From positions 62,001 to 126,000 of the IMG/VR virus record IMGVR_UViG_3300024502_000010: a DNA stretch of 64,000 bases, one strand, 5' to 3'. How positions within the stretch are numbered: the stretch's first letter is position 1; each line of letters begins with the position of its first letter. The notes beneath the pieces were generated by a model that saw only the letters and a list, made by a program, of their open reading frames with translations, was not told the DNA's origin and did not search any database. The position numbers and the translations under genes were made by a program. This document shows positions 1-64,000 of the stretch, one piece after another.

Positions 1-220
1 TGGGTCCATAAACACCCTTCACTGCACTATCATTCCAGCGGTCATCAGTCCAGCAGCAAGACATATCACCACCATCAATCAAGTCAGCAACTTTCTGACG
101 AGTGTTGTAATGAGTGTTCAGGATACGACCCAACCATTCAGGATAACCATCCCAGTGGTGATACACAGAGAGAATAGAACCATTCTTAAGTTCAAGACCG
201 ATTCGTGCTCGGGTGGACAT
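1..220 (-). CDS. Hypothetical phage protein, truncated by the window edge
   Basis: ATG at 220 reads MSTRARIGLELKNGSILSVYHHWDGYPEWLGRILNTHYN... open to position 1; TATAAT at 239-244 upstream. Confidence 0.7.
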   Translation of the reverse strand, partial: MSTRARIGLELKNGSILSVYHHWDGYPEWLGRILNTHYNTRQKVADLIDGGDMSCCWTDDRWNDSAVKGVYGP

Positions 221-266
221 TTCAAGTTTGTTGCTTACATTATAGGTACACTTTAGAGGATCCAAG

Positions 267-1118
267 TTAGTAAACTGCTATGAGTTCACTTGCTTTTTTC
301 CTACTGCCGCCTTTTGCAGCAATCGTTCTAGTTACTTGAATTTGATAGATTGTAGCATTTTTGTAGAGTTCTCTTGTAATAGGAACATCGTGATTTGATA
401 CAATCACTTTGATACCTTTAGATGAAAGAGATTCTGCAAGTTGTGCTAACTGAACTTGTTGGTCAGAAGTAAATCCATCAGTCGCATAACTTGTGAAATT
501 TGCAGTATTTGATGCAGGAACATACGGTGGGTCAAAGTAGACAACATCACCTGCTTCCAAATCCTCATACAGAGATGAATCTTCAAAAGAAAGTGATGTG
601 AACCTCACCAATTGTTTGGATAAGAAATACATCCTGAAGTTCATCATTTCCTCTCTGGGAAAGTAAGCACTTTGTATTTCTTTCTCCCCAGTATCCTTAT
701 TTACAACTTCTCTACCATAAGGAACATTAAACATTCCTTTGCTATTATATCTTGATAGTCCATTAAAACAGTGCTTATTCAAATAAATGAATAACCTTGC
801 TCTCTCTGTAGTATCTGTTGCTTGATTGAAGTGCTCTCGCAACTCCAAATATACTTCTCTTGTATTATTCTCTGGCGTGAATAGTTCTTCGCAGTATTGA
901 ATGAAACTATCATCATTTGGATTTACCAAATTCTGATAGATTGCTACCAAATCCTTATTCACATCGTTGAGGATATATTGCTGTGCTGGTGTATTCAAAG
1001 CAACAGCAAGACTACCACCAAAGGGTTCACAATAACGCTTTGGATAACCAATATGGGGAATAAGATGGGGCAGAACTCTTGTTTTATTGCCAGCCCATTT
1101 AAGAAAAGTTTTGTTCAT
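267..1118 (-). CDS. dam: DNA adenine methyltransferase (Dam/D12 class)
   Basis: N-terminal LKWAGNK, SAM-binding EPFGGS, RARLFIYLN..CFNGL..YN..G.FNVPYG and catalytic DPPY motifs. Confidence 0.95.
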   Translation of the reverse strand: MNKTFLKWAGNKTRVLPHLIPHIGYPKRYCEPFGGSLAVALNTPAQQYILNDVNKDLVAIYQNLVNPNDDSFIQYCEELFTPENNTREVYLELREHFNQATDTTERARLFIYLNKHCFNGLSRYNSKGMFNVPYGREVVNKDTGEKEIQSAYFPREEMMNFRMYFLSKQLVRFTSLSFEDSSLYEDLEAGDVVYFDPPYVPASNTANFTSYATDGFTSDQQVQLAQLAESLSSKGIKVIVSNHDVPITRELYKNATIYQIQVTRTIAAKGGSRKKASELIAVY

Positions 1119-1124
1119 TGGATA

Positions 1125-1158
1125 AGTATAGCATAAAAAAGAGGGTTGTCAACCCCCC
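1125..1158 (-). promoter_or_regulatory. sigma70-like promoter overlapping a terminator-like hairpin, upstream of dam
   Basis: Minus strand TTGACA (1147-1152)-N16-TATACT (1125-1130); -35 lies within a GGG(G)TTG/CAACCC stem-loop followed by a T tract. Confidence 0.75.
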
Positions 1159-1164
1159 AGAAAC

Positions 1165-1831
1165 TCAACCACCCTTTTCTCTCAAACTTCGCACAAGATA
1201 CTCAGTAAATTGCTCCATCTTCTCAGGAACTACAGCAGCAGGGCGTTGATTGATTACATTTTTAAGTGCAGTCATTTCATTAAACTCTTCGTCTGTAAGT
1301 TTTTTATTTCCCTTTGAAGGAAGAGTCATAAGTTTTGCTCCCGTGATTATGTCCATATCCTAACACTATTTAAGGGGGTTGTGTGGTTTCTTAATATTCT
1401 CTTTGGGATTGTTTAACAGTTCTTAATCGTTGAAGAAAGAACCAAAACTACCACGACTTCCTGGTTTTCTATCTTCCAACATATCCATCAGTTCTTCGAT
1501 TTTTTTGCAGTTTTCCATATCAAGAAGAACTTGTGACAGTTGTTTTACAACTAATGGTTTTTCTGATGTAGATGCAACACGAATAGCAGCACGAAGATGT
1601 GATTCTGCTTCCAAGATATGATCTAAAGTTTGTTTACTTAGTGCCATTTAATCGGTCCTCGCATTTAGTGTAAAAAGTCCCTTCAACATAACAGGACTTA
1701 CCAGCTTCGTAGTATCTTACCACAGATGGTTTGGGTTGGTCAAGAGCACAATATCCTTGATTAGATAATGCACTTTCGGCACATAACATTAAAGCAGCGG
1801 GTGCAAGAAGTTTGATTGTATACATCAACAC
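1165..1831 (-). CDS. Three small hypothetical proteins (1165-1356, 1423-1647, 1634-1831)
   Basis: Co-oriented, closely packed ORFs from the track; no recognisable domain. Confidence 0.6.
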
Positions 1832-2391
1832 TCATCCATTCCAAGTGGTTTAGTTACTTTACGCAACTCAAAACTACCGTCCCCACGGTCAATCCACTCC
1901 ACAGTATCACCTTCCTTCAGATTTGCTGCTTCTAATAAATCATCAGGGAAACTGATAAAATATTCTGTCTCATCAGTATCAGTATCTTTACATTCTTCAA
2001 CAGGAAGTTGCCACTTTACTACTCTATCTTTTACTGGATAAAGGTCTCCATCTTCAGTTATATGGACTTTGGATTTTTCTGAGCGATTATCAATATCTTC
2101 CCAAAAATCATCCCAAGCACTTTTACACTCTGGTGAAGAGTTATCTTTATCACAACTCAAGATTTCATTTAGATAATCCTTATATTTGTTATTATCAACA
2201 CCACTATTCAAAAGTCCAAGAAGTTCATATGCTTCAGATGTTTTTTGTTTATATGTGTAGTAATTATCTTTTACTACACCAACAATTACATCATAAATCT
2301 CTTTTGGTGTTGCTTCACCAGAAGACATTGCATCATGCATCCAATTTTCAAGATTCTCAAGAGAATACTTTTTGTAATCAAAGTCAGTCAT
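1825..2391 (-). CDS. Hypothetical protein with C-terminal AbrB/SpoVT-like swapped-hairpin domain
   Basis: C-terminus ISFPDDLLEAANLKEGDTVEWIDRGDGSFELRKV fits the AbrB pattern; start reassigned to MTDFDY at 2391. Confidence 0.6.
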   Translation of the reverse strand: MTDFDYKKYSLENLENWMHDAMSSGEATPKEIYDVIVGVVKDNYYTYKQKTSEAYELLGLLNSGVDNNKYKDYLNEILSCDKDNSSPECKSAWDDFWEDIDNRSEKSKVHITEDGDLYPVKDRVVKWQLPVEECKDTDTDETEYFISFPDDLLEAANLKEGDTVEWIDRGDGSFELRKVTKPLGMDEC

Positions 2392-5300
2392 TTCTTGGTT
2401 TGTGTTTAGAGCAATCGTGGCAATAGTAAGAGAAACCATCGCGGAAGTATTTTACCACCTGATAGTGGTCTTTGTCAAGTGGTTTCACCACTCCACACTT
2501 ATCACAAATCCTTGTCTTTCTTGATAGACTTTCGAACTCGTTTGAGTTCCTTGAGTTCCATTTTAATATTTTTGTAAGCAGCGTCAGCATCTAATTTGCC
2601 TCCCATTTCCATTGCAATAATTACATCGACTCTTGTGCCAAAGTGTGCAAGAGCCTTTTCAAAATCATCGAGTTCATACATCGTTTTTATTCCAATTTTC
2701 AAGAGTCAGAATATCTATGCGTGCATCAACTGCATCAATAGAATTAGAGAGTTCATAAAAGCAATTGCTATTCTCTACACTTTCCGCTTCAAGTGCTTCA
2801 ATTCTCAATTCAAGTTCAAGTAACTTTGAATAAACATCATCTTCAACAAAAATTTCTGTTGAAGTAAAAAACCATTCAATAAATTTTCTAATCATTATCA
2901 AGAAGTCCAACAGATTTTAAGTAACGCCTATATGACATAAAACGCCCCAAAGATGGTTGTCCTGGAGCATTTAATTGGTGGCAGATTTCGCAGTAACACA
3001 ACCACTCATACCAAGGAGTAGTCTTATCAAGAACATGATAGGGATATTCTACAGCAGTTCTTTCCAAAATTGTTCTCCTTTTTGTAACGCTAATACGACA
3101 GTTGTATGCTCTCTTGCGTGTCTATCGAGGTCTTTTTCATTAAAGTAAATGTTAGACCTTTCTACAGCACAACGAAAGATATTTGCCCAAAATTGTTGAT
3201 TAGGATTCAGTCGCATTTTCATTCTTATTGAATCCAAATTTAATCTTTTCTTCTTCTAAACGAAGTTTGTGTGCAAGATTACAGACCGTTTCCATTACCT
3301 TGAGCGTGTCTTCTGTTGTGGCATTTGTAGGCATACGACTATTAACAATGCGAAACAAAGGAAAGAATTGTTCTGCTGCTTGCTGTACTTCTTCAGGCGT
3401 TAGGGGTTTATTGTTCATTTTTCAAATCAGGATGTGGTGCATAAAGAGGTCCGTTGTAATTACCAGCAAACTTTGCAAGTTCTTGAACTGCTTTTACAGT
3501 CTCTTCTGTCTCAACCCATTCCCACGAATTGCCGTTTTTATCTACAAAATTGCGAATAGTCATAGTTTTCCTCCAACAGTTGAATCATAAGTTTTATCAG
3601 GTGATTTGTCAAACTCACCGTCTTGTTTTGCTTTTAAATACCAACGAGTAGCAGTTACACATTGGTCTTCAGTTAGTGATGTGATAATCCCACCACCATC
3701 TGGATAATGTGATTGCCAAGTACCCCAACTTTTTTGCTCCACATAAAAAGCATCGTCGTCATAAAACTGTTTACTCATAATGATTCAGTTGCCTCTGTAG
3801 TTCAATTCGTGTGGAGATTAGTTTACTGTATAGAAAGTCTTGATACTGATTTCCTTTTAGTAGTTCAGTAAGATTATCAATCTGCATCATAGCAAGAATG
3901 AGTTTGGTTTTATCATCCATCGTCTTTCAGTTTTTGAAGATGTTCCATAATGACTTTGATGAAGTCTTTTTCAGTCCAGGTGTTGAGAATACTTTCCGTA
4001 GGAGAATTTTCATCCCAGGAGATATCGAAAGATCCATCTTCATTTTCAATTACCTGTATCATTTTTTAGACTTTGTAGAGCGAGTAGTGTTTCGATTGGA
4101 ATCCACGCTGGGTTTTCGTTTGCGAACTGTACTTGAACTTCCGTCACTTTTTGGTTTAGACTTTTGTTCCACACTTCTCTTGTGTTTTTTACTGGACTCA
4201 ATGGGTTTTCCATCACGATAATCAATCTTTGTTGTCTTACTATCCAGTCTATACCTTTCTAGATATTTTTGCAAGTGTTCTTCGCAAGAAAAATAACAAA
4301 CCGTAGGATTTTTCTTTTCACCAAACTCTAATCGGTATGGGTGATTCTCATGAGGAAACAGTTCAGTAGAAATCATCGTGTTCCAAACTCATAGTCCATA
4401 AGTCTACCATACTTGAAGTGGATTTTACAGCGAGGCCAGTCAGTCCATTCACCGTCCCAAGTTGGAGGATAAACCTCAACATATTTGGTAATCATACAAG
4501 GACTAATTTTTCCGTGATTGCCATTGGGAACCCACTTAAAGTTACACCACAGATGTATAGAATCATATCCTTCATCACCTTCTTTGAGTTCTACAAAGTC
4601 TGCAGTGTGGGAGAAATCAATATGATACAAATATCCGTGAGGGTCTAACCAATAGTGAGACATTGTGCCACCTATTCCGTCTTCAATATCTTTGGTGTGT
4701 AGTTCTACATTTGTGAATTGTTCTCCAAGATCATAGGAAGACCTCAAATAGTCAAACATCCCCATCACTCTTCTCCCCAAGTTTAATAGGAAATTCTTTA
4801 TCGTTTAAATCATTATACAACAGATTGGCAAAGATTTCATATGCAGGTTGTCTAGATTCAATTGCGGATGAAGTAGCAACACTCCACATAATACGCAATT
4901 CGTTTTTATCAGGTAATGTCTTCATTGGGTAACTTTTCATTTAAATCAACTTCAATATCACCAACAAGGTCATCAAGTTTATCAATCATTTCTAGGGTAA
5001 ATGGAATTGTTTTAACTTTACCAGTCTTTACATCTTCTGCCATTTGCTGCAGATGCTCAAGAAACTCCTTGGGTAAAGTATCGTCATCACCTAAACATTG
5101 CCAAAACCAAGACAAACACTCTTCATAAGGGTCGTCATACCACATCAGCGCATAGTCCTTATAGTTTCCAGAAATCAAATCACGCCAGATACGAAATGAT
5201 CCGCGAATGTTTTGCCAACCAGTAAACCAGCAGTGGTTAATGTAGTAATCGATCCAAGTCATTAGAGATAATGCGGTTTTTCAGTATCAAATTGGTAAAA

Positions 5301-8300
5301 CTTTACGTCTTTCATATCAAGACACATACGGATAGTTTCATGCTCTCTGTGCTCCCTATCTGTTCCTTTGTACATCCCTCTGCGTTGATAGGCACAACAC
5401 CAGATATTGTAGTAGATTTTAGATTTCTCGTTCATCTTCCCAAGGTGCTTTACGACTTAATAATCTAGCAATCTTTTCATTATATTCTGGTGGTTGATTG
5501 ATTGCTTCTACAAGAGCATCATATGCTTCTTCTGATACATAAATGACTGGTGGTTTTTGGTCTAACCTCAACTTGCGTTCAGGTGAAATAGTGATATTGT
5601 ATGGGTCATCATAAGGATAGATGTACTCCATATACCATCCCAAAGATAAACCTTCCCAGAACTCACTATATCCCCAATCATCCCCGTCATTATAACAATC
5701 CAGACAGTTCCAGAAGTTATGGAATCCATCAAGAAAGAGTTCCCATTTCGTTGGATTTTCAAATCTCACGGGGTTTCATCACTCCAATAGTACCTCAGTT
5801 TATCACCATCCGCAGAAATATTCAAGTGATAGATTTTATCGTCTTCAGTATACACACCAACCCATAAGGTGCGTTCATTCATACTTTCAAGATGAAACAT
5901 TTGAATGTCTTGAAGTACAATTTCGTCTGGGTTTTCAGTAAATCTACTCACTCTACTTCCTCATAAGCATCTTGAATCATCTGTGCAAGTTCCATAACTT
6001 CCAACTTCATTTCAGAAGGTGCTGTCTTTGCAATCTCATCATAGAACAAAGTAAGGGCAGTTGTCAATAGAACCAGTTGGCGTTTTGTGAAGTCCATTAT
6101 GAGAAGTTATAATGAACACGGGTGTAGAAGTCTTTGAAGCAACTTCTATTAAGGAGCTTCATCATTGCTGGAGGAATGTAGTATGAATATTCACTGAAGA
6201 AATCTTCTTTACTGAGAAATCTGAGACCATGAAGATACCAAGTGCCAAACTGCTCATGAAATGCCCTTACAGCACGATATTGCTGTGTAGTACAAGCAAC
6301 ATACTTATTGGTAGAGTTTTCAAAATCTTCTTTATGACCAGGATTTGCCTGTGTCATCATAACACACACAGTTTGACCCTCCCCTGTGCCGAAATATTCG
6401 GAAACCATATACACCCAATGCTCATCCACTGGGAATACATCACGATGATACTTCTGCTCATATTCTTTCATACAAGCATCGGCAACCAGTTGGAAGTTTT
6501 CTTTTTTCTTTGCTTGCAGTTCTTCAATTAGTTCTTCATGCTCAATCTTACGAAGTTGTTTCATTGCTTCTGAATGTTCTTCAATGAAATCAATAGCAAT
6601 CTTTAATACTTCATTCTCTTTTTCTCGTTTTGCCGCTTCTTCAAGCATTTCTTCGTGGGTCATTTCTTTGATGTGCAACTGTGTTTCTGGAGTTTGGACT
6701 TTTCCCCAAGAACTATCATCAATTGTGAGAGTTTCTTTTCCTTTATCATAAAACCTCAACTTACCATCAGTCATCGTAGATTTTCCCTAATCATTCTAAT
6801 ACACTCATTCCACTTATAACTGTTAGTTTCGTGTTCTTTCGGCAACCAATCCTTTACGATATTCACAATCTCATTTACCAGAACATCTCTGGATTGTGCG
6901 AAGTTTCCATAATCAACCCACTCTTCTAGTTTATTATAAAGAGTTGGTTTTTTATTCATAAGTTCTCGGATTTTCTGTTTGCCGTATTCTGTGAGTTCTT
7001 GTTTATTGGTGCGGAGTTGTTGGATTTCTTCATCAGTTAGTCCAATCACCCAAGGCATATCTTCATTAGTCATTGTGATACAGGTATAAAATCCAACTCA
7101 AATAGTTGGTTGTTCTCATTACAATAATAAAGTTTAGCATCCTCATCGTCAGGATAATACCAGAGTAGTTGGTTTTTGAGATTATACTTATCTGGTTGTA
7201 ATGGTTTTTTACCTCTTCTCAACTGAAAGATACCACCATCCTCCATAGCAGGATGATTGAGATTGATACCTTTTGCTCCGTCAAATCCTGCGTTTTTTGG
7301 TTTCATCGTTCATTATAAAATACAAATCCAGTTGAGGTTTTTTCGTCGTAGTAATAATACTCTTGAAACACTCCGTTTTCAAAGTGTTCAATAGGTTCAA
7401 GTTCATCACTACCCGTTGAATAGTAACAGTCTAACACAAAATCAGAATATTCACCAACAAAACCACAGAAACGGTCAGGAAACTTTGAAATACTTTTGTC
7501 TGGGAACAGTTCGTAGTATGTGTCTAATACTTCCTGTCCATATTCTTCTAGGATTTCTTCAAGTGTCATAAGGTTGCTGTGGGTCTTTTTTCCAAACTTC
7601 TTTGTAGATAATCCAAGGTTCTTCTTGGTGGGTCATTTGAGCAGACCAATGGTATCCATTCTCATCAACAGCATCCAGATAATGAATGCGTGTCTTTGGG
7701 TCAATCACTCGTGTGATAGTTTTGAATTTTACTCGTTCAGTCATTTTACTCCAAGCAAGTCCTTTTCAAAATCAGTCAAACGAGCAAGAAGTTCTTGTCG
7801 TTTTTGTTCTTTGATTTCTTCTTGTCGTTTTTCTTCTAACTTTTCATCAAGAACATCCATCATATAATCAAAACTATAACATCTCTTATCCCAATTAGTT
7901 TCACCTTGTTGATTGATGAATACTGTTTCATCAAATCCTTCTGGGTGGTACATTTCGTAGATACGAACTATATAATCACCATCTTTGTCCTCACGAATTT
8001 CAACACTTAAATCAAGTTGCTTTGCTTTGGAAAAGAGTTTGAGAAGTTCAGTTGCTTTGATAGTCATTTCAGTTCTCCATAAGAAAGTGTTTTGATTTCT
8101 TCTTTACTCAAAGGTTCTGTAGGATAATATCCAGAAGGATAATCATTCATACCAGCATCAAAGATAAACACAGGAATGTCTGCTTTTTTACAGAATTCTT
8201 TGAACTTTTCTCCATCCAATTCAAACTTACCAACATACTCAACATTTGGATACATATCCCAAGATGCTACAAGTCCTTCTGGATAATAACTCCACTCAAA

Positions 8301-8786
8301 CTCATCAAGTAATTTGATAATATCTTCTACAACTTGAATGTGTTCTGGATTAGTGTAGATGCGTCCGTATCCTTTGTAAGTGAAGGCAGTCATTTCAAAT
8401 GAGGTTCAATTTGTGTTTGAAGTTTAAGTTGTTGAAGCAAATCACGAGCAAATGTTATTTCACCATACTCAAATCCCGCATCAAAAGCATCATCATAATT
8501 TCCAGCGTCTGAAGGAGAATAATCATCACCACATTCATCATAACAATGCTTACTGTCTGCAGTTTCTTGAAGTTTGGTGAGAAGGAATTGAAGTTTTTGT
8601 GTATCAGTCATTTCAGTTCTGGTGTTGTTTGAGATGGAGTTGGATACATTCCATAACATCATCAAGTGTGGAAGCACTACCCTCATAGTAGTAATCCATA
8701 TTCATTACATCTGTGACTTTGAGTTTGTAATAAAAATCACCATCAGATGAATACTGATGAATGATGATGTCAGTTTCGTAGTGCAT
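2384..8786 (-). other. Array of about 25 co-oriented small hypothetical CDSs (e.g. 3560-3778, 4059-4376, 4373-4780, 4909-5262, 5419-5769, 6097-6774, 6771-7073, 7070-7306, 7303-7569, 7559-7744, 7741-8067, 8064-8393, 8390-8611, 8613-8786)
   Basis: Contiguous minus-strand ORFs, many with 4-bp ATGA stop/start overlaps; several ORFs under 60 aa fill the gaps; no recognisable domains. Confidence 0.75.
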
Positions 8787-8807
8787 CGGTTTGTTTGTTA
8801 TGAAGTC

Positions 8808-8866
8808 ATTATACAACCAAAAGGAGCACCTGTGGGATGCTCTTGTGCCAGTTTAGAAAGTGTCAC
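8808..8866 (-). promoter_or_regulatory. Hairpin promoter cassette 1 (palindrome + stem-loop + -10)
   Basis: TATAAT 8808-8813; GAGCA/TGCTC hairpin; 22-bp quasi-palindrome GTGCCAGTTTAGAAAGTGTCAC 8845-8866; -35 position reads CCCACA. Confidence 0.7.
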
Positions 8867-9426
8867 TTGTCGTTCCAAGTAAAGTCAAGAAGTAGCTTAG
8901 TAAAGTATCTCACAATCACATTTGGTTTCTTTTCCAGATACACTTTGATGTTTGGTTTGATGTCCCAGTATCCTACCACATCTTTACCAATTCTAAATTC
9001 TGTAGTCCAATCTACAGCACTGCTCACACCAAGAGTAGAACAATCTAAATTACCTACTGTAAGTCTGACTGGGAATTGTCCGTGTTCCTTCGCATACTTA
9101 AAGTTCTCAATAATTCTATTGAACTTTTGATTGTAGTAATACTCTTGATGACATTTGAGTTCAGCAAACTTATGCTTGATACTCTCAATATGTTTATCAA
9201 TCTTCTCATCAAACTCTTGTGAGATTTCTTCTAATGACTTGCGTGGTAGTTCAAATTTGATTTCTTGTGCTTCGTTTGGAATTGTGAAGTATTCTTTGAG
9301 GAGTTCATACTTTTCGTGGTCTTCTTCAGCATAAGAATACAAATTCATACACTCAAAGACATTCTTTACATCTGTGAGTGTTTTGATTTTACTTACATCT
9401 AATTTATGGTTTAATGGTTCAATCAT
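8863..9426 (-). CDS. Hypothetical protein
   Basis: 187-aa ORF coupled to 9423-9731. Confidence 0.7.
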   Translation of the reverse strand: MIEPLNHKLDVSKIKTLTDVKNVFECMNLYSYAEEDHEKYELLKEYFTIPNEAQEIKFELPRKSLEEISQEFDEKIDKHIESIKHKFAELKCHQEYYYNQKFNRIIENFKYAKEHGQFPVRLTVGNLDCSTLGVSSAVDWTTEFRIGKDVVGYWDIKPNIKVYLEKKPNVIVRYFTKLLLDFTWNDK

Positions 9427-9731
9427 TTCAACCTCAACTTCAACTTCTCAACACAATCATTCCAACCACAAGCATATCTATCATCACCACCATCTTCATC
9501 AGGCAACCATCTTTCAACAATATCACAAATAACTTCTCTATTTACAAACTCCAATTGTTCTTTACAGAACATCTCATAAAGTGTTTGTGGTTTTGGTTCT
9601 TCTACTTTTTGATACTTCACACCATCAATCATTATGGTTTCTTCATCAAGTTTTTGATAAACTCTCATAGTATAATCCACAGCACATCTTCCGTATTTTT
9701 TTCTTTCTACGATGATTTCTGGTTCAGTCAT
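9423..9731 (-). CDS. Hypothetical protein (WLP...GWNDC family)
   Basis: 102-aa ORF; C-terminal motif shared with 9733-10308 and 6771-7073. Confidence 0.7.
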   Translation of the reverse strand: MTEPEIIVERKKYGRCAVDYTMRVYQKLDEETIMIDGVKYQKVEEPKPQTLYEMFCKEQLEFVNREVICDIVERWLPDEDGGDDRYACGWNDCVEKLKLRLK

Positions 9732-9732
9732 T

Positions 9733-10308
9733 TCAGTTTTTCCTCTTGATTTCGTTCAAACAATCATTCCATCCTTGATTATATCCCATCTCATCTTCTT
9801 CATATTCTAACTCATCAGGCAACCATTCTTCACCCACATAAGTATAATTTCCCTTTCGCACCTCATTAAACCAAAGTCCTTCAAGCAGACGACGAGTTTC
9901 ACCATCAGTAATACGAACCAGCATCATACCATCAGCAGGTTTCTTTTTCTTATACCAAATAACATCAGTTGGATATTCCAGACGATAATAATTCTCACCA
10001 TTATAAGAGACAACCTCATACTTCCCAGAGTTTTCAAGATACATTCTTGGTTGAGATTTATGTGTCTCAATCTCTTTGAGGAGTTCAAGTTTCTTTTGAA
10101 GCACTTTGATTTCTGCTTCTGTTTTTTCAATATCAGATTTGAAAGTCATAGATTTAAAATAAGGAGTAGCATCCATCACACCATCTTTGATTGCTTGTCT
10201 AAAAGCATCACGAAGTCCATTTGCGACTTCTTCGGGGTGTTGCTTCCTTGGTTCCCAGTTTGTTGATTGTCCTTCGTTGATTTCAGTTGGTTTCCAATCG
10301 TTATTCAT
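9733..10308 (-). CDS. Hypothetical protein (WLP...GWNDC family)
   Basis: 191-aa ORF directly downstream of the promoter at 10331. Confidence 0.7.
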   Translation of the reverse strand: MNNDWKPTEINEGQSTNWEPRKQHPEEVANGLRDAFRQAIKDGVMDATPYFKSMTFKSDIEKTEAEIKVLQKKLELLKEIETHKSQPRMYLENSGKYEVVSYNGENYYRLEYPTDVIWYKKKKPADGMMLVRITDGETRRLLEGLWFNEVRKGNYTYVGEEWLPDELEYEEDEMGYNQGWNDCLNEIKRKN

Positions 10309-10330
10309 TTAAGTGATTACTCATAAGGTC

Positions 10331-10389
10331 AGTATACAACAAAAAAGGTGCCCTGTAAAGGCACCTTGTTCCAGTTTGTAAAGTGTCCT
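10331..10389 (-). promoter_or_regulatory. Hairpin promoter cassette 2
   Basis: TTTACA (10354-10359)-N17-TATACT (10331-10336); -35 in the loop of an AAGGTGCC/GGCACCTT hairpin with T tract; palindrome GTTCCAGTTTGTAAAGTGTCCT 10368-10389. Confidence 0.8.
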
Positions 10390-11174
10390 TATACCACTCT
10401 CACTCGTTTAGTGATGTCTATTCCATTTTTCTTTTGATAATTTGAAAGAGCACCTGCGTTTGTGATAAATCCAGTTTCAAGACACATCCATCTTTGAGAA
10501 CTTGTTTTTTTACCTCCTATTTTTCCACCTCTTCTTCCATTTTCCGTCATTTTTTCTTTGCTTTGTCCGTGTATTCCAATTCCAAGTTCATATGTTCTAT
10601 TTCCACACTTTCTACCATTTTCAACCATCTGGTCTTTGGTTCTTCCGTGTATTCCTATTTTAAGTTCGTATGATTTTTTTCCTCCTTGTTTCCCATCTTC
10701 ACTCATCTGTTCTTTTGTTCTTCCGTGAACTCCAACACCAAGTTGATATACTCTTTCACCTCCTTTTTTTCCATAAATTTTACCAGTTCTTTTAGCATTT
10801 TCACTTCTTTGCTCTTTGGTTAGTGAATGAACTCCTAAACCAAGTTCATAACATTTATTTCCACTTTCACGCAAAACTTTTAGAGATACTTTACCACCAC
10901 AACTTTCATTTAGACACCATTTATCTGTATTAAAAAATGGTTTTATCAATCTTTCTTCAATTTCTTGTGCTTTCAACCAACCTTCATCCGTATAATCAAA
11001 AAATTGAAGTATTTGTTTCTTTGGTGTATAAAGTTCCCAACACCACTTGTTTGTTGTAGGAGAACCCCAGTATTCTTCGTTGAAGTATTTTTCCTTATGA
11101 ACTCCATAATAGTAATATGGAACTTCTTCAAAGGTAATTTTGTATATGTAAATTCTTGGACTTTGGTAAGTCAT
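10389..11174 (-). mobile_element. Free-standing GIY-YIG-like (Seg-type) homing endonuclease with repeated C-terminal modules
   Basis: N-terminal YIYKITF...YYYYG, conserved E (EIEERLI) and LN; four ~25-aa G-x-x-YELGIGIHGRTKEQM-like repeats; late promoter upstream. Confidence 0.75.
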
Positions 11175-11181
11175 CGTTATT

Positions 11182-11278
11182 CTACAGAAACCGCATTAGT
11201 ATTTATAATAGAAAAGGTGCCCGAAAGCACCTAATCTGTCCGTAGAGAATTGCGGTTTCTATAGACATTTTATTTATA
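11182..11278 (-). promoter_or_regulatory. Two T4-type late promoters, a 14-bp inverted repeat and a UUCG terminator upstream of the homing endonuclease
   Basis: TATAAATA at 11200-11207 and 11271-11278; arms 11182-11195 and 11251-11264; minus-strand AGGTGCT-TTCG-GGCACCT-TTT hairpin at about 11212-11232. Confidence 0.75.
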
Positions 11279-11280
11279 AG

Positions 11281-14200
11281 TCATTTTTTACTCCAACTAC
11301 CTCGTTCATATAATGCTTCTGTAAGTTTGTTATGCCATTCCAATCTGGCATCTCGTTGTTCTTCGTATTCTTCGTCAGTAGGAATGGGAGCAAGTTTTGC
11401 CCACCAACTACCATCAAGTTTCCATAAGGTATTGTCGGAACATAATACCATATCACCAGAGATTTGTATAGGTTTTCTTTCAGTCATCACAGGTTTCCTT
11501 TGCTATTTTTTTAATCCAAATAATATCAAGTTTGTTTGCCTTTTTTACTACTCTACCATATTTACTATAACGAAGTCCCCCACCATTTCCCAAATCAAAT
11601 ACAAAAGGACGGTCATCATCTGGATAGGTGGGAGAATTTCTAATTTTACCATAAAGAGTTGTATCGTCTCTGCGAACAACTTTGACGACATAATCAACAC
11701 ATTCTTCAAGATTAACAATTTCAGTCATCTTGCCCTCATCGCAGCAATCACAGCATCACGGGCACTTTTACCTTTTGCTCTACTCATAGGAAATCCACTA
11801 TTCATAAAAACCCAATCGTGTTCTCCATTCATTTTAGGAGAACACATCTTGAATTGATTGAGTAGAAATTCAAGGATTTCTGTGTCTGTTGGTTCAGTCA
11901 TTTTCTTCATCGGGTAGTTTTTCATTCAAATCAATACCATCTAAAACTTTATCAGACCATTTTAGCACATTCTCAATCAGTTTATCATTAACTTCTTTTT
12001 TCTTTTCCACAAACTTTTCAATCAGTTCATCATTAGGGTCGTTGAGGATTTGTTTTACTGGGTCTTTCTCTTCAATCATCAGTTTGATTTGTTTGAGATT
12101 ATCATAAAGTTCTTTATTGAAATCATAACATTCAGTCAAATGGTCTATGTTGTTGTCCTCAAAGTTAGTTTCCTCACGGATTTCCCAAGACAAACCATCC
12201 ATATCTGCTGCGGTTTCTGTGAGAAAGTATTCAAGTGTTTCAAGTAAATTCATTTTCTAATTACAGCAATTACTTTACGATTTGGATACTTCTCTACAAT
12301 TATATCACGAGCACTCTCATAATCAATAGCATCCTTTACGGTTTCATAATACACAGTTTTATCTGCATCATCCCAAGTTTGAACTTCGTAAGTCATTTCT
12401 CCTCCCAATTTGCTCTCACATCTTTATAAGGTTCTGCTTTTACTACATTATGAATAGTAGGAGTAGTGCTTGAAGCAGGTGGAATATAAGGAGTGCTATA
12501 AAGTGGTGGAGATTTACTCAAATACTCTTCAATAATATTACAAGACCATCCATCCTCATAGAATTGCTTACCATAGAAAACAGCATCTTCCTTATTTGGA
12601 AAGGAAGCAACATAAGTTTCGTTGTGATAGAGTGAATAAACTTTCATTTCACATTCTCCCTTGCTTTGCGAGCAGCATCATAAAGTTCCCGAAGTCGTTG
12701 AGACCTATCCTTTCGTTTATTGACTTGTTCTGGACTATTATACCACACACTATCAGTTCCGTGTAATGGGCAATCTGGATTGAGGTTTTTGCTATTGGAG
12801 GTCTTGGTTCCTATTTGAATGTAAGAACAGGTGCATTTAGTCATTTTACAGAACTCACAAATACAGGAACTTCACCACAAATGTTAGTTGCGGAATTAAT
12901 CACATTATAAGACTTCCTACATTCTATCACAATCTCATAAGATTTCAAGAACATCTCTCTGTCCTTTTGAGTATTGTAAGTATTCAGTAGTTCCATAGAA
13001 AGGAAATAACCAGTAATGATGAGAAGTGGAATGATGAAGATAAAGATAAAGGGTTTCATTTCACTCATAGTAGGACATATCATAACTACCTTCATTATAA
13101 CCCATTTGAAAGATTTCTTGGGCAAACTTCACAAAGGCATCAAAGTTTCCAGAATACTCCCAACCATCATTTTCATCCCAATCTTCTTCAAAGTGTTCTT
13201 TTACAAGTTTGATGACTTCTTCATCTAAAATCATAGTCATTTTTCTCCTGTTCTAAAACATCACGGGCACGGTCAGCAATCTGTCTCAAACTAATGCGAG
13301 GGTCATTATAAGATGTCGGAGTCCAATTATCACACCAACTATCAAGTTCAATAATAACTCGTTCTAATGCTGATTGAGTTTTAGTCATCACCAATCCAAC
13401 TCCACATAAATGCTCCACCCCAAATTATTAGGCAGATTATCTTTCAGGTATTCTAACATATAATCCTGAAAATCATAAGCAGTTGGAGAACATTCTTCAA
13501 TCAACACACCATACTCCAAATCCTCTTCGTGAATACTATATTTCACCCACACATCAACCACTCGTAGGTCAGCATAATTTACACCACCAAATCGTTCTGT
13601 GGAATTCTTGAGTTCTTCAAGTGCCTTTGTAGCAACCTCCTGAATGAGTGTGAGGTTCTTATTAAGTGTTTCGTTCATCGTATCCCCGCATCAAATAATT
13701 TTTTTAGTTCATGATAAACAAGTTTTAGTGTATTATCAGTTTCTAAATTTACATCTCTCAAAATCCAATAGAGTTCTTTTGCTTGTTGTTCTGTTAGTTC
13801 CAAGACATAAGATTTTTTGATTTCAATCATTTTCAATCTCCTCTACATTTACATAAGGAGCAGTTTTCCATTCACTCCATTCCTCACAATCATAAAGGAT
13901 GGGAGGACATAAATTACCAGAAGCATCAGTAGTAAAAATATGATACCGATACTGAATGTCTGGTTTCACTCCCAGTTCATTCTCAACGATACGAAGTTCA
14001 ATCATTTTCCAAGTTCCTTTTGAATACGATACTCACACCATTCTGTATGATTTTTAAGTTCTCCGTTGATTTGTGGGTCACTTATCTTACAATAAGAACA
14101 GCAGTAATAAGGATTACCACCACCAATAGGTTCTTTTGGATAGTCGTTATAATATTGGTTCATTTCACAAAATCTCCAATCACAGGAACTTCTCCACAAA

Positions 14201-15853
14201 TCTCATTCACTCTTACTACTGTTTGGTCTTTGAGTGCTTGACGACACTCCAAGTTTTTATTGTATGTTTGTTGGAATAATACTCGTTGTTGTTGGGCATC
14301 ATAGGTGATGATAGCACCAGCAACGATTGCAATAAAAAATACAAACAAAACTGCCCAATCAATTCCATCAAATTTCATACTTAGCCTCCACTTCTTTCAC
14401 CCGTTCCATAAAACTATCTTCACCATGATCACCTGAATACAGATAATCAATATGCCTCATAATCTCTGCCATCTTTTTCATTTTTGGCAGTTGTTCTTTT
14501 AGATATTCGATAGTTTCTGGTTCAAAAGCAGGATAATACTCTTCACCATAGTATCCACCATCTTCACGTTTCTGACCATTTTTGAGAATCTCATCTTCCA
14601 ATTCATCAGCAAACTGATAAACTTTGTAGTAATCGTAACCACAGTTACCAAAATGTCCACCACTCATTTTCCAAGTCCTACTGGGGGTTTGATGTCGTTG
14701 AACTCATCATACAGCATCCTGGCAAAATGGATGTTAGGTCTTGTGCCAGTTTCCAAACTGGTACTGGTTGCAACAGTCCACATTATATCAAGTTCTCTTT
14801 TGTCAGGTAGAGGTTTAGTCATCTTTCAACTTCATATAATCTTTTGCTTGATAGAACAACTCATCACGCCAGTTTCTCCCCCAGATATCAAAAGTAAATC
14901 CTAAACGACCAAGAGAGAATAGAAAGGAAAACAGTCTACCATATCCCATAGAGATTTGAAGATAAGGCCACTCAATCCACTTACCATATTCACCAAAATC
15001 AACTGCAACTTGAAGCAGTGAATATCGTTCAGTAAGAAAGAGTGATAGGTAGAACTCTTTACCATAATCCTCTCTTACACCCCATTTTGCGACTTGAAAG
15101 ATTTTCATTGGTTTAGTTCCTCTGCAAGTCGAATCATATCACCTTTATCCAAAACAATTCTACCATCTTGAGCCGTAAAGAACTGCACTTTTTCTGCAGC
15201 AAGACAAAGAATAGCAGAAACTAACTTTTCTTCAGTATCAGCACCGAAATTATTTCGGTGTTCCCATACTTCATTCATAAATTCTTGTGCTCGTTCAGTC
15301 ATTTTACTTTACCGTGAATAGGACAATCAGCATTAACCCACTTGCGTTCTTCAGGCATCTCTTCATTATCCATTACAGGACACTTACAACCTTTCTCAAC
15401 TGCTTCAGGAGACCCAGGAACAACACCATTCCATTCTTGATGAGTCATTGCTGACATTTCCTCATCGGTATATTGAGGATTTTCGGGTTGCTGGCAGCGT
15501 GAAAGTTTTGCTTTCAGATCATAAATCTCATCTTCCAACCTACGGAGTTCTTTAGAATAATCCTCTGACATCATCAGCTCAAACTCTTCCGAAATTTTAC
15601 GCATATCTTCTTCACTACGCATATCATTAAATGCAAGCGAACAAGCACCTTTCATAATACCAATTTCATTATGTCCCATCGTGCGGGCAACAGTTCCAAA
15701 GAAACGGAAGAGTTGAATGGTGTTGATGTCTTCACAGGGAATCTCAAAAGTATAATGCTCCTCAGGAAGAGTTTCGTCGTCATACATTCCAGACGAATAA
15801 CTTGGAGTCCATTCAGTATCAAAAGAAACTTTGAGTTTTGCTGTGTAGGTCAT
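11281..15853 (-). other. Array of about 22 co-oriented small hypothetical CDSs (e.g. 11480-11728, 11894-12253, 12393-12647, 12644-12844, 12841-13125, 13388-13678, 13823-14005, 14002-14199, 14160-14378, 14368-14667, 14815-15108, 15105-15302, 15299-15853)
   Basis: Contiguous minus-strand ORFs with ATGA overlaps; no confident domain calls. Confidence 0.75.
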
Positions 15854-15875
15854 TGCTTTGGATGTCTATGCACCT

Positions 15876-15933
15876 ACTATAAAACCCTTGACCGCGAAAG
15901 TCAAGGGTGAATGGACAGACTTTAAACTGGTCT
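15876..15933 (-). promoter_or_regulatory. Hairpin promoter cassette 3
   Basis: TTGACT (15899-15904)-N17-TATAGT (15876-15881); CCCTTGAC/GTCAAGGG hairpin; palindrome TGGACAGACTTTAAACTGGTCT 15912-15933. Confidence 0.8.
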
Positions 15934-17957
15934 ATGTGGTCAAGAGTTTTCTACATATTCTTCTACAACTCTGCGTATCCTCATCACATTCAGTTAGACA
16001 TTCAAAATATGAATTCATAATTTCGTGCTGGTCTATAAACTCATCTAGCGTATTACCGATTTTTTTCCACCCAGCAAGTTGATTGTAAGAAATTAAATTG
16101 TGCATAATGACCTCCACGCACAAAGAATATCATAATAAAGAGTTTTCAGTTCATTTTTATGACCTTACTATTCTACCACTATCTAGGAGGTTTATGTGGA
16201 TTGCTTAATACAACTTAATTATAAATTGAACAAGGAACTCTGACTCGTTCTCTCCAAGTCCTTACATATCCAGGATTCCATCTATTGCCTGGCACATATT
16301 CTTCACGATACACAACTTCTGTGCAAATTGGTTCTCTATAATAAACTCTTGGTTCAAAAGGTTCCCAAAACTCTCTCCAAGTGATAGCACTTGCGGGTAG
16401 AGTTGCAAATGGCAAAAGTAAAAGTAAATATTTCATCAGTCTCTTTGTCGCCAATCGTCTGGTTTGTCTCCTGTGAAGAAATCAATAATATCATCAGCTC
16501 CATTGAATCCAGTGCGGTGATTTGAAGGGTCGGGATCACCCAAATCCAATGCGTTCATAAAGTCATCTAAACTTCCTTCTTGCATATCTGGATTTGCAGC
16601 ACGGCGTCTTGCTTGCCTTAGAAGTGTTGCAGCGGAACGATTTGCTTTTGCCAACTTCTCTGCCCAAATCATGTCGCTTAACTCTACAGATTCGCCTTTT
16701 ACAATTCGCTCACAGATTGCTTCAAGGCGAAGACGGTATTGAGTGGAGAGCATATGTATTACTCAGATAATGTTTATTTATTTCTTGATTTTAACTCCTG
16801 TTGCAATTCCTTCGCAAGTTTATATGCTCTTCTCCACATAAAATACTTTACAATTGGATTTGCTGGATTATGTAAAATCCACCACTTTGTCTTTTCATAC
16901 TGTACTCTTGCTAGTTGAGTTAGCATATAAAATGCCCTCGCTACTGATTGGTCTGTAGCAATAAAATACAAAACAAAAGCAAATATAATCAACCAAAAGG
17001 TATAAGAACTCATTGTCTCAATGTCTTAAGATATTGTAGGACTTGTTCACGAACTGCCATAAGTTCATTAAAACACTTTTGGTTATGAGCACAGTTGCGA
17101 AGTTCAGGATCTGGTTTCAATACACTTTCCTCAAAGAGAGTCAGTCCACGATTCCACTTGTCAATTTGAGATTCTTCATTCATTGTTTTACTACTTTAAC
17201 GGGACAGGAAGGAATAACTTTGCGGATTTCTTGAATAATTTCTGTTCTTTGAACTTCAGTTAATCCCACAACTTTAGAAATGCGTTGAATCACACTCAAT
17301 GCGTCAGAGCAAGTAATAATGGTTGCAGTAAGAAATACAACCATGGTTTTCTCCTATTCTACTACTATTTAAGGTAGTTTATAATTTTTTAAGAAATTAA
17401 GTCATGTCGAAGGCAGACCAACTTACCAATCAAAACACCATAGCGTAGCAAAACAGCACGATCTTCATGCTCTTTTGATTCTTTCTTAACCAATCGAATT
17501 AGTTCGATAATATCGTCCAAATTCAAGTCTGTATCTTGAATGTTATGTTCAGTAACTTTCATCAGTCCCAACTAATATTTTCAAGAAGAACACCTGGCAT
17601 TACATAAGTCCAACCACTACCACCAACTTTATAATCAAACTTATATTCAAATTTGTTGTGACTATCCCAAGTCACATATCCTTTCTCTTTATCAAACCGT
17701 CCTTTGATAGTCAAACCAAACTTATTGGAGAAAATGTTACGAGTTCTCAATGCTCCACCAGTTTCACGAGTTTCAATGACTTTACAAACATCATCATAGG
17801 TTTGAACACCATACTCTAAAATACAGTTTGTTTCATATACAAAAGGACGATAAACTTTTACCTTAGGAACTACTGGTGCAGACTGTGCAAAAACAGGAGA
17901 ACCAAACAATAGTGCAGCAAGAACAATCAGTTTTTTCATCCAACAACCCTCCAACAA
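15932..17957 (-). other. Cluster of small hypothetical CDSs (15932-16123, 16215-16454, 16436-16753, 16774-17013, 17010-17183, 17180-17344, 17389-17571, 17562-17957)
   Basis: Packed minus-strand ORFs; several have N-terminal hydrophobic/signal segments; late-promoter-like TAAATA near 16775 and 17367. Confidence 0.7.
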
Positions 17958-18247
17958 ACGACAGCGTTACCTTTTTTTACAGAAGAAATGTGAGCAAAAG
18001 CAGCATAAGAAAGATCCAAATCAGCATGTGAGTATGGACCACGATCATTTACACGAACAATAACTTGTTTACCATTGTCTTGATTTGTCACCCGTATGCG
18101 TGAACCCATAGGTAGATAAGGGTGAGCTGCAGTCCAACGATAAGCGTCAAACCGCTCACCATTCGCAGTAACTTTTCCATGAAATCCGTCTCCGACTCCA
18201 TAGTATGTAGAAATTCCACAAGTCAACGCAGCAATCAATCCAATCAT
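17936..18247 (-). CDS. rlpA: RlpA-like lytic transglycosylase (double-psi beta-barrel) with signal peptide
   Basis: STYYG..FHG..TANGERFD...TAAH..LPMGS.IRVTN..NGK.VIVRVNDRGPY and DLS..AF motifs. Confidence 0.9.
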   Translation of the reverse strand: MIGLIAALTCGISTYYGVGDGFHGKVTANGERFDAYRWTAAHPYLPMGSRIRVTNQDNGKQVIVRVNDRGPYSHADLDLSYAAFAHISSVKKGNAVVCWRVVG

Positions 18248-18462
18248 TTCTCAATTTTCCAATGTTCATTACCAGACTTGGGAATCCAAGTGCAGTATTG
18301 TCGATTGATAGAAACCAAAAATAACATGTTATCAGTTTCTTGTTCCACTTCCATTGTATGAAGTGATTGCATGATATTCACAAAGCGATTCTTTGCCTTG
18401 GAACTTAGCGGTGTTACACTTACAAATTTCTTCTTGGTCTTAGGAGCTTTCATAGTGATCAT
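18244..18462 (-). CDS. Hypothetical protein
   Basis: 72-aa ORF downstream of the promoter at 18487-18515. Confidence 0.65.
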   Translation of the reverse strand: MITMKAPKTKKKFVSVTPLSSKAKNRFVNIMQSLHTMEVEQETDNMLFLVSINRQYCTWIPKSGNEHWKIEK

Positions 18463-18486
18463 AGTTTTTCAACCTCCACAAAGGTC

Positions 18487-18515
18487 ATTGTACAGAGTTT
18501 TCAGTGTTGTGTCAA
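18487..18515 (-). promoter_or_regulatory. sigma70-like promoter
   Basis: TTGACA (18510-18515)-N17-TACAAT (18487-18492). Confidence 0.8.
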
Positions 18516-18926
18516 GTAGTCTAAGTATTCATTGAAAAGCACTTCTTCCATTTGAAATGCTTGTTGTTCCCATGGTTGGTCTTCATAGTCCGTCTCAGAG
18601 TGGTCTATGCCCCTCCAGTACCTCTTTCCGTGCTTATCCTTCAGAGCACCCATAACATGCTGATAAACATGCCAGAGTTCGTGTAGAAGGGTTCTGGTGT
18701 AATGGTCAGGGTCCATATGATTGTGTAGTTCAATCTCAAAGCATCTTGGTCTCCAATTACAACCAATTACTCCTACCCAACCATAAACTCCATCGCGTAA
18801 CATTCCACGATGATTGACAATGATTTCAAGTTTATATCTTGGAAGGTGTTTGGAAATGAACCAATCTACAACTTGATTGCAACGACGCTTGCTATAGTTG
18901 TATCCACTGGTGTATAATGTAAGCAT
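18501..18926 (-). CDS. Zincin/SprT-like metallopeptidase domain protein
   Basis: TLLHELWHVYQH (HExxH) followed by PWEQQAF (third ligand E). Confidence 0.7.
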   Translation of the reverse strand: MLTLYTSGYNYSKRRCNQVVDWFISKHLPRYKLEIIVNHRGMLRDGVYGWVGVIGCNWRPRCFEIELHNHMDPDHYTRTLLHELWHVYQHVMGALKDKHGKRYWRGIDHSETDYEDQPWEQQAFQMEEVLFNEYLDYLTQH

Positions 18927-19053
18927 CAGAATAGTGCATTAAACACTGCTTCGGTTACTTTGGTTGCCCAATGAGCAACCCATACAAAACTGCCGACAAA
19001 AATCAGTCGGTTCAGATTTGAGTACCTCATTCGTTTCTCAGGTGTCTTTAGAC

Positions 19054-19111
19054 ATTATAAAACCTCCCAAGTCGGTTTTGGGAGGTCAGTGGACAGTTTT
19101 ATGAGTGTCTA
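19054..19111 (-). promoter_or_regulatory. Hairpin promoter cassette 4
   Basis: TATAAT 19054-19059; ACCTCCCAA/TTGGGAGGT hairpin; palindrome TGGACAGTTTTATGAGTGTCTA 19090-19111; -35 position reads CCCAAA. Confidence 0.7.
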
Positions 19112-19119
19112 CCTCAAGT

Positions 19120-19587
19120 TCAATTTGGAATTAAATTTAGTAAAGATTCTAAATCACTTATTGAACTGAACGAATATCTGTTTTTCAGAGGAAATTCTGG
19201 AAAGACATATTCTTCAGGATATAAATCTTCGTTAGAAAGAAAACGAAGATTTGATCTATATTCAACTAAACTTGAATATTCCGCATCGGATAAAGATGTT
19301 TCTCCATTAGAACTAGATTGTTCAGAATGTCTTTGAACTAACCAATCAGTTTCAGTTAAAACTAAAGAAACTTTAGTTTTTAATTCTGTTTGATAACTTT
19401 TCTTAAATGTGTTGCGATTAAATTGTTCAACCTCAGTTTCGGAGAATGGAACTACTTCCCCATCAACAAGTTTATAAAAACTATGACCTTCATGTTCAGT
19501 TGGAATTAAATACCAACCATCACCTTCTTGTTCAGATGATACTTGAACTGTACTAATATTTTGTTCGTTAAATTGTACGTATGCCAT
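19120..19587 (-). CDS. Putative tail-fibre assembly chaperone
   Basis: L..TDWLV.R.....YR..LR.L motif typical of fibre chaperones; directly downstream of fibre genes. Confidence 0.6.
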   Translation of the reverse strand: MAYVQFNEQNISTVQVSSEQEGDGWYLIPTEHEGHSFYKLVDGEVVPFSETEVEQFNRNTFKKSYQTELKTKVSLVLTETDWLVQRHSEQSSSNGETSLSDAEYSSLVEYRSNLRFLSNEDLYPEEYVFPEFPLKNRYSFSSISDLESLLNLIPN

Positions 19588-19605
19588 TAGAGTACTCCTT
19601 TTATA

Positions 19606-20868
19606 TTATCTATTACCATACATGTCTGCACATGCATTATAAACTTTGTAGAATTGATACTGATTAGTTGAAGTTAGACCGTATCTATACCAATCAGCAA
19701 ATTTCATAGTATTAATCATTCTACTATCAACTTGAATATATGGATCAGAAAAAGTAGATGATAAATTATAGAATTTATTTTGGTCATACATCCAAAAAAT
19801 ACCACCAGTATTTGTCCAATAGTATGATGTTGCAACTTGCATGACAACATAAGTTGTTTGTGCTGGAATTGTAATGTTTGCCGACCAAGTAAGTCCGTAA
19901 CTACTATTACCAGTTCTTTGCCCAAGATTTGTCCAAGTACCAGATGTTACTCCACTATAAGTTCCGTTTTGTCCCGGAGAATATACCCACAAAGAACTTC
20001 CATCATGTCCAGATGACCAATATGATGAATGCATTCCATAAATTGTAATTGTCTTAGAAATGTTGGAATGATTACGAATTGGCATCATTAAGATGCTTAC
20101 GGGGTTGTAAGAAGTACTGTTTGGATATGCTCCTGATAGAGCTTGAGAACCTATATTATTCCCAGTCACATTCATCTGCTGTCTAGTGAGAGGATAATTT
20201 TGTCCAGTATCTCCATAATTATAAGTACTATCATTTACTCTTGGGATAAATCCTAAACCAAACCAAGACCACTGTTCGGCATCAGACTGTCCATTGGCAC
20301 CATATGCACGAAGATCGCTGACCAATGGACCAGCAGCTACAGCAGGACCATTAGTTGCCCAACCATTCAGAGTATTTTGTCTTGCATTAATACTATAGAT
20401 TGCCGAAATACTTTTTCTTGTTCCGCCAAAAATCTGCTCAAGAGAGTTATAATCGGCAGATGTGACTGGTTGCCAAGTTTGATCACCTCTTAAGAAAGTT
20501 CCTGAGTTAGCAGTACCTGATGCTAATCTTGCAGTTGGTATTGTACCAGAACTAAGATTTCCTGCATTAAAAAATATCGAACTATCATATCCATCAAGTA
20601 AATCTGCATTCAGATTGTTTACTTTAGTTGTAGATGAAACTGTAAATGGCGCGGTGCCTGAAGCAGTATTTGATGTAAAAGTAGGTGCAGTAATAGTACC
20701 ACTAGAAACGGTAAATCCCGAGGGGAAATTGGCTGAAGAAAGAGTTGTAATTCCAGTTACATTCAGATTTCCTTGAACAGTAATGCTACCCGTAGATGTC
20801 AAAGCAGGAACAGTAGGTCCACCTGTCCCTAATCTATTTGCAATATTATCAACATTTAGTTGAGACAT
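19606..20868 (-). CDS. Tail-fibre/fibre-like virion protein
   Basis: MSQLNVDNI.NRLGTGGP start, LNADLLDG and GTANSGTFLRGDQTW fibre motifs, Ser/Thr/Gly-rich. Confidence 0.7.
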   Translation of the reverse strand: MSQLNVDNIANRLGTGGPTVPALTSTGSITVQGNLNVTGITTLSSANFPSGFTVSSGTITAPTFTSNTASGTAPFTVSSTTKVNNLNADLLDGYDSSIFFNAGNLSSGTIPTARLASGTANSGTFLRGDQTWQPVTSADYNSLEQIFGGTRKSISAIYSINARQNTLNGWATNGPAVAAGPLVSDLRAYGANGQSDAEQWSWFGLGFIPRVNDSTYNYGDTGQNYPLTRQQMNVTGNNIGSQALSGAYPNSTSYNPVSILMMPIRNHSNISKTITIYGMHSSYWSSGHDGSSLWVYSPGQNGTYSGVTSGTWTNLGQRTGNSSYGLTWSANITIPAQTTYVVMQVATSYYWTNTGGIFWMYDQNKFYNLSSTFSDPYIQVDSRMINTMKFADWYRYGLTSTNQYQFYKVYNACADMYGNR

Positions 20869-20899
20869 ATCCCTAATTTGTTTTTTAGTTATTTATAGT

Positions 20900-22153
20900 C
20901 TATTTATTTAATCCCAGTGGATTTATAACTACAACCTTATTGGAATCAATGTTTAAAGTTCCGTTAAAATCTATCACTAACTTTGCAAAATTTCCTACAA
21001 CATAACTTGACGAGACTCCTGTATTTTGATTTCCAATTGTGATTGTTTCATTCGCTAATATTCTTTTTTCAAAAGGTAGATGCCCAAACATATCTTTTGC
21101 ATCTTCAACATATGATCCAAGAATACCTTCATCTCTCATTGCAACTTCAATTCGTGAAGTTGAGTTATTGACCCTAACGCTTACTCCAGTTCCAACAAAG
21201 TCTAATGTCGTAAGACCTGCACCAACATATATTCCATTAGAGTTTATACCAACGATTGCACCTGCTGTGATATTTAATAATCTTCGGTTGAAATCAATAA
21301 CTGGTACATTGCCTGCTCTGTATTGTCCTGTTATATTAAAGTTTGCTGATGTTGTGACTCCGGATATGAAAGAATCGCCATCAACATAAAGAGCTGATGT
21401 TGGAGCAGCAAAATTAATACCCAAAGATCCGTTAAAATATGCACCGCCAGCAACTTGAAGTCTTTGGTTTGCCGTTCCAGTTGGGGTATCTGCGCCAATT
21501 AATAGAGCACTTGAAGCGTGTCTCCATCTAAATCTATTTGTAGAGTTAGTCTGGAATATAATATCTTGAGAATCATTATGATTAATGATTAATCCACCTG
21601 TAGTTGATGTTATCAGAGTTCTATTCCCAGTACCACCAACTTCAGATAATCCTAAAGTTCCGGCAATAGAAACTTGAGTTGTTGGCGTAACTGTAAGAGC
21701 AATTCCAAGTCTTGATGATATATATGCGTTGCCAGTTACTTGAAGTGATTGTGATGGAGTGCCAGTTGAAGTGGCAGATCCAATTATAACTGGATTTCCT
21801 CTAAAAAGCGTAGTATTTGTAAATGTGGAAATTCCAGTAAAAAGAGAAGTGTCAGTTACATGAAATTTTGATGTTGGAGTTGAAATTCCGATACCAACAT
21901 TATCAGTACCTGTATCATAAAAAAAGTTATTTGCACCCGCAGGATATCCACCATTATTCAATTGAATTGATTTTGCTGGACCCGTTGGAACAAATGATGC
22001 GACAATATTAGTTAAATATCTACCATCTCCATGATAATAATTGGCAGTAACAACACCAGAAACATTTATATCTGTTAATATTCCTATTCTTTTAGCCGCA
22101 TCATTTACACCCAAATAAGATGCAAACTGCGATAGTTCTCTGTTGTATGCCAT
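20900..22153 (-). CDS. Fibre-like virion structural protein
   Basis: Repeated VGIGT..PT..L.V.G fibre motifs; late promoter near 20890 drives the next gene. Confidence 0.7.
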   Translation of the reverse strand: MAYNRELSQFASYLGVNDAAKRIGILTDINVSGVVTANYYHGDGRYLTNIVASFVPTGPAKSIQLNNGGYPAGANNFFYDTGTDNVGIGISTPTSKFHVTDTSLFTGISTFTNTTLFRGNPVIIGSATSTGTPSQSLQVTGNAYISSRLGIALTVTPTTQVSIAGTLGLSEVGGTGNRTLITSTTGGLIINHNDSQDIIFQTNSTNRFRWRHASSALLIGADTPTGTANQRLQVAGGAYFNGSLGINFAAPTSALYVDGDSFISGVTTSANFNITGQYRAGNVPVIDFNRRLLNITAGAIVGINSNGIYVGAGLTTLDFVGTGVSVRVNNSTSRIEVAMRDEGILGSYVEDAKDMFGHLPFEKRILANETITIGNQNTGVSSSYVVGNFAKLVIDFNGTLNIDSNKVVVINPLGLNK

Positions 22154-22197
22154 TCTTGTAGATCTCCTATGTCTTATTTAGAATTGGAGCGAAATAA

Positions 22198-25119
22198 TTA
22201 AGCAATATTTCCAATTGAGTCTGAATTTCCTAAGCACCTAATTTTTAGATAACTATCCTTAAGCGGCGTAATTGTACCAGCACTGACAAATGCTTTTAAA
22301 GTCACTCTGCAGTCTGCAGATGGTATAGCAAGTCCTTTAACCTGAATCAATCCTCCTGCACCATTAATAATAGATGCTGATGGAGACATTGTGACTGTTT
22401 GACCAGTTCCTGCAAGTACTCTTCCACCAACAATGTCAATATTACCAGTAACATTACCAGTTGCAGTTAATGATGCAAATCCAGACCCGGAAGAAGAACT
22501 GAAGAGCAATGTGCAAGTTCCTGCTGTCGTTTTCGTGAAGAAGAGATTATAGTCAATTTCATAATAATGTCCAGAGAGAAGTGAAACTCCTACATTGTTT
22601 CCAAACCAAGAAACTGAGGTTTCTGCCGTTGTTGCACTAATATCACTACCGTTTGCATTTAATCTATAAAATTGCGTTGAGTCAATAAATGCTCTCTTAG
22701 TTCCATTTGTAATATCATTTTGTGTTACGAATAGATTCACTCCATCATATTCAATTGCATTTGATTCTGGCGTTGTTAATAAAGATCCTGCATTAACTTT
22801 GATTGGAGCTCCATTAGGAGTTGTTCTACCAGCACCAATATGCAAATTGCTACTGATTGTTGTTGTTCCAATTCCAACACCGGGAATAGATGTGTCAAAA
22901 ACAAATGGTTTTGACGAATCTGAACTTGAAATTTGAGTAGTAACTCCTGCGGAGGATGATGTTAGAACAACATTAAATGAACCAGAAGACCCAACATTCA
23001 ATAATACACCATCTTGTCCAGCAAGTCCCTGAGTACCTTGAACACCTTGTGGACCTGTATTGCCGAGAGGACCTAGAGTTCCTTGTGAACCTTCAGTTCC
23101 TTGCGCTCCCTGACCAGCAAAGGCTCCCTCTCTTCCTTGAACACTGGTGCCTTGAGTGCCTTGTGTTCCATTAGAACCTTGAAGACCTTGAACACCTTGA
23201 TTTGATCTACCTTGAATTCCTTGAACACCTTGAGAACCTTGGGAACCATCTTGACCAACATAACCTTCATTTCCCTGAATTCCCATGAGACCTTGAATAC
23301 CATCAAGTCCCTGAATTCCTTGAGCACCTTGGATTCCTAATGTTGAACTATTAATCCAAGAAACATTAGAACCATCACTTCCTAAGACATAACCCAAAGA
23401 ACCAAAATTTCCATCTTTATCTAAGATATTTCCCGTTACTTTAAGATCTCCTTGTACATGCAAGTCAGTATCTGCTTTTGTTGTACCTATACCAACTCTA
23501 CTTTGTCGGTAAATTGTTGTTCCTGCTCCAGTAGTCCAACGCGAAGCGACAAAAAGACTGCCATTTTGATATAATGAACCACCAAAGTTAATATCAGAAT
23601 TTACATCTAAAGAATATGCTGATTTTGCCGTTGTTCCTATGCCGACATTAGATAATGTATGAATTCCAACTGATGTTTTATTCCAATATTGGGTGCTACC
23701 AACACTTACGCCAAGTAAATATTGTCCATCACCATAGTATGTTATAATACCAGATGATGCAGTAACAATACCCGCAGATATTGATACATTTCCTACAGAA
23801 AGACCGGAAGAATTTACAAATCTTTGTACCAATACAGAACTTGCAGAACTAATTCCGGTTGATATTGTGCTGGATGCTCCAATTTGAACTACATCTTTTT
23901 GAGTAACTCTACTTGAGAATCCTACTGGAGAATTAATCGGGATTACAGTGGTTTTTGCAAATCCGGGACTGATTAAAACCGCATTAACATAACCACTTTG
24001 AACTAAAATTGTTGAGAATCCAACAACTGGAACATCTGTAAAAATACCAACGATACTGATAGAACTTCCAACAGATACTCCAATTGTACTTGCAACACCA
24101 ATTGCTGTTGAACCTATTCCAGTGTTAATTGCTGTTGAAGTATTTAAAAATGTTCTATTATATGGAGTAACTGCAGTTGTAGTTATTGCAACAACAGGTG
24201 CTGAAGTTAGCACTCCAACTACAGTAATTCTATCTCCAACTATAATATCGGAACTACTGTCTAAAATTATTTCTGTTGATCCAATAGAAACTGGATTATC
24301 TACTGTCTTTGTAAAATTTAAACTTGAATATTGTTGTCCAGTTACATTTAATTCGTCAGTTGTGATAGTTCCAGTATCAATTTTATTTTGTGGACCATTT
24401 ATAGTTACACTTGAAGAACCTACAGTCAATATTCCAGTGATTCTTGCATCACCATCGATATAGTTTATGTCAGTTGGTGTAATGAATACTGTAACTCCTG
24501 CACCCGTGCCAGCAGCAACTACATCACCGCCAACAAAGTTAATTGATGTAACTAAATCAACTGTACCTACAGGTGTTCCTTCATCAAGAACTGTAATACC
24601 ATTAATAGTTGATCCGCCAGTATATGCGCCGAGCACACCATAACCAACAAGTTCTACAATATCACCCTGATTTGTTGAAGAAACTAAAGTTACATCGACA
24701 CTGCTATCATAGTATTCTGAACTTGATAATTTTACACCATTGACAAAAACATCAAGTTCATTTGGTGTATGAGTAAATGGAAACTCAAATTGTCCATCAA
24801 AAGCAGTATAAGTTTGTACCGTTCTAAAATTAGGAAAACTTGACCACTCAACTCCACTATAAGTTGTTCTTAGATACTGTCCAGTTGATCCTAAACTTGT
24901 TAGACTTCCTGCAGCTACTGGTCCTTCAAGTACAAGAGTTTGGAAAGTTGCAATTCCGGTTAAATTTATATGAGTTGCGGCAATACCACCACGAACATCT
25001 AAAGTTGCTCTTGTTACGGTAGTACCAATACCAACTTTATCGTTTGTAGCGTCGGCAAAGATAAGATTATTGTTTACTTCTAAACCGTTTTTGACAACAA
25101 AATTCTTATTTATTCCCAT
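22198..25119 (-). CDS. Tail-fibre protein with collagen-like (G-X-Q) segment
   Basis: MGINKNFVVKNGLEV start, VGIGT motifs, about 35-40 Gly-X-Y triplets. Confidence 0.75.
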   Translation of the reverse strand: MGINKNFVVKNGLEVNNNLIFADATNDKVGIGTTVTRATLDVRGGIAATHINLTGIATFQTLVLEGPVAAGSLTSLGSTGQYLRTTYSGVEWSSFPNFRTVQTYTAFDGQFEFPFTHTPNELDVFVNGVKLSSSEYYDSSVDVTLVSSTNQGDIVELVGYGVLGAYTGGSTINGITVLDEGTPVGTVDLVTSINFVGGDVVAAGTGAGVTVFITPTDINYIDGDARITGILTVGSSSVTINGPQNKIDTGTITTDELNVTGQQYSSLNFTKTVDNPVSIGSTEIILDSSSDIIVGDRITVVGVLTSAPVVAITTTAVTPYNRTFLNTSTAINTGIGSTAIGVASTIGVSVGSSISIVGIFTDVPVVGFSTILVQSGYVNAVLISPGFAKTTVIPINSPVGFSSRVTQKDVVQIGASSTISTGISSASSVLVQRFVNSSGLSVGNVSISAGIVTASSGIITYYGDGQYLLGVSVGSTQYWNKTSVGIHTLSNVGIGTTAKSAYSLDVNSDINFGGSLYQNGSLFVASRWTTGAGTTIYRQSRVGIGTTKADTDLHVQGDLKVTGNILDKDGNFGSLGYVLGSDGSNVSWINSSTLGIQGAQGIQGLDGIQGLMGIQGNEGYVGQDGSQGSQGVQGIQGRSNQGVQGLQGSNGTQGTQGTSVQGREGAFAGQGAQGTEGSQGTLGPLGNTGPQGVQGTQGLAGQDGVLLNVGSSGSFNVVLTSSSAGVTTQISSSDSSKPFVFDTSIPGVGIGTTTISSNLHIGAGRTTPNGAPIKVNAGSLLTTPESNAIEYDGVNLFVTQNDITNGTKRAFIDSTQFYRLNANGSDISATTAETSVSWFGNNVGVSLLSGHYYEIDYNLFFTKTTAGTCTLLFSSSSGSGFASLTATGNVTGNIDIVGGRVLAGTGQTVTMSPSASIINGAGGLIQVKGLAIPSADCRVTLKAFVSAGTITPLKDSYLKIRCLGNSDSIGNIA
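22990..23345 (-). repeat. Collagen-like Gly-X-Y coding repeat
   Basis: GIQGAQGIQGLDGIQGLMGIQG...; CCTTG/CCCTG recurring on the + strand with triplet-multiple spacing. Confidence 0.85.
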
Positions 25120-25142
25120 TGGAGGAGAGCGCCTACCTTTTT

Positions 25143-25160
25143 ACTTATTTATAAATATTA
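25143..25160. promoter_or_regulatory. Divergent T4-type late promoters
   Basis: ACTTATTTATAAATATT contains TAAATA on both strands between divergent genes. Confidence 0.65.
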
Positions 25161-25181
25161 TAAAAGTATTTCAGAATTAAT

Positions 25182-25445
25182 ATGGCTTCTCAAGTTTTAA
25201 GTGGAAGTACTAATGCAACATATACCAATAGCACCGGTCAAAATGTAAGATTAGTGATAAACTTCATGGCAAATTGTACTTTGATGAATTGGGGTGGAAT
25301 ATCCCTTACTGGAGGTTCAACAAGTATAGCAAAAGGTCGTGAGCCTCTTGTTTTTCCTAATGAAATTGTTCTCTCCGCAAATCAATCATTTAGTGCAACA
25401 TGCGGTGCTTACAATATTATTGTAATCAAAGAAGACGGAACCTAA
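25182..25445 (+). CDS. Small hypothetical (virion-associated?) protein
   Basis: 87-aa + strand ORF with its own late-type promoter. Confidence 0.65.
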   Translation: MASQVLSGSTNATYTNSTGQNVRLVINFMANCTLMNWGGISLTGGSTSIAKGREPLVFPNEIVLSANQSFSATCGAYNIIVIKEDGT

Positions 25446-25652
25446 TCAAATAGGATTAGAAAATCCATTTGTTGTAAATGGAGTCTTAAAAGAAACATCA
25501 GCAGCAAGTTTATCTTTTGTGATAGTTGCGGCAGCAATTTTTGCTGCCGTAACATTCCCGTCAGCAATTTTTGCAGTTGTGACTGCAGAATTGGCAATAT
25601 CTGCAGTCCCCACTGCTCCATCTAAAATTAAATCTACTTGTGTTTGAGACAT
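25446..25652 (-). CDS. Small protein with T.AKIA repeats (fibre-like)
   Basis: VGTADIANSAVTTAKIADGNVTAAKIAAATITKDKLA. Confidence 0.6.
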   Translation of the reverse strand: MSQTQVDLILDGAVGTADIANSAVTTAKIADGNVTAAKIAAATITKDKLAADVSFKTPFTTNGFSNPI

Positions 25653-25669
25653 TTTAGTAACCTCCTAAT

Positions 25670-28600
25670 TTAGAATAATCGCCAACCAATGGTGCTATTT
25701 ACAAACATGAGATTCAGCGAAACATAACCGACATCCATTATCATGTCTTCCGCAAGTCCCATGAGTAAACTACCATTTCTTGCGATGGTAATATTTTGGA
25801 AATTGCCTGTGTTGTTTATTGTAACAAACCACCCAGCCACTGGATTTGTTGGCAAAGTTATTGTGGTATTATTTTGAGTTACGGAACAAAATTCCTTGTT
25901 AACTAACACTTTGTTTGCTGTAGTCGATGTTGTTGAATATAGATTTTTCCAAGTTATGCCAGCACCTACAGTTGAATCAATTGTTAACATAGTACCTTCA
26001 GGTCCAGGTCCAACAATTATTGCACTGTTGTTTGCAGATCCAACAACAAGTTCACCTTTGTTCTTCCAAGAGTTATCAGATAATAATGCACCCTGAGCAC
26101 CTAATGCAACTATGAAGTGAGATTTTCCTGCCTGTGGTGGGGTTAAAAAGCGAATTGTATTTGTGTTATCCCCAGCAGTTTGTAGAACTGTATAGTCAGT
26201 TCCTGGTTTCTGAATAACTCCCCCAATAGAAACTATAAGGTTTGCCGCATTACCTGATGGTATATAGTTAGTACCATTAATCTTCATGGAGAAATCAGTT
26301 CTTGAACCATTGAAAGGTCCACCATTAATTGCCTGATCAATACTATCAACAACAGCTGAGTTTCCTAATGGATATGCACCAGTAAGAGAGGAACTGTTGG
26401 TGGGAACAAATCCAAGAGCTGTGGTAACTTCGGAATATGATAATGGGGCATCTGCACCATTTGCCTTTAAGAAATTAGTTGGCGTTGCGTTCAATTTAAT
26501 AAACTGATTTGCTCTATAAATTGAAGTTTCACCAAGTCCAATAATATTGACTGTAGAAATGCCAGTTGTTGTATTGTATTGAGTATCTACACGAAGATTT
26601 GTGCCTACAAACTTAATTTGAGTTGTTAATCCAACATATGAGGTACTATTAGCGAGACCAATAGCAATATTGTCGGAAGAAACTGTAATGGTTGCGATAC
26701 CTATCGCAGATCCAAAAGAACCATTAATCTTAATCGGACCAGATCCTCTTATGTCTATGTTGGATGCAACACCAACAAAGTTTCCATTTGCAGATAGTCC
26801 AACAGCATTTTCCGAATATGGGAAGATTCTTCCAAACTTTTCCCATCTATTATTATTAGTATAAACCCAACCAATATAATCACCCGTAGATGGAATAGCG
26901 TTATAATGAACATCACCCGGGTTACCAGCAAGTGCTGGAGTAGAAATTCCTACAGTATGCTTTCTTGAGACTGCTGCATCTCCTTGTAAGAAGAGAGAAA
27001 CTACTTCAATACCTTTAGATGAATTTGAAGTTATCTTCTCATTGAAAACTACTGGTCCATTGAACTCAGAAATTGCTCTTCCGTTTGCCCCACCTTCAAC
27101 ACGGATAGAACGATTAAAAGTCCCTTCAATAGCAGTCAAAACATTAAGAGACGGTTCATTTCCAATATCTTCACCAGTTACGGTTAAGATTGGAGTATCA
27201 AATACTTCTTCCTGTCCAGTAACTGTGCTTAATTTCTTATTACCCGCATATGAAATTCCTTTATCATTCATACCGGTGTAGAAATTAACACCACCTTCTC
27301 TTCTTGTAGATTGTGCTAATAATTCTTCTTCTGTGGAAGTTTGTCTATCTTGCTTATCGGGGAAAGCAGTTGAATAGTTACCTGGTCCAAATCCAACATA
27401 TTCGAAGGTATGACCAGATGCACGAATAATTGAATTTCTTCTTAACTCAACTGGATTTACACTTATTCTTCTTACTGTAGAGTTAATTTTGTGACTTACT
27501 GCTTTAGTACCAAGAGCACCTCTAAATACAAAAATTGGATCTCCACTAACAATTGTTGATGGTACAGTTGTTTTAACTCTTACAACTTCTCCGTCTATTT
27601 GCAAGTAATCTCCAATTTTAATATCCAAATTATCAATTCCTCGGATGGTCACATTATCCGTGGTTGCATCGGTAATACCAAAAAGCAAAGTAGTAGTGAT
27701 TCCAGCATAATTATAATTCACTCTTCCAGAAATATTTTCATTATCGGGACTTATATCTCCATAATTTGAAGTTACTCCTTCTGGATAAACATGACCAAAA
27801 CTTGTACTGTTTTGAGCTGTGGTAGCAATTCCAACATTTACTACAAAGGACGTTAACCCAACATTATTAATAATAGAGAATCTTCCATTATGAATTGGAA
27901 GTTGATTTCCACTCAGTCTAACAGTATTGTCTATACTAAAACCATGATTTTCTAATGTTACAATCGTAGCAATTCCAGTTGTATGGGTATATCTAATCGT
28001 TGAAATTCCAATAGATCTTCCAGTTAAATAAACAAAGGAATTTTCTGAGAATGTTCTTCCAACCCCAGTTGAACTTCGATTAGGCACGGGATTTGCTGAA
28101 ACTGCCACAAAGCTCTTTGCAGCGCCAACCTTAACATCGGTAATTCTATATAAATCATTATATTCCAAATAGGAGACTGAAGAAATTCCAGAAACCCTCA
28201 CTACATCTCCAACATTATTATAAATTTTCGAAACAGTAACAACTCCGTGAGTGTGTCCAGTTGTTGTTGCTATACCGACTACAGCAAGTGTATTTCCGAT
28301 TCCATATGCACTACCACCATGCATAATTTGAACTTGGGAAAGACTTCCGTAAGAGTCAATTACAACTTTTGCAGTTGCATCTTGACCTGCAGCAGACCCA
28401 ACAAATCCGACTAATTTTGCATTATAATATGTGCCGGGAACATATTTTGCTCCAGTATTTGCAATACTTACTTTAGTGACTCGATTTAGACCATGTTCTA
28501 TTGATGTATAAAAGTCATGATTTGTTTGAGATGATGATTTGATGTCAGTAATACCAACTCCAACATCATTATCTTTAAGAAAATCATTAATAGTTTCTTT

Positions 28601-31600
28601 AGTAATACTATTTTGTACATCATCAACAACAACTTGTCCAATTAAAGATGGAGTTGCAAATGAATTTGCTGCATCTGGATCAGATTCTGGATTGTCTCTG
28701 TTTAGTTGTGGGTAAAGATCTTTTATTGATTGTGAATATTTTTCTTCTGTAAATGGAGTAACTGTGGGTGCGTTTGAGGAATTTAATATAGTTAAGTAAT
28801 ATATACCATCTTGTTTTTCTGGTATGTATTTTTGAACCTCTTTGTTTTGTTGAATATAATAAACTGAAGTATATTTCTTTCTCTTGAAGTATGGAAGATC
28901 TATATCTCTTTCTGTGGTATCATTTAAATATTCGCCGGGATTTGTATTTAATCCAACCGAAAATTGTCTGGAGCTTGAAATGCCAGAAACTGTAAATACT
29001 CTATTAAATCCTGTTTGGGATACGCCAATTGGATTATATTCGCTCTTAATGTTGACAAGTTCAACTTGAGAACCAACTGATAAATTATGTGGCAATTCTG
29101 TTAAAATATTCGCAACATTTCCACTCCAATTTGCATCAGCAATAAATTTGAAGTTTCTTTGTTGATTAATATTTGATAAAGTTCCTGTACCAAAATATGT
29201 TTGTATTTCTCCAGTGGTTGACCCAATAGAAGCATTTGATTCTTGAATAACAAAACCATCACTTGGTGGTCTTGCATATAATCTACCAGTTTGTGCAGGA
29301 ATTACATATCTTAATCTATAAATTCTATCCGATAAAATTCTATTATCTTTTTTACGAGTTATATAAGTTCTTGGAGTTGCATTTCCTAATGCAGAAACAC
29401 CAAGAGTCTTTATAATAGAATTAATTGTATTTTCACTTGATGCAGTTGCTACCTTTATATACCATTGTTGCTGAATATTATCATATTGAACAGGGTGTCC
29501 AATATCTCCAGGATTCTTATCAGAAACTCTACTGACTATTCTTAAAATTCCACCATTTGAGTTAATTGTGATCTGATTTCCATTAATTGCATCATTTAAA
29601 TTTTTTGCAAGTTTAAGAGTTGTATTTGTAGTCAATCCACTTAATGGATTTGCATTCGTTATTGCATAGTAAATATTATTTGGAATTAACCCATCGGGCA
29701 AATGTCCATTTCTACTTAAAATGCGAACTGTTTCTCCATTTTCGAAATTATGAGCTGTTGGAAAAGAAATGATGCTTGATGTATCGATGCTATTAATTCC
29801 AACAATGCTTCTACCAACATAAAAACTCTTTTCAGAACTCGTTTGAGAATTCTGCATCACAATACGAGAGCGATATTCTTTTACTGTCTCATTAACCGAT
29901 AGTGTAAGATTTAGATAGTCGTTCTCTTTTGCACCAACTCTATATCCTTCTTTTATGGTTTCTGGAAGAACATCTGGGTCAGTCTGACCGTATAAGTATA
30001 ACCTTTCGTTTGTTGTAGTAACCCCTACAACTTTTTGAACATCTATAGAGTCAAATTCAATTGCATATTCTGTTGGGGAAACATCCTTTGGTGGAATAAT
30101 ATGACTGATATAACCAAAATCATCTTGGGGGAAAGCATTTCTTCTGAATCCACTTGAAACTAATGACTTCGCACCAAAGTTAGAGTTGGAGTTTGTGATT
30201 GATTGGTCTCCACCAGTATCAACAGAAAAATGCTCTGCATAACCAATTGCAAAAACAGAGACATTCTGAATGAATGCATCGTTAACACATTTGATGTGGT
30301 AGTTTTTATATGCTGGTTTAAAGAGTGCTTTTGAATTGGAACTTATATTTTCATTACCAGTTATTGTATTGTCTTCATAAAGTCCCGTGTCAGAGTTATA
30401 AACAACAAATGCATTATCATCTTTCTGTAGTCCAATTCCAGTAAATTGGGCAACAACCATGGATTTAAATCCACTTGCCTTATCCCCATCTGCAAGAAGT
30501 CCACACATTCCGTATACAGAACGCAATGAACAGTTGAAGATGTATGGAGAAGCAGAGTTAACGGTATCGGATGCTAAAGCGAGTGTAGATCCAGTTGGTG
30601 ATGGTAAAGCTACTTGTGGTGCATTTTGAACTCTATAGACAAATGTGGTATCATTTAATTTTTCCGATATTACATATTGTCCATTATATCCAGGAACTTC
30701 TATTCCGTTAATTTTGATTGGAGTATCTGGTTCTAAACCAGGAACATTATCTACAGTGGTTACTGTAATTTTATTTGTTGGGGTGATTCCATTACCAGCT
30801 TTAATACTGCTTATTCCTACTGATAGACCAGTTGATCCAACAATTCTGTATTCATCAATTTTTGGTTCAATATCTAAACTTGCTGAAGGATAATCTGGTT
30901 CAATTGCACGACCAGATGATGCTCCATAAGCAAGACCAATCTTTTCATAATACATGTCAAGATCAGTACGATCATATTCTAAAGCAGAGGGATAAAATGC
31001 GTCTTGAATTCTGACACCATTTACACCATCCGCATATTCAAAAACTGTTAACTTATGGTGAGAAAAATTAGGGACAAATAGATTATCTGTATAATCTGTG
31101 TAGCATATTCCATTTGGATCTGCATCAAAAACAGTGAACTGCCAGAAATAGCATCCACCAGTTACTCTAAAAATAGCAGTTCTCTCAATGTTATCATTAG
31201 TTGGGTTCGGAACATATAGGGGACGAATCTTTGTTTTACGAAGATCCATTCCAACGATAGATGTTCCACGAGGGATAATAACACCACCATAAACACTATT
31301 AAGTTTGTATAGAGAGTTATTTCTGTCGGTTAAATCAAAGCTTGTTGTGGAATCAAATGGTGGGAAATCATTTGAAGTTAGTCCATTTCTCAGTCTATAA
31401 TTATTCTCTCCATCTGGAATATATCCGGGTCTGTTATCTACTAAGTGATCTCCCGGATACAATAGAATCGTAGTTTTTCCGAATCTATCGTTGTTTAATC
31501 CTCTTTGATACGAAAATCTTGCAGATTCAATTAATGCTCTCTGAATCGTTTTAAATGGACGAGTTAGAGAGTTTCCTTGATTTTCAACACTATCCGTAGA

Positions 31601-31678
31601 ATCTAAACTATTGGGATCTACGTATATAATTGTACCACGAACTGATTTCAGAAAATTATCTAATCTGGAGAGACCCAT
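25670..31678 (-). CDS. Large cyanomyovirus virion structural protein (2002 aa)
   Basis: MGLSRLDNFLK...GNSLTRPFKTIQRALIE start recognised from cyanomyoviruses; late promoter ATAAATA near 31710. Confidence 0.8.
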   Translation of the reverse strand: MGLSRLDNFLKSVRGTIIYVDPNSLDSTDSVENQGNSLTRPFKTIQRALIESARFSYQRGLNNDRFGKTTILLYPGDHLVDNRPGYIPDGENNYRLRNGLTSNDFPPFDSTTSFDLTDRNNSLYKLNSVYGGVIIPRGTSIVGMDLRKTKIRPLYVPNPTNDNIERTAIFRVTGGCYFWQFTVFDADPNGICYTDYTDNLFVPNFSHHKLTVFEYADGVNGVRIQDAFYPSALEYDRTDLDMYYEKIGLAYGASSGRAIEPDYPSASLDIEPKIDEYRIVGSTGLSVGISSIKAGNGITPTNKITVTTVDNVPGLEPDTPIKINGIEVPGYNGQYVISEKLNDTTFVYRVQNAPQVALPSPTGSTLALASDTVNSASPYIFNCSLRSVYGMCGLLADGDKASGFKSMVVAQFTGIGLQKDDNAFVVYNSDTGLYEDNTITGNENISSNSKALFKPAYKNYHIKCVNDAFIQNVSVFAIGYAEHFSVDTGGDQSITNSNSNFGAKSLVSSGFRRNAFPQDDFGYISHIIPPKDVSPTEYAIEFDSIDVQKVVGVTTTNERLYLYGQTDPDVLPETIKEGYRVGAKENDYLNLTLSVNETVKEYRSRIVMQNSQTSSEKSFYVGRSIVGINSIDTSSIISFPTAHNFENGETVRILSRNGHLPDGLIPNNIYYAITNANPLSGLTTNTTLKLAKNLNDAINGNQITINSNGGILRIVSRVSDKNPGDIGHPVQYDNIQQQWYIKVATASSENTINSIIKTLGVSALGNATPRTYITRKKDNRILSDRIYRLRYVIPAQTGRLYARPPSDGFVIQESNASIGSTTGEIQTYFGTGTLSNINQQRNFKFIADANWSGNVANILTELPHNLSVGSQVELVNIKSEYNPIGVSQTGFNRVFTVSGISSSRQFSVGLNTNPGEYLNDTTERDIDLPYFKRKKYTSVYYIQQNKEVQKYIPEKQDGIYYLTILNSSNAPTVTPFTEEKYSQSIKDLYPQLNRDNPESDPDAANSFATPSLIGQVVVDDVQNSITKETINDFLKDNDVGVGITDIKSSSQTNHDFYTSIEHGLNRVTKVSIANTGAKYVPGTYYNAKLVGFVGSAAGQDATAKVVIDSYGSLSQVQIMHGGSAYGIGNTLAVVGIATTTGHTHGVVTVSKIYNNVGDVVRVSGISSVSYLEYNDLYRITDVKVGAAKSFVAVSANPVPNRSSTGVGRTFSENSFVYLTGRSIGISTIRYTHTTGIATIVTLENHGFSIDNTVRLSGNQLPIHNGRFSIINNVGLTSFVVNVGIATTAQNSTSFGHVYPEGVTSNYGDISPDNENISGRVNYNYAGITTTLLFGITDATTDNVTIRGIDNLDIKIGDYLQIDGEVVRVKTTVPSTIVSGDPIFVFRGALGTKAVSHKINSTVRRISVNPVELRRNSIIRASGHTFEYVGFGPGNYSTAFPDKQDRQTSTEEELLAQSTRREGGVNFYTGMNDKGISYAGNKKLSTVTGQEEVFDTPILTVTGEDIGNEPSLNVLTAIEGTFNRSIRVEGGANGRAISEFNGPVVFNEKITSNSSKGIEVVSLFLQGDAAVSRKHTVGISTPALAGNPGDVHYNAIPSTGDYIGWVYTNNNRWEKFGRIFPYSENAVGLSANGNFVGVASNIDIRGSGPIKINGSFGSAIGIATITVSSDNIAIGLANSTSYVGLTTQIKFVGTNLRVDTQYNTTTGISTVNIIGLGETSIYRANQFIKLNATPTNFLKANGADAPLSYSEVTTALGFVPTNSSSLTGAYPLGNSAVVDSIDQAINGGPFNGSRTDFSMKINGTNYIPSGNAANLIVSIGGVIQKPGTDYTVLQTAGDNTNTIRFLTPPQAGKSHFIVALGAQGALLSDNSWKNKGELVVGSANNSAIIVGPGPEGTMLTIDSTVGAGITWKNLYSTTSTTANKVLVNKEFCSVTQNNTTITLPTNPVAGWFVTINNTGNFQNITIARNGSLLMGLAEDMIMDVGYVSLNLMFVNSTIGWRLF

Positions 31679-31720
31679 CTTATTAATACTTATAGTTTCC
31701 GTTATAAGTTATTTATTAAA

Positions 31721-31758
31721 CGAAAAAAGAGACTAGGATTACTCCCAGTCTCTTTTCG
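31721..31758 (-). terminator. Intrinsic terminator (possibly bidirectional)
   Basis: AAAAGAGACT...AGTCTCTTTT inverted repeat with A/T tracts. Confidence 0.85.
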
Positions 31759-31772
31759 CACTTCCTTCACAC
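31721..31772 (-). ncRNA. Candidate ~50-nt small RNA (5'-GUGUGAAGGAAGUG + terminator hairpin)
   Basis: TTGACT (31803-31808)-N18-TATAAT (31779-31784) puts +1 at about 31772, only 14 nt before the terminator. Confidence 0.45.
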
Positions 31773-32390
31773 CTCAATATTATACCATGACTCTTCTTTC
31801 CAAGTCAAGCGTTTTTGAAGTTGTTTATCAAATACCATTAAATATCTGTGCTTTCTACTTCGTTCTTTCCACTCACCTTCATAACCTTTTACTTTTCCAC
31901 GAGAGTGTTTAGTTCCGTCTGAATAGTAGAAATCTTTTTTTCTATCCGTGAGACCGTAATATTTAAAATTGCAAGCCCGATAGATTGTACCAGAATGGTA
32001 ATCGTTATCAGCATAAGAGAGGATTGCTTTAACTTCAGTATCTCTCCGAAGTTGTCTAATCGCTTTTGAAACAAACCAAGAAGTGATGTTATATTCACTA
32101 GATTGTGTATCAGGTCTGATGCATAATCTGGAGAGTTCGAAGAGTCCTTGTTGTTCGTGTCTTTCAAGTCCAAATGCTCCTTTCGCTACTTCAGGTACTG
32201 GCAGTCCAGTGAATATACAAACTCCTTGAAGACCACCTATATTCAAAGGAGAGAACTCATTATTTTTAAAGAGTCCGTAATTATATCCAGACTTGAATCC
32301 TTTTGATATATCTTTAAGATAATGGTATTTTAGTAAAAGTTCTTCTGATTGTTTTTTTGTTACTTTATCAATATAGAAGTCAGACTTCAT
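31767..32390 (-). CDS. Mom-like GNAT-fold DNA modification protein
   Basis: HYL..., GVCIF.G.P, ELSRLCI, SWFVSKAIRQL, ILSYADN.YHSGTIYRACNF motifs resemble Mu Mom family. Confidence 0.7.
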   Translation of the reverse strand: MKSDFYIDKVTKKQSEELLLKYHYLKDISKGFKSGYNYGLFKNNEFSPLNIGGLQGVCIFTGLPVPEVAKGAFGLERHEQQGLFELSRLCIRPDTQSSEYNITSWFVSKAIRQLRRDTEVKAILSYADNDYHSGTIYRACNFKYYGLTDRKKDFYYSDGTKHSRGKVKGYEGEWKERSRKHRYLMVFDKQLQKRLTWKEESWYNIEV

Positions 32391-32560
32391 TCAGGTTGCT
32401 TACATTCCATCATATATTCTACAGTGTTTGCTACATCATTCATAGCATCACGGAGAAATGGTTGTTGACCAGATTCTTGTTTAATGATTGGTCTTGAATC
32501 ATCAGTGAGAATCCAACGCCACTGCTTCATGGACTCACAATACCATAGATTAATTTTCAT
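32387..32560 (-). CDS. Hypothetical protein (MKINLWYCESMKQWRW...)
   Basis: 57 aa; start reassigned because ORF 32550-32708 occupies the upstream part. Confidence 0.65.
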   Translation of the reverse strand: MKINLWYCESMKQWRWILTDDSRPIIKQESGQQPFLRDAMNDVANTVEYMMECKQPE

Positions 32561-32708
32561 GTTTGAAGTGCTCCAGTTCGACCCAGTTAAGGAGTGTTTG
32601 GAATGCACTGATAGAGGCAGGAGTGCAGTTATCTTCCTTAAGTTTTTGAACATAATATTCAAGTGCTTCAATGACCATTTGACGGTCTTGTTGTGAAATA
32701 AGTGACAT
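32550..32708 (-). CDS. Hypothetical protein (MSLISQQDRQMVIEALEYY...)
   Basis: 52-aa ORF found by manual translation, below the track cutoff. Confidence 0.65.
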   Translation of the reverse strand: MSLISQQDRQMVIEALEYYVQKLKEDNCTPASISAFQTLLNWVELEHFKHEN

Positions 32709-32726
32709 TGGAGTTATAGAACTCAG

Positions 32727-32798
32727 AGCCCCCGACTGGATTTGAACCAGCGACCAACGGTTTACAAAACCGTTGCTCTACCACTGAGCTACAAGGGC
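32727..32798 (-). tRNA. tRNA-Thr(UGU), no encoded CCA
   Basis: Cloverleaf; D loop TAGCTCAGTGGTAGAGC; anticodon stem AACGG/CCGTT with TT-TGT-AA loop; GGTTCAAATCC T arm. Confidence 0.95.
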
Positions 32799-32799
32799 A

Positions 32800-33069
32800 T
32801 TAATCAACAGGTAACATTTCTGGATTTTCCAGTTCAAGTTCAAACATAAGAGGATGACATTCTTCAAGCATTAAGTAATATGATGCTTGATAAAGGTCCT
32901 CTGGTTCAAATCTTCTTTCGTTATCTGCTAATTTGATAAGTTCCAAATCGAATATTGATTCGTCTGGAAGGTCGTCAAAAGTAAAAGGAATTTGATTTAT
33001 GAAATACATCAGAACAATTTGTGTTCCGCGATTGTACCAAACATATCTGGCATCTATTCTGTATTTCAT
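32800..33069 (-). CDS. Conserved-looking cyanophage hypothetical protein
   Basis: 89 aa; late-type TAAATA near 33092. Confidence 0.7.
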   Translation of the reverse strand: MKYRIDARYVWYNRGTQIVLMYFINQIPFTFDDLPDESIFDLELIKLADNERRFEPEDLYQASYYLMLEECHPLMFELELENPEMLPVD

Positions 33070-33111
33070 AGAATAGTCCCTTACTTTTGTTTATTTAGAG
33101 GTATAACCTCA

Positions 33112-33195
33112 TAGGGCGAGGGAGACTTGAACTCCCACGGGCATAAGCCCAACAGATTTTAAGTCTGGTGTGTCTACCGATTCCACCACCGCCCC
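33112..33195 (-). tRNA. tRNA-Leu(UAA), no encoded CCA
   Basis: GGTGGAATCGGTAGAC D arm; CT-TAA-AA loop; variable arm GGGC/GCCC; GGGAG-TTCAAGT-CTCCC T arm; discriminator A. Confidence 0.93.
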
Positions 33196-33202
33196 AAAAA
33201 AC

Positions 33203-33588
33203 TTACGCTTTGTAAGTAGTAGGATTATACTTGATGTACTCCCAGAATGTCAACTTCATTTCTTTTTGTGACATTCCGCAGTGCTTTGCTGCTTGAGGGA
33301 GATTCCACTTTGCTGAAAAGAGTGCTTCATTTGCCTCTTTTACATTCTCTGGAGTGGTCTTGATTGGTTCCTCTTTGAGGTCTTTATATGAAATTTTATA
33401 TGGACTCATAGGGGACTTGCGTAAGAGAGAGTTTCTTCATCCACTGTAGCACGAACGAACTCTAGCACATTCATAAATTCATCTACCGTATCACAGGTCA
33501 CTTGCTTTTCTGAACCTTCACTGGAATACAGGTACACTGTACGCTTGATAGGGTCCACAACACAGCGTGAGAGGTACTCGTCTTGCAT
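33203..33588 (-). CDS. Two small hypothetical proteins (33203-33409, 33406-33588)
   Basis: Coupled ORFs downstream of the promoter at 33614-33642. Confidence 0.7.
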
Positions 33589-33613
33589 TCGGTCGTCCGT
33601 TGATTACCCATGT

Positions 33614-33642
33614 ATCATAGCACGGTCAGGGGTCGGTGTCAA
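33614..33642 (-). promoter_or_regulatory. sigma70-like promoter, probably also transcribing the tRNAs
   Basis: TTGACA (33637-33642)-N17-TATGAT (33614-33619). Confidence 0.8.
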
Positions 33643-33646
33643 GGGT

Positions 33647-34324
33647 TTAGAGTTCCAACCATTGAGAGGGGTGCGTCGAACTCTGGTGATAGTTAAAATG
33701 TTCTTCTTTCAAAGTAACACGAATATCACCAGGAATTACAATACGCTCTTCTTTTCTCTCCGTAAACTTTTGCGTAAAATGACCAACATTACTCGGAAAG
33801 ATAACAACTGTCCCTTCTTTTGGAGTAATCGTATAGTAATTGCAATTATACTTATTGTAATTACTGATTAAATTGTTTTGAGAGGATGTTTCAAATATTC
33901 CACCAACACATTCATTTTTATTTTTATCCTGAACAATACACAATCTATCAGAAGTTTCGTCAGTCTTTAGATAATAAACATAACTTAAATTAGATTCATT
34001 GTGCGTATGTGGTTTTAATGGTGGTTCTTCATCACTAAAATGGCATCCAACCCACGATTTGATGTTGTGATAACTCAGTTTACTATAATCTACATTGAGA
34101 ATTTTGAAGTAATTGTCTATGTGAGTACGAAGTTCTTTAAAAAAAGACTTATATTCTTCTTTTGAATGGACAAATATTTTTCCAGAGTACTCAGGACTTT
34201 CGTTCTCATATCCATTAAACCAATAATCACGAAGACGATCTAAATTATTTTTTTTAAATTCTTCATGACATTGGACATCACCTTGATAAATTATCAAAGG
34301 AAATAATTCGTGTATTTTACTCAA
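33647..34324 (-). CDS. Putative 2OG-Fe(II) oxygenase (TIGR02466-like)
   Basis: SWV...PHTH.ESNLSYVYYL, P.EGTVVIFPSNVGH, ERIVI jelly-roll motifs. Confidence 0.75.
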   Translation of the reverse strand: MSKIHELFPLIIYQGDVQCHEEFKKNNLDRLRDYWFNGYENESPEYSGKIFVHSKEEYKSFFKELRTHIDNYFKILNVDYSKLSYHNIKSWVGCHFSDEEPPLKPHTHNESNLSYVYYLKTDETSDRLCIVQDKNKNECVGGIFETSSQNNLISNYNKYNCNYYTITPKEGTVVIFPSNVGHFTQKFTERKEERIVIPGDIRVTLKEEHFNYHQSSTHPSQWLEL

Positions 34325-35094
34325 GTATATCTTTTTCCATTAATAACATACTCTCTATTATCTCCTGGATAGTCTTCAGGTGTCAAGCCTTCATATTCTG
34401 GTATATTTTTAGTTGTATCTTTTCTTTCAGCAAAGACAGTGTAATCGCAATTGATTGTGGCACCAGAATTATTTTTTACAATAATCTTTGTACCCCATTC
34501 AATTTTATCAACAAACAATTCTTGATAATGTCCAACAGGAGTTAATGTTACTCCAAGTGTTTCAAAATCTACAAGATTTCTCCAGTATTCTGGAAGTTCA
34601 ATTGTATTTGAATCTTTAAGTTTTCCCCTCAAATAAACTTCTGCAGATGGACCTTCTACGCAAATATATCTTAGCCTGTGGTCTTGTTTTGTTGGATGGG
34701 GAATATCAAATCCTTTTTTTCCATCCCAGCTACTAGCTGCAGAATTTAATGATCTTCCTCCCCATATTAAATTCTCTGCTGTTAGAGTTTTTTGTACTTC
34801 AAGATTGCGATCAATATAAACATCTTTACTAAAGTTAGTTAGATCTGCCTCAATGTTAAAAGTTGGAATAGGACCACTGTTTCTCTCTAGAGTTACATTG
34901 GAAGTACTACTTCCATCCAAATGCAGAGTAACATAATCTGATGGAGATGCTGTAGTGTTAACCAAAAGCATTGAAACATCGCTTAGGTTAAAGTAACCAT
35001 CAAATGGGTCTAATGAAAAATCGTCATTATCTCTAAATTCAACATTTGTTCCGGGACCAGTAAAGGTCCCATATTTTTCAAAAGTATATGCCAT
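34321..35094 (-). CDS. Baseplate hub/gp5-C-associated protein with S74-like chaperone tail
   Basis: GFDIPHPTK...LRYICVEGPSAEVYLRG.L...NTIELPEYW motif. Confidence 0.55.
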   Translation of the reverse strand: MAYTFEKYGTFTGPGTNVEFRDNDDFSLDPFDGYFNLSDVSMLLVNTTASPSDYVTLHLDGSSTSNVTLERNSGPIPTFNIEADLTNFSKDVYIDRNLEVQKTLTAENLIWGGRSLNSAASSWDGKKGFDIPHPTKQDHRLRYICVEGPSAEVYLRGKLKDSNTIELPEYWRNLVDFETLGVTLTPVGHYQELFVDKIEWGTKIIVKNNSGATINCDYTVFAERKDTTKNIPEYEGLTPEDYPGDNREYVINGKRYT

Positions 35095-35480
35095 TATTGA
35101 CTAATCTCCACCTTCTTCCATTCTTGATTTTGCTCATCCCAGTTATAGATTGCTGGATTTTCTGGATCTCGCTCTGGCATGGGCACTGGAGATTCCCATA
35201 AACAAGTTGCCTCATTTAATCTCCAACTTTCATAAGGTTTTGGTGGAATAAAAGCATTTCTCATATCATCATAAGTGTATCCAACTGATGGATAATTTTT
35301 CCTTAGACTGCCATTATAGCTTGCTTGTCTCCAGTTTGTATAATCTCCAAAGAGAGACTTGCAAAATGCAATTCCTACTTCTTCAGATTCTTGACCATAT
35401 TGGTCTCTACAATCATCGTTTCCGACAACGACTACACGAAGAACTTGATTTTCGTGATTAATTTCTGCAAAATGTGCCAT
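35094..35480 (-). CDS. Conserved phage protein (MAHFAEI... family) usually paired with Gly-rich domains
   Basis: MAHFAEI..N.V.RVVVV, W.Q.SYNG.LRKNY...GYTYD...AFIPPKPY.SW.L. Confidence 0.7.
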   Translation of the reverse strand: MAHFAEINHENQVLRVVVVGNDDCRDQYGQESEEVGIAFCKSLFGDYTNWRQASYNGSLRKNYPSVGYTYDDMRNAFIPPKPYESWRLNEATCLWESPVPMPERDPENPAIYNWDEQNQEWKKVEISQ

Positions 35481-35494
35481 ATTTTTCTCCTTAA

Positions 35495-36415
35495 TTAATT
35501 AAAACGAATAGAACCAGAAGTTGTAAATCTATAAACCCTATATCCGGAACGAGTTGGATTGGTTACAGTTCCACTTACTACAGTGGCAGCTGGATAACTG
35601 TCTTTGTATGCAATAATTACAATGCCAGATCCACCATTACCAGCAGGTTCTCCATTACTATATCTATCATTTCCTCCACCACCACCTCCGGTGTTAACAG
35701 TTCCATTACCGCCAGCAACAGTATACCAATTACCATTACCACCACCACCTAATCCACCAGAAGTTTGTGATTGGTATGGATGATATGCTCCACCACCTCC
35801 TCCACCACCATAATAAGTTTGTGTTCCTGTAATTGAATATTGGAGTCCATTTCCACCACTTCCACCATAGGTTTGACTTCCTCCATCAGCGCCAGCTCCG
35901 CCACCACCACCACCGCCACTATTTCCTTGTCCTCCATTATTTCCAGAACTAATTAAGAAAGCCGCAGTGTCTACAGAAGAAACGAAATTATAACTTGCAA
36001 TTGATTGGTAAAGAGTTCCTCCAACACTACTAGAATTATTATTAGAAGCACCTCCTCCAGATCCGCCCGATTTCCCACCAGTAGTTATGGATGCTCCACC
36101 GGAACCACTACCACCTCCACCACCACCTTGAGCTATTAATTTGGAAAAATATGAATCCGATCCAGTAAGTCCATCATATCGAGAACCAGACCAATTTCCT
36201 CCAGCTCCACCTGCACCAATAACTACTGAATAATCTGTTGCAGGAATAACCAAAGTATCTGAGGTATAGACAACTCTACCTGCACCACCACCACCACCTA
36301 ATGATACTCCACCCCCACCTCCACCACCTACTACCAAAATTTCAACAGGAATGGCTCTAGGATCTACTTTAAATGGTATTGTTCCCCCAAATCCAAATTG
36401 ACTTAATCTACTCAT
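35495..36415 (-). CDS. Glycine-rich domain virion protein
   Basis: VEILVVGGGGGGG, YYGGGGGGG, NTGGGGGG, GNGGSGIVIIAY motifs. Confidence 0.75.
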   Translation of the reverse strand: MSRLSQFGFGGTIPFKVDPRAIPVEILVVGGGGGGGVSLGGGGGAGRVVYTSDTLVIPATDYSVVIGAGGAGGNWSGSRYDGLTGSDSYFSKLIAQGGGGGGSGSGGASITTGGKSGGSGGGASNNNSSSVGGTLYQSIASYNFVSSVDTAAFLISSGNNGGQGNSGGGGGGGAGADGGSQTYGGSGGNGLQYSITGTQTYYGGGGGGGAYHPYQSQTSGGLGGGGNGNWYTVAGGNGTVNTGGGGGGNDRYSNGEPAGNGGSGIVIIAYKDSYPAATVVSGTVTNPTRSGYRVYRFTTSGSIRFN

Positions 36416-36481
36416 TTTATTTTTACTTTTATGCTGATTTAGTAGTTATTTAGTATTAAAATCCAAATCAAATTTTCACAA

Positions 36482-37144
36482 TCAAGAATCAATTTCCACT
36501 ATCAATCTTGGAACATCCTTTCTTGTAGCAAAAACATGATAAAAACAATTTATAGGAATTCCTGCTTTTGCTTGAAGATAAATTTTGTTGTCTTGTATTC
36601 TTTTTACTATAATATCCTGATGTGATCCAACGGGAGTTAATGATACTGTAATTGTATCACTATCTACAAGTTCTGTCCAGTATTCTGGCAACTCAATTAC
36701 TGTTTGATTTAATGCTCTACCACGAACATAAACACCATTTTCTGGTCCTTCAAGGCAAGTATGAACTAATTTTTTACCTGCTTTAGATGGGTGGTCAATT
36801 ACAAAGTTTTTAATTGATGCTTGAAGAACTTTTGTCCTTACAACTTCAGCTTCAACATATTTTGCTTTTAAGAGTAAATCAACTCTTACAAAGCTTTGAA
36901 ATCTTGAATATAATCTTGACCACAATGAATAAAGTGGTTGCGTTTTTGCGTCGGGATTTTTTAATTGCCCAATCATTAAAGATGCCTTTGCTGTGCTATG
37001 TTCTCCTGCTGCACCAACTTGAAATGGTCCTTCACAAAATCCAGACCCTCTTATTTTTTCATCAGCAACCCCAAGTGCTTTGGGGAAACCTGACCCAACC
37101 ATCAATTGTCCACCAACTGCATTATCATCCATTAAAAATGCCAT
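36482..37144 (-). CDS. Baseplate hub/gp5-C-associated protein with S74-like chaperone tail
   Basis: KNFVIDHPSK.GKKLVHTCLEGPENGVYVRG motif; start reassigned to MAFLMDD at 37144. Confidence 0.55.
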   Translation of the reverse strand: MAFLMDDNAVGGQLMVGSGFPKALGVADEKIRGSGFCEGPFQVGAAGEHSTAKASLMIGQLKNPDAKTQPLYSLWSRLYSRFQSFVRVDLLLKAKYVEAEVVRTKVLQASIKNFVIDHPSKAGKKLVHTCLEGPENGVYVRGRALNQTVIELPEYWTELVDSDTITVSLTPVGSHQDIIVKRIQDNKIYLQAKAGIPINCFYHVFATRKDVPRLIVEIDS

Positions 37145-37154
37145 AATTTTCTCC

Positions 37155-37820
37155 TTATTTGTTGTTTCTTGATTGTACAGATCTTCCGCCAACTTTAGAA
37201 TCTTTGTTGGCAACAGAATCGCTTACCCCTCTAATTATTGGAGCATAAATTTCCATGACAGTATTTGCAACAATTTCTGCTGTTCCCGGTGTCGCCAATT
37301 TATATAAAGATTTGGCATTAACTAAAACTTTTTTCGCATCTAATTCGATATTTTCGCTTGCATTGATGCGAATGTTTCCTTTGCTACCACCTTCACCAAC
37401 AGCGACTAATTCGATATCAGTTCCTTGAAGTCTGAGTTTTCCGTTAGAAGCAATGATAGCAATACTACCATTCCAAGAATGAATAAAAAGAGTCTCTTCA
37501 GATTCTGTTAAATCTTGTCCAGACTCAATAACAACTCTTCCTGGTGCCGTAATTTGACTACAACCTTTTCTTGGACCATCATTATCCAAAATGACAGAAT
37601 GTCTGGCATCAAATGCCTGAACCATAACACCGGCAGTTACATCAGCATTTTTGTGAATGTGACCGAAACTAATCGACCCATGATCATTACCATACCTCAT
37701 TGCAGTATAATTCTGCTTAGCAGTATTATTTCTTGAGATATTATCTGCAAGAAGTTCCTCTCTACCTGCTCTAGGCGGTGTTGCAACCTTTGTATTAAAA
37801 GTATTTTGGGCTGTTGCCAT
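37155..37820 (-). CDS. gp5 C-terminal beta-helix-like baseplate needle protein
   Basis: Repetitive beta-strand I.I.A..G.I.L.G..IEL.A pattern downstream of the gp5-like gene. Confidence 0.55.
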   Translation of the reverse strand: MATAQNTFNTKVATPPRAGREELLADNISRNNTAKQNYTAMRYGNDHGSISFGHIHKNADVTAGVMVQAFDARHSVILDNDGPRKGCSQITAPGRVVIESGQDLTESEETLFIHSWNGSIAIIASNGKLRLQGTDIELVAVGEGGSKGNIRINASENIELDAKKVLVNAKSLYKLATPGTAEIVANTVMEIYAPIIRGVSDSVANKDSKVGGRSVQSRNNK

Positions 37821-37860
37821 TAGTAGTAAAAATTCAATATACTATTATTTAATAGGGTTA

Positions 37861-40800
37861 TTATTGCTCCGTTGTCGATTGCGGAGTTCCTGGAATATTG
37901 AGTCTTGGATTGTTACTATTAATATCAGTACCAGATCTCTGAATTGCGCTTGGAGCTGTAGTAACCTGAGCAGTAATGCTTTCTTGTAGAGTGTTGTAAA
38001 CTCTGACTTGAGTTCCAACAGTCTTATAGAATCCAGCATATGGAATGCCATTATCGTAGTAAACGGCACCATAGTATGCTCTTCCATCTACATATCCAGT
38101 TTGCTTGAGACCAACCAAATCTGTAACTTGAATTAATTTTTCTGGAATTTGTTGGACTTCTAATATTGGATCTCTAACAACACGAAACACTGGTCTAAAT
38201 GTGGCATTAACACCAGTTTCTGACTCAATAGTAATTTCTGGATATACATCAAATCCAATTCCCGGAGTAACAACTGAAACTCCAACAATTCTACCAAAAG
38301 AATCGCAATTATAATCAAGCACTGCACCATTGCTCGGAGTAATTTTTATCTGATCAACCCCACAGTTATAATTAATTCCCGAATTCTCTACAATAATTCT
38401 ATCTAAAACAAGTAGAACTGTATATTCTCCACCTTGTGGTGGTGGAGGAGTATATCCATTTCCTGGATCTAAAATTTCTACTCTTTCAATAACTCCTCTA
38501 CCACTTATTTTTTTCGCACATGGTGGTGGAATCAGAATTGCAGAAACTGCCATAGGATTGTCTGTCCAAGCAATTGTATCTGAAGAAGAACTTTGAATAT
38601 CTTTACTGATGTATAGTGCAACTCCCATCGGATTCTTTTCAAAAATAAACTCATCGCGAATTTTTGCCTCAGACTTAGTATTCTGCAATATTATCTCAAT
38701 AGTATGGTTTCCAGCTGTTGCATTAAATGTATATTGAACTTTTTGCCCAACAAAATCGGATGTGCTATAAACTTCTACACCATCAACTTTAAATATGGCA
38801 GCATTATCTGCTTGAAAATTGAATTTATAAACTCCACCCTGAGGGAAATTAACATTAGTCCATTTTAATGTAAAATCTCCAATAATTGCTTCATCTTCTT
38901 GACTTATAGATTTAAAAACTTTTGGAGAAATAGAGAAGTCGTTCATGTATGTACTCCAACGACTATCCTGATATTTAAAAAGTGTTGGACCGCTGTAGGT
39001 TACTCCATTTTTTGTAGTAGAACCTCCTGCTGGAGCTCCCGCTTCAACTCTAAAAATAAGATCATAAGTATTTCTTCCCAAAGGAGTTCTTCTTCTATTT
39101 GAAGATTTAAAAATACCCGATGAAGCTGTAATTTGAATGTCGTCATTATCATTGTTGGTTGCAATGTAGTCTGCAAAAATTTTATTACTTTCACCTTCAC
39201 CGGCTTCTTTTGCCTTAGTTCCGTTTTTAATTAATCCTTGCTCAACACTTTTAAATTTTGCAGAATTTTCTTTTGCAACTACTCTATAATTAATACCAGG
39301 TCTTACTTTTATTTTTTCCGTTCTTGTTTCTTTAACCTTTTGGGCACCCAAGATGGTAAATGAATCTTTACCGTCTTCAGATGTAAATGAAAAGGATAAA
39401 TCTCTTATTGCCCCTTCTCCATATACATTGAAAGAGACTTCTGTGCTCTGAGCGGCAGTTGGTGGAGATGCCCAATCTTGTGTACTAAAAACTTTAGTAT
39501 CTACATATTTTTTTATTTCTTGTGGTTTATTGTTAACCTCAACTGTAATTGTATGTCTACCTTTAGTTAGATATTTCTTTGCTAATTTTGGATTGGTTAC
39601 ATTAAATCCATCTAAAGTCGATACTTCTTGCCCATCGATTAATAATCTTCCAGTATTATCTCTGGTTCCTTTAACACCATAAAATCCAGCATAAGGAAGA
39701 TCAACTTCCCAAGAATTACTGAAAGTAACTCCTGCAGTATCGCTTCCCGGAGTATTGAGAGGAAGAACCGGAGATATTGCATATCTATTCATGAATGGAC
39801 TCCAAGCATTTCCTCTGGTAAATCTCACTGGATACCATTTTTGAGAAGAACCCGGAAATCTGGTAGACCAAATTGGATTAGGTGGACATCTTCCAGTTTG
39901 TATTGGTGGTTGCTCTTGAGGGATGTTTGGCATTGGAGCAACCATAGATAAAGAAACTCCCATTGGATTTTCATTCCAAGATTTTGGAGAAATTGTAGTT
40001 TCTGTCTGGGAAGTTACTGCGGATCCTGGAACTTCAAAGGTAAGATCATAAGTGTTTCTTCCGTAAGGTGTCTTTCTTCTATTCGAAGATGTAAAAGTTC
40101 CTAAAGAAGTGGTAACCTGAATATCATCATTGTCATTTCTAGTTGAAGTATAATCCGCAAAAATTTTGTTACCATTACCCGCAGGAAGTTCCTTACTTTT
40201 TACCCCATTTCTAACTAATCCCTGCTCAACTCCTTTAAATTTTGTAGAGTCCTCTTTTGCCTTTACTTTGTATTTTACTCCAGGTCTTACCTTTATCTTC
40301 TCTATTCTTGTTTGTCTGTTGCTCTGAGCCCCTAAGATAGTAAATGAATCTTTGCCGTCTTCGGATGTGAATGAAAAAGATAAATCTCTAAAGGCACCCT
40401 GACCATATACTGTGAAATCTACCTCAACAAAATTTGGTTTAGTGGTAGTTGTAGATTCATATATTTCCTGATTACGCAATTCAACTCTTATTATATGACT
40501 TCCTTCTTGAACTGTTTTTTGGATTGGTTTTGGATTTTCTGCAAATCCATTTAACTTGCCAACTTGATTATCGTCAATAAAAAGAGTTGCAATATTATCA
40601 CAATTGCCTCTAAAGATATATTCTCCAGTAATCGGAAAATACTCTTCCCATTCTAAATTAAAAACAAGACCACTATAATCACTTCCCTTTAAATCGGATG
40701 GAGGAACTGGAGAAACTGCATATTTGTTCATATGCTCTCCCCATCTCGGGAAGGTAACTTGATTTACTTCGTAAATTTCTCCATTAGAGTCTGTAATTGA

Positions 40801-41490
40801 CCTTGGATTAGTTTGTCTCGAAGTCCAGTAAGGATTTTTTAATACGCTTTGGTATAAATCAATCTCTCTTCTAATGGGGTCTTCGGTTATTGATGTGTAT
40901 CCAGATGGATCCCATCTACCAAGATTTTCGCCATTTACTCCAAAAGATTCTCCATATCCAACATCAGTATCTTCGCATAATTCATATTCCTCAAAATCTT
41001 CTTCTCCCTCAAATACTTCTATTTGGTCTGGAGTTTCTCCAAGAATAGATCTTAAAACAGTTCCGTTGCCAAATAAACAATCATCCTTTGCAATAGTGAT
41101 TGGTGGATACTTATATCCATGACCACCTCTAACAACATCAACAGCAAGTAAAGAACCGTCTCTACCAATAATAGGATTTGCTGCAGCACCTACACCATCT
41201 CCACCAAAAAATATAATTTTTGGGGGTCCACACTCACGGTAAGATTGAATTCCGTCACATTCTCCAGTTGCATTGAGTAAGTCGTTAGGAGTTAAATCAT
41301 TAACTTCATTGATATTCAGATATCTAATGTTATTATTGCCATCAGTAAAAATAAAAGTTGTTCCTGGATTATCTTTAGCGTAATTATTTGCTTCACAAAT
41401 AGTTATTTCCGTAATATATCCAAAGTTTGGGTCTACATATCCGACTTTAATATCATCTTTTGTTGGATTAGAAAATAAATTAAAAGTCAT
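37861..41490 (-). CDS. Large virion protein with repeated PA14-like domains
   Basis: W..YFP.TG.Y.F...CDN.ATLFID type repeats; internal duplication with a 984-bp period. Confidence 0.7.
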   Translation of the reverse strand: MTFNLFSNPTKDDIKVGYVDPNFGYITEITICEANNYAKDNPGTTFIFTDGNNNIRYLNINEVNDLTPNDLLNATGECDGIQSYRECGPPKIIFFGGDGVGAAANPIIGRDGSLLAVDVVRGGHGYKYPPITIAKDDCLFGNGTVLRSILGETPDQIEVFEGEEDFEEYELCEDTDVGYGESFGVNGENLGRWDPSGYTSITEDPIRREIDLYQSVLKNPYWTSRQTNPRSITDSNGEIYEVNQVTFPRWGEHMNKYAVSPVPPSDLKGSDYSGLVFNLEWEEYFPITGEYIFRGNCDNIATLFIDDNQVGKLNGFAENPKPIQKTVQEGSHIIRVELRNQEIYESTTTTKPNFVEVDFTVYGQGAFRDLSFSFTSEDGKDSFTILGAQSNRQTRIEKIKVRPGVKYKVKAKEDSTKFKGVEQGLVRNGVKSKELPAGNGNKIFADYTSTRNDNDDIQVTTSLGTFTSSNRRKTPYGRNTYDLTFEVPGSAVTSQTETTISPKSWNENPMGVSLSMVAPMPNIPQEQPPIQTGRCPPNPIWSTRFPGSSQKWYPVRFTRGNAWSPFMNRYAISPVLPLNTPGSDTAGVTFSNSWEVDLPYAGFYGVKGTRDNTGRLLIDGQEVSTLDGFNVTNPKLAKKYLTKGRHTITVEVNNKPQEIKKYVDTKVFSTQDWASPPTAAQSTEVSFNVYGEGAIRDLSFSFTSEDGKDSFTILGAQKVKETRTEKIKVRPGINYRVVAKENSAKFKSVEQGLIKNGTKAKEAGEGESNKIFADYIATNNDNDDIQITASSGIFKSSNRRRTPLGRNTYDLIFRVEAGAPAGGSTTKNGVTYSGPTLFKYQDSRWSTYMNDFSISPKVFKSISQEDEAIIGDFTLKWTNVNFPQGGVYKFNFQADNAAIFKVDGVEVYSTSDFVGQKVQYTFNATAGNHTIEIILQNTKSEAKIRDEFIFEKNPMGVALYISKDIQSSSSDTIAWTDNPMAVSAILIPPPCAKKISGRGVIERVEILDPGNGYTPPPPQGGEYTVLLVLDRIIVENSGINYNCGVDQIKITPSNGAVLDYNCDSFGRIVGVSVVTPGIGFDVYPEITIESETGVNATFRPVFRVVRDPILEVQQIPEKLIQVTDLVGLKQTGYVDGRAYYGAVYYDNGIPYAGFYKTVGTQVRVYNTLQESITAQVTTAPSAIQRSGTDINSNNPRLNIPGTPQSTTEQ

Positions 41491-41494
41491 TATT

Positions 41495-43228
41495 CTATGA
41501 ATCCGATTTTAAATCTTCTTGATTTTGTCCAGGAGAAGCAAATGGTTTAGCTGGTTCTGGAGTTATTTTTGTGGTTGGGTTTTGTGCCTTAGAGTCAACT
41601 TCACCAACTCTTGGTTGTTGAGAGTTTGCTGCTGCACCACTTCCATTTTGGATGATAAAATAATCTGATGCAGGACAACTTGGAGTTAACTCACATCCAA
41701 AAATATTTAAAGATATATTTCTGAAACTTAAAGCTGAAGTAATACTTCCAGTTACATCTCCTATTAAATTTTTCTTATCTTTTACAAACTTGGTAATTTC
41801 TCCAATTCCAGACAATATATCATAAAGAAAATTATTCACATTGTCTAATATTTTAGTAACTGTCTTATTTATTTCTGGCATCTGTCCGGATATTATATTT
41901 CCAGTTAATCCTTCTACGGAGCAAATTGGAGTTGTTGGGGTCGATGGTTTTGTTTTTATCGGCAATTCTTTTTTTAATTGACCGTTCAAAAATCCTCTTA
42001 TTTGATCACACAAATTATTGGTTATTTTACTGAATAAACAAGTAATTAATTCGGTTATTCTTTTTTTTACATCAAAATACTTATTCCTTTGATTTGGTGG
42101 TATCAAATTTACAGTTTTTGCTAAAGATTTATTAATCTGTTTCATTATATATTCCATAATCTTATCAAAGATTATTTTCATGTATTTTGCAATTTCACAT
42201 GCAAAATTGTTAATCAATTCTTGTATCTGGCTAAAAATTAAAGAAACTGCATCAACATAACTTTGGACAGCATTCAAAATCTTATCAATATCCTTCGTTA
42301 GGTTTTCTAAAGCAACTTGAATTGCTTTTAATGCAGATTTGACTTTATCGCATGGTGAAAGAATAGCAGTCTTTCTGTGATAATAGTCATTTCTAACAAT
42401 ATCCGCTTTTGACTGCTCATGAACAGCATCTACATTTTCCTTTGTTGCTCCAGGTTTTGTGGGAGATGTTGGAGAATTTGCTGCTTCACATCTTGCCTTA
42501 ATTCCATTTTGAACTGCTGTTTTTACAAAATTAATAAACTCTGGAGTTCCGCGAGTTAGATTTCTTGCCTCTGCTTCAGCAGAAGCACTTTGAATATCTC
42601 TTAATTGGAAAGAAGTTGGTTGCCTATCTCTTCTTAATCCATATTGGTCTACTTGAACTCCCGGTGGAATATCAGCACATTCTTGAGATGTATCTTGGTC
42701 TTTTGGTTTGGTAATTACAAGACCTTCATCCGGAACTTTAATATATGGATCTTTATTACCATCAGCAGGATTTGCATATCCGCTTACAGCAAGACTTCCT
42801 GGTTGAGTGTTTGTTACCTTGCTACCGCCAATTGATGTTGCAAGTTGCGTTTGTGCATTATTACCAAGAACTCCCATGATAACAGGAACTTGCTGATCCT
42901 GTCCATCAAGGAAAAATCCAAAAACAAACATCCCCTGCCTTAATGCAGAGGTTGCTCCTGCATTTGCTTGTCCTCCACCACCAGTCACGGGATACATTAC
43001 CTGTGCCCAAGGAAGGTCTTGAGAACTTATTTCTTCTTCACCTTGATCATGAAGACCTATAATTCTAACTTTATATCTGCGAGATTGTCCAGATATTTGC
43101 TCTTTAGACTCAAATTTGCTTGAGAGCATATTATCTCTCCAAGTGGAATCGCTGGCAATTTGCCCTATCCACCAATTGAAATGTGCTCCAAGAAATCCTG
43201 GATTAAATAAGGTTCCTTCAGACATCAA
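41495..43228 (-). CDS. 5: Baseplate hub subunit gp5-like (N-terminal OB fold)
   Basis: WWIGQI...RYKVRIIGLH...LPWAQV.YPVT...G.FVFGFFLDG.D.QVPVIMG. Confidence 0.8.
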   Translation of the reverse strand: MMSEGTLFNPGFLGAHFNWWIGQIASDSTWRDNMLSSKFESKEQISGQSRRYKVRIIGLHDQGEEEISSQDLPWAQVMYPVTGGGGQANAGATSALRQGMFVFGFFLDGQDQQVPVIMGVLGNNAQTQLATSIGGSKVTNTQPGSLAVSGYANPADGNKDPYIKVPDEGLVITKPKDQDTSQECADIPPGVQVDQYGLRRDRQPTSFQLRDIQSASAEAEARNLTRGTPEFINFVKTAVQNGIKARCEAANSPTSPTKPGATKENVDAVHEQSKADIVRNDYYHRKTAILSPCDKVKSALKAIQVALENLTKDIDKILNAVQSYVDAVSLIFSQIQELINNFACEIAKYMKIIFDKIMEYIMKQINKSLAKTVNLIPPNQRNKYFDVKKRITELITCLFSKITNNLCDQIRGFLNGQLKKELPIKTKPSTPTTPICSVEGLTGNIISGQMPEINKTVTKILDNVNNFLYDILSGIGEITKFVKDKKNLIGDVTGSITSALSFRNISLNIFGCELTPSCPASDYFIIQNGSGAAANSQQPRVGEVDSKAQNPTTKITPEPAKPFASPGQNQEDLKSDS

Positions 43229-43437
43229 TCCTCGTAAATTCTACATTCCAGAGCATTTGGGTTATCATTACAATAAAGTTCTAACCCAGTAGGGTCATGA
43301 TCATCATCTGGATGGTTTTTAACCCATCTTTCTAAAGATTCTAATTCATCTTGAGCATGTCTTCTTGATTGCGAAGACACTGTTGGGTCGTCAAGAATTT
43401 TTCTGTCATGCTTAATGTGTTGTTCTACATTATCCAT
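43225..43437 (-). CDS. cp12: CP12 Calvin-cycle inhibitor (auxiliary metabolic gene)
   Basis: C-terminal PTGLELYCNDNPNALECRIYED with the C-terminal Cys pair. Confidence 0.9.
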   Translation of the reverse strand: MDNVEQHIKHDRKILDDPTVSSQSRRHAQDELESLERWVKNHPDDDHDPTGLELYCNDNPNALECRIYED

Positions 43438-43473
43438 AGTAGAATTTTTTTATGCTATTACTATTTAACAACT

Positions 43474-44865
43474 TTATATTGCATTATAAGATGGACTTCC
43501 CCTTTTTCCTAAAGAATCTCTAACTAAAGTTAACTTAGTATAACCACCATCCTTTAAACTTAAATAATGGCATAGTTCAGCAATAACATAAAACCCGCCA
43601 AATTGTTTATTAAGTTCTTGAGTATCCTTGCTTGATAGTTCTGGAGAGTCAATGAAAATTAAATCGCCCGCATGTAAACTAAAATCTGCACTAATTGTTA
43701 TTGTAACCTTAGTTGAAAAAAACTGATTATATCTCATCACAGATTGATTCAAAATATTTTTTGGATCAAAATTTGGATCTCTTGATTTATTAATTTGCTC
43801 AGAAACTGGACCAGTTGGCAATGTTCCCCTGTCAATTAGCATGTACTGTGTTCTTGTAAAATCTTTATTTTTTCCATCTCTAAAAAATTCACTATTATAC
43901 TTTGGAAATTCTTTACCAGCTTTTTGCAAATTTGATTCTGAACCAGGAGTTCCACTTGAATTCGCATTTGCATTTATGACTTGATAGTAACAATTAAATG
44001 GATCGAATAAAATTGTCCTCGTTGAGTAAGATCCTATCTCAAATTTGGACTGAACATTTCCTGTAGCGGTGTCAATATTATGTTCTAATATCTTTCCATC
44101 ATATCCTGAAGGAACATTTGCTCCCCTACTATCAGGTGTTTGATTAAATATTAAACTTTTATAATTTTTTTTAGAACCAGAAGGAGTATTCTCCGACAAG
44201 AGATTTTCTATTGATTTGAATTTAAATCCATCTGAGGTCTCATAGAAAAAGAAACCTGCACTATTTCCTATTGCCGTTTGTAGTTTTGGAATTGATTTTT
44301 TAGCAAGCCAAAGTAAAACATAAAAAGGTCTGCGATTATTTCCTATAAAATTATAATTATTCTCGGTTTCTTCTATATCTACATTTTTTTGAGTTCCAAG
44401 ATATTTTGATTCCGTTAATATTTTCCTAACATGGTCAGATATTTTGCCATCAAACCGAGAGTTAACTACTGTTTTATAGTTAAAAATAGATTCCTTAGAA
44501 ACAAGATTTAAAGAAACTACAGTTCTTTGAGTATCTTGACCAATTGGTTTTATATTGTCAATATACAAGTCTAATTTTAATTCAACATCATTTGGATCAG
44601 TCATCTTAATTGTTGCTTTTTCAGTTCCAACTAAAGGCATACCCTCAATCAAAGTCTTATACGCATTTTCTGATTCTACAGTCTTACCACTTTCAACATA
44701 CATCAAATCCAATTTGATAGCTGGATTTAAAATACTTTCATAATAATATAAGTCAGTAATTATTTTTGAGATATCCTTTTTCTTAGACTTATTATTAGAT
44801 TCAATAAGAAACTGTTTAATATTATAATCTCTGGATTGTGCAACAGTAATTGGTGTATTTGCCAT
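43474..44865 (-). CDS. Baseplate hub/tail protein (gp27-like position)
   Basis: Y.ESIL.P, GFFFYET.DGFKFKSI, GDF.LHAGD.I, G.Y.IAELCH, T.LTLVRDS motifs; synteny with gp5. Confidence 0.6.
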   Translation of the reverse strand: MANTPITVAQSRDYNIKQFLIESNNKSKKKDISKIITDLYYYESILNPAIKLDLMYVESGKTVESENAYKTLIEGMPLVGTEKATIKMTDPNDVELKLDLYIDNIKPIGQDTQRTVVSLNLVSKESIFNYKTVVNSRFDGKISDHVRKILTESKYLGTQKNVDIEETENNYNFIGNNRRPFYVLLWLAKKSIPKLQTAIGNSAGFFFYETSDGFKFKSIENLLSENTPSGSKKNYKSLIFNQTPDSRGANVPSGYDGKILEHNIDTATGNVQSKFEIGSYSTRTILFDPFNCYYQVINANANSSGTPGSESNLQKAGKEFPKYNSEFFRDGKNKDFTRTQYMLIDRGTLPTGPVSEQINKSRDPNFDPKNILNQSVMRYNQFFSTKVTITISADFSLHAGDLIFIDSPELSSKDTQELNKQFGGFYVIAELCHYLSLKDGGYTKLTLVRDSLGKRGSPSYNAI

Positions 44866-44893
44866 GCTTCTGTATGTTCTATATTAGTATTTA

Positions 44894-47782
44894 CTACATG
44901 AAAAGTATGTCTTTAGATGGATCTTCACTTCCACTAATATAAGAGGAATTTTTTGGTGGTGAAGGCAATACTCTTGGCGGAACAACGGCAGTTATTGGTT
45001 GTTCTGGAACATGATACATATAATCTTCCTCAGTTTCTGGAAATCCATCTTCGGTATATTGACTCAACATGGATATTAAACTTTCTGATGCTCTTTTTCT
45101 TTGAGAAACAGTTTCTGTCTTATTAATCAAATCATAAAATGGAATTCCAAATAGTTTAACGGAATCAGCATCAACAACATATTCTCCTGGGTGCGTGACT
45201 GCATAATCGGTTTTTCTAATTAAACCACCATGTTCATAAGCAACATGCACATGATCACTGTGTTCAGATGGTTCATTTCTTGCATGTAGTAGTTGAACTG
45301 GTTTAACACCTTTCATTTTATTAAACTCTGCGATAGCAGCAAGAATCGGACCTTGTTCATAAGCATACGCACCTAAATCAATTGCTCTACCTTGATAATG
45401 GTAAGAGTTTGCAGCGTGTCTACCAAGAACTCCACCAAATTCTGGATGCTCATGAATACTTCCCGGAACAACACCCAATTTCTGAACATATCTTCCAAGT
45501 TCTCCTGCAATCTTACTACCAAGACTTCCATATCCTTTTCCGAGGTCTAAACCACCCATACCTTCAGCACCAGAAGTTGGTGCGGTATCGACTTCTCTTT
45601 TTTGTTTTAATTTAGAATAATCTTCCGCTGTTCCATGTATTTGGTCTTTTCCACCTCTAAATCCACCATAAAAGTAAAATCCATACTTTCTAACCAATTC
45701 ATTTAACTTTTCATTAATACCACCATTTTTCTGACTGAATGTATCAGAAACTCCAAGAACTCTAACTTTTGCTCCTATAGATTTTAAATATGAAAGTTGA
45801 GATTCAACAGAAGAAAAGTCATCCTTAGAATTTGCAATGCCAGTTGAAAGGTCAATCAATTTCCCCTGAAGGGCATCGCCTTTTGCTTTTAAAATCTTTA
45901 AAACATTTGCCGCACTCCTGCCAACTTGAGTGTCGTCACTATCAGTTCCCTTTCCACTCCTACCGGCAAATCCATGTGCTATACTATCACCAATAACAAA
46001 TTGTGCTTGTCCACCAAATTGTGCGAGTGGATTTTCTTGGGTGTCCCCTACTTTTTGTGCGGAAGGACTTACTGCCCCACCTTGTGTGCTATTTGCCTTC
46101 AGTGTTAATTGATTTGATAAATTAGATATAATTGAATTAATTGGATCAGTAATAGCATCTTTTACTATAGAACTAATCCAATTTGATATATCAATAGGTC
46201 CTGTCTTATCACTGATTACTCCACCTTTAACATCTGGAGATTTTGCAGTATCTAAAATATCATTCAGAAGATTATTAAGACCTACACCAACTGCTTTAAA
46301 ATCACTCTCTGGTGGTTTGTCTCCCATTAAAGTTTTAACACTCATTTCAAGCAAAGGATGTACAAATTTTGTAGTGCCAACAATATCATAAGATTTTTCT
46401 AAGTATTCGTATGGATTTGTTATACTGACATCAGAAAAATTCTGATAGAAAGTTGATATTTTTGTATTAGTTGAATTTTGATATGGAGATAAACCTCCAA
46501 CATCAACACCAGGCTGTAGCGGAGAAGTTGAAATAACCTCAGTTCTTCTTGCCTTAACTCCTTTACCTGCTGTTCTTGTGACTGCCCCCATATACATTCC
46601 GCCTCTGGTAACCTCTCCTCCTTCAGCGTATCCCATTGCTTCTGTGGCACCTTTACCATATAAACTTCCAAAAGAACCTTTCTTTTTAGCAAGAAGTCCA
46701 AAACTAAGAACATTAACCATTTGTCTTAGTTGCTCTCTAATTCTGGCATCAAGTTTTCCAAGATTCTCTCTTTGGGTTCTTATTCCTTTACTATCCCCCA
46801 TTAAGGACATCACCGCAAAATTTATTAACTCAACTGCATATCTAAAGGGAGCACCAATAATATCAAGCAATGTTCCTATACCGGTAGAAAGAAAATTATA
46901 AAATCTGAGTCCGGGAATAGCAAATGTATTGTAAAAAGCAAGTTTGGCTGACCTCGTAATGAGATTTGGATCTTTTTGTGCTTCCTCCACTTTCTTGTAA
47001 GCATCTGATTCAAGTTTTGTAGTAAATTTTCTCTGTTGAAAAAGTAATTCACCAACAAGAGATGATGCAAGTCCAACGAGACCAACAACTCCGACAGTGG
47101 AGCTTGCTATTCTTTGAGCAATAGCTTGCATAGAAGCTCTAAATCCTTGCCTTTTAACAACCTCTTGAGTAACTTTTTCTTGAATAGTATCAACTGCTTG
47201 CCTTTGAACACCTGACTGAGAATCGATTTCAATCAGATCGGAAAAAAGCATTCCAGCAATAAGCATGGAATTCATTACATTTTTTGCGGTCCCTAATGCT
47301 TTCTCATAATTTTGTAGACCTTTATCGCCACCTAATAATTTTGCTTGTTTTTTACCAAAATCAACTATCTGATAAACTTTATCGACAAATGTGACAAATG
47401 AATTTAGTAATGCACCAGAAAACTGAAGAATGAAATCACTAAACTTCATTGCACCCACCAAAACACCTTTTAGTTTTGGTGCATGGGGTAAAAGTTTAAT
47501 TGCAAATGCCCCTAAAAGAACTTTGAATAGGAAATTTTTTACAACATCAAGAAATCCAAGTTTTTTGACAGGCATCTTAGTGGATACTTGTCTTTCAGAA
47601 CTATCCGTTGTATCCTCTAATTTTCTTTCCTTTTCTTCAAATCTCTTTCTTTCGTTCAGTAAATTTTGACGCTTGAACGCAATATCCTTAAATTTGTTTT
47701 TTTGTCCAACAAGTTTTTCGACTCGAACTACTTGCTTTTTAAGTATGAAAGTTGTTGGATTCTTGAGTGTAATGTATGCCAT
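44894..47782 (-). CDS. Tail-associated protein with SGNH-like and M15-like peptidase domains
   Basis: FVIGDSIAHG; SYHYQGRAID and HSDHVHV; GEYVVD C-terminus; scaffold paralogous to 47787-50885. Confidence 0.65.
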   Translation of the reverse strand: MAYITLKNPTTFILKKQVVRVEKLVGQKNKFKDIAFKRQNLLNERKRFEEKERKLEDTTDSSERQVSTKMPVKKLGFLDVVKNFLFKVLLGAFAIKLLPHAPKLKGVLVGAMKFSDFILQFSGALLNSFVTFVDKVYQIVDFGKKQAKLLGGDKGLQNYEKALGTAKNVMNSMLIAGMLFSDLIEIDSQSGVQRQAVDTIQEKVTQEVVKRQGFRASMQAIAQRIASSTVGVVGLVGLASSLVGELLFQQRKFTTKLESDAYKKVEEAQKDPNLITRSAKLAFYNTFAIPGLRFYNFLSTGIGTLLDIIGAPFRYAVELINFAVMSLMGDSKGIRTQRENLGKLDARIREQLRQMVNVLSFGLLAKKKGSFGSLYGKGATEAMGYAEGGEVTRGGMYMGAVTRTAGKGVKARRTEVISTSPLQPGVDVGGLSPYQNSTNTKISTFYQNFSDVSITNPYEYLEKSYDIVGTTKFVHPLLEMSVKTLMGDKPPESDFKAVGVGLNNLLNDILDTAKSPDVKGGVISDKTGPIDISNWISSIVKDAITDPINSIISNLSNQLTLKANSTQGGAVSPSAQKVGDTQENPLAQFGGQAQFVIGDSIAHGFAGRSGKGTDSDDTQVGRSAANVLKILKAKGDALQGKLIDLSTGIANSKDDFSSVESQLSYLKSIGAKVRVLGVSDTFSQKNGGINEKLNELVRKYGFYFYGGFRGGKDQIHGTAEDYSKLKQKREVDTAPTSGAEGMGGLDLGKGYGSLGSKIAGELGRYVQKLGVVPGSIHEHPEFGGVLGRHAANSYHYQGRAIDLGAYAYEQGPILAAIAEFNKMKGVKPVQLLHARNEPSEHSDHVHVAYEHGGLIRKTDYAVTHPGEYVVDADSVKLFGIPFYDLINKTETVSQRKRASESLISMLSQYTEDGFPETEEDYMYHVPEQPITAVVPPRVLPSPPKNSSYISGSEDPSKDILFM

Positions 47783-47786
47783 TTAC

Positions 47787-50700
47787 TTATCCTCTCATAC
47801 TTAGTATGTCTTGTTCCCAATTAATTTCTTCATCAATAATTGTAGTAGAGGACTGAGGTTTGGTCAGAATCGAAGGAGACATTATAAAGTCCACTTCACT
47901 ATTATCAACGATTATTTCTGGTCTTTGGTCTATTTTTCTACCGGTATATTTACTCAAATGCTTTATCAGTTGAGATGATTTTTCATTTCTTTGTTTTTCA
48001 TTCTCAATGCCATTGATCATACTGAAGAATTGGACTCCACCAAACAAATCAACAGAATCTTTATCAATCACATATTCACCTTCGTGCAATAGTCTAATAC
48101 CACCAGATAAAGTAGGTCCACCACTCTGACGAGAAGAACTTAACATAGATTTAACTTCAAGATAATTCAAGAATGAAGTTTGATTTCTGTCGCCCACATA
48201 ACCAACATGAACATGAGGAACTTTATTTGCTACACCAGATAATCCAAGCGGAGTTCCTGCATTTATTTTGATTCCCGATTTATTCTTAACAGCACTCGAT
48301 AGTTCATACAAGTGAGTTGCATAAAAGAAATTAACTGTTTTGCCTTTGTGTGAAAAAGGTTTATCCAATTTTATTCTTACACTATGCTGATCTTGTTGAC
48401 CGGGCATATTTGGATTTGCATCTTGACCCATTTGAGCAACATGTCCACGCTCTGCATACTCTAAAATTCCACTAACAGATGCAACAACTTTTGAACCTAT
48501 AGGCGTTAAAATATCAAGACCAGTATCAGCAGCATATCCTCCTTTATTTGAAGCAATATTCTGAGAAGGAACTGGGTTTACAACACCAGAAATTGAAGTA
48601 GAGACACTCTCTGCACCCATATTTAATCCACTACCATCAGGAGTTTCTGGGTCACAAATGCAAGGATCTACATTTGCGGCAGGGGAACCTGGTGCTATTT
48701 TTGCAGTTGACGGACCTGCACCTTTTTTTATTTGTGCCAATCGTGCCATAAAATTAGATCTTGACATACCAGCCCTATTTCCACCAGCGTGTCTGTCAGG
48801 ATATGTTCCACCACTACTATGGGGAAGACCTCTCCAAGTCGCAGAAAGACGATTACCAAACTCTTCATCACTCATCTGACCACTTCTCCACCTTGAAAAT
48901 CCATGTCCAGAATATAACATTTTTAATGCTGTTCTATCTTGCAATTCTGGCGTAAACTTATCACTTCCTTTACCACCAGCTGCAACTACACGCTCTAAAA
49001 GATATTCTGGCATTTGTTGATATCTACCAACAGCACCATTTGCATTTGATGCCAACCAAGAAACACTCATTTGAGTTGGTTTTCCTGCAGTTGCACCGCG
49101 AGAAACATTAAATGCATCATATTCTTTAGGTCCAGATTCGACTGAAGCAATCAAATCTAAAATTGCTTTATCAATTGCATCTCCAGCAACAGCAAACCCG
49201 CTACCAGTATCGCAAGCAGCAGCACAAGCATCCGCACTTGTTTCTTCAGCAACACCCGGTGGAGGAAGAAGACCTAATTGAATTCTAAGTTGATTTTGTA
49301 TCTGAGAAAATTTGTCCTGCAAACTTTTTGAGATTTCTTGTTCGATAATATTCTTAAATTCATCAGTTCCTAAAGATGTGTATATTTGATTATACGCTTG
49401 CCTATTTTCTTCATAAACTCCGGATAATAATAAAGAGGACAATGAACCACTTGCATTAGAATAATCTCTATTCGTAATTCTATCTCCAAGAATGGATTTT
49501 ACAGTTAACCCCATTAAAGGTCCAATTGAACCACCATCATATAAACTTTCATAAGAAGAAATCATATAGTTATATTGATTCATTCTATCATTTTCTTTTG
49601 GATATGGAAAAATCTGTGTCATCATTCCAGTTCCGCCTATTGCAGATCCAGGTTGCAATGAACTCGATTGTGGATTGAATGTTCTTGGTATTTCTACTTT
49701 TTTACCTTTATTATTTTGAGTATATCCACCCCCAGCAAATTTTTTAACTACTAACCCACCACTATAATATCCCATATCTTTAACTGCTTTCTGCCCATAC
49801 AAACTTCCAAATGACCCAGGAGTTTGTAGTTTATTGGCAACGCTATCCATTTTGAAGAATGAGAAAAGAGGAGCAAATACAGATAGACCCTCTCTTATAT
49901 TGTCTCGCACTCTTGCATCAAACTTTCCCAAATTTTTATTTTGTTCTTCAAGTCCTCTTTTATCATTATTAATTTTCATTGCTGCAGCACGAATCAACTC
50001 AACACCGTATCTAAAAGGAGCACCAATAATATCCAGAAGAGTTCCAACACTACTTAAGAATGCTATCGGAACTTTAAACATTGCGGAGAGAACACCGAAT
50101 TGGTTCAATCCTTTGGAATATTTTTTAATTTGATATATTCCTTCACCTAAAGCCGAGGATAATAGACCTGCGCCAAGAACTATTCCAGCAGCACCCAAAG
50201 GTCCAATTGCTGCTCGTGCTGCTACCTTTGATCCTTCTTCTGCCGCTTTTGCTGCTGCTTCTCCTTTTATCTTTTGTTGAATAATATCGGTGCCAGATTC
50301 TATTGCTTGACTTGCTGCAGGTATTCCACTACCAACTCCACCAAAATCACTGAATATCATTCCGGCAATCATGATAGAATTCATTAAAGAATTCGCTTGA
50401 TTGTTCAATCCATCCAAAGAATCAACTGCTTTTTGTCCGCCAATAGTCTTTACTAATTTTCTTGCATGTTCGGCTGCTTGATATCCTTTATCTACAAATG
50501 TGACTAATCCATTTAATAATTTGCCACTCATATCAAGAATAAAATCACTGACCTTAAACATTGTGGTCAATAATCCCATCATTTGTGGAAGATATTTTAA
50601 CAGACGAACTGCTACAAATCCTAATAAAACATTAACAATAAATTGTTTTAAGGAATCTAAGAAACCAAGTTTTTTTCCTATCTTCTTTATTGGTTTTCCT

Positions 50701-50885
50701 ATAAACTTTAATGTTTTTTCAAGTCTTGATTCATAATCAATAAATCTTTCTCTTTCAGAATTTTTTCTCTTATCATCAATACTTTTTTTCTGAGTAATTA
50801 ATGATGACTTAATAAGTTTTTCCTTTGCAACAAATTGTCCCTTTACGGATTTAAGAGTTGTTGTGAATGGAGAAACTATTTTCAT
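47787..50885 (-). CDS. Tail-associated protein with lysozyme-like and M23-like domains
   Basis: ILDLIASVESG...AVGRYQ.MP...F.PELQD...W.GLP lysozyme-like; DTGLDI..P.G..V.A...G and PHVHVG M23-like. Confidence 0.7.
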   Translation of the reverse strand: MKIVSPFTTTLKSVKGQFVAKEKLIKSSLITQKKSIDDKRKNSERERFIDYESRLEKTLKFIGKPIKKIGKKLGFLDSLKQFIVNVLLGFVAVRLLKYLPQMMGLLTTMFKVSDFILDMSGKLLNGLVTFVDKGYQAAEHARKLVKTIGGQKAVDSLDGLNNQANSLMNSIMIAGMIFSDFGGVGSGIPAASQAIESGTDIIQQKIKGEAAAKAAEEGSKVAARAAIGPLGAAGIVLGAGLLSSALGEGIYQIKKYSKGLNQFGVLSAMFKVPIAFLSSVGTLLDIIGAPFRYGVELIRAAAMKINNDKRGLEEQNKNLGKFDARVRDNIREGLSVFAPLFSFFKMDSVANKLQTPGSFGSLYGQKAVKDMGYYSGGLVVKKFAGGGYTQNNKGKKVEIPRTFNPQSSSLQPGSAIGGTGMMTQIFPYPKENDRMNQYNYMISSYESLYDGGSIGPLMGLTVKSILGDRITNRDYSNASGSLSSLLLSGVYEENRQAYNQIYTSLGTDEFKNIIEQEISKSLQDKFSQIQNQLRIQLGLLPPPGVAEETSADACAAACDTGSGFAVAGDAIDKAILDLIASVESGPKEYDAFNVSRGATAGKPTQMSVSWLASNANGAVGRYQQMPEYLLERVVAAGGKGSDKFTPELQDRTALKMLYSGHGFSRWRSGQMSDEEFGNRLSATWRGLPHSSGGTYPDRHAGGNRAGMSRSNFMARLAQIKKGAGPSTAKIAPGSPAANVDPCICDPETPDGSGLNMGAESVSTSISGVVNPVPSQNIASNKGGYAADTGLDILTPIGSKVVASVSGILEYAERGHVAQMGQDANPNMPGQQDQHSVRIKLDKPFSHKGKTVNFFYATHLYELSSAVKNKSGIKINAGTPLGLSGVANKVPHVHVGYVGDRNQTSFLNYLEVKSMLSSSRQSGGPTLSGGIRLLHEGEYVIDKDSVDLFGGVQFFSMINGIENEKQRNEKSSQLIKHLSKYTGRKIDQRPEIIVDNSEVDFIMSPSILTKPQSSTTIIDEEINWEQDILSMRG

Positions 50886-50887
50886 TT

Positions 50888-53236
50888 TTATCTAATACCT
50901 AAGATATTAGCATTTCTTCTATTTGAACTTGACGAAGCACTGAAGGATGGAACTGATGGATTTGAACCACTTCCTCTTCCTCCTCCCATTCCACCTCCAG
51001 CAACTTTTGGCTTAGATGAAACAACTTTAGGTGCTGGTTTTGGTGTTGGGGTGATTGGTCTTGAGTTTGGAGATGTTTTACCTATCTTTGCCATTCTCAA
51101 GTCTCTTGCTCTCTTCGCCTCAGCATAACTTCCATAATATTTTCCATCCGAAGATGAATAGTATTTACCCATTGCCGCAGCACCAGATTGCTTTATTCTT
51201 GCCTCAGATGCTTTGTCGGCAGCATTTGCTTTATCTATTTGGTCATATGTACCAAACATTCTGGTTAATCCACGACCAACTCCACCAAGAAGTCCACCCC
51301 TATTCATAAATTCTTGATTTGCAGTTCTTACCTTAGCATTAGTTTCTCTTTCTCTTTGCTGTGGGGTAATTGAAATTGATAACTTTTTCTTTGCATTTGA
51401 ATCATTTACTGCTCTTGAATATCCATTAGGTCCAAGGCGTTCATTCATCATTTTTTTAATATTTTCTTCTTTCATTCCACGCCTTCTCATATCTTCCAAA
51501 TCACTAATAGCAGTGAGACGCATTTTTCTTGCGTTTAAAGTCTCCTCTCTGCCAGTAGAACCTTTTGGATCAAAGAAGTCTGCAATAGACTCCAACATTC
51601 CTTTGTTTCTTTCAGTTGCTCTTTGATAAGTTGGTTCTCCTCCTTTAAAAGACAAGTAAGCAACAAAAGGTCCATCAGGTCCCATCATAATTTTAGTTTT
51701 TGGTAGGTTCTTTTTATCTACATTTCCAAGACCACTACTCATCAAACCACCACCTTTACCACTATATCCTTTATTTCTGGCACCATACTTATCAACTTGT
51801 CCAGAAAGACCCTTTGCAAAATTAGAGGAGTATATAATATCCTTTCCTCTTTTTTGAGCAAAATATCTCATTCCACCGACATTAATTTCATTAATAGGAA
51901 TACTATCGGCACCCGTTCCTGCACCAAGGGTTTTTACTCCACCTTTAACAAGGATTGATTGTCTACCACCATAAGTTGTTCCATAACCAGCACCAAGAGG
52001 TGTTTTTACTCCTTTTCCGGATGAAAGTGCTCTTTGAACTCCTACTTGGTCTTCTATTCTCTTTAATCTTTGGTCTAAAGATAATCTTTTATTATCTTCA
52101 AGAACAGGATCTCTATAATTAGGATCTTCTCCAATCAATCCACCACCTACAGCATGAACTGCATGTCTTACAATTTTGGGGCGATTAGTTCCACCACCAG
52201 CAGAGTTCATTGCTTCAAGTGTGCTCACACCAAACTTCTGAACTGCTCCACGAGACATAACAAATTCACCGTCAGTAAGCATTGCTGGGACTTTATCAAT
52301 TCCCTTTGGACCAGAAATGCTTCCACCAAGTCCTTGAGTTATATTAGCAAGACCACCAGAAGCTAAAAATGCTGTAAATGGATTGAGTTGGGAAGATACT
52401 TCTGCTCCAGTTGACTTTAAAATACCTTTTAAGTCGGCAAGACCACCACCAGCAGCTTCCATTGTGGGAACTGACTGAGGTTCAGGAACTGCTATTTGTG
52501 GTGCTTCTCCATCACCCATGAATTTATTGATTGCAAGACCAGTTCCAACAGCAGCTGCACCGGCAACTCCAAGTTGAAGAAGACCACCGCGCAATCCACC
52601 AATTTTTCCACCACCAGCAAATACGGAGGCAATCCCCTTTCTTTTTAGTATTTGTCCAGTGGCAATTGCTTTTGCTAATCTTGCTGCAATTACAATAAGT
52701 CTGGTTGTTAACCCAACGGCAACTCCAGCAACTTTTCTTACAACTCTACCAAACCCAGTACCAAATAAAATATAACCAGCAACCAGAGATGGCCACCAAT
52801 CACTCAAAAATCTCATTATGGAGCGAATTTTGCTCCTATTTTTTTCGTCCGCAAACCAATTTAATAATAATATAAGTGCTCTACCAAGAAATACGGTAAC
52901 AAAAAATTGTATTATCTGGTCTAATATACTTTTAACTGGAGCAACAACAGATTGTGCTACATTCTTTACGGTTGCAAAAGATCTTTCCAGACCAAGTTCT
53001 ATACCCTGTCTTCTACTTCTTTCCTGACTTTTTCTTGTTTCATCAACATCTCTCTTTGTCTGAACATTTTGTTGAGAGAGAAGTTGAATGATATTTGTTA
53101 ATGATTTAGATATGTCCTGCAGGATGGCAGTGTCTGCAGGGGATGATATTAATTGTTGTTGAGGTTGAGCAGCAAAAGCAGAAGAACGAACCGTTGTCGT
53201 TCTACCCATCATTTTTTGTGCATTTACTGTTGCCAT
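50888..53236 (-). CDS. Baseplate hub/tape-measure-like protein
   Basis: Helical, Gly/Ala-rich; DKVPAMLTDGEFVMSRGAVQKFG; follows gp51. Confidence 0.55.
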   Translation of the reverse strand: MATVNAQKMMGRTTTVRSSAFAAQPQQQLISSPADTAILQDISKSLTNIIQLLSQQNVQTKRDVDETRKSQERSRRQGIELGLERSFATVKNVAQSVVAPVKSILDQIIQFFVTVFLGRALILLLNWFADEKNRSKIRSIMRFLSDWWPSLVAGYILFGTGFGRVVRKVAGVAVGLTTRLIVIAARLAKAIATGQILKRKGIASVFAGGGKIGGLRGGLLQLGVAGAAAVGTGLAINKFMGDGEAPQIAVPEPQSVPTMEAAGGGLADLKGILKSTGAEVSSQLNPFTAFLASGGLANITQGLGGSISGPKGIDKVPAMLTDGEFVMSRGAVQKFGVSTLEAMNSAGGGTNRPKIVRHAVHAVGGGLIGEDPNYRDPVLEDNKRLSLDQRLKRIEDQVGVQRALSSGKGVKTPLGAGYGTTYGGRQSILVKGGVKTLGAGTGADSIPINEINVGGMRYFAQKRGKDIIYSSNFAKGLSGQVDKYGARNKGYSGKGGGLMSSGLGNVDKKNLPKTKIMMGPDGPFVAYLSFKGGEPTYQRATERNKGMLESIADFFDPKGSTGREETLNARKMRLTAISDLEDMRRRGMKEENIKKMMNERLGPNGYSRAVNDSNAKKKLSISITPQQRERETNAKVRTANQEFMNRGGLLGGVGRGLTRMFGTYDQIDKANAADKASEARIKQSGAAAMGKYYSSSDGKYYGSYAEAKRARDLRMAKIGKTSPNSRPITPTPKPAPKVVSSKPKVAGGGMGGGRGSGSNPSVPSFSASSSSNRRNANILGIR

Positions 53237-53242
53237 GATGCC

Positions 53243-53425
53243 TTACAGTTGTGAGCTTTGCTGTTGTTGCTTCATCCTCTCTTCTTCAAGATGTTGCTCC
53301 AAAAGACCAACATAAACATCTCTTTCCCACGGGATCATATTTTCAATCTCCCATAAAGAATATTTATGGTACTGTACTAAGGCAAAATTAAGTCGGAAGT
53401 AGTTTTCGAGGTCCATATGGACCAT
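53243..53425 (-). CDS. 51: Baseplate hub assembly catalyst gp51
   Basis: LENYFRLNFALVQYHKYSLWEIENMIPWERDVYVGLL. Confidence 0.85.
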   Translation of the reverse strand: MVHMDLENYFRLNFALVQYHKYSLWEIENMIPWERDVYVGLLEQHLEEERMKQQQQSSQL

Positions 53426-53427
53426 GG

Positions 53428-54147
53428 CTACGCGAAAAAAGACGCTAACCCTTCAAGAACTACTTCACTTTCAACACCAGTAGTTGGGTTCTTGACAGTG
53501 ATTTTATGAGAAAGTTTTGGCATTGTTTCAAAGAACTTTTCAATTTCTTTGAACTGTGAGGAATTCATTTGATCTAAAAATTCAGTAACCTCTTTTTTAG
53601 TTACATCTGCCGTAGACCATACTTCTTCTTCAGTATAGATTTTATCAATGCAAGATGCAATCAAATCAAAAGATTGTTCCATTGCATTTTCATTTTTAAA
53701 ATCGAAGTTAGTTTTGATGAATTGGTCAAGTGATGGATATTTCATTTCCATCATAATACTACTATCTACCTTAATTTTATTGGTATGTTCTGGATTTTTT
53801 TGTACTTTAATATCATCCAAGTTAATACTCACAGAAACATTAGTTTCATTATCATCAGGGCAGATAATATTAACCTCAACATCTTCTCCGACAGATTTGC
53901 CGCGAATATTGAGAAATAAAAACTCAATGTCAAAAGTTGGTAAATTTTCTACTTTAATGTCTTTAGTCAAAATACAACTTTTGATGACATTCTTAATTGC
54001 ATTAGTAATTTGCTTATTGTCTTCGCTTTCTAAAGCAATTACTAATAACTTTTCTTCCTTAACAAGAAATGGTCGGTAAAGAATTGTTTTTCCACTTGAA
54101 GGCAATTCAAGTTCATAAGTCGGTGTAGAAATCTTAGGTAATGGCAT
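53428..54147 (-). CDS. 26: Baseplate hub subunit gp26
   Basis: MPLPKI.TPTYELELPSSG..I.YRPFLVKEEK, FDIEFLFLNIRGKSVGE. Confidence 0.9.
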   Translation of the reverse strand: MPLPKISTPTYELELPSSGKTILYRPFLVKEEKLLVIALESEDNKQITNAIKNVIKSCILTKDIKVENLPTFDIEFLFLNIRGKSVGEDVEVNIICPDDNETNVSVSINLDDIKVQKNPEHTNKIKVDSSIMMEMKYPSLDQFIKTNFDFKNENAMEQSFDLIASCIDKIYTEEEVWSTADVTKKEVTEFLDQMNSSQFKEIEKFFETMPKLSHKITVKNPTTGVESEVVLEGLASFFA

Positions 54148-54187
54148 AATGACCTATAGAGAAAATCAGATGTGATTATTTAGATGC

Positions 54188-55099
54188 TTATGCTCTGACT
54201 GAATTTCCAGAAGAATTTGCTGCTTGTTGAGATACTCCACCAACTGTAAAGGATGATGGAGAAGAAGTTGCCAAAGCTCCAGCACCATCAAGACCAGGAA
54301 GTGCCATATCACCAATGCTAAATTGTGCATTATTGTATATTGCTTGAGTTTCTGGGTCCACAAAATCGCCAAAAGAAGATTGGGCGTCCGAATGAAGAGG
54401 TTCTTTACTTCCAGTTGGGTAAAGAACATACCTAACATAAGAAAAAGACACGGTACATTTTAGTAGAGATGAAGTATCATAAGAAACTGGCATTGAAGAT
54501 ATAGAAATAGGAAATGCGTTAACAAATTGATAACTCAATGTTCCTCCAGAATAAAAATCTTTAGAACCAGTTCTTTCGAATTTTGTGATAGATAATCCCG
54601 ATTTAGAAACATAATTGGTTGGATAATTTATTCTATAAAAATAATTTGTAGCTAAAGAACCAGGTCTGCGTACACCTTCAGTTTTCTCTGGACCTTGAGC
54701 TACACTTTCTCCAACGATATATTTCATCCATACTTCAAAAAATCTAATTGGAAGATATTCGCCAGCGTTGACATAAAATGTCATATCAATTCTATCATCA
54801 TAAATTCTTCTTGAAGCGTGTCTATGAGTAGTTCCGTGATAATCGCTGTTAATATCAATGGTCGCAATATTAGATCCAGGAAGCACTGTTTCGCAACAAA
54901 GCAAATTCAAAGTATCTTGCTTAATTCCCTCAAATTGATATATTCCATTCGCTTCGAAATACTTTCTGCCATTAGTCCCAGAGAGTCCAGGGGGAATGGG
55001 AATTGATACCTCAAAATGAGATGTTAGTGCTGGGTTCAGTAGTTTGGACTTAATGTCCGACACTGACCTTACTGTTCTTCTAACTGGGTCGAATACCAT
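54188..55099 (-). CDS. Tail tube/tube-initiator protein (gp19/gp54-like)
   Basis: L.CCETVLPG, R.Y.DR.D.TFYV, FF..W...I, AFP.SISSM.VSYD, CTV.FSY. Confidence 0.75.
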   Translation of the reverse strand: MVFDPVRRTVRSVSDIKSKLLNPALTSHFEVSIPIPPGLSGTNGRKYFEANGIYQFEGIKQDTLNLLCCETVLPGSNIATIDINSDYHGTTHRHASRRIYDDRIDMTFYVNAGEYLPIRFFEVWMKYIVGESVAQGPEKTEGVRRPGSLATNYFYRINYPTNYVSKSGLSITKFERTGSKDFYSGGTLSYQFVNAFPISISSMPVSYDTSSLLKCTVSFSYVRYVLYPTGSKEPLHSDAQSSFGDFVDPETQAIYNNAQFSIGDMALPGLDGAGALATSSPSSFTVGGVSQQAANSSGNSVRA

Positions 55100-55141
55100 T
55101 TATAAATATTTTTTGACCGTATATATTATGTAGTAAGGATA

Positions 55142-55585
55142 ATGGCAGAAAGTATTAAGAGTAAATATAAACCATCATATCCAAAAAAGTACATAGGAGA
55201 CCCAAATAACATTATTTGTAGAAGTAGTTGGGAAAGAAAATTCTGCCGTTGGTGTGATTTAAATGAAAATATAATTGCTTGGGGCTCAGAAGAAATTCGC
55301 ATCAAGTATTATGACCCAGTGAAGCAAAAAGTAAGAAATTATTTTCCAGATTTTATTATTAAGGTAAGAGAACAGTCTGGAGAAATTAAGAAGTATATTG
55401 TAGAGATTAAACCGAAAAAACAAACAGTTCCTCCACAGCAGAAATCCAGAGTAACAAAATCATATATCTACGAAGCCTATACTTATGCTACAAACCAAGC
55501 AAAATGGAAAGCAGCAGAAGAATTCTGTAAGGATAATATGATTGGATTCAAGATCATCACAGAAAACGAACTGGGTATAGGGTAA
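55142..55585 (+). CDS. 4: Head completion nuclease gp4
   Basis: KYKP..P.KY.GDP..I..RSSWER.FC.WCD.N..I..WGSEE, YFPDF, EIKP..QT. Confidence 0.92.
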   Translation: MAESIKSKYKPSYPKKYIGDPNNIICRSSWERKFCRWCDLNENIIAWGSEEIRIKYYDPVKQKVRNYFPDFIIKVREQSGEIKKYIVEIKPKKQTVPPQQKSRVTKSYIYEAYTYATNQAKWKAAEEFCKDNMIGFKIITENELGIG

Positions 55586-55971
55586 TGGCAGAAGGTTTCG
55601 GGCAATATGCAAGTGTTCCCCCAAGAATGAGAGAGCTCAAAAAGAAAATTGCTGAGGCTGGAACTAATGACCCAGAAGATTTGATGTTAATTATTATGGA
55701 TTCTTTAAAAGAAGAAGTATTATATCCAGAGCCAGGAAAATTTTATACTTTTATATACAACCCCAAAACACCGGAAATTGAATATGACCAACATCCATTG
55801 ATTGCTTGTACTTCATTAGAGAGATGGGGATTCAAAGCAATCAATTTTCATTGGAGAGAAGGTAGGCAATATACTTGGGAAGAAGTTGCTGGCAAACTTC
55901 ATGTAATAAAGTATGATGAACTTGATGAAATGTTATCTATACCTTATGCAAAATTCCGTCTAAATAAATAA
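55585..55971 (+). CDS. Putative DNA end protector (gp2-like)
   Basis: GKFYTFIY.PKT...YDQHPLI...GF..INFHW resembles T4 gp2; adjacent to gp4. Confidence 0.55.
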   Translation: MAEGFGQYASVPPRMRELKKKIAEAGTNDPEDLMLIIMDSLKEEVLYPEPGKFYTFIYNPKTPEIEYDQHPLIACTSLERWGFKAINFHWREGRQYTWEEVAGKLHVIKYDELDEMLSIPYAKFRLNK

Positions 55972-56035
55972 AACCCACAATTTACGAAGTAAAAATATAT
56001 TTGATTAGAGAAATTCCACCCTCAAAAGTAAAGTA

Positions 56036-57382
56036 GTGGCAAATACAAAAACAAGCAAACCAAGTTTAGTAACTGTAGGAAATCAACAAGTAGCAGTAAA
56101 AACTGTTGTCACTGACAATGGAAATAATAATTTTTCCATACAAGTTGTAAGAAATAGCGCAACTAACCCAAGTGCAACTGGAACTGTTATTGCGGCAACA
56201 GATTCCTCAGGAAAGTTAAAGCCAACAGCAAATGCATCATCTCAAGAAAAATTAGACATTAGCAATACAAATAGTCAATTAATAAAAGAAGTAAGAAATC
56301 AAAAAAGTGGACTTGAAGCACCTTTGGGAGTCACTGATCCAACAGCAAAAGCAGCATATAATAAGGCAGGTGGTCTTGGATCTGGAAATCAAGCAATAAA
56401 TCCAGAGCAGAATAAATCCCCAGAATCTCTTCCGAGTGATGAAGCAAAGGAAGCACTATTTGGAGAATCCGAAAGTTTCAGAGAGAAGACAAGATTAAAT
56501 TATGGAGATGCTAGATATCCATTAGATTTATCAATAGAATTTCAGGATTGTATAAAGTTTACAATTTTAAATTATAGACCATCTTTAGCTGGGGGAAAAG
56601 GTGGACAAGGAAGCACCGGAGAAGTTAGTAGAATTGTCACGATTGATAAAGGAAATCCAACCATAGGTAAAGAAAGACTTGGAACCATAACTCTACCAAT
56701 TCCGGCAGGAATTTCTGATAGTAATTCGGTGAGTTGGCAAGAAGATCCTATTAATAACTTTCAAGAAGCTCTCGGCAATATCACTCAAAAATATATCATA
56801 GGTGGTACGGAAGCTGCAACACCGGCAGTAGGATCTGCGACAGACACACTGAAATCTTCAGTAGATTCTGGAGATTTGCAAAGATCCCTCTCTGCCACAT
56901 TAGCGGGATATGCAGCCCAAACAGATAAGCTGCAGCAGAGAGTATATGGAACTATGTTCAATAATAACCTAGAACTGCTGTTTAATGGGCCCGGTCTTAG
57001 AACTTTTTCTTTTGGATTTAAATTATCCCCAAGAAGTCCATCAGAAGCAAAAGAAGTAATGAAAATTATTCGTTACTTTAAGCAAGCAATGTCTGTAAAA
57101 AGAAGCAAATCTTCTATTTTACTTAAAACACCAAGAACATTTGCAATATCATATATGTCATCTAATCAACAACATCCATACTTAAATAAATTTAAGGAGT
57201 GTGCATTGACATCAATGAATGTTGATTATACGCCAGATGGTCAATACATGACATATATGAGCTCAAATATAAATGAAAGATCAATGATATCATATAATCT
57301 AACATTATCTTTCCAAGAACTTGAGCCAGTATTTGATGATGAATATGGTAATGAGCAAGTAATTACAAACATAGGTTACTAA
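56036..57382 (+). CDS. 48: Baseplate tail-tube cap gp48
   Basis: YPLD...DCIKF, I.LPIP..I.D.N.V.W, N.ELLF.GP.LR.FSF.F.L.PRS..EA, F.EL; followed by gp53. Confidence 0.85.
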   Translation: MANTKTSKPSLVTVGNQQVAVKTVVTDNGNNNFSIQVVRNSATNPSATGTVIAATDSSGKLKPTANASSQEKLDISNTNSQLIKEVRNQKSGLEAPLGVTDPTAKAAYNKAGGLGSGNQAINPEQNKSPESLPSDEAKEALFGESESFREKTRLNYGDARYPLDLSIEFQDCIKFTILNYRPSLAGGKGGQGSTGEVSRIVTIDKGNPTIGKERLGTITLPIPAGISDSNSVSWQEDPINNFQEALGNITQKYIIGGTEAATPAVGSATDTLKSSVDSGDLQRSLSATLAGYAAQTDKLQQRVYGTMFNNNLELLFNGPGLRTFSFGFKLSPRSPSEAKEVMKIIRYFKQAMSVKRSKSSILLKTPRTFAISYMSSNQQHPYLNKFKECALTSMNVDYTPDGQYMTYMSSNINERSMISYNLTLSFQELEPVFDDEYGNEQVITNIGY

Positions 57383-57383
57383 A

Positions 57384-58088
57384 ATGTCTTCATATTTCAG
57401 CAAACTACCAAACTTTGAATATGTTAGCAGACTACCAAATGCTGGTATATCTGACTACTCTTTAGTTAAAAATTTATTTAAGAGAGGAGTAATACGAAGT
57501 GATATTTTAGACAATTTAACTTTTTTCGAAAAATATAAAATAATTGGTGATGACCGCCCAGATAATGTAGCATTTAAAGTTTATGAAGACTCAAGTTTAG
57601 ATTGGATAATTCTTCTTTCAAATAATATTACCAACATACAAACAGAATGGCCATTACCTCAAGATGTTTTTGATTCCCATTTAAGACAAAAATATGGATT
57701 TGATGCTGGTTTAAGTTCGGAAGAAGATATTTACAACAACATCTATAATGGAGTACATCACTACGAAACTATAGAAATTAAAAATAGTCAAGGAGTTGTA
57801 ATTATTCCCGCCGGTCTTGAAGTTCCATTTAACTATGCATTAGGTATGCAATATTATGAAGAAACTACGGATACTATAGAAACAATTTATGAGGCAGTGA
57901 GAGTGGTAACAAATTATGAGTATGAAGAAAAAATTGAAAATGAAAAAAGAAATATTTTTGTCCTAAAACCAGAATATATTAGTGTTGTAATCAATGATAT
58001 GGAAGATATGATGGAATATAAAAAAGGTGCCACTCAGTATGTGAGCGACACCTTGAAGAGAGCTGATAATATCAGACTATATCAATAA
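57384..58088 (+). CDS. 53: Baseplate wedge subunit gp53
   Basis: YF..LPNFEY, KNLFKR, DRPD.VA..VY.DS.LDWIILL.NNI...WP, HHYE. Confidence 0.9.
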   Translation: MSSYFSKLPNFEYVSRLPNAGISDYSLVKNLFKRGVIRSDILDNLTFFEKYKIIGDDRPDNVAFKVYEDSSLDWIILLSNNITNIQTEWPLPQDVFDSHLRQKYGFDAGLSSEEDIYNNIYNGVHHYETIEIKNSQGVVIIPAGLEVPFNYALGMQYYEETTDTIETIYEAVRVVTNYEYEEKIENEKRNIFVLKPEYISVVINDMEDMMEYKKGATQYVSDTLKRADNIRLYQ

Positions 58089-59033
58089 TCAATCTTCAGC
58101 AAGACGCTGGAAATAAGAAAGAGCATCATCTTCATCATCATCTTGAGAGATTTGAGGAAGTGAAGGAGACTTAGAACGAGCATAAGACTGTTCTAGTTCT
58201 TCTACTACACGCTCTTGAGCAGTAGGAGTTTGAGTGAACTCTTGGAGTTCATCTTCTTGCTCAACCACTGCACGGGAACGAGCAGGAGAAGAGTTCTTGA
58301 GACCCAGTACCATATTCATACGACGCTCAAGTTCTTCATAAGACTTGAACTGGTCTGGGGCAGTGATGGCAGTAAGAGAATACTCTTTCTTCCAGAGTGC
58401 TTCGAGAGCATCATCATCATCCAGCAGAGGTTCAACCGAACCAAACTCAGACTTATCATAGTTCCAGTAACCATCTTTCTTCACAATCTTCAGTTTGAAG
58501 TTTGCACCTTGCCAGAAGTCAAAAGGATTGATAGGAGTTTCATCCTCAAACTCAGGTTGCATTGCTTCCATAAGTTTATCAAAGATCTTCTTACCATACT
58601 TAAAGAGAAAGACCTTACCTTCGTTTGCAGGATTTGCAGGATCTTTTACAACATAGATGTTGCTGTAGTAAGACAGTTTACGCTTTTGTTTGCGAACAGT
58701 TTCTTTGTTAGACTCAATACCACTATTCCACAGTTCGCGGTTATATTCTCCCAGAGGATCTTTCTGACCAATAGTAGTCAGAGAGTTTTCAATATACCAT
58801 CCACCATTACCTTGGAAGGCATGTGAATACATTTTTGCCCAAGGAAGTTCTTCACCTTCGGGGGCAGGAAGGAAACGGATAACTGCAAAACCGTTACCTG
58901 CTTTATCAACTTCGGGTTTCCAGAGACGCTCATCTGCACCACCTGAAGTTGTACTCATTTTCTCAACTTCTTTTACCAGTTTAGAAGTAAGAGAACCAAG
59001 TTTGGATTGCTTTTTAAGATCAGAAAAAGACAT
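58089..59033 (-). CDS. 32: Single-stranded DNA-binding protein gp32
   Basis: DERLWKP..DKAGNG.AVIRFLPA, HAFQG.GGWYIENSLTT, GKVFLFKYGKKIFDK, acidic tail. Confidence 0.97.
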   Translation of the reverse strand: MSFSDLKKQSKLGSLTSKLVKEVEKMSTTSGGADERLWKPEVDKAGNGFAVIRFLPAPEGEELPWAKMYSHAFQGNGGWYIENSLTTIGQKDPLGEYNRELWNSGIESNKETVRKQKRKLSYYSNIYVVKDPANPANEGKVFLFKYGKKIFDKLMEAMQPEFEDETPINPFDFWQGANFKLKIVKKDGYWNYDKSEFGSVEPLLDDDDALEALWKKEYSLTAITAPDQFKSYEELERRMNMVLGLKNSSPARSRAVVEQEDELQEFTQTPTAQERVVEELEQSYARSKSPSLPQISQDDDEDDALSYFQRLAED

Positions 59034-59078
59034 TAGATTTCTCCGTATTAGTAGGATTTGGCTTTTGTGTACTTCGTT

Positions 59079-59107
59079 ATTCTACAGGTCAGAACCTGTT
59101 TTGTCAA
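59079..59107 (-). promoter_or_regulatory. sigma70-like promoter of gene 32
   Basis: TTGACA (59102-59107)-N17-TAGAAT (59079-59084), ACAGG/CCTGT hairpin in the spacer. Confidence 0.8.
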
Positions 59108-59426
59108 TCTGCTGCTTCATGATATCAAGCATTTTGGACATATTATTGAGAATGATATTCATGTCCGTTCCCGGAGGCATTCCCATCATAATTGCAGAAT
59201 TAACAATTTTTTCTTTCATTTCGACTGCTTCGGGATCATCGGATAAACTCATTCTTGTATAAAGAACTTTTTGTTTATCTAATAGAGTTTCAAGAACTTC
59301 AACATGTTCAAGTTTTTCTTCTTTACTCATCGTAGGAAATTTAAAAATATTTCCATAGATTTGTTCTTGAAGTTCTGCAATTTCAGTCATCTCTGAGCGG
59401 ACGACTTCGGAGTTAAAGAAACTCAT
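59082..59426 (-). CDS. Conserved cyanophage hypothetical protein
   Basis: MSFFNSEVVR.E..EI.ELQ...QK.LYTRMSLSDDPEA; between genes 59 and 32. Confidence 0.75.
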   Translation of the reverse strand: MSFFNSEVVRSEMTEIAELQEQIYGNIFKFPTMSKEEKLEHVEVLETLLDKQKVLYTRMSLSDDPEAVEMKEKIVNSAIMMGMPPGTDMNIILNNMSKMLDIMKQQIDKTGSDL

Positions 59427-60019
59427 TGACCCTCCAAAATAATTTCTTTTAAAATTCGCCTAAAACGAAATACATCAATATTTAGAAATGGATTATATTT
59501 TTTAATCCGACGACTGACGGTTTCCCACACTGGGTCTTGAAGTTTCTTATCAAACTTGTTCCCGAACAGGAATATTTTGTCATAGATCACCATAGTTTCT
59601 ATACTAATCTTCCCGCTCAGGAACTTTTTTAGAAGAGGTGGATGTCCCTTTGAGCACTTAAAAACATCTTCAAAGTTATTATCTTCAAACAAAGATTGAC
59701 TCTCTTCTCTAAAAACATAAGAAAGAGACTGAATTTTCTTTTGCCAATTTTGATATCTTCCTTCACCCTCTTTCATCATTTCACCAATCCACAAAGTTTC
59801 TGGATCTGGACAAGAGACAAAGTTTGCAACAAAAAAGTCTATAACTTCTTGATCAGATTTTTGCCTTGATATTTTTTCAAACCACATTCTGTCCTTCCGT
59901 TTATAAAAAGACTGAACTGTCGCTCTACTTTTACCACAGTACTTAAAATAATCATAACTGTCTTTGGTAAAATGATTTTTCAACGACAAATAGCACTTAT
60001 AGGCATCAAAAGGCATCAT
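59423..60019 (-). CDS. 59: Helicase loader gp59
   Basis: Y..YLSLKNHFT..YDYFKY.GK.RA....FYKRKD..WF.K. Confidence 0.92.
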   Translation of the reverse strand: MMPFDAYKCYLSLKNHFTKDSYDYFKYCGKSRATVQSFYKRKDRMWFEKISRQKSDQEVIDFFVANFVSCPDPETLWIGEMMKEGEGRYQNWQKKIQSLSYVFREESQSLFEDNNFEDVFKCSKGHPPLLKKFLSGKISIETMVIYDKIFLFGNKFDKKLQDPVWETVSRRIKKYNPFLNIDVFRFRRILKEIILEGQ

Positions 60020-60074
60020 TCAAAAAAGTAATATAGGGATTTTTTTGCCGGGATTTTTTCCGCCCAAAAATGGA

Positions 60075-60332
60075 TTAAAAAACCAATTTTGCACGGGAAG
60101 TTTTTTTAAGAAAGTTTAGTTCCATTGCTTCATACTTAATCTTTTCCTTCAAAGGTTTTGAAATGAGTTTAGGAACTGATTCTAAATCAATATTGTTTTG
60201 CTCACAGAAATGAACAATAGCATCAATATAATTCATTTCAACATTAACTTGCACAAGATTTTCAATTTCTTGTGCAAATCGTGATGGACAAAAGAACTTG
60301 TTTTCTAATGCTTTTTCTAATTCATTCTCCAT
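60075..60332 (-). CDS. 33: Late transcription co-activator gp33
   Basis: F..EIE.LV....MNYIDAIV.FCE.N.ID.ESV.KLISKPLKEKI..EA..LNFL; start reassigned to 60332. Confidence 0.88.
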   Translation of the reverse strand: MENELEKALENKFFCPSRFAQEIENLVQVNVEMNYIDAIVHFCEQNNIDLESVPKLISKPLKEKIKYEAMELNFLKKTSRAKLVF

Positions 60333-61002
60333 CTGACCCAGTATTGTGATGTACAAATTCTTTAATATAACGAACTAATAGTTTAATATAATCCCCTTTG
60401 TTTCTTTTGTCAAATACTTTGACTTCACCGCCAGGAGTAACCATTAAAGTAATAAGTTTTTTGACAACCTTACCAGTAAGTTCGTAGTATGCTGCAGCGT
60501 AGAATGTTTCTTGAACAAAATAGTTTTCAATCCATTCTTCTGGTTTAATTTTTTCTGAAGTCTTAAAGTCAATAACTGCTAACTCTCCTTCATATTCAGC
60601 AATACAGTCAACTCGTCCAGCAAGTCCAAGGTATTCTGAATAAAGAGTTCTCTCAATTGCATGAATATTATTTATCTTATCAAGATAAGGTTTCGCATGA
60701 TGAAACATATGCTTTGTCAGGAGTTGATAATCATCCCAGACAAGTGATTTATTTTCAAGGTAATCCTGACAGACTTGGTGAAAGTCAGTTCCTCTTGCTG
60801 TTGCCTTTTTAGTAATACGATTTGCCTCTTCAAGTCCTACACGCTTTCGCCAATCAATAAAGATTTGACGATTATAGAATGAAGTAACTGAAGTAATTGA
60901 AGGCACCCACTGACCATCAGGAAGATTGTACAGACGGATGCCATTTGTTTCTTTCTTTTCTAATTCCAAATCACCTAGGTAATTACAATGAACAAAACTC
61001 AT
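60322..61002 (-). CDS. PD-(D/E)XK exonuclease
   Basis: PSITSV, RGTDFH, AGRVDCIAEY.GELAVIDFKTS, Y.VQ...YA. Confidence 0.88.
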   Translation of the reverse strand: MSFVHCNYLGDLELEKKETNGIRLYNLPDGQWVPSITSVTSFYNRQIFIDWRKRVGLEEANRITKKATARGTDFHQVCQDYLENKSLVWDDYQLLTKHMFHHAKPYLDKINNIHAIERTLYSEYLGLAGRVDCIAEYEGELAVIDFKTSEKIKPEEWIENYFVQETFYAAAYYELTGKVVKKLITLMVTPGGEVKVFDKRNKGDYIKLLVRYIKEFVHHNTGSDGE

Positions 61003-61751
61003 ACACCAACTTCCATTTTAGCAAGAATATATTCCTTCACAAATCCAGAGCGAACAATATCATCAACTCCAAATTCAATAATATCAATTGAAGGCATCAC
61101 ACGAAGAACTTTCATGAAGTCAATGATTCCATTCTTCTCATTCGTCTTAATAAGATCAGATTGAGTAGCATCGCCACAGAACATAATCTTACTGTTTTCA
61201 CCTACACGAGTAATTATACTATCAAGTTCATGAAAATTCAAGTTTTGGAATTCATCAACAATCACAATGGCATTATCTAAAGTGGTTCCGCGAATAAAAG
61301 AGGTGCTCCAAAAACTGATCGTTCCCTGAGTTTTAAGATTGCCATAAAGCATCTCAAATGATGCGTCGTCTGGCATTTGGAACATATACTTTACCATATT
61401 CTTATATGGAATCTGATAAAGACTTGACTTGTCTTCATGGTCTCCGGGAAGAAAACCAATCTCACGAGTAGCAACAAGAGACCTTACAATATAAATTTTT
61501 TCGTAAGGACTTCTTTCATCGAGAACATCTTGAAGTGCATTGTAAAGAGTGATAAAAGTTTTACCAGTTCCTGCACATCCATAAGCAACAATATTTTGTC
61601 CCTTCTCATATGCTCCATATAAAAGTTTTTGATTATCAGTAAGAGGTTCAATATCTCTCATCAAATCAAGACCAATTGGTTTCTTGCGTTTCATTTGTTT
61701 TGCAGTCATCCCAACACCAATTGGTTGATCCTCTCTTCTTCTTCTTGCCAT
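60999..61751 (-). CDS. phoH: PhoH-family ATPase
   Basis: G.AGTGKT, RS.V.TREIGFLPG, RG.TLDNA.VIVDE.QN, CGD..QSDL. Confidence 0.95.
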   Translation of the reverse strand: MARRRREDQPIGVGMTAKQMKRKKPIGLDLMRDIEPLTDNQKLLYGAYEKGQNIVAYGCAGTGKTFITLYNALQDVLDERSPYEKIYIVRSLVATREIGFLPGDHEDKSSLYQIPYKNMVKYMFQMPDDASFEMLYGNLKTQGTISFWSTSFIRGTTLDNAIVIVDEFQNLNFHELDSIITRVGENSKIMFCGDATQSDLIKTNEKNGIIDFMKVLRVMPSIDIIEFGVDDIVRSGFVKEYILAKMEVGV

Positions 61752-61764
61752 AAGATTTTAAGAT

Positions 61765-62013
61765 TTAAACGGGTTTTACTTTAGAGCCTGGAACTTGTGA
61801 TGCTTTTTTAAGAACATCATTCCATCCGGGATGAGATTTTTTAAGTCTATCATACACTTCCCCAATATCACCAGATGATGGGCAAGTACTTGGGTCAGAC
61901 CAATCTCTATCCCACTCGGGATTATCTTTTTTCCATTGATCCCAATCATGAACACTGAGAACAACTTCTTTTTGTTCACCAGTTTGTTTATTAATCACTG
62001 GATATGTTGCCAA
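61765..62013 (-). CDS. Conserved cyanophage hypothetical protein (MATYPVINKQTGEQKEV...)
   Basis: 82 aa between thyX and phoH. Confidence 0.7.
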   Translation of the reverse strand: MATYPVINKQTGEQKEVVLSVHDWDQWKKDNPEWDRDWSDPSTCPSSGDIGEVYDRLKKSHPGWNDVLKKASQVPGSKVKPV

Positions 62014-62042
62014 TGTTACACCTCCATTGTATGTAAGGATAT

Positions 62043-62732
62043 TTATTCAATAGTGATGGAAGGTGCATCAACACACTCAGAACACCCTTCACGAGACCAA
62101 CCAAGTGCTTCAGACACTGCAGGAAACTGGCAAGTAAAGATGCAACGAACAAGTTCTGCAATTTCCATGTGTTCCTTCTGTGTACCATGAGCAGAACGAA
62201 GATCAATATAATGAATCCATGACCTTACAGAACCGGTCATATAGAGTCTTGTAGGCGTCGCTAAGGGCAGTACAAACCTTGCACACTCCTTTGCCACACC
62301 CTTCTCTAAAAGGCGGTTATAAAGGCGTAGAGACTGCTCAAAATGAACGCGGATATCTTCTGTCAGTGTCAGTTTCAGATAGTCGGGAATATCATCAATA
62401 GAGTTCTGACGGTTCTTTGTATCTTGGCGGCGCAGTTCAGGCAGAGGAATAGTGCTATTCAGAAGATTTGTATCAGCATATCGTTGCGAAAATTCTTGAT
62501 ATGTAAATGAACGATGGCGAAGAATCTGAGCTGCTAGTCCACGAGTAGTATTGATTTCAACAGTCATTGAAGCTTGTTCAAAGATACTCCAGTGTTGATG
62601 TTGGATGCAATACTTGAGAAGACCAGAAAACTTATCATTATCCTGATTAGCAGGATTACTTACCCGAGCACAATATGCCATATGCTTTTCTGCATCGGGA
62701 GTAACACTAATGAGTTTTACTTCTGGTTTCAT
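62043..62732 (-). CDS. thyX: Flavin-dependent thymidylate synthase
   Basis: HWSIFEQA, QILRHRSFTYQEFSQRY, KECAR.VLP, LR...TQKEH; start at 62732 or 62753. Confidence 0.96.
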   Translation of the reverse strand: MKPEVKLISVTPDAEKHMAYCARVSNPANQDNDKFSGLLKYCIQHQHWSIFEQASMTVEINTTRGLAAQILRHRSFTYQEFSQRYADTNLLNSTIPLPELRRQDTKNRQNSIDDIPDYLKLTLTEDIRVHFEQSLRLYNRLLEKGVAKECARFVLPLATPTRLYMTGSVRSWIHYIDLRSAHGTQKEHMEIAELVRCIFTCQFPAVSEALGWSREGCSECVDAPSITIE

Positions 62733-62742
62733 AAACTCAAAA

Positions 62743-62922
62743 TCATCGTACATCGTATTCATCTTCCTCGTCATAAAATACTTCGTCGTAGTCACTTAAA
62801 AAATTTTTAATTTCTTCATAGACAGGATCTTTAACCTCAGTCTCAGGTTCAATCTCTGCTTTTAAACAATCTACCAGAGACTCAAGGTTTCTGACAATAA
62901 GTTTAAGTTTTTCTCTATCCAT
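62743..62922 (-). CDS. Hypothetical acidic protein (MDREKLKLIVRNLESLVDCLK...)
   Basis: 59-aa ORF by manual translation, directly after the promoter at 62946. Confidence 0.7.
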   Translation of the reverse strand: MDREKLKLIVRNLESLVDCLKAEIEPETEVKDPVYEEIKNFLSDYDEVFYDEEDEYDVR

Positions 62923-62945
62923 TTTTTATAAACCTCGACAAAGGT

Positions 62946-62985
62946 ATTATAGACAAAAAAAGAGGTGGAGTCAAGTCCACCTCTT
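62946..62985 (-). promoter_or_regulatory. Terminator hairpin overlapping a sigma70-like promoter for the thyX-phoH operon
   Basis: AGAGGTGGA/TCCACCTCT stem + T7; TTGACT (62969-62974)-N17-TATAAT (62946-62951). Confidence 0.8.
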
Positions 62986-62988
62986 AAG

Positions 62989-63087
62989 TCATTTTGCTGC
63001 TACCAGAGTAGCAAGAGATGCTTTTTGACGCCTCTCTTCTTTTTGTTTTTGTTCTTTAATGAGTTGAAGAAAGTTTAGTTTTTTCAT
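62989..63087 (-). CDS. 32-aa basic peptide MKKLNFLQLIKEQKQKEERRQKASLATLVAAK
   Basis: ATG overlaps the DUF4278-like stop (TGATG) and the ORF ends at the terminator. Confidence 0.6.
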   Translation of the reverse strand: MKKLNFLQLIKEQKQKEERRQKASLATLVAAK

Positions 63088-63224
63088 CACTTATGCCCCT
63101 CCTTTACAAACTTAACACCACGATAGTTTTCGTTATACTGTTGGGGTTGTTGCATCATTTGCTGTTGATACTCAAGACGCTTTTGCTTGTCGTATTCAAC
63201 ACCGCGATAAACTACTTTTGACAT
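63087..63224 (-). CDS. DUF4278-like peptide (45 aa, two YRGV motifs)
   Basis: MSKVVYRGVEYD...ENYRGVKF; AGGAG RBS; directly downstream of the glutamine-II-like aptamer. Confidence 0.8.
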   Translation of the reverse strand: MSKVVYRGVEYDKQKRLEYQQQMMQQPQQYNENYRGVKFVKEGHK

Positions 63225-63256
63225 TAGGTTTTCTCCTTAGTTTTTAGGTTAAAGAG

Positions 63257-63307
63257 CGTTCCTTCAGTCGGCGTTTCCGTTCGCTATTTGCGAATAGCGA
63301 ATGAACG
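63257..63307 (-). ncRNA. Glutamine-II (Downstream-peptide)-like riboswitch, compact copy
   Basis: CGTTCA-TTCGCTATT(CGCA)AATAGCGAA-CGGAAAC-GCCGAC-TGAAG-GAACG: P1 CGTTC/GAACG, perfect 9-bp P2, CGG/CCG; upstream of DUF4278-like ORF. Confidence 0.8.
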
Positions 63308-63312
63308 AATTG

Positions 63313-63561
63313 CGTTCCGCGTCGGCTTACTTCCGTCCTATTAGGTTTTAGCACTTTACTATGAAATCCTTTCGGAGTTCTAATAACAATCGGTCCTCTA
63401 TCTTTTGAATTACTACATCGTCGTTTTTAACGATGTCCATTAGTTCCATCGCGGTGTCGCAAGAAACTGCAACCTGTTGGATGCTAGATGCTTGTGGCGC
63501 TGAAACGAAGAGGAAAGGAACCCATGCTAAAAGCAAGAGTGCTTTAGTCATAGGATGAACG
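63313..63561 (-). ncRNA. Second, split glutamine-riboswitch-like aptamer whose P2 loop contains ORF 63348-63551
   Basis: 5' half CGTTCA-TCCTAT (63550-63561); 3' half ATAGGA-CGGAAGTAA-GCCGAC-GCG-GAACG (63313-63341). Confidence 0.6.
63348..63551 (-). CDS. 67-aa signal-peptide protein with C-x2-A...E-x-RK...C pattern
   Basis: Hydrophobic N-terminus; same pattern as ORF 17180-17344. Confidence 0.65.
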   Translation of the reverse strand: MTKALLLLAWVPFLFVSAPQASSIQQVAVSCDTAMELMDIVKNDDVVIQKIEDRLLLELRKDFIVKC

Positions 63562-63562
63562 G

Positions 63563-63624
63563 TAGAGGATTATTATACCTCTATTCAACTTATATAGGAA
63601 GTTTTGTGTGTATTTCCTGATACA
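63563..63624 (-). promoter_or_regulatory. Promoter with NtcA-type site
   Basis: TGTA-N8-TACA at 63609-63624; TATAAT 63572-63577 inside a TAGAGG/CCTCTA inverted repeat; weak -35 (TTCCTA). Confidence 0.6.
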
Positions 63625-63629
63625 GTTTT

Positions 63630-63956
63630 CTATCTCTCAATATAACTTAATGTATGATTGGTAGCATAAAGTTGTTGGATAATAATATCACATCCAATCT
63701 TTGGATTACAATCACCACAAGTATAAACATCAACTGCTGCCTTACCTTCTTCTGGCCATGTATGAATGCTGATGTGACTTTCGGACAACAAGCATATTAC
63801 AGTAACTCCTTGTGGTTCAAACTTTTTTGAAATTGTTTGAACCACAGTAGCGCCGCTCGCTGCTGCCGCGTTTTCCAATAAGTCTATAAGACAACGCTCG
63901 TCGTCCAAAAGGACAAACGAGCATCCATACAAATTAAGTAGGTAATGCTTCCCCAT
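63630..63956 (-). CDS. speD: S-adenosylmethionine decarboxylase proenzyme (pyruvoyl-dependent)
   Basis: HYLLNLYGC, FEPQGVT...LSESHISIHTWPE.G.AAVDVYTCG. Confidence 0.92.
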   Translation of the reverse strand: MGKHYLLNLYGCSFVLLDDERCLIDLLENAAAASGATVVQTISKKFEPQGVTVICLLSESHISIHTWPEEGKAAVDVYTCGDCNPKIGCDIIIQQLYATNHTLSYIER

Positions 63957-64000
63957 TACAACGGATTCTCCTCTGCTTCTTTAATTAATGAACTCACAAT
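63956..64000 (-). CDS. 3' end of an upstream ORF (...IVSSLIKEAEENPL*), truncated
   Basis: TAA overlaps the speD ATG. Confidence 0.5.
   Translation of the reverse strand: MVSSLIKEAEENPL

What the first reader, a model, noticed from the sequence alone, without database searches (positions are those of the whole stretch)
8808..19111. 22-bp palindrome at fixed spacing upstream of four hairpin promoters (PeSL-like cassettes with an operator)
Seen: a quasi-palindrome of consensus (G/T)(T/G)GNCAGTTT-NN-AAA(G/C)TGTCNN at 8845, 10368, 15912 and 19090. Each sits 30-31 nt from a -10 hexamer, with a GC stem-loop between that covers the -35 position. Two copies have good -35s (TTTACA, TTGACT); the other two share a non-canonical CCCA(C/A)A. 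The promoters at 1125, 18487, 33614, 59079 and 62946 lack the palindrome. Known: promoter-stem-loop (PeSL) cassettes mediate modular shuffling in T4-type phages. Inference: a dimeric-regulator site centred near -54 defines a promoter class, and the repeats could also be recombination points for gene-block exchange. It matches neither NtcA nor CRP consensus.
Basis: partly seen in the sequence, partly recalled or inferred. Interest (0 to 1): 0.66.

Follow-up and report, generated by a model that had tools for sequence, protein, structure and literature searches.

The report
Cyanophage early-promoter palindrome with nested terminator
The repeated palindrome is real: it is a conserved upstream element of the early-gene promoters of T4-like cyanophages, often with a terminator hairpin packed between it and the -10 box. 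It probably binds a still-unidentified dimeric protein, and it appears to be an element already reported for marine cyanophages rather than something new.

Summary
The window lies in a 205-kb T4-like cyanophage that carries psbA and psbD.

**What is there.** All four sites read on the minus strand in this order:
- the stop codon of the upstream gene;
- a 22-24 bp imperfect palindrome, core G-M-C-A-S-TT-N4-AA-CTG-K-C;
- 31-33 nt that usually hold a GC hairpin plus a T-run;
- a TATAAT-like -10 box.

**Statistics.** A matrix trained only on relatives finds 8 such cassettes in this genome, against 0.17 expected. All 8 are on the coding strand. Five lie in the window, including an extra, doubtful copy at 14742-14765.

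**Conservation.** 173 distinct cassettes occur in about 120 related freshwater phage loci. The palindrome and its spacing are constant; the hairpin (68%) and a recognisable -35 (31%) are optional.

**Spread across the family.** The element or a variant occurs in S-SRM01, S-CRM01, P-SSM2, S-PM2, P-HM2, P-TIM40, Syn9 and S-CAM3. In P-HM2 it marks the published earliest-expressed gene cluster.

**Hosts.** It is not enriched in about 100 host-family genomes.

**Verdict.** This is most likely the binding site of a dimeric, probably phage-supplied factor that controls early promoters. The hairpin is a nested terminator. I believe, from memory only, that it matches the "novel early-gene regulatory element" of Doron et al. 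2016. The recombination (PeSL) idea is only weakly supported.

The parts
8844..8867 (-). Palindrome copy 1 (24-mer). Its distal edge contains the TGA stop of the upstream 187-aa ORF (8863-9426).
   Evidence: 28.3 bits with the independent matrix
8824..8842 (-). GC hairpin followed by a T-run, terminator-like. CCCACA occupies the -35 position in its loop.
   Evidence: 7 pairs, 4 GC
8808..8813 (-). -10 hexamer TATAAT of copy 1. Downstream ORF is 8390-8686 (98 aa).
10367..10390 (-). Palindrome copy 2. It abuts the TAA stop of the 261-aa homing-endonuclease-like ORF (10389-11174).
   Evidence: 27.4 bits
10331..10367 (-). Hairpin (10345-10367) with T-run, -35 TTTACA (10354-10359) in the loop, and -10 TATACT (10331-10336). 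Downstream ORF is 9733-10308 (191 aa).
   Evidence: terminator-like, 10 pairs; promoter-like, 10 of 12
14742..14765 (-). The palindrome is near-perfect, with TATGAT (14706-14711) at the same spacing. It lies inside a small conserved ORF and has no strong hairpin, so function is doubtful.
   Evidence: 25.6 bits
15911..15934 (-). Palindrome copy 3, the weakest. Its first three bases are the TAG stop of the ORF at 15932-16123.
   Evidence: 16.5 bits. Orthologous copies in relatives.
15876..15908 (-). Hairpin (15884-15908) whose 5' arm carries -35 TTGACT (15899-15904), then a T-run and -10 TATAGT (15876-15881). Downstream gene is 15299-15853 (184 aa, phrog_6458).
19089..19112 (-). Palindrome copy 4. 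It is the first cassette after the tail-fibre-like late gene (19120-19587) and opens the early region.
   Evidence: 20.2 bits. Conserved in 28 of 31 orthologous loci.
19054..19085 (-). Hairpin (19063-19085) with T-run and -10 TATAAT (19054-19059). Downstream are a conserved 34-aa ORF and the 141-aa ImmA/IrrE-like gene (18501-18926).
   Evidence: hairpin about -15 kcal/mol
18487..18515 (-). Comparison: a sigma-70-like promoter (TTGACA-17-TACAAT) without the palindrome.

Best explanation
The palindrome is the upstream element of the early-promoter class of T4-like cyanophages (Kyanoviridae).

**Anatomy.** It is a 22-24 bp imperfect dyad spanning about -65 to -42, centred near -54. The core is G-M-C-A-S-TT-N4-AA-CTG-K-C, followed by 'aca'. 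It sits at a fixed distance (plus or minus 1 bp) from a TATAAT-like -10 box.

**Proposed mechanism.** A dimeric DNA-binding protein sits on it, next to where sigma region 4 and the alpha C-terminal domains of the host RNA polymerase lie. That protein governs transcription of the small early genes. Activation or recruitment at promoters with a weak or absent -35 is the favoured reading.

**The hairpin.** The GC hairpin plus T-run that often fills the 31-33 nt spacer is an intrinsic terminator for the preceding transcription unit. Terminator and promoter are interleaved in about 65 bp.

**The factor.** The protein is unidentified. Because putative host genomes do not carry the site, it is more likely supplied by the phage than a host regulator.

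**Shown versus inferred.** Shown here: sequence conservation, fixed spacing, strand bias, family-wide spread, and association with early genes in a related phage. Inferred: protein binding, the sign of regulation, and the origin of the factor.
For: **Enrichment and orientation**
- 8 sites against 0.17 expected, all on the coding strand.
- Strict pattern: 4 hits against 0 for the control.

**Phylogenetic footprint**
- The site upstream of the 141-aa gene is kept in 28 of 31 distinct orthologous loci, whereas the hairpin sequence and the upstream flank change freely.
- 173 distinct cassettes occur in 865 kb of relatives. Spacing is 32 nt (92 cassettes), 33 nt (67) or 31 nt (14).

**Protein-type symmetry**
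- C3/G16, A4/T15, T6-7/A12-13 and G1/C18 are mirrored.
- Positions 2 and 5 vary without compensation.
- One palindrome feeds divergent -10 boxes.

**The palindrome is the constant part**
- A hairpin of -8 kcal/mol or better is present in 68% of cassettes and absent in 18%.
- The -35 position matches TTGACA at 4 of 6 or better in only 31%.

**Family-wide spread**
- Strict-pattern counts: S-SRM01 12, S-CRM01 7, P-SSM2 5, DSL-LC03 5, S-PM2 3, P-HM2 3. Controls give 0-1.
- A variant occurs in Syn9, P-TIM40 and S-CAM3.

**Early expression**
- In P-HM2, 8 elements lie in 35.7-39.8 kb.
- That stretch is the Early (A) cluster PHM2_056-074 of Thompson et al. 2016, S2 Table (PMC5082946).

**Not a host site**
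- 0 hits in 5 Cyanobium/Synechococcus genomes.
- 3 of 61 and 10 of 101 host-family genomes have a hit, against 16 and 22 for the controls.
- With up to 3 mismatches: 20 hits against 55 for the control in 12.9 Mb. Syn9 gives 15 against 2 and P-TIM40 gives 23 against 4.

**Terminator reading**
- Hairpins are far more stable than shuffles, -10.9 against -4.1 kcal/mol.
- They are detected as terminator-like.
- The S-CRM01 record annotates them as Rho-independent terminators.
Against: - There is no direct evidence of protein binding, of transcription start sites, or of timing in this genome.
- If a factor is needed at time zero, a phage-encoded one must be injected with the DNA, which is unproven. 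No family-wide DNA-binding protein was found.
- The only Pfam-supported DNA binder in the early region is a 204-aa AbrB-type protein at window 1825-2439. It has homologues in only a few phages, yet the element occurs in many phages without it.
- A centre near -54 is not a classical activator position.
- Close relatives S-SM2 and SynMITS9220M01 carry very few copies, so the element is dispensable in some lineages.
- Copy 14742 is intragenic and may be conserved as coding sequence.
Confidence: 0.6

Rival explanations
1. Shut-off operator. The promoters fire on their own through the -10 box, as many picocyanobacterial promoters do. The palindrome binds a phage early or middle protein that turns early transcription off at the early-to-middle switch.
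For: - A phage-encoded factor fits the absence of the site from host-like genomes.
- It removes the need for an injected protein.
- The -10 boxes are near consensus.
- Early-region genes include candidate small DNA binders of the AbrB, PrlF and RHH types.
Against: - A site centred at -54 does not overlap the core promoter, so simple occlusion is unlikely.
- The plus-or-minus 1 bp spacing to the -10 is more typical of elements that work together with the polymerase.
- No family-wide candidate repressor was found.
Confidence: 0.2
2. Host transcription factor site. A conserved picocyanobacterial regulator, for example a CRP/NtcA-family protein or another dimeric regulator, binds the palindrome, and the phage hijacks it for immediate-early expression.
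For: - Early genes must be read before any phage protein is made.
- The element occurs in phages of Prochlorococcus and of marine and freshwater Synechococcus.
- The 5-8-5 geometry resembles that of CRP-family sites.
Against: - It does not match the NtcA or CRP consensus.
- The site is not enriched, and is if anything depleted, in 5 putative host genomes and in 61-101 genomes of the host family, compared with a reversed-pattern control.
- The inner sequence differs between phage lineages.
Confidence: 0.12
3. Recombination module (the PeSL idea). The conserved cassettes mainly serve as short homologies for gene-block exchange, and any regulatory role is secondary.
For: - The cassettes lie between small ORFs of the variable early region.
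- In some relatives an inserted gene comes with an extra cassette: L005/L008, L013, L031, L032.
- Homology between relatives starts exactly at the palindrome of the first cassette.
- PeSL precedent: PMC2839356 (search listing) and PMC4122927 (read).
Against: - Copies in this genome share only 49-74% identity over 64 nt.
- Other insertions carry no cassette: L017, L028, L034.
- Strict spacing to the -10, the coding-strand bias and the link with early genes are not explained by recombination.
Confidence: 0.05
4. RNA-level signal. The palindrome acts in the 3' end of the upstream transcript, just before the terminator, for processing or stability.
For: It lies immediately after the upstream stop codon and before a terminator hairpin in most copies.
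Against: - The half-sites do not covary as a stem would; positions 2 and 5 give A-G and C-C clashes.
- The element keeps its distance to the -10, not to the stop codon.
- It persists where no hairpin exists and works in both orientations.
Confidence: 0.03

Closest known systems
Early-gene regulatory element of T4-like cyanophages (Doron et al. 2016, ISME J 10:1437; Syn9 and P-TIM40). The paper is not held here; its content is recalled from the abstract only.
   Same: - It is found upstream of early genes of cyanomyoviruses.
- It is unlike host sigma-70 promoters.
- That paper reports it as abundant and conserved among T4-like cyanophages.
- Syn9 and P-TIM40 carry a variant of the present palindrome at the same distance from a -10-like box.
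   Different: - I could not compare the published logo with this one.
- The freshwater clade has the inner sequence TT-N4-AA-CTG and very often a terminator hairpin in the spacer.
- Syn9-type copies read AGTG-K-CACA and mostly lack the hairpin.
PeSL / PmSL cassettes of T4-type phages (Arbiol et al. 2010, PMC2839356; Comeau et al. 2014, PMC4122927)
   Same: - They are compact terminator-plus-early-promoter cassettes between small ORFs of hyperplastic regions.
- PmSLs pair an activator box with a -10 box in place of a -35 box.
   Different: - In a PeSL the stem-loop lies upstream of a canonical -35/-10 promoter and is preceded by an AT-rich stretch.
- Here the stem-loop lies between an upstream palindrome and the -10 and overlaps the -35 position.
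- No palindrome is described for PeSLs.
- Copies here are too divergent for easy homologous exchange.
Phage activator sites at promoters that lack a -35 box: the T4 MotA box at -30, and the phage Mu Mor/C dyad sites centred near -43.5 (from general knowledge)
   Same: - A good -10 box, a poor -35 box and a fixed-distance upstream site for a phage-encoded activator.
- Mor/C sites are imperfect dyads bound by dimers.
   Different: - Different position (-54) and different sequence.
- This is the early class, not the middle or late class.
- Cyanophages lack motA/asiA (stated in PMC5780444).
- No Mor/C-like gene was identified here.
CRP/NtcA-family operators (TGTGA-N6-TCACA; GTA-N8-TAC)
   Same: A dyad of about 22 bp with 5-bp arms separated by 8 bp, upstream of promoters with a weak -35 box.
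   Different: - The arm sequence differs (GMCAS).
- The centre is at -54, not -41.5.
- It is absent from host genomes.

Membership tests
PeSL (promoter-early stem-loop) cassette | Strong sigma-70-like promoter with both -35 and -10 boxes | tested here: inconclusive
   The -10 box is near consensus in all copies. The -35 is good in 2 of the 4 sites (TTGACT, TTTACA) and poor in the other 2. Across 173 cassettes only 31% match TTGACA at 4 of 6 or better.
PeSL (promoter-early stem-loop) cassette | Stem-loop terminator located just upstream of the promoter | tested here: not met
   The stem-loop lies within the promoter, covering the -35 region and ending 1-4 nt before the -10. The PeSL definition is taken from PMC4122927, Fig. 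3 legend.
PeSL (promoter-early stem-loop) cassette | Located in hyperplastic regions between small non-essential ORFs | tested here: met
   All copies lie in the 54-81 kb block of small minus-strand ORFs. Gene content between cassettes varies among relatives.
PeSL (promoter-early stem-loop) cassette | Copies mediate recombination (indels at cassettes, mini-circles) | tested here: inconclusive
   Some insertions in relatives bring an extra cassette and others do not. Intragenomic copies are 49-74% identical. Mini-circles cannot be tested with these tools.
Cyanomyovirus early-promoter element | Conserved motif at a fixed distance upstream of the -10 and start site of early genes | tested here: met
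   Spacing is 31-33 nt in 173 cassettes. In P-HM2 the elements coincide with the Early (A) cluster. Timing in this genome itself was not tested.
Cyanomyovirus early-promoter element | Present across T4-like cyanophages, including Syn9 and P-TIM40 | tested here: met
Cyanomyovirus early-promoter element | Sequence identity with the published motif logo (Doron et al. 2016) | not testable with these tools
   The paper is not held. Papers that cite it give no sequence.
NtcA / CRP operator | Consensus GTA-N8-TAC or TGTGA-N6-TCACA, centred at -41.5 | tested here: not met
   The position matrix shows arms GMCAS / STGKC and a centre near -54.
Host regulon operator (any host regulator) | The same site is enriched in host genomes | tested here: not met
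   counts are at or below the reversed-pattern control in the genomes searched.
Intrinsic (Rho-independent) terminator, for the hairpin part | GC-rich stem-loop followed by a T-run on the transcribed strand | tested here: met
   One search lists copies 1-3. 49% of 173 cassettes have a hairpin of -8 kcal/mol or better plus at least 3 T. The S-CRM01 record annotates the same hairpins as terminators.

The most novel reading that the evidence does not exclude
T4-like cyanophages direct the host polymerase to their early promoters through their own dimeric factor, either carried in the virion or made at once. This factor would recognise the -54 palindrome and stand in for -35 recognition. It would be a counterpart of T4 MotA or Mu Mor, but unrelated to them and acting at the very first stage of infection. 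Its gene is still unknown.
Probability: 0.3. Interest if true: 0.7.

Novelty: new member of a known kind. Interest (0 to 1): 0.42.

Why it matters
Cyanomyoviruses are among the most abundant viruses in oceans and lakes, yet how they start their transcription programme without T4's MotA/AsiA is not settled.

This locus, with more than 170 related cassettes, gives three things:
- a sharp, testable definition of the upstream element: core, spacing and tolerated variation;
- evidence that the hairpin and the -35 box are optional;
- evidence that the site is foreign to host genomes.

Together these narrow the search for the binding factor.

It also gives a simple marker for annotating early transcription units in uncultured cyanophage genomes, and a compact terminator-promoter part for cyanobacterial genetics.

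Tried and rejected
- **RNA or DNA stem for the palindrome.** Rejected: the half-sites do not covary.
- **Consensus hairpin fold on 24 orthologues.** It predicted nothing because the stems are out of register. I replaced it with per-sequence folds against shuffles.
- **AbrB-type protein (window 1825-2439) as the binder.** Homologues occur only in S-SRM01 and DSL-LC03, with partial matches elsewhere. The element is present in many phages without it, so I dropped this protein as the general factor.
- **Pfam and PHROG scans.** About 40 early-region proteins of this genome and of P-HM2 gave no family-wide DNA-binding domain.
- **Sigma-54-like reading of CTGGCAC.** Rejected on position and because many copies read CTGTCC.
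- **LexA, NrdR, LacI-type and IHF consensus sequences.** Compared from memory; none fits in arm sequence or spacing.
- **Literature.** Doron et al. 2016 could not be read. Sullivan et al. 2010 and the PeSL paper read here (PMC4122927) do not mention the palindrome; the 2010 PeSL paper (PMC2839356) appeared only in the search listing and was not read. One literature search returned nothing relevant.

Full report
**Context.** The window is bases 62001-126000 of a 204,829-bp viral contig with 36.7% G+C. The contig carries psbA and psbD. Its protein relatives are T4-like cyanophages of the family Kyanoviridae: S-SM2, SynMITS9220M01, S-SRM01 and P-SSM2. The phage psbA is closest to freshwater Cyanobium and Synechococcus genomes. 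Genome region 50-81 kb is a run of small ORFs on the minus strand. It follows tail-fibre-like genes and has the layout of a T4-type early, hyperplastic region.

**Observation.** Read on the minus strand, each cassette runs in this order:
- the stop codon of the upstream ORF, which overlaps or abuts the palindrome in three of the four copies;
- a 22-24 bp imperfect palindrome;
- 29-30 nt that form a GC hairpin ending in a T-run;
- a TATAAT-like hexamer.

The hexamer 17 nt upstream of the -10 is TTGACT or TTTACA in two copies and CCCACA or CCCAAA in the other two. This hexamer lies inside the hairpin. The consensus scanner lists three of the hairpins as terminator-like and two of the sites as promoter-like.

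**More copies.**
It sits in a small ORF that is conserved in relatives and lacks a strong hairpin, so I regard it as doubtful.
- Further copies lie at genome positions 54010, 58547 and 202549, with a weak one at 57445.

**Statistics.**
- A matrix trained on the genome's own sites is circular. I therefore rebuilt it from 161 sites found only in relatives.
- With a -10 required at the right distance, that matrix recovers 8 sites in this genome at 12 bits or more.
- Shuffles give a mean of 0.17 and a maximum of 2 in 100 runs. All 8 sites are on the coding strand.
- A strict pattern gives 4 hits against 0 for the reversed control.

**Conservation in relatives.**
- Two proteins encoded just downstream of cassettes were used to fetch 123 related loci from IMG/VR, mostly from freshwater samples.
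- The cassette ahead of the 141-aa gene is present in 28 of 31 distinct orthologous loci. The palindrome and the -10 are conserved. The upstream flank is unrelated, and the hairpin arms change while usually still pairing.
- Three orthologues have lost the hairpin but keep the palindrome and the -10 (L011, L033, L035).
- In all, 173 distinct cassettes were collected. Spacing from the 18-bp core to the -10 is 32 nt (92 cassettes), 33 nt (67) or 31 nt (14).

**Shape of the element.** The position matrix reads G-M-C-A-S-T-T-n-a-a-a-A-A-C-T-G-K-C-a-c-a.
- The mirrored pairs are C3/G16, A4/T15, T6-7/A12-13 and G1/C18.
- Positions 2 and 5 vary without any compensating change in their partners.
- This is the signature of a protein site with degenerate half-sites, not of a stem.
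- The half-site nearer the promoter is the better conserved.

**What is optional.**
- The spacer folds much better than shuffled versions, with a mean of -10.9 against -4.1 kcal/mol.
- 68% of cassettes have a hairpin of -8 kcal/mol or better, and 49% have in addition a T-run of at least three. 18% have no hairpin.
- The -35 position matches TTGACA at 4 of 6 or better in 31% of cassettes and at 2 of 6 or fewer in 58%.
- The palindrome and the -10 are therefore the constant parts, and the hairpin and the -35 are optional.
- The S-CRM01 GenBank record annotates the hairpins inside two such cassettes as Rho-independent terminators. It annotates nothing for the palindrome.

**Spread across the family.**
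- The strict pattern (core plus -10) counts 12 in S-SRM01, 7 in S-CRM01, 5 in P-SSM2, 5 in DSL-LC03, 3 in S-PM2, 3 in P-HM2, 2 in DSL-LC02, 1 in S-SM2 and 1 in P-TIM40.
- It counts 0 in Syn9, S-CAM3, S-8S53 and SynMITS9220M01. Controls give 0-1.
- A search allowing mismatches shows that Syn9, P-TIM40 and S-CAM3 carry a variant. The outer arms are the same (GACAG ... GTG-K-CACA), the inner sequence differs, and the distance to a TAT-type hexamer is the same.
- The closest isolate, S-SM2, lacks the element at the orthologous promoter.

**Link with early expression.**
- No reads could be obtained for this genome, so I used published data for P-HM2.
- In a 16-kb stretch of P-HM2, all eight elements fall between 35.7 and 39.8 kb.
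- Six lie just ahead of PHM2_060, 061, 064, 066 or 068, genes of the cluster PHM2_056-074 that Thompson et al. 2016 class as Early (A). One reading lies on the non-coding strand in the 061/062 gap. One precedes a Mid (B) gene, PHM2_053. Only about 20 of 242 genes are Early (A) (PMC5082946, S2 Table).
- One P-HM2 palindrome has -10 boxes at the right distance on both sides, within this early cluster. A DSL-LC03 copy does the same. This fits a symmetric binder.

**Who binds?** The site is not a feature of host genomes.
- The core pattern has 0 hits in five Cyanobium/Synechococcus genomes chosen by psbA similarity.
- Symmetric versions hit 3 of 61 and 10 of 101 genomes of the host family, against 16 and 22 for the reversed controls.
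- With three mismatches allowed, the five genomes give 20 hits against 55 control hits in 12.9 Mb. Phage genomes of 0.18 Mb give 15 against 2 and 23 against 4.
- This speaks against a host regulon and for a phage-supplied factor, but I could not name one.
- The early region encodes a 204-aa protein with a C-terminal AbrB/MazE domain (window 1825-2439). Its homologues are confined to S-SRM01, DSL-LC03 and a few partial matches, whereas the element is far more widespread.
- Other early proteins gave no DNA-binding family.

**Two promoter classes.** The same genome has sigma-70-like promoters without the palindrome. Most show a TTGACA-like -35, often inside a hairpin, 17 nt from the -10 (window 1125, 18487, 33614, 59079, 62946). 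As I recall its abstract, Doron et al. (2016) reported for Syn9 and P-TIM40 that a novel element controls early genes, that host-like promoters drive middle genes, and that these elements are abundant among T4-like cyanophages. The present data fit that picture. I could not read that paper, so the identity of the two motifs is inferred from my finding variants in both phages.

**PeSL comparison.**
- Published PeSLs have, in order, an AT-rich stretch, a stem-loop, then a canonical -35/-10 promoter (PMC4122927).
- Here the stem-loop is nested between an upstream palindrome and the -10. This is a related packing solution but not the same architecture.
- For recombination the evidence is thin. Copies in this genome are 49-74% identical over 64 nt.
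- In relatives, some inserted genes come with an extra cassette (L005/L008, L013, L031, L032) and others do not (L017, L028, L034).

**Verdict.**
- The palindrome is best read as a protein-bound upstream element of the cyanomyovirus early-promoter class, with an optional nested terminator.
- Activation by a phage-supplied dimer is my preferred mechanism (overall confidence 0.6). A shut-off operator and a host factor are the main rivals.
- As a kind it is most likely already known. This is a new, well-resolved freshwater member.

Noticed in passing
window 18501-18926 (-): The first sizeable gene of the early region (141 aa) is a small metallopeptidase-like protein. Pfam gives weak SprT/DUF6782 hits, and the S-SM2 and P-SSM2 orthologues are annotated with PF06114, ImmA/IrrE-like. 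It is conserved across cyanomyoviruses and is preceded by a conserved 34-aa hydrophobic ORF. ImmA/IrrE proteases normally cleave repressors, so a host target is conceivable.
   Followed up: partly
window 1825-2439 (-): A 204-aa protein with a C-terminal AbrB/MazE (SpoVT) DNA-binding domain, an arrangement like cyanobacterial CyAbrB regulators. Full-length homologues occur only in the freshwater phages S-SRM01 and DSL-LC03.
   Followed up: partly
window 4909-5262 (-) and 5419-5769 (-): Two small early proteins with weak, sub-threshold matches to antitoxin-type DNA binders (PrlF-like and TacA/RHH-like).
   Followed up: no
window 267-1118 (-) and 10389-11174 (-): A D12-class (Dam-like) adenine methyltransferase and a homing-endonuclease-like ORF sit in the early region. 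The palindrome of copy 2 abuts the stop codon of the endonuclease-like ORF.
   Followed up: no
L211 28390-28960 (DSL-LC03 record 80.35-80.93 kb): Four palindromes in both orientations are crowded into about 600 bp with almost no annotated gene, amid repeated short 'cataagac'-type motifs. This may be a control hub or an origin-like region.
   Followed up: no
L264 12296 (P-HM2 record 39295): A single palindrome has -10 boxes at the canonical distance on both strands, inside the Early (A) gene cluster near the point where PHM2_064 and PHM2_065 diverge.
   Followed up: partly
L124 19880-19935 (S-SM2) and SynMITS9220M01: The closest isolates by protein similarity have almost no copies of the palindrome. 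The orthologous first early promoter of S-SM2 keeps the TATAGT -10 but has a G-rich stretch in place of the palindrome, suggesting lineage-specific replacement of the control system.
   Followed up: partly
window 17936-18247 (-): An early gene encodes a DPBB/RlpA-like (lytic-transglycosylase-fold) protein of 103 aa. It is conserved in most relatives at the same position.
   Followed up: no
L252, L258, L261 (host-family genomes G068, G038, G104): A few host-family assemblies hold single palindromes with an AT-rich spacer that look phage-like. They may lie on phage-derived contigs binned into those assemblies.
   Followed up: no

What the first reader, a model, noticed from the sequence alone, without database searches (positions are those of the whole stretch)
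11172..11280. Two-late-promoter antisense/hairpin cassette controlling the homing endonuclease
Seen on the minus strand, in order: TATAAATA (11271-11278), arm CUAUAGAAACCGCA, UUCG terminator hairpin, second TATAAATA (11200-11207), complementary arm UGCGGUUUCUGUAG (14 bp, one G-U), 7 nt, AUG. Known: T4 homing endonucleases such as I-TevI are silenced on early read-through RNA by a hairpin over the initiation region and released by a late promoter. Unusual here: the extra upstream late promoter plus terminator would yield a separate ~60-nt RNA with ACCGCAA in an apparent loop, antisense to the 5' end of the endonuclease mRNA. That would be an RNA-OUT/type-I-antitoxin-like trans repressor (inference).
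Basis: partly seen in the sequence, partly recalled or inferred. Interest (0 to 1): 0.68.

Follow-up and report, generated by a model that had tools for sequence, protein, structure and literature searches.

The report
Twin-promoter leader of a homing endonuclease
A mobile endonuclease gene in a T4-like cyanophage carries a portable, widely conserved control region that silences it until late infection with an RNA hairpin, and that also looks as if it encodes a roughly 55-base RNA able to pair with the start of the endonuclease message.

Summary
On the minus strand, in order: TATAAATA (P1), a 15-nt 5' arm, a terminator hairpin (T1), a second TATAAATA (P2), the complementary 3' arm, 6 nt, then the ATG of a 261-aa homing-endonuclease-like ORF.

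It is one member of a large family. I found 110 distinct cassettes in freshwater T4-like cyanophage contigs and in the isolates S-SRM01 and B3, in front of several unrelated endonuclease genes.

- **Hairpin.** The arms differ between cassettes but always pair (cognate -22 against -9 kcal/mol non-cognate). This strongly supports the T4 I-TevI-type "late promoter inside an inhibitory hairpin" control, already noted for cyanophage-like endonucleases in 2009.
- **What appears undescribed.** P1 ([A/C]TAAATA) is present in 110/110 cassettes, 5-6 nt before a covarying local hairpin (H1). P1 and P2 share the same initiation context. All 110 predicted P1-to-T1 RNAs (median 53 nt) fold as two hairpins. 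The H1 loop is complementary to the first bases of the late mRNA.

A discrete antisense RNA acting in trans is therefore a well-founded prediction, but no expression data exist. A cis-only reading remains a serious rival, because upstream ORFs usually stop inside P1. The type-I-antitoxin analogy is not supported.

The parts
11281..11490 (-). Upstream 69-aa ORF. Its TGA stop (11283-11281) lies 2 nt before P1.
   Evidence: In the family, the upstream ORF stops inside or next to the P1 motif in 73 of 100 cassettes.
11271..11278 (-). P1, the upstream late-promoter motif TATAAATA.
   Evidence: [A/C]TAAATA is present in 110/110 cassettes, against 6% of control sites. It has the same downstream context as P2. 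The same motif variants precede structural genes of this phage.
11211..11266 (-). Predicted small RNA of about 56 nt: P1 start (G 11266) through H1 and T1 to the U-tract.
   Evidence: Two-hairpin fold at -17.8 kcal/mol, z = -3.7, 0/200 shuffles. All 110 family members fold as two hairpins, median length 53 nt. Transcription itself is inferred.
11238..11266 (-). H1, a local 5' hairpin. It uses the first half of the 5' arm. Its loop (11257-11247) carries AAACCGCAAUU, complementary to the first bases of the late mRNA.
   Evidence: The family has 49 distinct outer stems. Cognate pairing is -5.6 against -2.6 kcal/mol non-cognate, permutation sd 0.18.
11251..11265 (-). 5' arm of the long-range helix (15 nt).
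   Evidence: Covariation.
11211..11232 (-). T1, an intrinsic-terminator-like hairpin (7 bp, UUCG loop) plus U-tract.
   Evidence: In the family it is 98.5% paired and all 6 pairs covary.
11200..11207 (-). P2, a late-promoter motif TATAAATA lying between the arms. Predicted start is G 11194.
   Evidence: Invariant in alignments A1 and A2.
11181..11195 (-). 3' arm. It makes up most of the 20-nt late 5' UTR and ends 6 nt before the AUG.
   Evidence: It is the only good match to the 5' arm in the 64-kb window.
10389..11174 (-). 261-aa homing-endonuclease-like ORF, with a GIY-YIG-like N-terminal motif (by eye) and NUMOD3-like repeats.
   Evidence: phrog_314 'homing endonuclease', E = 2e-6. A relative with 37% identity to the C-terminal half has Pfam NUMOD3. 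Presence/absence polymorphism. No Pfam, NCBIfam or PDB hit for the ORF itself.
10331..10388 (-). 3' module: conserved box, terminator T2 (10367-10345), and a sigma-70-like promoter (TTTACA-17-TATACT, 10359-10331) that would restart early transcription of the next gene.
   Evidence: Conserved downstream of most cassettes.

Best explanation
This is a self-contained, mobile expression cassette for a homing-endonuclease gene, with layered control.

1. **Insulation.** Early read-through transcription from the upstream genes is stopped at T1. A terminator plus sigma-70-like promoter at the 3' end restarts transcription for the next gene.
2. **Silencing in cis.** Any transcript that reads through T1 carries both arms. 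They form a 15-bp helix covering positions -7 to -21 of a leader only about 20 nt long, so the endonuclease is not translated.
3. **Late release.** P2 lies between the arms. Late mRNA therefore starts at the 3' arm, lacks the 5' arm and is open. This is the T4 I-TevI/segB/mobE logic.
4. **Predicted small RNA.** P1 starts a second late transcript exactly at the base of hairpin H1, and it ends at T1. This gives a stable RNA of about 55 nt with two hairpins. Its loop and 5' strand are complementary to the first 14-15 nt of the P2 mRNA.
5. **Proposed trans action.** That RNA pairs in trans, the mRNA 5' end meeting the H1 loop and the helix then extending by strand displacement. It recreates the inhibitory helix on part of the late mRNA and so caps endonuclease output as genome copies multiply.

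Steps 1-3 are inferred from sequence and strongly supported by covariation. Step 4 is a prediction from conserved motifs. Step 5 is inference.
For: **Family and helix**
- 110 distinct cassettes share the layout.
- Arm pairing is cognate -22.1 against non-cognate -8.9 kcal/mol, permutation sd 0.36.
- On an unfitted MAFFT alignment the covariation score is 0.401 against 0.181, 0/500 shuffles, and it collapses when partners are slid.
- The predicted late 5' UTR has a median of 20 nt, and 74% of positions -20 to +3 are paired in the read-through fold.

**P1 as a promoter**
- P1 is present in 110/110 cassettes, against 13/207 control sites.
- P1 is absent from an endonuclease-free allele of one insertion site.
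- P1 and P2 share the context nTAAT-(G/A)-C after the motif, which other TATAAATA sites lack.
- Both the ATAAATA and CTAAATA variants sit 21-52 nt upstream of large structural ORFs in this same window.
- The published cyanophage late promoter is NATAAATA (PMC2984593).

**The predicted RNA**
- All 110 predicted RNAs fold as two hairpins. H1 begins at nt 1 in 98/110, and the predicted +1 is a purine in 108/110.
- H1 has 49 different stems, with cognate pairing better than non-cognate.
- T1 covaries.
- For the window, the predicted RNA plus late mRNA cofold at -38.6, against -23.8 kcal/mol for the two apart.
- Two 'simple' cassettes that lack T1 also lack P1.
Against: - There are no expression data of any kind: no start sites, 3' ends or RNA abundance for any member.
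- The cis helix alone explains the arm covariation.
- Upstream ORFs stop inside the P1 motif in 73/100 cassettes. Part of P1's conservation could therefore reflect a stop-codon or junction role.
- Many leaders have no clear Shine-Dalgarno sequence, and in some an AGGAG/GAG lies outside the helix. Repression by pairing is plausible but not certain.
- Firing an activator (P2) and a repressor (P1) from the same promoter class at the same time needs a rationale, such as dosage buffering, that is only argued here.
- Co-resident cassettes have different arms, but not significantly more different than random pairs.
Confidence: 0.42

Rival explanations
1. Cis-only control. The cassette works purely like T4 I-TevI, segB or mobE: T1 plus the long-range helix silence read-through RNA, and P2 releases the gene late. 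The P1 motif is conserved as the left junction of the mobile unit and as a source of stop codons. These end upstream translation about 11 nt before the helix so that ribosomes do not melt it. Any RNA made from P1 would be a by-product without a trans role. H1 and T1 would simply form a stable double-hairpin 3' end for upstream messages.
For: - Upstream ORFs terminate at offsets -3, 0 or +4 of the motif in 73/100 cassettes.
- The cis mechanism is experimentally established for T4-type endonucleases (PMC2988022).
- Hairpins with TATAAATA were already seen upstream of cyanophage-like endonucleases (PMC2677866).
- The S-PM2 F-CphI leader manages with only a hairpin plus TATAAATA.
Against: - The conserved positions are those of the promoter consensus: [A/C]TAAATA is invariant, while the base that completes the second stop codon varies (A, T, C or G). 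Only two reading frames are closed by the motif.
- The fixed 5-6 nt spacing to the H1 base, the purine at the predicted +1, and the same initiation context as P2 are not explained.
- H1 competes with the cis helix, yet it is conserved with covariation.
- T4-type late promoters need only this motif, so an exact TATAAATA would be expected to fire.
Confidence: 0.33
2. The P1 RNA exists but acts positively or on another target. For example, pairing at the extreme 5' end might protect the late mRNA from 5'-end-dependent RNase E/J decay, or the RNA might titrate read-through transcripts.
For: The pairing geometry is the same as in the best explanation. Duplex formation protecting mRNA from RNase E during cyanophage infection has been reported for other RNAs; this is from my own knowledge and was not checked here.
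Against: - The same 3' arm is the silencing partner in the cis helix, so pairing most simply means 'off'.
- The duplex leaves only 5-13 nt of leader free.
- No other target exists in the 64-kb window.
Confidence: 0.1
3. A co-transcriptional switch. H1 and the long-range helix are alternative folds of one read-through or P1-initiated transcript. The choice between them, set by upstream translation, terminator efficiency or a factor, tunes how much full-length RNA is translatable.
For: - H1 and the long helix are mutually exclusive and both covary.
- The H1 loop offers a toehold for the 3' arm.
- The upstream stop codon sits a fixed short distance before H1.
Against: - The long helix is far more stable. 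In the window the read-through leader folds at -43.9 in its minimum-energy fold, against -18.4 kcal/mol when only H1 and T1 are formed.
- I found no antiterminator alternative to T1.
- No ligand- or factor-binding motif was identified, and P2 makes such a switch unnecessary for expression.
Confidence: 0.1
4. Chance arrangement of AT-rich motifs and a fortuitous inverted repeat.
For: TATAAATA is not enriched in the window as a whole.
Against: 110 cassettes share the layout. Shuffle, permutation and slide controls all reject chance.
Confidence: 0.01

Closest known systems
T4-type hairpin / late-promoter translational control (I-TevI, I-TevII, I-TevIII, segB, Aeh1 mobE; also T4 e, soc, 49). Review: PMC2988022.
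   Same: An inhibitory helix over the initiation region forms only on transcripts from upstream promoters. A TATAAATA late promoter lies inside the helix, so late mRNA is open. The target is a homing-endonuclease gene embedded in an early transcription unit.
   Different: Here an intrinsic terminator sits inside the loop. A second late promoter lies upstream of the 5' arm. A covarying local hairpin (H1) is present. The whole unit is a conserved portable module shared by unrelated endonuclease genes. No operator or autorepression evidence was found.
Hairpins with TATAAATA upstream of free-standing endonucleases in cyanophage-like 'fractured gene' loci (Dassa et al. 2009, PMC2677866).
   Same: Same kind of phage and gene. 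They report a hairpin with two complementary conserved motifs and a late-promoter element in the 5' UTR, including freshwater samples.
   Different: In the passages I read, that paper does not describe an upstream second promoter, the internal terminator, H1, or a discrete small RNA.
IS10 RNA-OUT / RNA-IN antisense control (from my own knowledge).
   Same: A small stem-loop RNA whose loop is complementary to the extreme 5' end of a mobile-element mRNA and whose pairing covers the initiation region. Output would be limited as copy number rises.
   Different: RNA-OUT is read from the opposite strand across the same DNA. Here both RNAs are read from the same strand, from tandem promoters, and complementarity comes from an inverted repeat. 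No experimental evidence exists here.
PeSL composite terminator/early-promoter cassettes of T4-like phages (PMC2839356, PMC4122927).
   Same: The 3' end of the cassette is a stem-loop fused to a sigma-70-like promoter, in a hyperplastic region of small ORFs. Conserved regulatory motifs flank a variable ORF. One chimeric cassette (L034) shows recombination within the conserved core.
   Different: The 5' module uses late promoters rather than early ones and carries the antisense arms. PeSL-mediated mini-circle exchange was not tested here.
Short regulatory RNA from a phage late promoter stopped at a nearby terminator (StxS from PR'-tR' of Stx phages, PMC7547250).
   Same: A late promoter followed closely by a terminator yields a short RNA that has a regulatory role of its own.
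   Different: That case involves a different phage type, sigma-70 with Q antitermination, and host targets reached via Hfq. I read only its abstract.
CfrI antisense RNA of cyanophage S-PM2 (Millard et al. 2010, cited in PMC2984593).
   Same: An RNA complementary to a homing-endonuclease message in a T4-like cyanophage.
   Different: CfrI is about 225 nt, is read from the opposite strand, and spans the endonuclease gene and psbA. The S-PM2 endonuclease leader has only a hairpin plus TATAAATA, with no arms and no P1.

Membership tests
T4-type hairpin/late-promoter translational control | A stable helix sequesters the translation initiation region on transcripts from upstream promoters. | tested here: met
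   A 15-bp helix covers -7 to -21 of the leader. In the family, 74% of -20 to +3 is paired. Covariation. Caveat: there is no clear Shine-Dalgarno sequence, and repression itself was not measured.
T4-type hairpin/late-promoter translational control | A late promoter is placed inside the helix, so late transcripts lack the 5' arm. | tested here: met
   P2 TATAAATA lies between the arms and is invariant in A1 and A2. The predicted start is at the first bases of the 3' arm. Start sites were not mapped.
T4-type hairpin/late-promoter translational control | Demonstrated early repression and late translation. | not testable with these tools
   Needs infection time courses or reporters.
RNA-OUT-like antisense RNA control | A discrete, stable small RNA with its own promoter and terminator. 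| tested here: inconclusive
   The promoter motif, 5' hairpin and terminator are all conserved, but there are no expression data.
RNA-OUT-like antisense RNA control | The antisense loop is complementary to the 5' end of the target mRNA, and the pairing reaches the initiation region. | tested here: met
   The H1 loop and 5' strand are complementary to nt 1-14 of the predicted late mRNA. This holds across the family.
RNA-OUT-like antisense RNA control | The antisense RNA is encoded on the opposite strand, overlapping its target. | tested here: not met
   Both RNAs are on the minus strand, from tandem promoters 71 nt apart. So it may work like RNA-OUT, but it is not a member of that family.
Type I toxin-antitoxin | The target encodes a small toxic (usually membrane) peptide, and the antitoxin RNA is unstable relative to the toxin mRNA. 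| tested here: not met
   The target is a 261-aa endonuclease-like ORF. RNA stabilities are not testable here.
PeSL-type composite terminator/promoter cassette | A stem-loop joined to a sigma-70-like early promoter between variable ORFs. | tested here: met
   This applies to the 3' module only: T2 at 10367-10345 with TTTACA-17-TATACT at 10359-10331. It is conserved after most cassettes.
PeSL-type composite terminator/promoter cassette | Recombination at the motif generates insertions, deletions or exchanges. | tested here: inconclusive
   There is insertion polymorphism and one chimera with mismatched arms (L034). The breakpoints were not analysed systematically.
GIY-YIG / NUMOD3 free-standing homing endonuclease | Recognisable nuclease and DNA-binding domains. 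| tested here: inconclusive
   The ORF matches phrog_314 'homing endonuclease' at E = 2e-6. Its C-terminal half is homologous to a protein with Pfam NUMOD3. Pfam, NCBIfam and the PDB sequence search gave nothing for the ORF itself. The AlphaFold model of the N-terminal domain had low confidence.
GIY-YIG / NUMOD3 free-standing homing endonuclease | Patchy presence or absence between related genomes. | tested here: met
   The same flanking genes occur with and without the cassette (L007 against L044; window against L050).
Any Rfam family | A match to a curated covariance model. | tested here: not met
   No meaningful hit over 10200-11500.

The most novel reading that the evidence does not exclude
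Freshwater T4-like cyanophages carry a family of dozens of mutually orthogonal small-RNA/mRNA pairs. Each homing-endonuclease cassette encodes, in tandem on the same strand, its own late-expressed antisense RNA of about 55 nt (P1-H1-T1). That RNA pairs with the 5' end of its own late mRNA through a loop-to-5'-end contact and limits endonuclease output as phage genomes multiply. The recognition segment diversifies, with compensating changes, so that the several cassettes in one genome do not cross-regulate. As far as I know this would be the first trans-acting regulatory RNA of a homing endonuclease, and a natural library of orthogonal riboregulators.
Probability: 0.33. Interest if true: 0.8.

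Novelty: new variant of a known kind. Interest (0 to 1): 0.62.

Why it matters
Homing endonucleases must be expressed late and sparingly to spread without harming their host phage. The known solution in T4 is a hairpin opened by a late promoter.

This cassette shows that solution packaged as a portable module: insulator, timer, and restart promoter for the neighbouring gene. Unrelated endonuclease genes share the module.

It also adds a conserved element with all the sequence hallmarks of a small antisense RNA gene. If that RNA is real, it would be a new kind of dosage control for selfish genes in phages. It would be a rare predicted trans-acting RNA in T4-like phages. It would also supply 60 or more naturally co-evolved, apparently orthogonal RNA-RNA pairs. 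The hypothesis is directly testable because cultured isolates carry several cassettes (S-SRM01, at least 5; B3/B23).

Tried and rejected
- **Leader peptide.** A short ORF starts at the ATG between P1 and the arm in the window. Rejected: the ATG is absent from several cassettes, the reading frame differs between near-identical leaders, and the predicted P1 start lies after it.
- **P1 as a native promoter of the insertion site.** Rejected: an endonuclease-free allele (L044/L045) has no such motif. In the window and L007, homology extends at least 8 nt to the left of P1.
- **Plus-strand promoter-like and terminator-like hits** at 11181-11209 and 11240-11255. Judged by-products of the palindromic TTATAA and of H1's complement. 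The -35 part lies in the variable arm.
- **Rfam.** Nothing relevant.
- **PDB sequence search, Pfam and NCBIfam** for the endonuclease itself: nothing.
- **AlphaFold model.** Mean pLDDT 58.7, with the N-terminal domain below 45, so no fold search was run.
- **Covariance-model realignment for H1.** It gave only 60% paired cells, because H1 geometry differs between subtypes. I relied instead on per-sequence folds and the cognate versus non-cognate test.
- **Orthogonality of co-resident cassettes.** The direction is suggestive (1 of 46 strong cross pairs, against 8% overall) but not significant.
- **Diversifying selection on the arms.** Arm-core diversity (0.29-0.38 per site) roughly equals third-codon-position diversity (0.28), so the test is inconclusive.
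- **One script failed** because its regular expression was too strict. It was redone.

Full report
**1. What is in the window**

Read on the minus strand, a 69-aa ORF ends with TGA at 11283-11281. The following elements come next:
- TATAAATA (P1, 11278-11271), then five bases.
- A 15-nt arm (11265-11251) and an 18-nt spacer.
- The hairpin AGGUGCU-UUCG-GGCACCU with a U-tract (T1, 11232 to about 11211).
- A second TATAAATA (P2, 11207-11200), then four bases.
- The complementary arm (11195-11181), then six bases.
- The ATG (11174) of a 261-aa ORF that ends at 10389.

The leader folds into the long helix enclosing T1 at -36.6 kcal/mol, with z = -6.0 against shuffles. The simple scan also calls T1 and a second terminator, T2, after the ORF.

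TATAAATA is not enriched in the window as a whole (6 found, 5.8 expected). The case against chance therefore rests on conservation, not on motif counts.

**2. The gene**
- The ORF matches PHROG 314, 'homing endonuclease', at E = 2e-6.
- Its N-terminus has a GIY-YIG-like pattern by eye.
- Its C-terminal half is homologous to proteins that carry Pfam NUMOD3.
- Paralogues in phage S-SRM01 are annotated as NUMOD3 proteins.
- Pfam, NCBIfam and a PDB profile search gave nothing for the ORF itself.
- The AlphaFold model was poor in the N-terminal domain.
- The gene is present or absent between otherwise related loci.

I treat it as a probable free-standing homing endonuclease.

The phage is a T4-like cyanophage. 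Its closest isolates are the freshwater Kyanoviridae S-SRM01 and B3/B23. These encode the T4-type late-transcription accessory protein.

**3. The leader is a family**

Three searches recovered the same architecture again and again:
- Relatives of the protein in IMG/VR.
- A scan of every TATAAATA in the fetched loci.

Together they gave 110 distinct cassettes. They precede at least several unrelated N-terminal types of endonuclease-like ORF. In S-SRM01 these include genes annotated HNH and NUMOD3.

A covariance model built from 64 of the cassettes finds exactly one copy in the window. It finds five in the first 100 kb of S-SRM01.

**4. The long-range helix is real and selected**

The arms differ between cassettes (64 distinct versions) but pair in every one, over 10-17 uninterrupted bp.
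- The cognate arm duplex energy averages -22.1 kcal/mol. Non-cognate combinations average -8.9, with a permutation sd of 0.36.
- On a plain MAFFT alignment not fitted to any structure, the arms plus T1 give a covariation score of 0.401 against 0.181. None of 500 shuffles reached it, and the signal collapses when partners are slid.
- The predicted late 5' UTR is only 17-25 nt. About three quarters of positions -20 to +3 are paired in the read-through fold.

This is the arrangement established experimentally for T4 I-TevI, I-TevII/III, segB and Aeh1 mobE (PMC2988022). Hairpins with TATAAATA were already reported upstream of endonucleases in cyanophage-like metagenomic loci (PMC2677866). This part is therefore a new member of a known kind.

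**5. P1 is part of the cassette and looks like a promoter**
- **Presence.** [A/C]TAAATA occurs in 110/110 cassettes: 83 as NATAAATA and 27 as NCTAAATA. Only 13 of 207 other TATAAATA sites have a TAAATA at the same distance.
- **Invariance.** TAAATA is invariant in both alignments.
- **Consensus.** NATAAATA is the published cyanophage late-promoter consensus (PMC2984593).
- **Use in this phage.** In this window both variants sit 21-52 nt upstream of large structural ORFs, with a 17:5 bias towards the coding strand.
- **Not native to the site.** An endonuclease-free allele of one insertion site has no such motif (L044 against L007).
- **Shared context.** P1 and P2 have the same context after the motif, nTAAT-(G/A)-C. 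Other TATAAATA sites lack it.

**6. The predicted P1 transcript**

I took the start as the sixth base after the motif. This is the T4 rule, from my own knowledge. I took the end as the T1 U-tract.
- All 110 predicted RNAs (46-69 nt, median 53) fold into exactly two hairpins.
- The first hairpin (H1) begins at nucleotide 1 in 98 of them.
- The first base is a purine in 108.
- H1 pairs the first half of the 5' arm with the spacer. Its loop exposes the second half of the arm.
- There are 49 different outer stems.
- Cognate H1 strands pair better than non-cognate ones: -5.6 against -2.6 kcal/mol, permutation sd 0.18.
- T1 is paired in 98.5% of cells, and all six pairs covary.

In the window the RNA (11266-11211) folds at -17.8 kcal/mol, z = -3.7. 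Its loop, AAACCGCAAUU, is complementary to the first bases of the P2 mRNA. The two RNAs cofold at -38.6 kcal/mol, against -23.8 apart. No other site in the 64 kb matches the arm.

Two 'simple' cassettes with arms and P2 but no T1 also lack P1. The marine S-PM2 endonuclease leader has only a hairpin plus TATAAATA.

**7. Interpretation**

The core, which I hold with high confidence, is a portable cassette that does four things:
- It insulates the endonuclease gene from early transcription at T1.
- It silences read-through RNA in cis through the arms.
- It releases the gene late from P2.
- It restarts early transcription for the neighbour through a stem-loop fused to a sigma-70-like promoter (TTTACA-17-TATACT). 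This resembles the PeSL elements of other T4-like phages (PMC2839356, PMC4122927).

The extension, held with moderate confidence, is that P1-H1-T1 is a small-RNA gene. Its product would pair in trans with the 5' end of the late mRNA. The topology is that of IS10 RNA-OUT/RNA-IN (my own knowledge), except that both RNAs come from the same strand. The most economical effect is repression, because the same pairing is the 'off' state in cis. This would buffer endonuclease output against rising genome copy number.

**8. Why I remain cautious**
- No transcript has been mapped for any member.
- The upstream ORF stops at offsets -3, 0 or +4 of the P1 motif in 73 of 100 cassettes. P1 may therefore be partly conserved as a junction or stop element that keeps ribosomes off the helix.
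- Against that reading, the invariant positions are those of the promoter consensus rather than of the stop codons. It also leaves the spacing, the purine start, the context shared with P2, and H1 unexplained.
- Orthogonality of co-resident cassettes (cross -7.6 against cognate -21.9 kcal/mol) is in the expected direction but is not significantly beyond chance.
- Arm-core diversity about equals third-codon-position diversity, so there is no clear signal of diversifying selection.
- The central part of the leader is about four times more conserved than third codon positions. I cannot explain this.

**9. Verdict**

The I-TevI-type reading is strongly supported but already known in kind. The small antisense RNA is a well-founded and, as far as I could find, undescribed prediction. 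It is not in Rfam, nor in the S-SRM01 paper or the two reviews I read. The toxin-antitoxin analogy fails.

Noticed in passing
window 10331-10388 (-); the same region after the stop codon in most loci: A conserved 3' module follows the endonuclease gene: a GGACACTT...AAACTGGAACA box, terminator T2, then a sigma-70-like promoter whose -35 lies in the T2 loop. It is PeSL-like and would restart early transcription. The T1 and T2 stems are near-identical direct repeats flanking the ORF.
   Followed up: partly
L034:300-408: A natural chimera. Its 5' arm is of one cassette type and its 3' arm of another, so the arms do not pair. It sits in front of an intact 251-aa NUMOD3 ORF. This suggests recombination within the conserved core.
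   Followed up: partly
L018:1879-2003, L094:934-1050, L120:3123-3239: A partial tandem duplication of the P2 region (TTATAAAC followed a few bases later by TTATAAATA).
   Followed up: no
window 11279-11287 (-) and L007 about 1885-1900: The bases just before P1 read aaaATGACT, the same as the start of the endonuclease ORF (ATGACTTA) and of many neighbouring genes (ATGACTGA). This may be a footprint of recombination at gene starts.
   Followed up: partly
L240 (S-SRM01 50001-100000): 1247-1347 and 12406-12511: One cassette overlaps the annotated start of CDS 51291-51992, so that start is probably mis-set. Another precedes a gene annotated 'translation initiation factor 2' (62515-63273), which is more likely a repeat-rich endonuclease.
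   Followed up: no
L156 (+ strand, P2 near 2085) and L035 (+ strand, P2 near 1624): A simpler leader type: 12-13-bp arms around a TATAAATA, with no internal terminator and no upstream P1 motif.
   Followed up: partly
L241:690-765 (S-PM2, upstream of F-CphI): The marine S-PM2 endonuclease leader has a terminator-like hairpin directly followed by TATAAATA, but no arms, H1 or P1.
   Followed up: partly
window, minus strand: 54183, 36453, 31716, 25152, 22181, 20896, 16781: [A/C]TAAATA motifs lie 21-52 nt upstream of large, mostly structural, ORFs. There are 17 on the coding strand against 5 on the other. They are likely the late promoters of this phage, including the CTAAATA variant.
   Followed up: partly
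type-A cassettes, e.g. window 11208-11247: The central leader (H1 3' strand, linker, T1, U-tract) differs by only 0.075 per site between cassettes, while adjacent third codon positions differ by 0.28. This primary-sequence conservation goes beyond what the structure requires and is unexplained. A protein-binding site is one possibility.
   Followed up: no
PMC8557907 (S-SRM01 paper), ORF320 in psbA: The endonuclease splitting psbA is described as flanked by 93 bp and 105 bp of non-coding DNA. Those are about the sizes of this cassette's 5' and 3' modules, so it may be a free-standing cassette rather than intron-borne.
   Followed up: no

Follow-up and report, generated by a model that had tools for sequence, protein, structure and literature searches.

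Does the 3' end of a Mom-family gene in a cyanophage genome encode a small RNA, and if so, with which host RNA does it pair? The question was raised by a predicted ~50-nt transcript in a 64,000-nt window, bases 62001-126000 of the 204.8-kb IMG/VR virus record IMGVR_UViG_3300024502_000010. According to the original prediction, this RNA would bind the conserved motif of the host RNA Yfr1, acting as a sponge or as a Yfr2 mimic and altering host porin expression. The record carries two Photo_RC-family genes (psbA/psbD type) and 15 tRNA genes, has a GC content of 36.7%, and resembles T4-like Synechococcus phages. Its psbA is 92–94% identical to those of freshwater and estuarine Cyanobium/Synechococcus, five genomes of which were taken as host-like. 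The host is inferred from psbA similarity only.

A conserved promoter–seed–hairpin unit

All genes in this stretch run on the minus strand. The upstream gene (32390-31767, 207 aa) belongs to the Mom family (PF25680, E = 5e-27), and its last ~14 codons carry a sigma70-like promoter. The -35 hexamer TTGACT (31808-31803) lies inside the Mom codons R-L-T-W. It is separated by an 18-nt spacer from the -10 TATAAT (31784-31779), which is preceded by an upstream TG (extended -10 TGgTATAAT, 31779-31786) and lies inside the codons W-Y-N. This promoter scores 11/12 and is the best promoter-like site in 30500-33000. Six nt separate the -10 from G31772, which is thus the expected +1. From there the strand reads GTGTGAAGGAAGTGCG (31772-31757), so that the RNA would begin GUGUGAAGGAAGUGCG, overlapping the last Mom codon GTG and the stop TGA at 31769-31767. 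This 16-nt segment, hereafter the seed, is predicted to be single-stranded (P(unpaired) ≥ 0.77 for nt 1–15).

The seed is followed by an intrinsic terminator (31756-31723), shared by the Mom mRNA and the small RNA, made of A4, a 10-bp stem (31752-31743 / 31738-31729), a GUAA loop and U6 (31728-31723). For the 58-nt stretch 31772-31715, dG is -24 kcal/mol with z = -6.3, and 0 of 200 shuffles fold as well, although a simple terminator scan had missed the site. The predicted 3' end gives an RNA of about 50 nt. A T4-type late-promoter-like AATAAATA (31717-31710), read directly from the sequence, precedes the ATG (31678) of a 2002-aa tail-fibre-like ORF (25670-31678, minus strand). The 5' part of this ORF is 73% identical at the DNA level to the S-PRM1 tail-fibre gene, and its syntenic counterpart in S-SM2 is annotated as a tail fibre. 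The anatomy described in the original prediction, including the size of the RNA, is therefore confirmed. In six metatranscriptome runs from the source river the region was found, but as assembled contigs of 13–14 kb with a single mean depth and no ends or peaks at 31772/31723, so that these data neither show nor exclude a short RNA, and its accumulation and binding in infected cells were not measured. Architecturally, the unit is of the 3'UTR type, as are the type I 3'UTR-derived sRNAs of enterobacteria DapZ and MicL, which have their own promoter inside the 3' end of the upstream coding region and share the terminator of the mRNA. It differs from them in being phage-encoded and in having a tRNA, rather than an mRNA, as predicted target; no Hfq-type chaperone dependence is known in picocyanobacteria.

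It had been stated in advance that the proposal would fail if the motif were conserved only because of the Mom codons. To test this, 80 IMG/VR loci holding Mom homologues at 79–100% identity were compared. About half have the same layout, with Mom, promoter, short segment, terminator, late promoter and tail-fibre gene. In several of these, Mom stops earlier at tggTAA, a stop that then forms a TAAAAT -10, and the segment GGTGTGAAGGAAGTGCGAAAG is non-coding yet unchanged, while the hairpin sequence differs. Mom homologues without the unit end about 10 residues earlier. The C-terminal extension, present only where the unit follows, therefore appears to exist in order to carry the promoter. In other relatives Mom is replaced by other genes, tRNAs or late promoters, yet the unit persists. 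Its conservation is thus not explained by the Mom codons.

The exact 16-mer was found in at least 119 IMG/VR contigs, almost all cyanophage-like, whereas control 15-mers with one A deleted gave only 34 and 22 hits, mostly chance, a few of them lying in cyanophage units. The 16-mer nearly always sits at the predicted +1 of an early or late promoter. It occurs after other genes, behind CTAAATA late promoters, and inside phage tRNA arrays, where a short hairpin and then a tRNA follow, 14 times tRNA-Gly(UCC). Of 98 unique units, 66 have a ≥10/12 sigma70 promoter, and in 60 the -10 ends exactly 6 nt before the 16-mer, so that its first G is the expected +1, by sequence only, the transcription start not having been measured. 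TTGAC is conserved both in Mom-linked relatives and in unrelated contexts. The 98 units have 82 distinct downstream sequences. In 74 unique terminator-type units the predicted RNA has a median length of 48 nt, and the hairpins differ in sequence but fold with a median z of -6.9 (71 with z < -2), the median P(unpaired) of the seed being 0.93. The longer structured extension that follows the seed in tRNA arrays matches no Rfam family, has no consistent host match beyond the 16-mer, and its fold is not significant (z = -1.5).

The cultured phages S-SM2 and Bellamy carry the unit, unannotated, at the syntenic place upstream of their tail-fibre genes. In S-SM2 the flanking order is tRNA-Leu, ORF, tRNA-Thr, small ORF, unit, tail fibre. 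In contrast, S-PM2, Syn9, S-CRM01, P-SSM2 and S-PRM1 lack the 16-mer at ≤1 mismatch.

Pairing with Yfr1 compared with tRNA-Val(CAC)

The premises of the Yfr1 proposal are confirmed by the literature. Yfr1, Yfr10, Yfr12 and Yfr18 share or nearly share the motif ACUCCUCACAC, with which the 5' ends of the Yfr2 family pair (PMC2518516), and Yfr2 binds Yfr1 and Yfr10 through that 5' motif (PMC6778093). The host-like genomes encode Yfr1 (RF01116, 64–69 bits) and Yfr2, which is Cyano-1 in Rfam (RF01701, 48–60 bits). Host Yfr2 begins (U/C)GUGUGAGGAGUGC, of which GUGUGAGGAGUGC equals the phage seed minus two A residues. The pairing of 11 nt with two bulged A residues exists exactly as predicted. However, when it was confronted with shuffled seeds, a control that the proposal itself had called for, the duplex energy was -15.4 kcal/mol against -14.2 +/- 2.5, and 300 of 1000 shuffles did as well.

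Like Yfr2, the phage RNA has a free 5'-terminal purine-rich seed of the type GUGUGA..GGA..GUGC and a Rho-independent terminator; the seed of Yfr2 acts by pairing with a C/U-rich single-stranded motif. Nevertheless, a covariance-model search of 31500-32000 at E ≤ 10 listed no Cyano-1 or Yfr match and only spurious hits, and at gathering threshold nothing but two tRNAs was found in the window. Host Yfr2 has GUGUGAGGAGU without bulges, whereas the phage seed needs two 1-nt bulges. Only the terminator hairpin follows the seed, the internal stem-loops of Yfr2 being absent. The phage unit thus fails every defining feature of Yfr2/Cyano-1 that was tested. The bulge-free Yfr2 motif has 14 hits in IMG/VR, all in coding or unrelated contexts and none in a promoter/hairpin context. 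Although the full-length cofold with Yfr1 gains -12.5 kcal/mol, we consider this reading very unlikely. A Shine-Dalgarno-like role of AAGGAAGUG was also considered and dropped, as no start codon follows.

To look for another partner, the 16-mer was searched in the five host-like genomes. Each gave exactly one exact hit, lying inside a 72-nt tRNA with anticodon loop UUCACAC (1480-1551, plus strand, of the host-like sequence labelled L454), identified as tRNA-Val(CAC) by aragorn. The seed is the exact reverse complement of nt 23–38, which cover the 3' strand of the D stem, A26, the 5' strand of the anticodon stem and the anticodon loop. The two “bulged” A residues, found throughout the phage copies, are exactly what is needed for this 16/16 match. 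In a phylum-wide sample, 64 of 401 cyanobacterial genomes hold exactly one copy of the 16-mer, against 0 for the reversed control. A rare seed variant lacking one A, GTGTGAAGGAGTGCG, has no matching host tRNA among the 151 cyanobacterial genomes searched. The seed:tRNA duplex is -30.6 kcal/mol, reached by 0 of 1000 shuffled seeds. Cofolding of the two full-length RNAs gains -17.9 kcal/mol, against only -2.8 kcal/mol for the phage's own tRNA-Val(UAC), which differs at 6 of the 17 aligned positions of the target stretch. Of the 42 tRNAs of one host-like genome, only Val(CAC) has an antisense match longer than 13 nt in the phage outside the phage's own tRNA genes, apart from an 18-nt 94% match to the tRNA-Leu D-arm region, which was not pursued. 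The interpretation given in the original prediction is therefore only partly supported: this is a dedicated small transcription unit, but the proposed target is not supported. The resemblance of the seed to the Yfr2 5' end is explained by the Yfr1 motif itself resembling the tRNA-Val anticodon arm.

A second unit and alternative readings

In many related phages, the place between Mom and the tail-fibre gene is occupied by a different conserved RNA (class 2), GGCGAUACU..AACCA..CCCCUUCCGUGUGA, or with its variable position ..AACCA..(C/U)CCCUUCCGUGUGACUU, followed by a terminator. It is found either behind the same promoter or, often, directly after a phage tRNA gene, as its 3' trailer. It aligns to the antisense of tRNA-Val(CAC) nt 33–71 with the T loop deleted, with duplex energies of -46 to -58 kcal/mol against -18 to -27 for shuffles. 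The two classes share only GUGUGA, the complement of loop nt 33–38, one extending over the 5' side of the anticodon stem and the other over the 3' side. Class 2 pairs with Yfr1 only through GUGUGA, and has no purine run of the kind considered above. One class-2 variant has lost the anticodon-stem complement, which looks like decay of a captured tRNA fragment. Two different antisense pieces of the same tRNA, both placed at transcript ends, are the strongest argument that the tRNA, or its precursor, is the partner. A comparable case is the 3'ETS-leuZ tRNA-spacer sponge of E. coli, in which an sRNA pairs with an RNA derived from a tRNA transcript; there the tRNA by-product sponges sRNAs, whereas here the phage RNA is complementary to the body of a mature host tRNA.

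Alternatively, the unit may have no RNA target, being a promoter-terminator cassette or a relic of a captured, inverted tRNA-Val gene fragment, kept for DNA-level reasons such as recombination between phages, insulation of the late tail-fibre gene, or promoter strength through the initial transcribed sequence. T4-type phages carry mobile early-promoter/stem-loop cassettes, called PeSLs (PMC4122927), which likewise join a near-consensus sigma70 early promoter to a stem-loop. Moreover, the unit sits at a boundary where the upstream gene varies (Mom in this window, a small ORF in S-SM2), and class-2 variants show piecemeal loss of tRNA-derived segments. However, PeSLs are multi-copy within a genome, clustered in hyperplastic regions, and share their stem-loop sequence, whereas the 204.8-kb record holds only one copy of the unit. 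Here the hairpin and promoter spacer diverge freely, while precisely the 16 tRNA-complementary bases between promoter and stem-loop stay constant, and the PeSL literature does not describe this element. Two segments of the same tRNA, both in antisense orientation and at RNA 5' or 3' positions, are also hard to explain by neutral decay. Nor does the unit look like an attP fragment, that is, a sense-oriented 3' part of a tRNA able to restore the gene next to an integrase: class 1 covers only nt 23–38, class 2 has the T loop deleted, and the flanking genes are Mom and a tail fibre (the genome was not searched for an integrase). We regard the absence of an RNA target as unlikely, though not negligible.

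The seed lies immediately 5' of a terminator, so that binding of tRNA-Val to the nascent RNA could instead modulate termination in cis, and thereby read-through into the tail-fibre gene or downstream phage tRNA genes. T-box leaders provide a precedent for RNA-anticodon pairing. A TAAATA motif follows 72 of 102 class-1 units, in which a late gene follows, and 45 of 63 class-2 units; in 17 of the 102 a tRNA gene follows. However, the seed does not overlap the terminator stem, so no alternative antiterminator pairing is evident, the downstream gene has its own late promoter, and Rfam finds no T-box or other riboswitch match. Sixteen base pairs would also require unfolding of the tRNA, unlike codon-sized T-box contacts. 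This possibility thus appears remote. Retroviral/LTR primer-binding sites likewise recognise one specific tRNA, over 16–18 nt, but no reverse transcriptase is involved here, and the complementarity is to the D-stem/anticodon arm (class 1) or to the 3' half with the T loop deleted (class 2).

A possible anti-tRNA small RNA

We propose that the unit is a small-RNA gene of a T4-like cyanophage, encoding a trans-acting anti-tRNA. Host RNA polymerase would start at G31772 and stop about 50 nt later, and the RNA would nucleate on the exposed anticodon loop (GUGUGA against U33-C38) of mature or nascent tRNA-Val(CAC), then invade the anticodon stem and mask the anticodon. The tRNA would thereby be withdrawn from translation, and possibly exposed to a double-strand RNase, and decoding of GUG would fall. 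The present analysis establishes the anatomy, the conservation, the phasing of the seed with promoters and the exact complementarity, whereas transcription, binding in the cell and the effect on the tRNA are inferences. Mature tRNA is tightly folded, modified, abundant and largely bound by EF-Tu or ribosomes, so that a 16-nt antisense may not invade it efficiently, and the free-energy estimates ignore tertiary structure, modifications, abundance and protein binding. The lack of the 16-mer in five model cyanophages, the rare seed variant without a matching host tRNA and the class-2 variant that has lost the anticodon-stem complement also count against this view. Our confidence that pairing with tRNA-Val(CAC) is the selected function is moderate.

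Codon usage fits this view. GUG represents 61% of Val codons (43 per 1000 codons) in host-like genomes and 9% (6.1 per 1000) in the phage; all NNG codons are rare in the phage, however, so this is not specific evidence. The phage encodes a tRNA-Val(UAC), and about 2 Mb of related phage loci hold 12 tRNA-Val(UAC) genes, whereas the only two tRNA-Val(CAC) genes lie on the two GC-rich contigs that were chance hits, none being on a cyanophage contig. Some phage tRNA-Val(UAC) genes share their acceptor and T arms with the host tRNA-Val(CAC), but differ precisely in the region that the seed targets. Pairing could also serve a purpose other than host shut-off, such as shielding the anticodon loop from a host anticodon nuclease, guiding a modification or cleavage enzyme, or capturing tRNA fragments. 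The same complementarity supports it, and tRNA-cleaving defence systems, and phage tRNAs that counter them, are documented (for example PMC12409363). Yet masking the anticodon also blocks decoding, so shielding would not restore function, and no candidate partner enzyme was identified next to the unit, where the neighbouring genes vary. We therefore hold such purposes to be improbable.

Phage-encoded sRNAs are few, and all known ones act on mRNAs, on CRISPR machinery or on replication; none found in the searchable literature targets a host tRNA. A phage trans-acting antisense sRNA is thus not new in itself, but its class of target would be unprecedented. More tentatively, cyanomyoviruses may encode a family of ~50-nt anti-tRNA RNAs in two forms, covering the 5' or the 3' side of the anticodon arm, that take host tRNA-Val(CAC) out of service while the phage supplies a seed-resistant tRNA-Val(UAC). 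This would be an RNA-guided, codon-selective shut-off of host translation, and a new rationale for phage tRNA genes. The finding is also a caution, since a plausible-looking sRNA-sRNA pairing turned out to be a by-product of the similarity between the Yfr1 motif and a tRNA anticodon arm. It would add a conserved, abundant and easily testable element to environmental cyanophage genomes. If the RNA binds tRNA-Val(CAC), it would show that a virus can reprogramme decoding one anticodon at a time using RNA alone, and it would link two long-standing puzzles, why AT-rich cyanophages of GC-rich hosts carry tRNA genes, and how they shut off host translation.

Structured RNAs and tRNA matches in the cyanophage sequences

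A permuted tmRNA gene of the cyanobacterial type (RF01851, 194 bits) sits on a cyanophage contig, at positions 197-493 (+) of L131, about 1 kb upstream of a class-1 unit, i.e. a unit carrying the 16-mer. In the same cyanophage contigs, wcaG RNA motifs (RF01761, 95-97 bits) were found at L097:5338-5436, L146:560-660 (-) and L121:3121-3220, together with an abiF RNA hit (RF03085, 44.8 bits) at L140:2203-2239 (-). In the window itself, an 18-nt, 94% match to the D-arm region of host tRNA-Leu genes (56692-56709) was located outside any predicted phage tRNA gene.

Variants and a possible relative of the antisense units

In phage tRNA arrays (L110:7627-7680, and similarly in L097, L140, L160 and L198), the 16-mer is followed by a conserved extension of ~55 nt (..GUGCCUGU.AAG.GGAAA..CUGAGGCUGGGUAAAUCCC..), placed ahead of a tRNA. 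This extension belongs to no Rfam family and has no host match, and its fold is not significant. A separate group of contigs, from IMG sample 3300045988 and others (L432-L447), has GTGTGAGGAAGTGCG, with one A fewer, directly behind a promoter-like site and followed by two hairpins, and this may correspond to a related sRNA in another phage lineage. Finally, a third variant was observed downstream of Mom in loci L014, L031, L036 and L040. It keeps the complement of the tRNA-Val acceptor and T arm, as well as GUGUGA, whereas the anticodon-stem complement is replaced by CAAAAA.

The end of the Mom gene and its surroundings

The end of the Mom gene in the window (31767-31830, minus strand) was compared with the Mom homologues of the collected loci (L001-L080). 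Homologues followed by the unit carry a C-terminal extension of ~10 residues (..RLTWKEE.WYN..), whose codons form the -35 and the -10. In contrast, homologues without the unit end at ..LLW. The promoter appears to be overprinted on coding sequence. Further upstream, a 2OG-Fe(II) oxygenase gene (33647-34324, minus strand; PF13759, E = 3e-14) precedes the block tRNA-Leu / ORF / tRNA-Thr / ORF / Mom. The order of this block is conserved in phage S-SM2, except that S-SM2 lacks Mom.

Phage tRNA-Val(UAC) genes and the host Yfr1, Yfr2 and tRNA-Val sequences

Some phage tRNA-Val(UAC) genes, found in L097 and L098, have acceptor and T arms identical to those of host tRNA-Val(CAC), but differ in their D stem and anticodon arm, which is exactly the region complementary to the class-1 seed.

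The host loci encoding Yfr1 (L372:1475-1531), Yfr2 (L379:1447-1515) and tRNA-Val (L454:1480-1551) were also compared. The Yfr1 motif CACUCCUCACAC equals nt 25-38 of tRNA-Val(CAC) (CACUUCCUUCACAC) minus two U residues, a resemblance that may be either a coincidence or the trace of a shared origin. The host Yfr2 5' motif therefore looks like an anti-tRNA-Val seed minus two A residues.

Follow-up and report, generated by a model that had tools for sequence, protein, structure and literature searches.

In Synechocystis sp. PCC 6803 the 5′ UTR of gifB (IF17) carries a type 1 glutamine riboswitch (glnA RNA, RF01739), which is built on CGUUCA, a P2 hairpin, ACGGAA and then GAAGGAACGC; a pyrimidine tract located directly 3′ of P1 can pair with the ribosome-binding site, which implies a translational ON switch, and the downstream gene encodes a DUF4278 protein (PMC6212724). 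Two glutamine-class aptamers can also be found in series ahead of one gene (PMC2864571), and 157 doublets and 4 triplets have been counted (PMC9481103). In cyanophage S-CREM1 an element of this kind was annotated as glnA by its authors (PMC9964418), and homologous doublets are present in S-PM2 and P-TIM68. Hence, tandem glutamine riboswitches, their link to DUF4278/IF17-like genes and their presence in cyanophages are all published. Here we analyzed a small promoter-to-terminator unit, located between speD and thyX of a T4-like cyanomyovirus, within a 64-kb stretch (64,000 nt, the window) of a 205-kb genome. As in the systems above, a doublet of glutamine-type aptamers precedes a gene for a short IF17-like peptide, but the first aptamer is split by a complete, conserved small gene that occupies its P2 loop. 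Literature searches for an ORF nested in a riboswitch aptamer found nothing relevant.

An earlier note, made from the sequence alone, described a compact aptamer lying 5 nt after the 3′ half of a split one, followed by AGGAG and a 45-aa ORF with two YRGV motifs. This observation was confirmed, because every feature was found on the minus strand, at or within 2 nt of the coordinates given there (Table 1). The 5′ half of the split aptamer, however, lies 219 nt upstream of its 3′ half and outside those coordinates, and the note did not take up the most unusual feature, i.e., that the split is caused by a gene nested in P2. The combined pattern (5′ half, 195-225 nt, 3′ half) occurs once in the window and in none of 100 shuffles.

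Table 1. Features of the glutamine aptamer doublet and its transcription unit (positions are those of the window)
Feature	Position	Strand	Description	Supporting observations
Sigma-70-like promoter	63572-63600	-	-35 TTCCTA (63600-63595, weak), 17-nt spacer, -10 TATAAT (63577-63572); the -10 ends 10 nt before CGUUCA	Read from the sequence, below the threshold of the promoter scan; positionally homologous to TTGACT-17-TATAAT in S-PM2; TATAAT in 35 of 44 unique split-aptamer contexts, best -10-like hexamer at a fixed 10-nt distance in 41 of 44
Aptamer 1, 5′ half	63550-63561	-	P1 5′ strand CGUUC, A, P2 5′ strand UCCUAU; the last two bases are the AU of the nested AUG	Invariant in 46 unique contexts; intact in all 36 ORF-A contexts that keep a 3′ half
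Predicted local hairpin H0	63521-63554	-	-13.5 kcal/mol; pairs CCUAUG (P2 5′ strand plus start codon) with codons 9-11 of ORF-A, an alternative partner for the P2 5′ strand	In MFE and centroid folds; 97.8% of cells paired in 36 unique sequences, against 28-49% in slid controls, with one compensatory pair
Nested ORF-A	63348-63551	-	67 aa, in the P2 loop of aptamer 1; signal-peptide-like N-terminus (by eye), then two predicted helices bounded by two Cys	dN/dS 0.26; 250 protein clusters; 264 IMG/VR contigs; weak AF2 model (pLDDT 55)
Aptamer 1, 3′ half	63313-63341	-	P2 3′ strand AUAGGA (63341-63336), junction CGGAAGUAAGCCGAC, then GCGGAACG; P1 3′ strand GAACG (63317-63313)	90.6% identity to the S-PM2 tandem; AUAGGA has 0.000 pairwise difference, against 0.25-0.28 at adjacent neutral-like sites
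Inter-aptamer linker	63308-63312	-	CAAUU, 5 nt	3 nt in most relatives
Aptamer 2, compact, glnA-type	63253-63309	-	CGUUCA...GGAACG spans 63307-63257; P1 63307-63303 with 63261-63257; P2 a 9-bp stem, 63301-63293 with 63288-63280, loop CGCA; core ACGGAAACGCCGACUGAAGGAACGC	RF01739 match over 63309-63253, 34.7 bits, E 1e-5, full model 1-53; same hit in the whole-genome search
Expression platform	63233-63256	-	Anti-SD CUCUUUA (63256-63250) pairs with SD UAAGGAG (63239-63233; AGGAG 63237-63233) across a 10-nt loop	In MFE and centroid folds; base-pair probability 0.92-0.98; stems conserved and loop variable across 84 leader variants; mechanism by analogy with PMC6212724
YRG-repeat micropeptide	63087-63224	-	45 aa, DUF4278-like (IF17-like); YRGV at residues 6-9 and 34-37	PF14105 18.6 bits, E 0.0024; phrog_5049 E 6.6e-9; orthologues
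Overlapping ORF	62989-63090	-	32/33 aa, UGAUG stop-start overlap, last gene of the unit	Not conserved in all relatives
Intrinsic terminator	62946-62985	-	Hairpin (62985-62960) plus T-run; a TTGACT-17-TATAAT promoter for the next unit is embedded in it (62974-62946)	

The interpretation given in the earlier note, i.e., glutamine-II-like aptamers with cooperative or two-input sensing in front of a DUF4278/IF17-like peptide, was only partly supported. In order to assign the class we ran the covariance-model scan that the note had proposed as a check, together with the RF01739 model. RF01704 (glutamine-II, Downstream-peptide) gave no hit at E≤10 in 62900-63600 or at E≤1 in the whole genome, no second hairpin encloses GGAACG, and the start codon of the peptide lies 32 nt downstream of the aptamer. 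Aptamer 2, in contrast, matched the full RF01739 model, although 0.3 bits below the gathering cut-off of 35 bits, so that a scan of the window at the gathering threshold returned only two tRNAs and the aptamer appeared only with the E-value threshold. When the leaders of the same peptide in 20 other loci were scanned, 17 RF01739 hits and no RF01704 hit were obtained, and twelve were at or above the cut-off (35.1-53.7 bits). Aptamer 2 has the P1 CGUUC/GAACG, the unpaired A, an adjacent P2 closed by U-A, the ACGGAA junction and the GGAACG(C) 3′ element, and aptamer 1, whose insert precludes direct scoring, has all of these except that CGCGGAACG replaces the consensus GAAGGAACG. The glnA-type (glutamine-I) class is therefore the best assignment. 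The label glutamine-II-like is nevertheless understandable, because the first-position aptamers of some relatives do resemble RF01704 below threshold (S-PM2 and P-TIM68, 24.6 and 28.8 bits).

The tandem arrangement is shared with S-PM2, S-CREM1 and P-TIM68, which have two compact aptamers at the same position (90.6%, 86.8% and 74.5% identical to the window, respectively). The linker was 3 nt in 119 of 133 unique contexts, so there is no room for a second expression platform, and a single anti-SD/SD platform follows aptamer 2, with base-pair probabilities that reached 0.99. On this basis the cooperative sensing suggested in the note is plausible, whereas two-input sensing has no support, since both aptamers carry the same glutamine-class core. 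The assignment of the peptide to the margin of DUF4278 was supported. A search against PF14105, also proposed in the note, placed the window peptide below the Pfam gathering cut-off of 25.3 bits; six of 7 orthologues matched, with orthologue scores of 20.3-26.0 bits, and only the P-TIM68 orthologue (26.0 bits) passed. The link between DUF4278 and IF17 is as published (PMC6212724), but these short peptides lack the C-terminal part of IF17 that is needed for GS binding. A predicted complex of the peptide with Synechocystis GS gave no evidence either way, and a comparison of the peptide with solved structures returned nothing significant.

We then analyzed whether the split aptamer has been preserved. 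After in silico removal of the 219-nt insert it folded into P1 plus P2 and scored 40.4 bits (E 5.7e-13) against a profile of 71 unique compact first-position aptamers, whereas none of 1110 shuffled controls exceeded 6.1 bits. Like the 5′ half, the noncoding P2 3′ strand was invariant in 46 unique contexts, while ORF-A 4-fold sites differed by 0.247 per site and the adjacent linker by 0.276, and P2 was exactly 6 bp in 45 of 47 contexts. Of 39 unique contexts chosen only by ORF-A protein similarity, 36 were nested between both halves, and the 3 that lost the 3′ half by deletion also carry a P1 mutation. In L154 (L numbers denote individual loci of the comparison) the nested aptamer is the only aptamer next to the anti-SD platform. 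The support for the long-range P1/P2 is conservation and not covariation, because these pairs never vary within the ORF-A set. Furthermore, nearest-neighbour folding gave the long-range P1/P2 a probability of about 0.02 and favoured the conserved hairpin H0, which ties up the P2 5′ strand, so that the split aptamer may fold rarely. MFE and centroid folding of the whole leader did not recover the aptamer folds, as expected for ligand- and tertiary-stabilised folds, and we do not use this result against them.

A second family of nested genes was also detected. In addition to the contigs with relatives of ORF-A, another 406 IMG/VR contigs encode ORF-B, a 50-aa ORF that was located in P2 of aptamer 2 in all 47 unique contexts examined. 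The word search saw only 0.55-1.75 times the query length, so that longer fusions would have been missed, but no claim here rests on the absence of relatives. ORF-A and ORF-B had no detectable homology (hhalign probability 0.8%) and are treated as unrelated, although both are two-Cys modules of about 45-50 residues with a KND motif. Both are under purifying selection, with a dN/dS of 0.22 for ORF-B, and the aptamer halves around them are frozen. The last six codons of ORF-B overlap the aptamer core, and their third-position diversity was 0-0.06, against 0.3-0.7 just upstream, and L145 shows a compensatory P2 variant, UCCC/GGGA. No function could be proposed for ORF-A from Pfam or PHROGs, which gave no hit, or from the protein atlas, which gave only leads below 0.8.

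The explanation that we favour, with reasonable confidence, is that the doublet controls translation of the micropeptide as a translational ON switch, with a gene tolerated, and possibly co-regulated, inside the first sensor. The analysis itself shows that both aptamers carry the class consensus (with the deviation of aptamer 1 given above), that the sequence directly after aptamer 2 is predicted to pair with the SD, and that the two aptamers, joined by only 3-5 nt, share one platform. Glutamine binding, expression and the switching itself are inferred: by analogy with the gifB riboswitch, glutamine would capture the nucleotides just 3′ of P1, melt the anti-SD:SD hairpin and turn peptide synthesis ON when glutamine is high. 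From folding we infer that, without ligand, the 3′ P1 strand of aptamer 1 pairs with the identical-sequence 5′ P1 strand of aptamer 2, so that both aptamers would have to fold together, which would give a steeper response. In this view aptamer 1 is not degraded but discontinuous, with a P2 loop of 207 nt. The transcript probably starts about 3 nt before P1, so that the roughly 13-nt leader of ORF-A is the 5′ half of the aptamer, although the weak -35 in this window makes read-through from speD possible. Because the comparative data show that selection keeps both the gene and the two aptamer halves intact, we take the split aptamer to be a working sensor that tolerates, and may be coupled to, the gene inside it. 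The target of the peptide, inferred only from family resemblance, would be host GS or another nitrogen-status component.

A more far-reaching possibility, which we consider tentative, is a reciprocal two-gene switch, in which the gene within the aptamer is a designed feature rather than baggage. Closure of the aptamer around the nested ORF would bury its AUG, so that the nested gene is OFF at high glutamine while the downstream peptide is ON, and ribosomes starting or ending on the nested ORF would in turn unfold and reset the sensor. This would be a new riboswitch architecture, with protein-coding sequence and ligand-binding core overlapping. In agreement with it, the AUG lies in the P2 5′ strand in two ORF families without detectable homology, the leader of ORF-A is essentially the 5′ half of the aptamer, ORF-B stops at the UGA inside the core GACUGAAGG, and some ORF-A variants stop at the UAG inside AUAGGA. 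However, the AUG of ORF-A is predicted to be paired in the ligand-free state too, in H0, so the aptamer may add little occlusion, and the shared junction could reflect the insertion or deletion mechanism rather than selection. Many compact aptamers also carry AUG in the P2 loop.

It is somewhat less likely that only aptamer 2 senses glutamine and that aptamer 1 is a relic, inactivated when a small gene landed in its P2 loop, with the 5′ half persisting as the translation start region of ORF-A and the 3′ half as a P1-strand competitor for aptamer 2. The low probability of the long-range pairing and the stability of H0 are consistent with this model, as is the finding that this intergenic spot accepts selfish DNA: a homing-endonuclease-like ORF sits between the aptamers in L017 and its relatives (the 196-aa ORF of L017 had no Pfam hit, but PHROGs gave endonuclease families). 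In addition, ORF-A can persist without the riboswitch (L098, L099, L103). Against it, the noncoding AUAGGA and the whole junction are frozen while neighbouring sites drift, which covers more than the GGAACG strand that a competitor role would need. In L154 and in every ORF-B phage the split aptamer is the only one adjacent to the SD platform, yet the aptamer core and anti-SD stay conserved, even at synonymous sites, and in L023, L050, L054, L062 and L145 both aptamers are split, so that under this model those phages would have no sensor at all.

The reading of the earlier note in its two-input form, glutamine-II aptamers in an asymmetric tandem that integrates two different inputs, is very unlikely. 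Apart from the sub-threshold matches in S-PM2 and P-TIM68, it finds support only in the consistently different 3′ elements of the two positions, CGGAACGG against GACUGAAGGAACGC, and the scans and the shared core described above argue against it. Finally, that the inserts are structured noncoding extensions of P2 with accidental ORFs can be all but dismissed, because, although the 348-nt leader folds better than shuffles (z = -3.05) and the first 45 nt of ORF-A are unusually conserved (93% mean column identity), the dN/dS is 0.22-0.26 with a dS of 0.5-1.0, length variants keep the frame open (ORF-A 66-70 aa; ORF-B 50, 51, 55 or 59 aa), and there are hundreds of protein clusters, plus a signal-peptide-like N-terminus and two invariant Cys.

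The part that was already known, a putative phage-borne glutamine switch on an IF17-like peptide, says that these cyanophages would read the nitrogen status of the host during infection, which is useful but expected. The nested-gene architecture matters because standard annotation cannot see it: loci where every aptamer is split gave no Rfam hit at all (L023, L145 and L154), hence riboswitch censuses under-count and the halves are read as orphan fragments. It is also a natural case of dual coding, in which the last six codons of ORF-B are the aptamer core and start and stop codons sit inside aptamer helices, and this sets up a direct contest between ribosomes and ligand-dependent folding. The architecture is experimentally tractable, since the ORF-B version exists in three cultured freshwater Synechococcus phages (S-SRM01, DSL-LC02 and DSL-LC03), and it would show how tolerant a 50-nt aptamer can be to a 140-220-nt insertion in P2, which is relevant to riboswitch engineering.

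When compared with the gifB riboswitch, which has the same aptamer consensus, the element described here is encoded by a phage, is arranged as a doublet with a 3-5-nt linker, has a product of only 45 aa that lacks the IF7-like C-terminal part of IF17, and carries a gene in P2 of its first aptamer. The tandem glutamine riboswitches were listed among pseudo-cooperative systems with several expression platforms (PMC9481103), whereas here the 3-nt linker leaves room for only one, and folding predicts a P1-strand-swap hairpin between the two aptamers; we found no description of aptamers interrupted by ORFs. The S-CREM1 element is orthologous and has the same peptide family downstream, and such elements lie near thyX/td in S-PM2, P-TIM68 and S-SRM01, and next to speD in S-PM2, but the doublets of S-CREM1, S-PM2 and P-TIM68 are compact, and no isolate in the phage collection searched carries ORF-A. 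The glutamine-II motif shares CGUUCA, a hairpin and the CG(C/G)A...GGAACGG core elements, and is also associated with DUF4278 peptides, but it places GGAACG in the loop of a second hairpin, forming a pseudoknot, with the AUG inside the motif, and that hairpin is absent here. Group I introns with ORFs in peripheral loops and discontinuous hammerhead ribozymes are likewise functional RNA folds whose halves are separated by hundreds of nucleotides, and in the introns a protein gene sits in a loop. Those RNAs are ribozymes, and the ORFs are usually homing endonucleases that promote their own spread, whereas here the host RNA is a small, putatively ligand-binding aptamer, the ORFs encode 50-67-aa proteins without an assigned function, and the start codon, and for ORF-B also the stop codon, lies inside the helices or core of the aptamer itself.

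Between speD and thyX, in a 204,829-base IMG/VR virus record whose closest named relatives in this stretch are the Kyanoviridae cyanomyoviruses S-PM2, S-CREM1, P-TIM68, S-SRM01, DSL-LC02 and DSL-LC03, lies a short unit that runs from a promoter-like site to a terminator hairpin, with its elements in the order listed below. The earlier note had placed a compact aptamer, the 3′ half of a split one, an SD and a peptide gene with two YRGV motifs in this region, and its coordinates and description proved correct.

Features of the speD-thyX interval and other elements of the window
Feature	Position in the window	Strand	Remarks
speD	63956-63630	-	PF02675
-35 of the promoter-like site	63600-63595	-	TTCCTA, weak
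-10 of the promoter-like site	63577-63572	-	TATAAT
Aptamer 1, 5′ half	63561-63550	-	CGUUCA-UCCUAU
Local hairpin (predicted)	63554-63521	-	-13.5 kcal/mol; pairs the P2 5′ strand and the AUG with codons 9-11 of ORF-A
ORF-A	63551-63348	-	67 aa; its AUG overlaps the 5′ half of aptamer 1
Aptamer 1, 3′ half	63341-63313	-	AUAGGA, CGGAAGUAAGCCGAC, then GCGGAACG
Inter-aptamer linker		-	5 nt
Aptamer 2 (compact)	63307-63257	-	
Anti-SD	63256-63250	-	CUCUUUA
SD	63239-63233	-	UAAGGAG
Peptide gene	63224-63087	-	45 aa, YRGV...YRGV
Stop-start overlap	63089-63085	-	UGAUG
Overlapping ORF		-	32/33 aa
Terminator hairpin	62985-62960	-	
Promoter-in-terminator junction	62985-62946	-	TTGACT in the hairpin loop, TATAAT 17 nt further on
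thyX	62795-62043	-	PF02511
tRNA gene	32798-32727	-	71.8 bits
tRNA gene	33195-33112	-	52.4 bits

The overlap between the stop codon of the peptide gene and the start codon of the next ORF suggests translational coupling to the latter, which is not conserved in DSL-LC02. The junction formed by the terminator and the embedded promoter resembles the early-promoter stem-loop cassettes of T4-type phages, and the same hairpin directly follows ORF-A in three deletion variants (loci L098, L099 and L103).

We then analyzed to which class the aptamers belong. At the Rfam gathering threshold the two tRNA genes were the only hits in the window, but at the E-value threshold the compact aptamer matched RF01739 (glnA RNA, glutamine-I) over the full model, with 34.7 bits against a gathering score of 35 and an E-value of 1e-5. 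RF01704 (glutamine-II), the class proposed in the earlier note, did not match in this region or anywhere in the genome. The leaders of the same peptide gene in 20 other viral loci gave 17 RF01739 hits, of which twelve were at or above the cut-off (the best at 53.7 bits), and none of these loci gave an RF01704 hit. In S-PM2 and P-TIM68, however, the first-position aptamer gave RF01704 matches below the cut-off, at 24.6 and 28.8 bits, and its 3′ element reads CGGAACGG rather than GAAGGAACGC. This explains the glutamine-II label, but the RF01704 architecture, which has GGAACG and the AUG in the loop of a second hairpin, is absent. When the peptide was compared with DUF4278, the window peptide matched at 18.6 bits, below the cut-off of 25.3 bits; six of 7 orthologues matched, and that of P-TIM68 passed the cut-off at 26.0 bits.

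The sequence CUCUUUA directly follows the GGAACG of aptamer 2, and it was predicted to pair with UAAGGAG in both the MFE and the centroid structures, with a base-pair probability of 0.92-0.99. Across 84 leader variants the two strands are conserved whereas the loop varies. The linker between the aptamers is 3 nt in 119 of 133 unique contexts, and hence it is inferred that aptamer 1 has no platform of its own. Both P1 helices have the same sequence, and in the ligand-free ensemble the 3′ strand of aptamer 1 is predicted to pair with the 5′ strand of aptamer 2 (probability 0.58-0.86). If this pairing is real, both aptamers must fold together, which would be a simple route to a steep response.

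In order to determine whether the split aptamer is a whole aptamer interrupted by a gene, we searched for the pattern of 5′ half, 195-225 nt, then 3′ half, which occurred once in the window and in none of 100 shuffles. When the insert was cut out in silico, the resulting sequence scored 40.4 bits (E 5.7e-13) against a profile of 71 unique compact first-position aptamers, whereas shuffled controls scored at most 6.1 bits, and the spliced form folded into P1 plus P2. These results indicated that the split aptamer is a whole aptamer with a gene in P2. To see how widespread this arrangement is, 80 loci were retrieved by similarity to the peptide, 80 by similarity to ORF-A and 80 by similarity to a second nested ORF (ORF-B); IMG/VR contains at least 264 contigs with ORF-A relatives and 406 with ORF-B relatives. 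Among the architectures observed, two compact aptamers are the majority. In others, ORF-A (66-70 aa) lies in P2 of aptamer 1, or ORF-B (50-51 aa) lies in P2 of aptamer 2, as is the case in the isolates S-SRM01, DSL-LC02 and DSL-LC03. In addition, both aptamers are split in loci L023, L050, L054, L062 and L145, and in locus L154 one nested aptamer is the only aptamer before the anti-SD platform. The loci whose aptamers are all split (L023, L145 and L154) give no Rfam hit, so that these riboswitches are invisible to routine annotation. Contexts chosen only by protein similarity gave an unbiased count: for ORF-A, 36 of 39 unique contexts are nested between both halves, and for ORF-B all 47 are nested. 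The three ORF-A exceptions have lost everything from the 3′ half to the terminator, and they also carry AGUUCA in place of CGUUCA.

In locus L017 (positions 571-1158; also in L032, L035 and L077) a 196-aa ORF sits between aptamer 1 and aptamer 2; it matches PHROGs annotated as HNH / homing endonuclease (E 4e-9 and 9e-6), although a Pfam search gave no hit. This ORF starts right after aptamer 1 and then reads through the whole compact aptamer 2 to the same UGA in GACUGAAGG that ends ORF-B, so the conserved aptamer DNA seems to be a landing site for mobile genes. In loci L041, L073, L074, L075 and L078, where P2 of the compact aptamer 2 is UCCC-AAUG-GGA, the AUG in the P2 loop is in frame with the YRG peptide, with no stop, in 5 of 6 unique sequences. 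This probably explains the many 62-78-aa gene calls among the database relatives of the peptide, and it may be a real N-terminal extension or chance among close relatives.

Selection acts on both the nested genes and the RNA halves. Median dN/dS was 0.26 for ORF-A (dS 0.51) and 0.22 for ORF-B (dS 1.03). Among 46 unique split-aptamer-1 contexts the mean pairwise difference per site was 0.247 at the 4-fold sites of ORF-A, 0.276 in the linker between the stop codon and AUAGGA, 0.20 in the 20 nt upstream of CGUUCA and 0.108 in the variable middle of the core, but it was 0.000 both in the 5′ half of the aptamer and in the noncoding P2 3′ strand AUAGGA. P2 is exactly 6 bp in 45 of 47 contexts. In ORF-B the last six codons are the P2 3′ strand and core of the aptamer, and the UGA stop lies in GACUGAAGG; the third-position diversity of these codons is 0-0.06, whereas codons -7 to -20 show 0.3-0.7, apart from Trp and one Lys codon. 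P2 of split aptamer 2 keeps 3 invariant pairs and extends to 9-12 pairs in many sequences, and L145 carries a divergent 59-aa ORF with a compensatory P2, UCCC/GGGA. A comparison with hhalign found no homology between ORF-A and ORF-B (probability 0.8%), and yet both start with an AUG in the P2 5′ strand.

By eye, ORF-A looks like a signal peptide followed by two helices bounded by two invariant Cys; its predicted model has a pLDDT of only 55, and the family searches assigned it to no family. ORF-B matched phrog_504, of unknown function. A prediction of the complex of the 45-aa peptide with GS gave no verdict, and its role as a GS inactivator is inferred from family only.

The analysis shows, from sequence, the aptamer halves, their conservation and the purifying selection on the nested genes, whereas glutamine binding, expression of the genes and the operation of the switch are inferred; the evidence for the long-range pairs of the ORF-A aptamer is conservation and not covariation. 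A simple model, in which folding of the aptamer hides the start codon of ORF-A, is weakened by the predicted, conserved local hairpin at the start of ORF-A. This hairpin is paired in 97.8% of cells over 36 unique sequences, against 28-49% in slid controls, with one compensatory pair, and the first 45 nt of ORF-A are far more conserved (93% column identity) than the 4-fold sites of the ORF as a whole. It competes with P2, so that the AUG of ORF-A is predicted to be paired with or without the aptamer fold. The -10 element is conserved: TATAAT is present in 35 of 44 contexts and the best -10-like hexamer lies at a fixed 10-nt distance in 41 of 44. This puts the transcription start about 3 nt before P1, and ORF-A would then have a leader of about 13 nt made of aptamer sequence; the -35 in the window is, however, weak.

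The interpretation given in the earlier note was therefore only partly supported: what it describes is a tandem glnA-type glutamine riboswitch on a DUF4278 micropeptide in a cyanophage, an already known kind of element, to which it gave the wrong subclass label. The split, which the note mentions in passing, is the part that we could not find described in the literature searched: a conserved, widespread arrangement in which small protein genes are nested in the P2 loops of glutamine aptamers, with start codons, and for ORF-B the stop codon, inside aptamer helices or the core. The tandem itself is ancestral and known, and 157 doublets and 4 triplets have been counted (PMC9481103). glnA and Downstream-peptide aptamers precede DUF4278 genes, DUF4278 is part of IF17, and glutamine binding turns IF17 synthesis on, probably by melting a helix between the nucleotides 3′ of P1 and the RBS (PMC6212724). 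Among the cyanophages, the element of S-CREM1 is annotated as a glnA riboswitch, and S-PM2, S-CREM1 and P-TIM68 have two compact aptamers at the homologous place, followed by a peptide starting M-(S/A)-(K/Q)-x-(T/V)-Y-R-G, whereas in the window the first aptamer of the pair carries ORF-A in its P2 loop.
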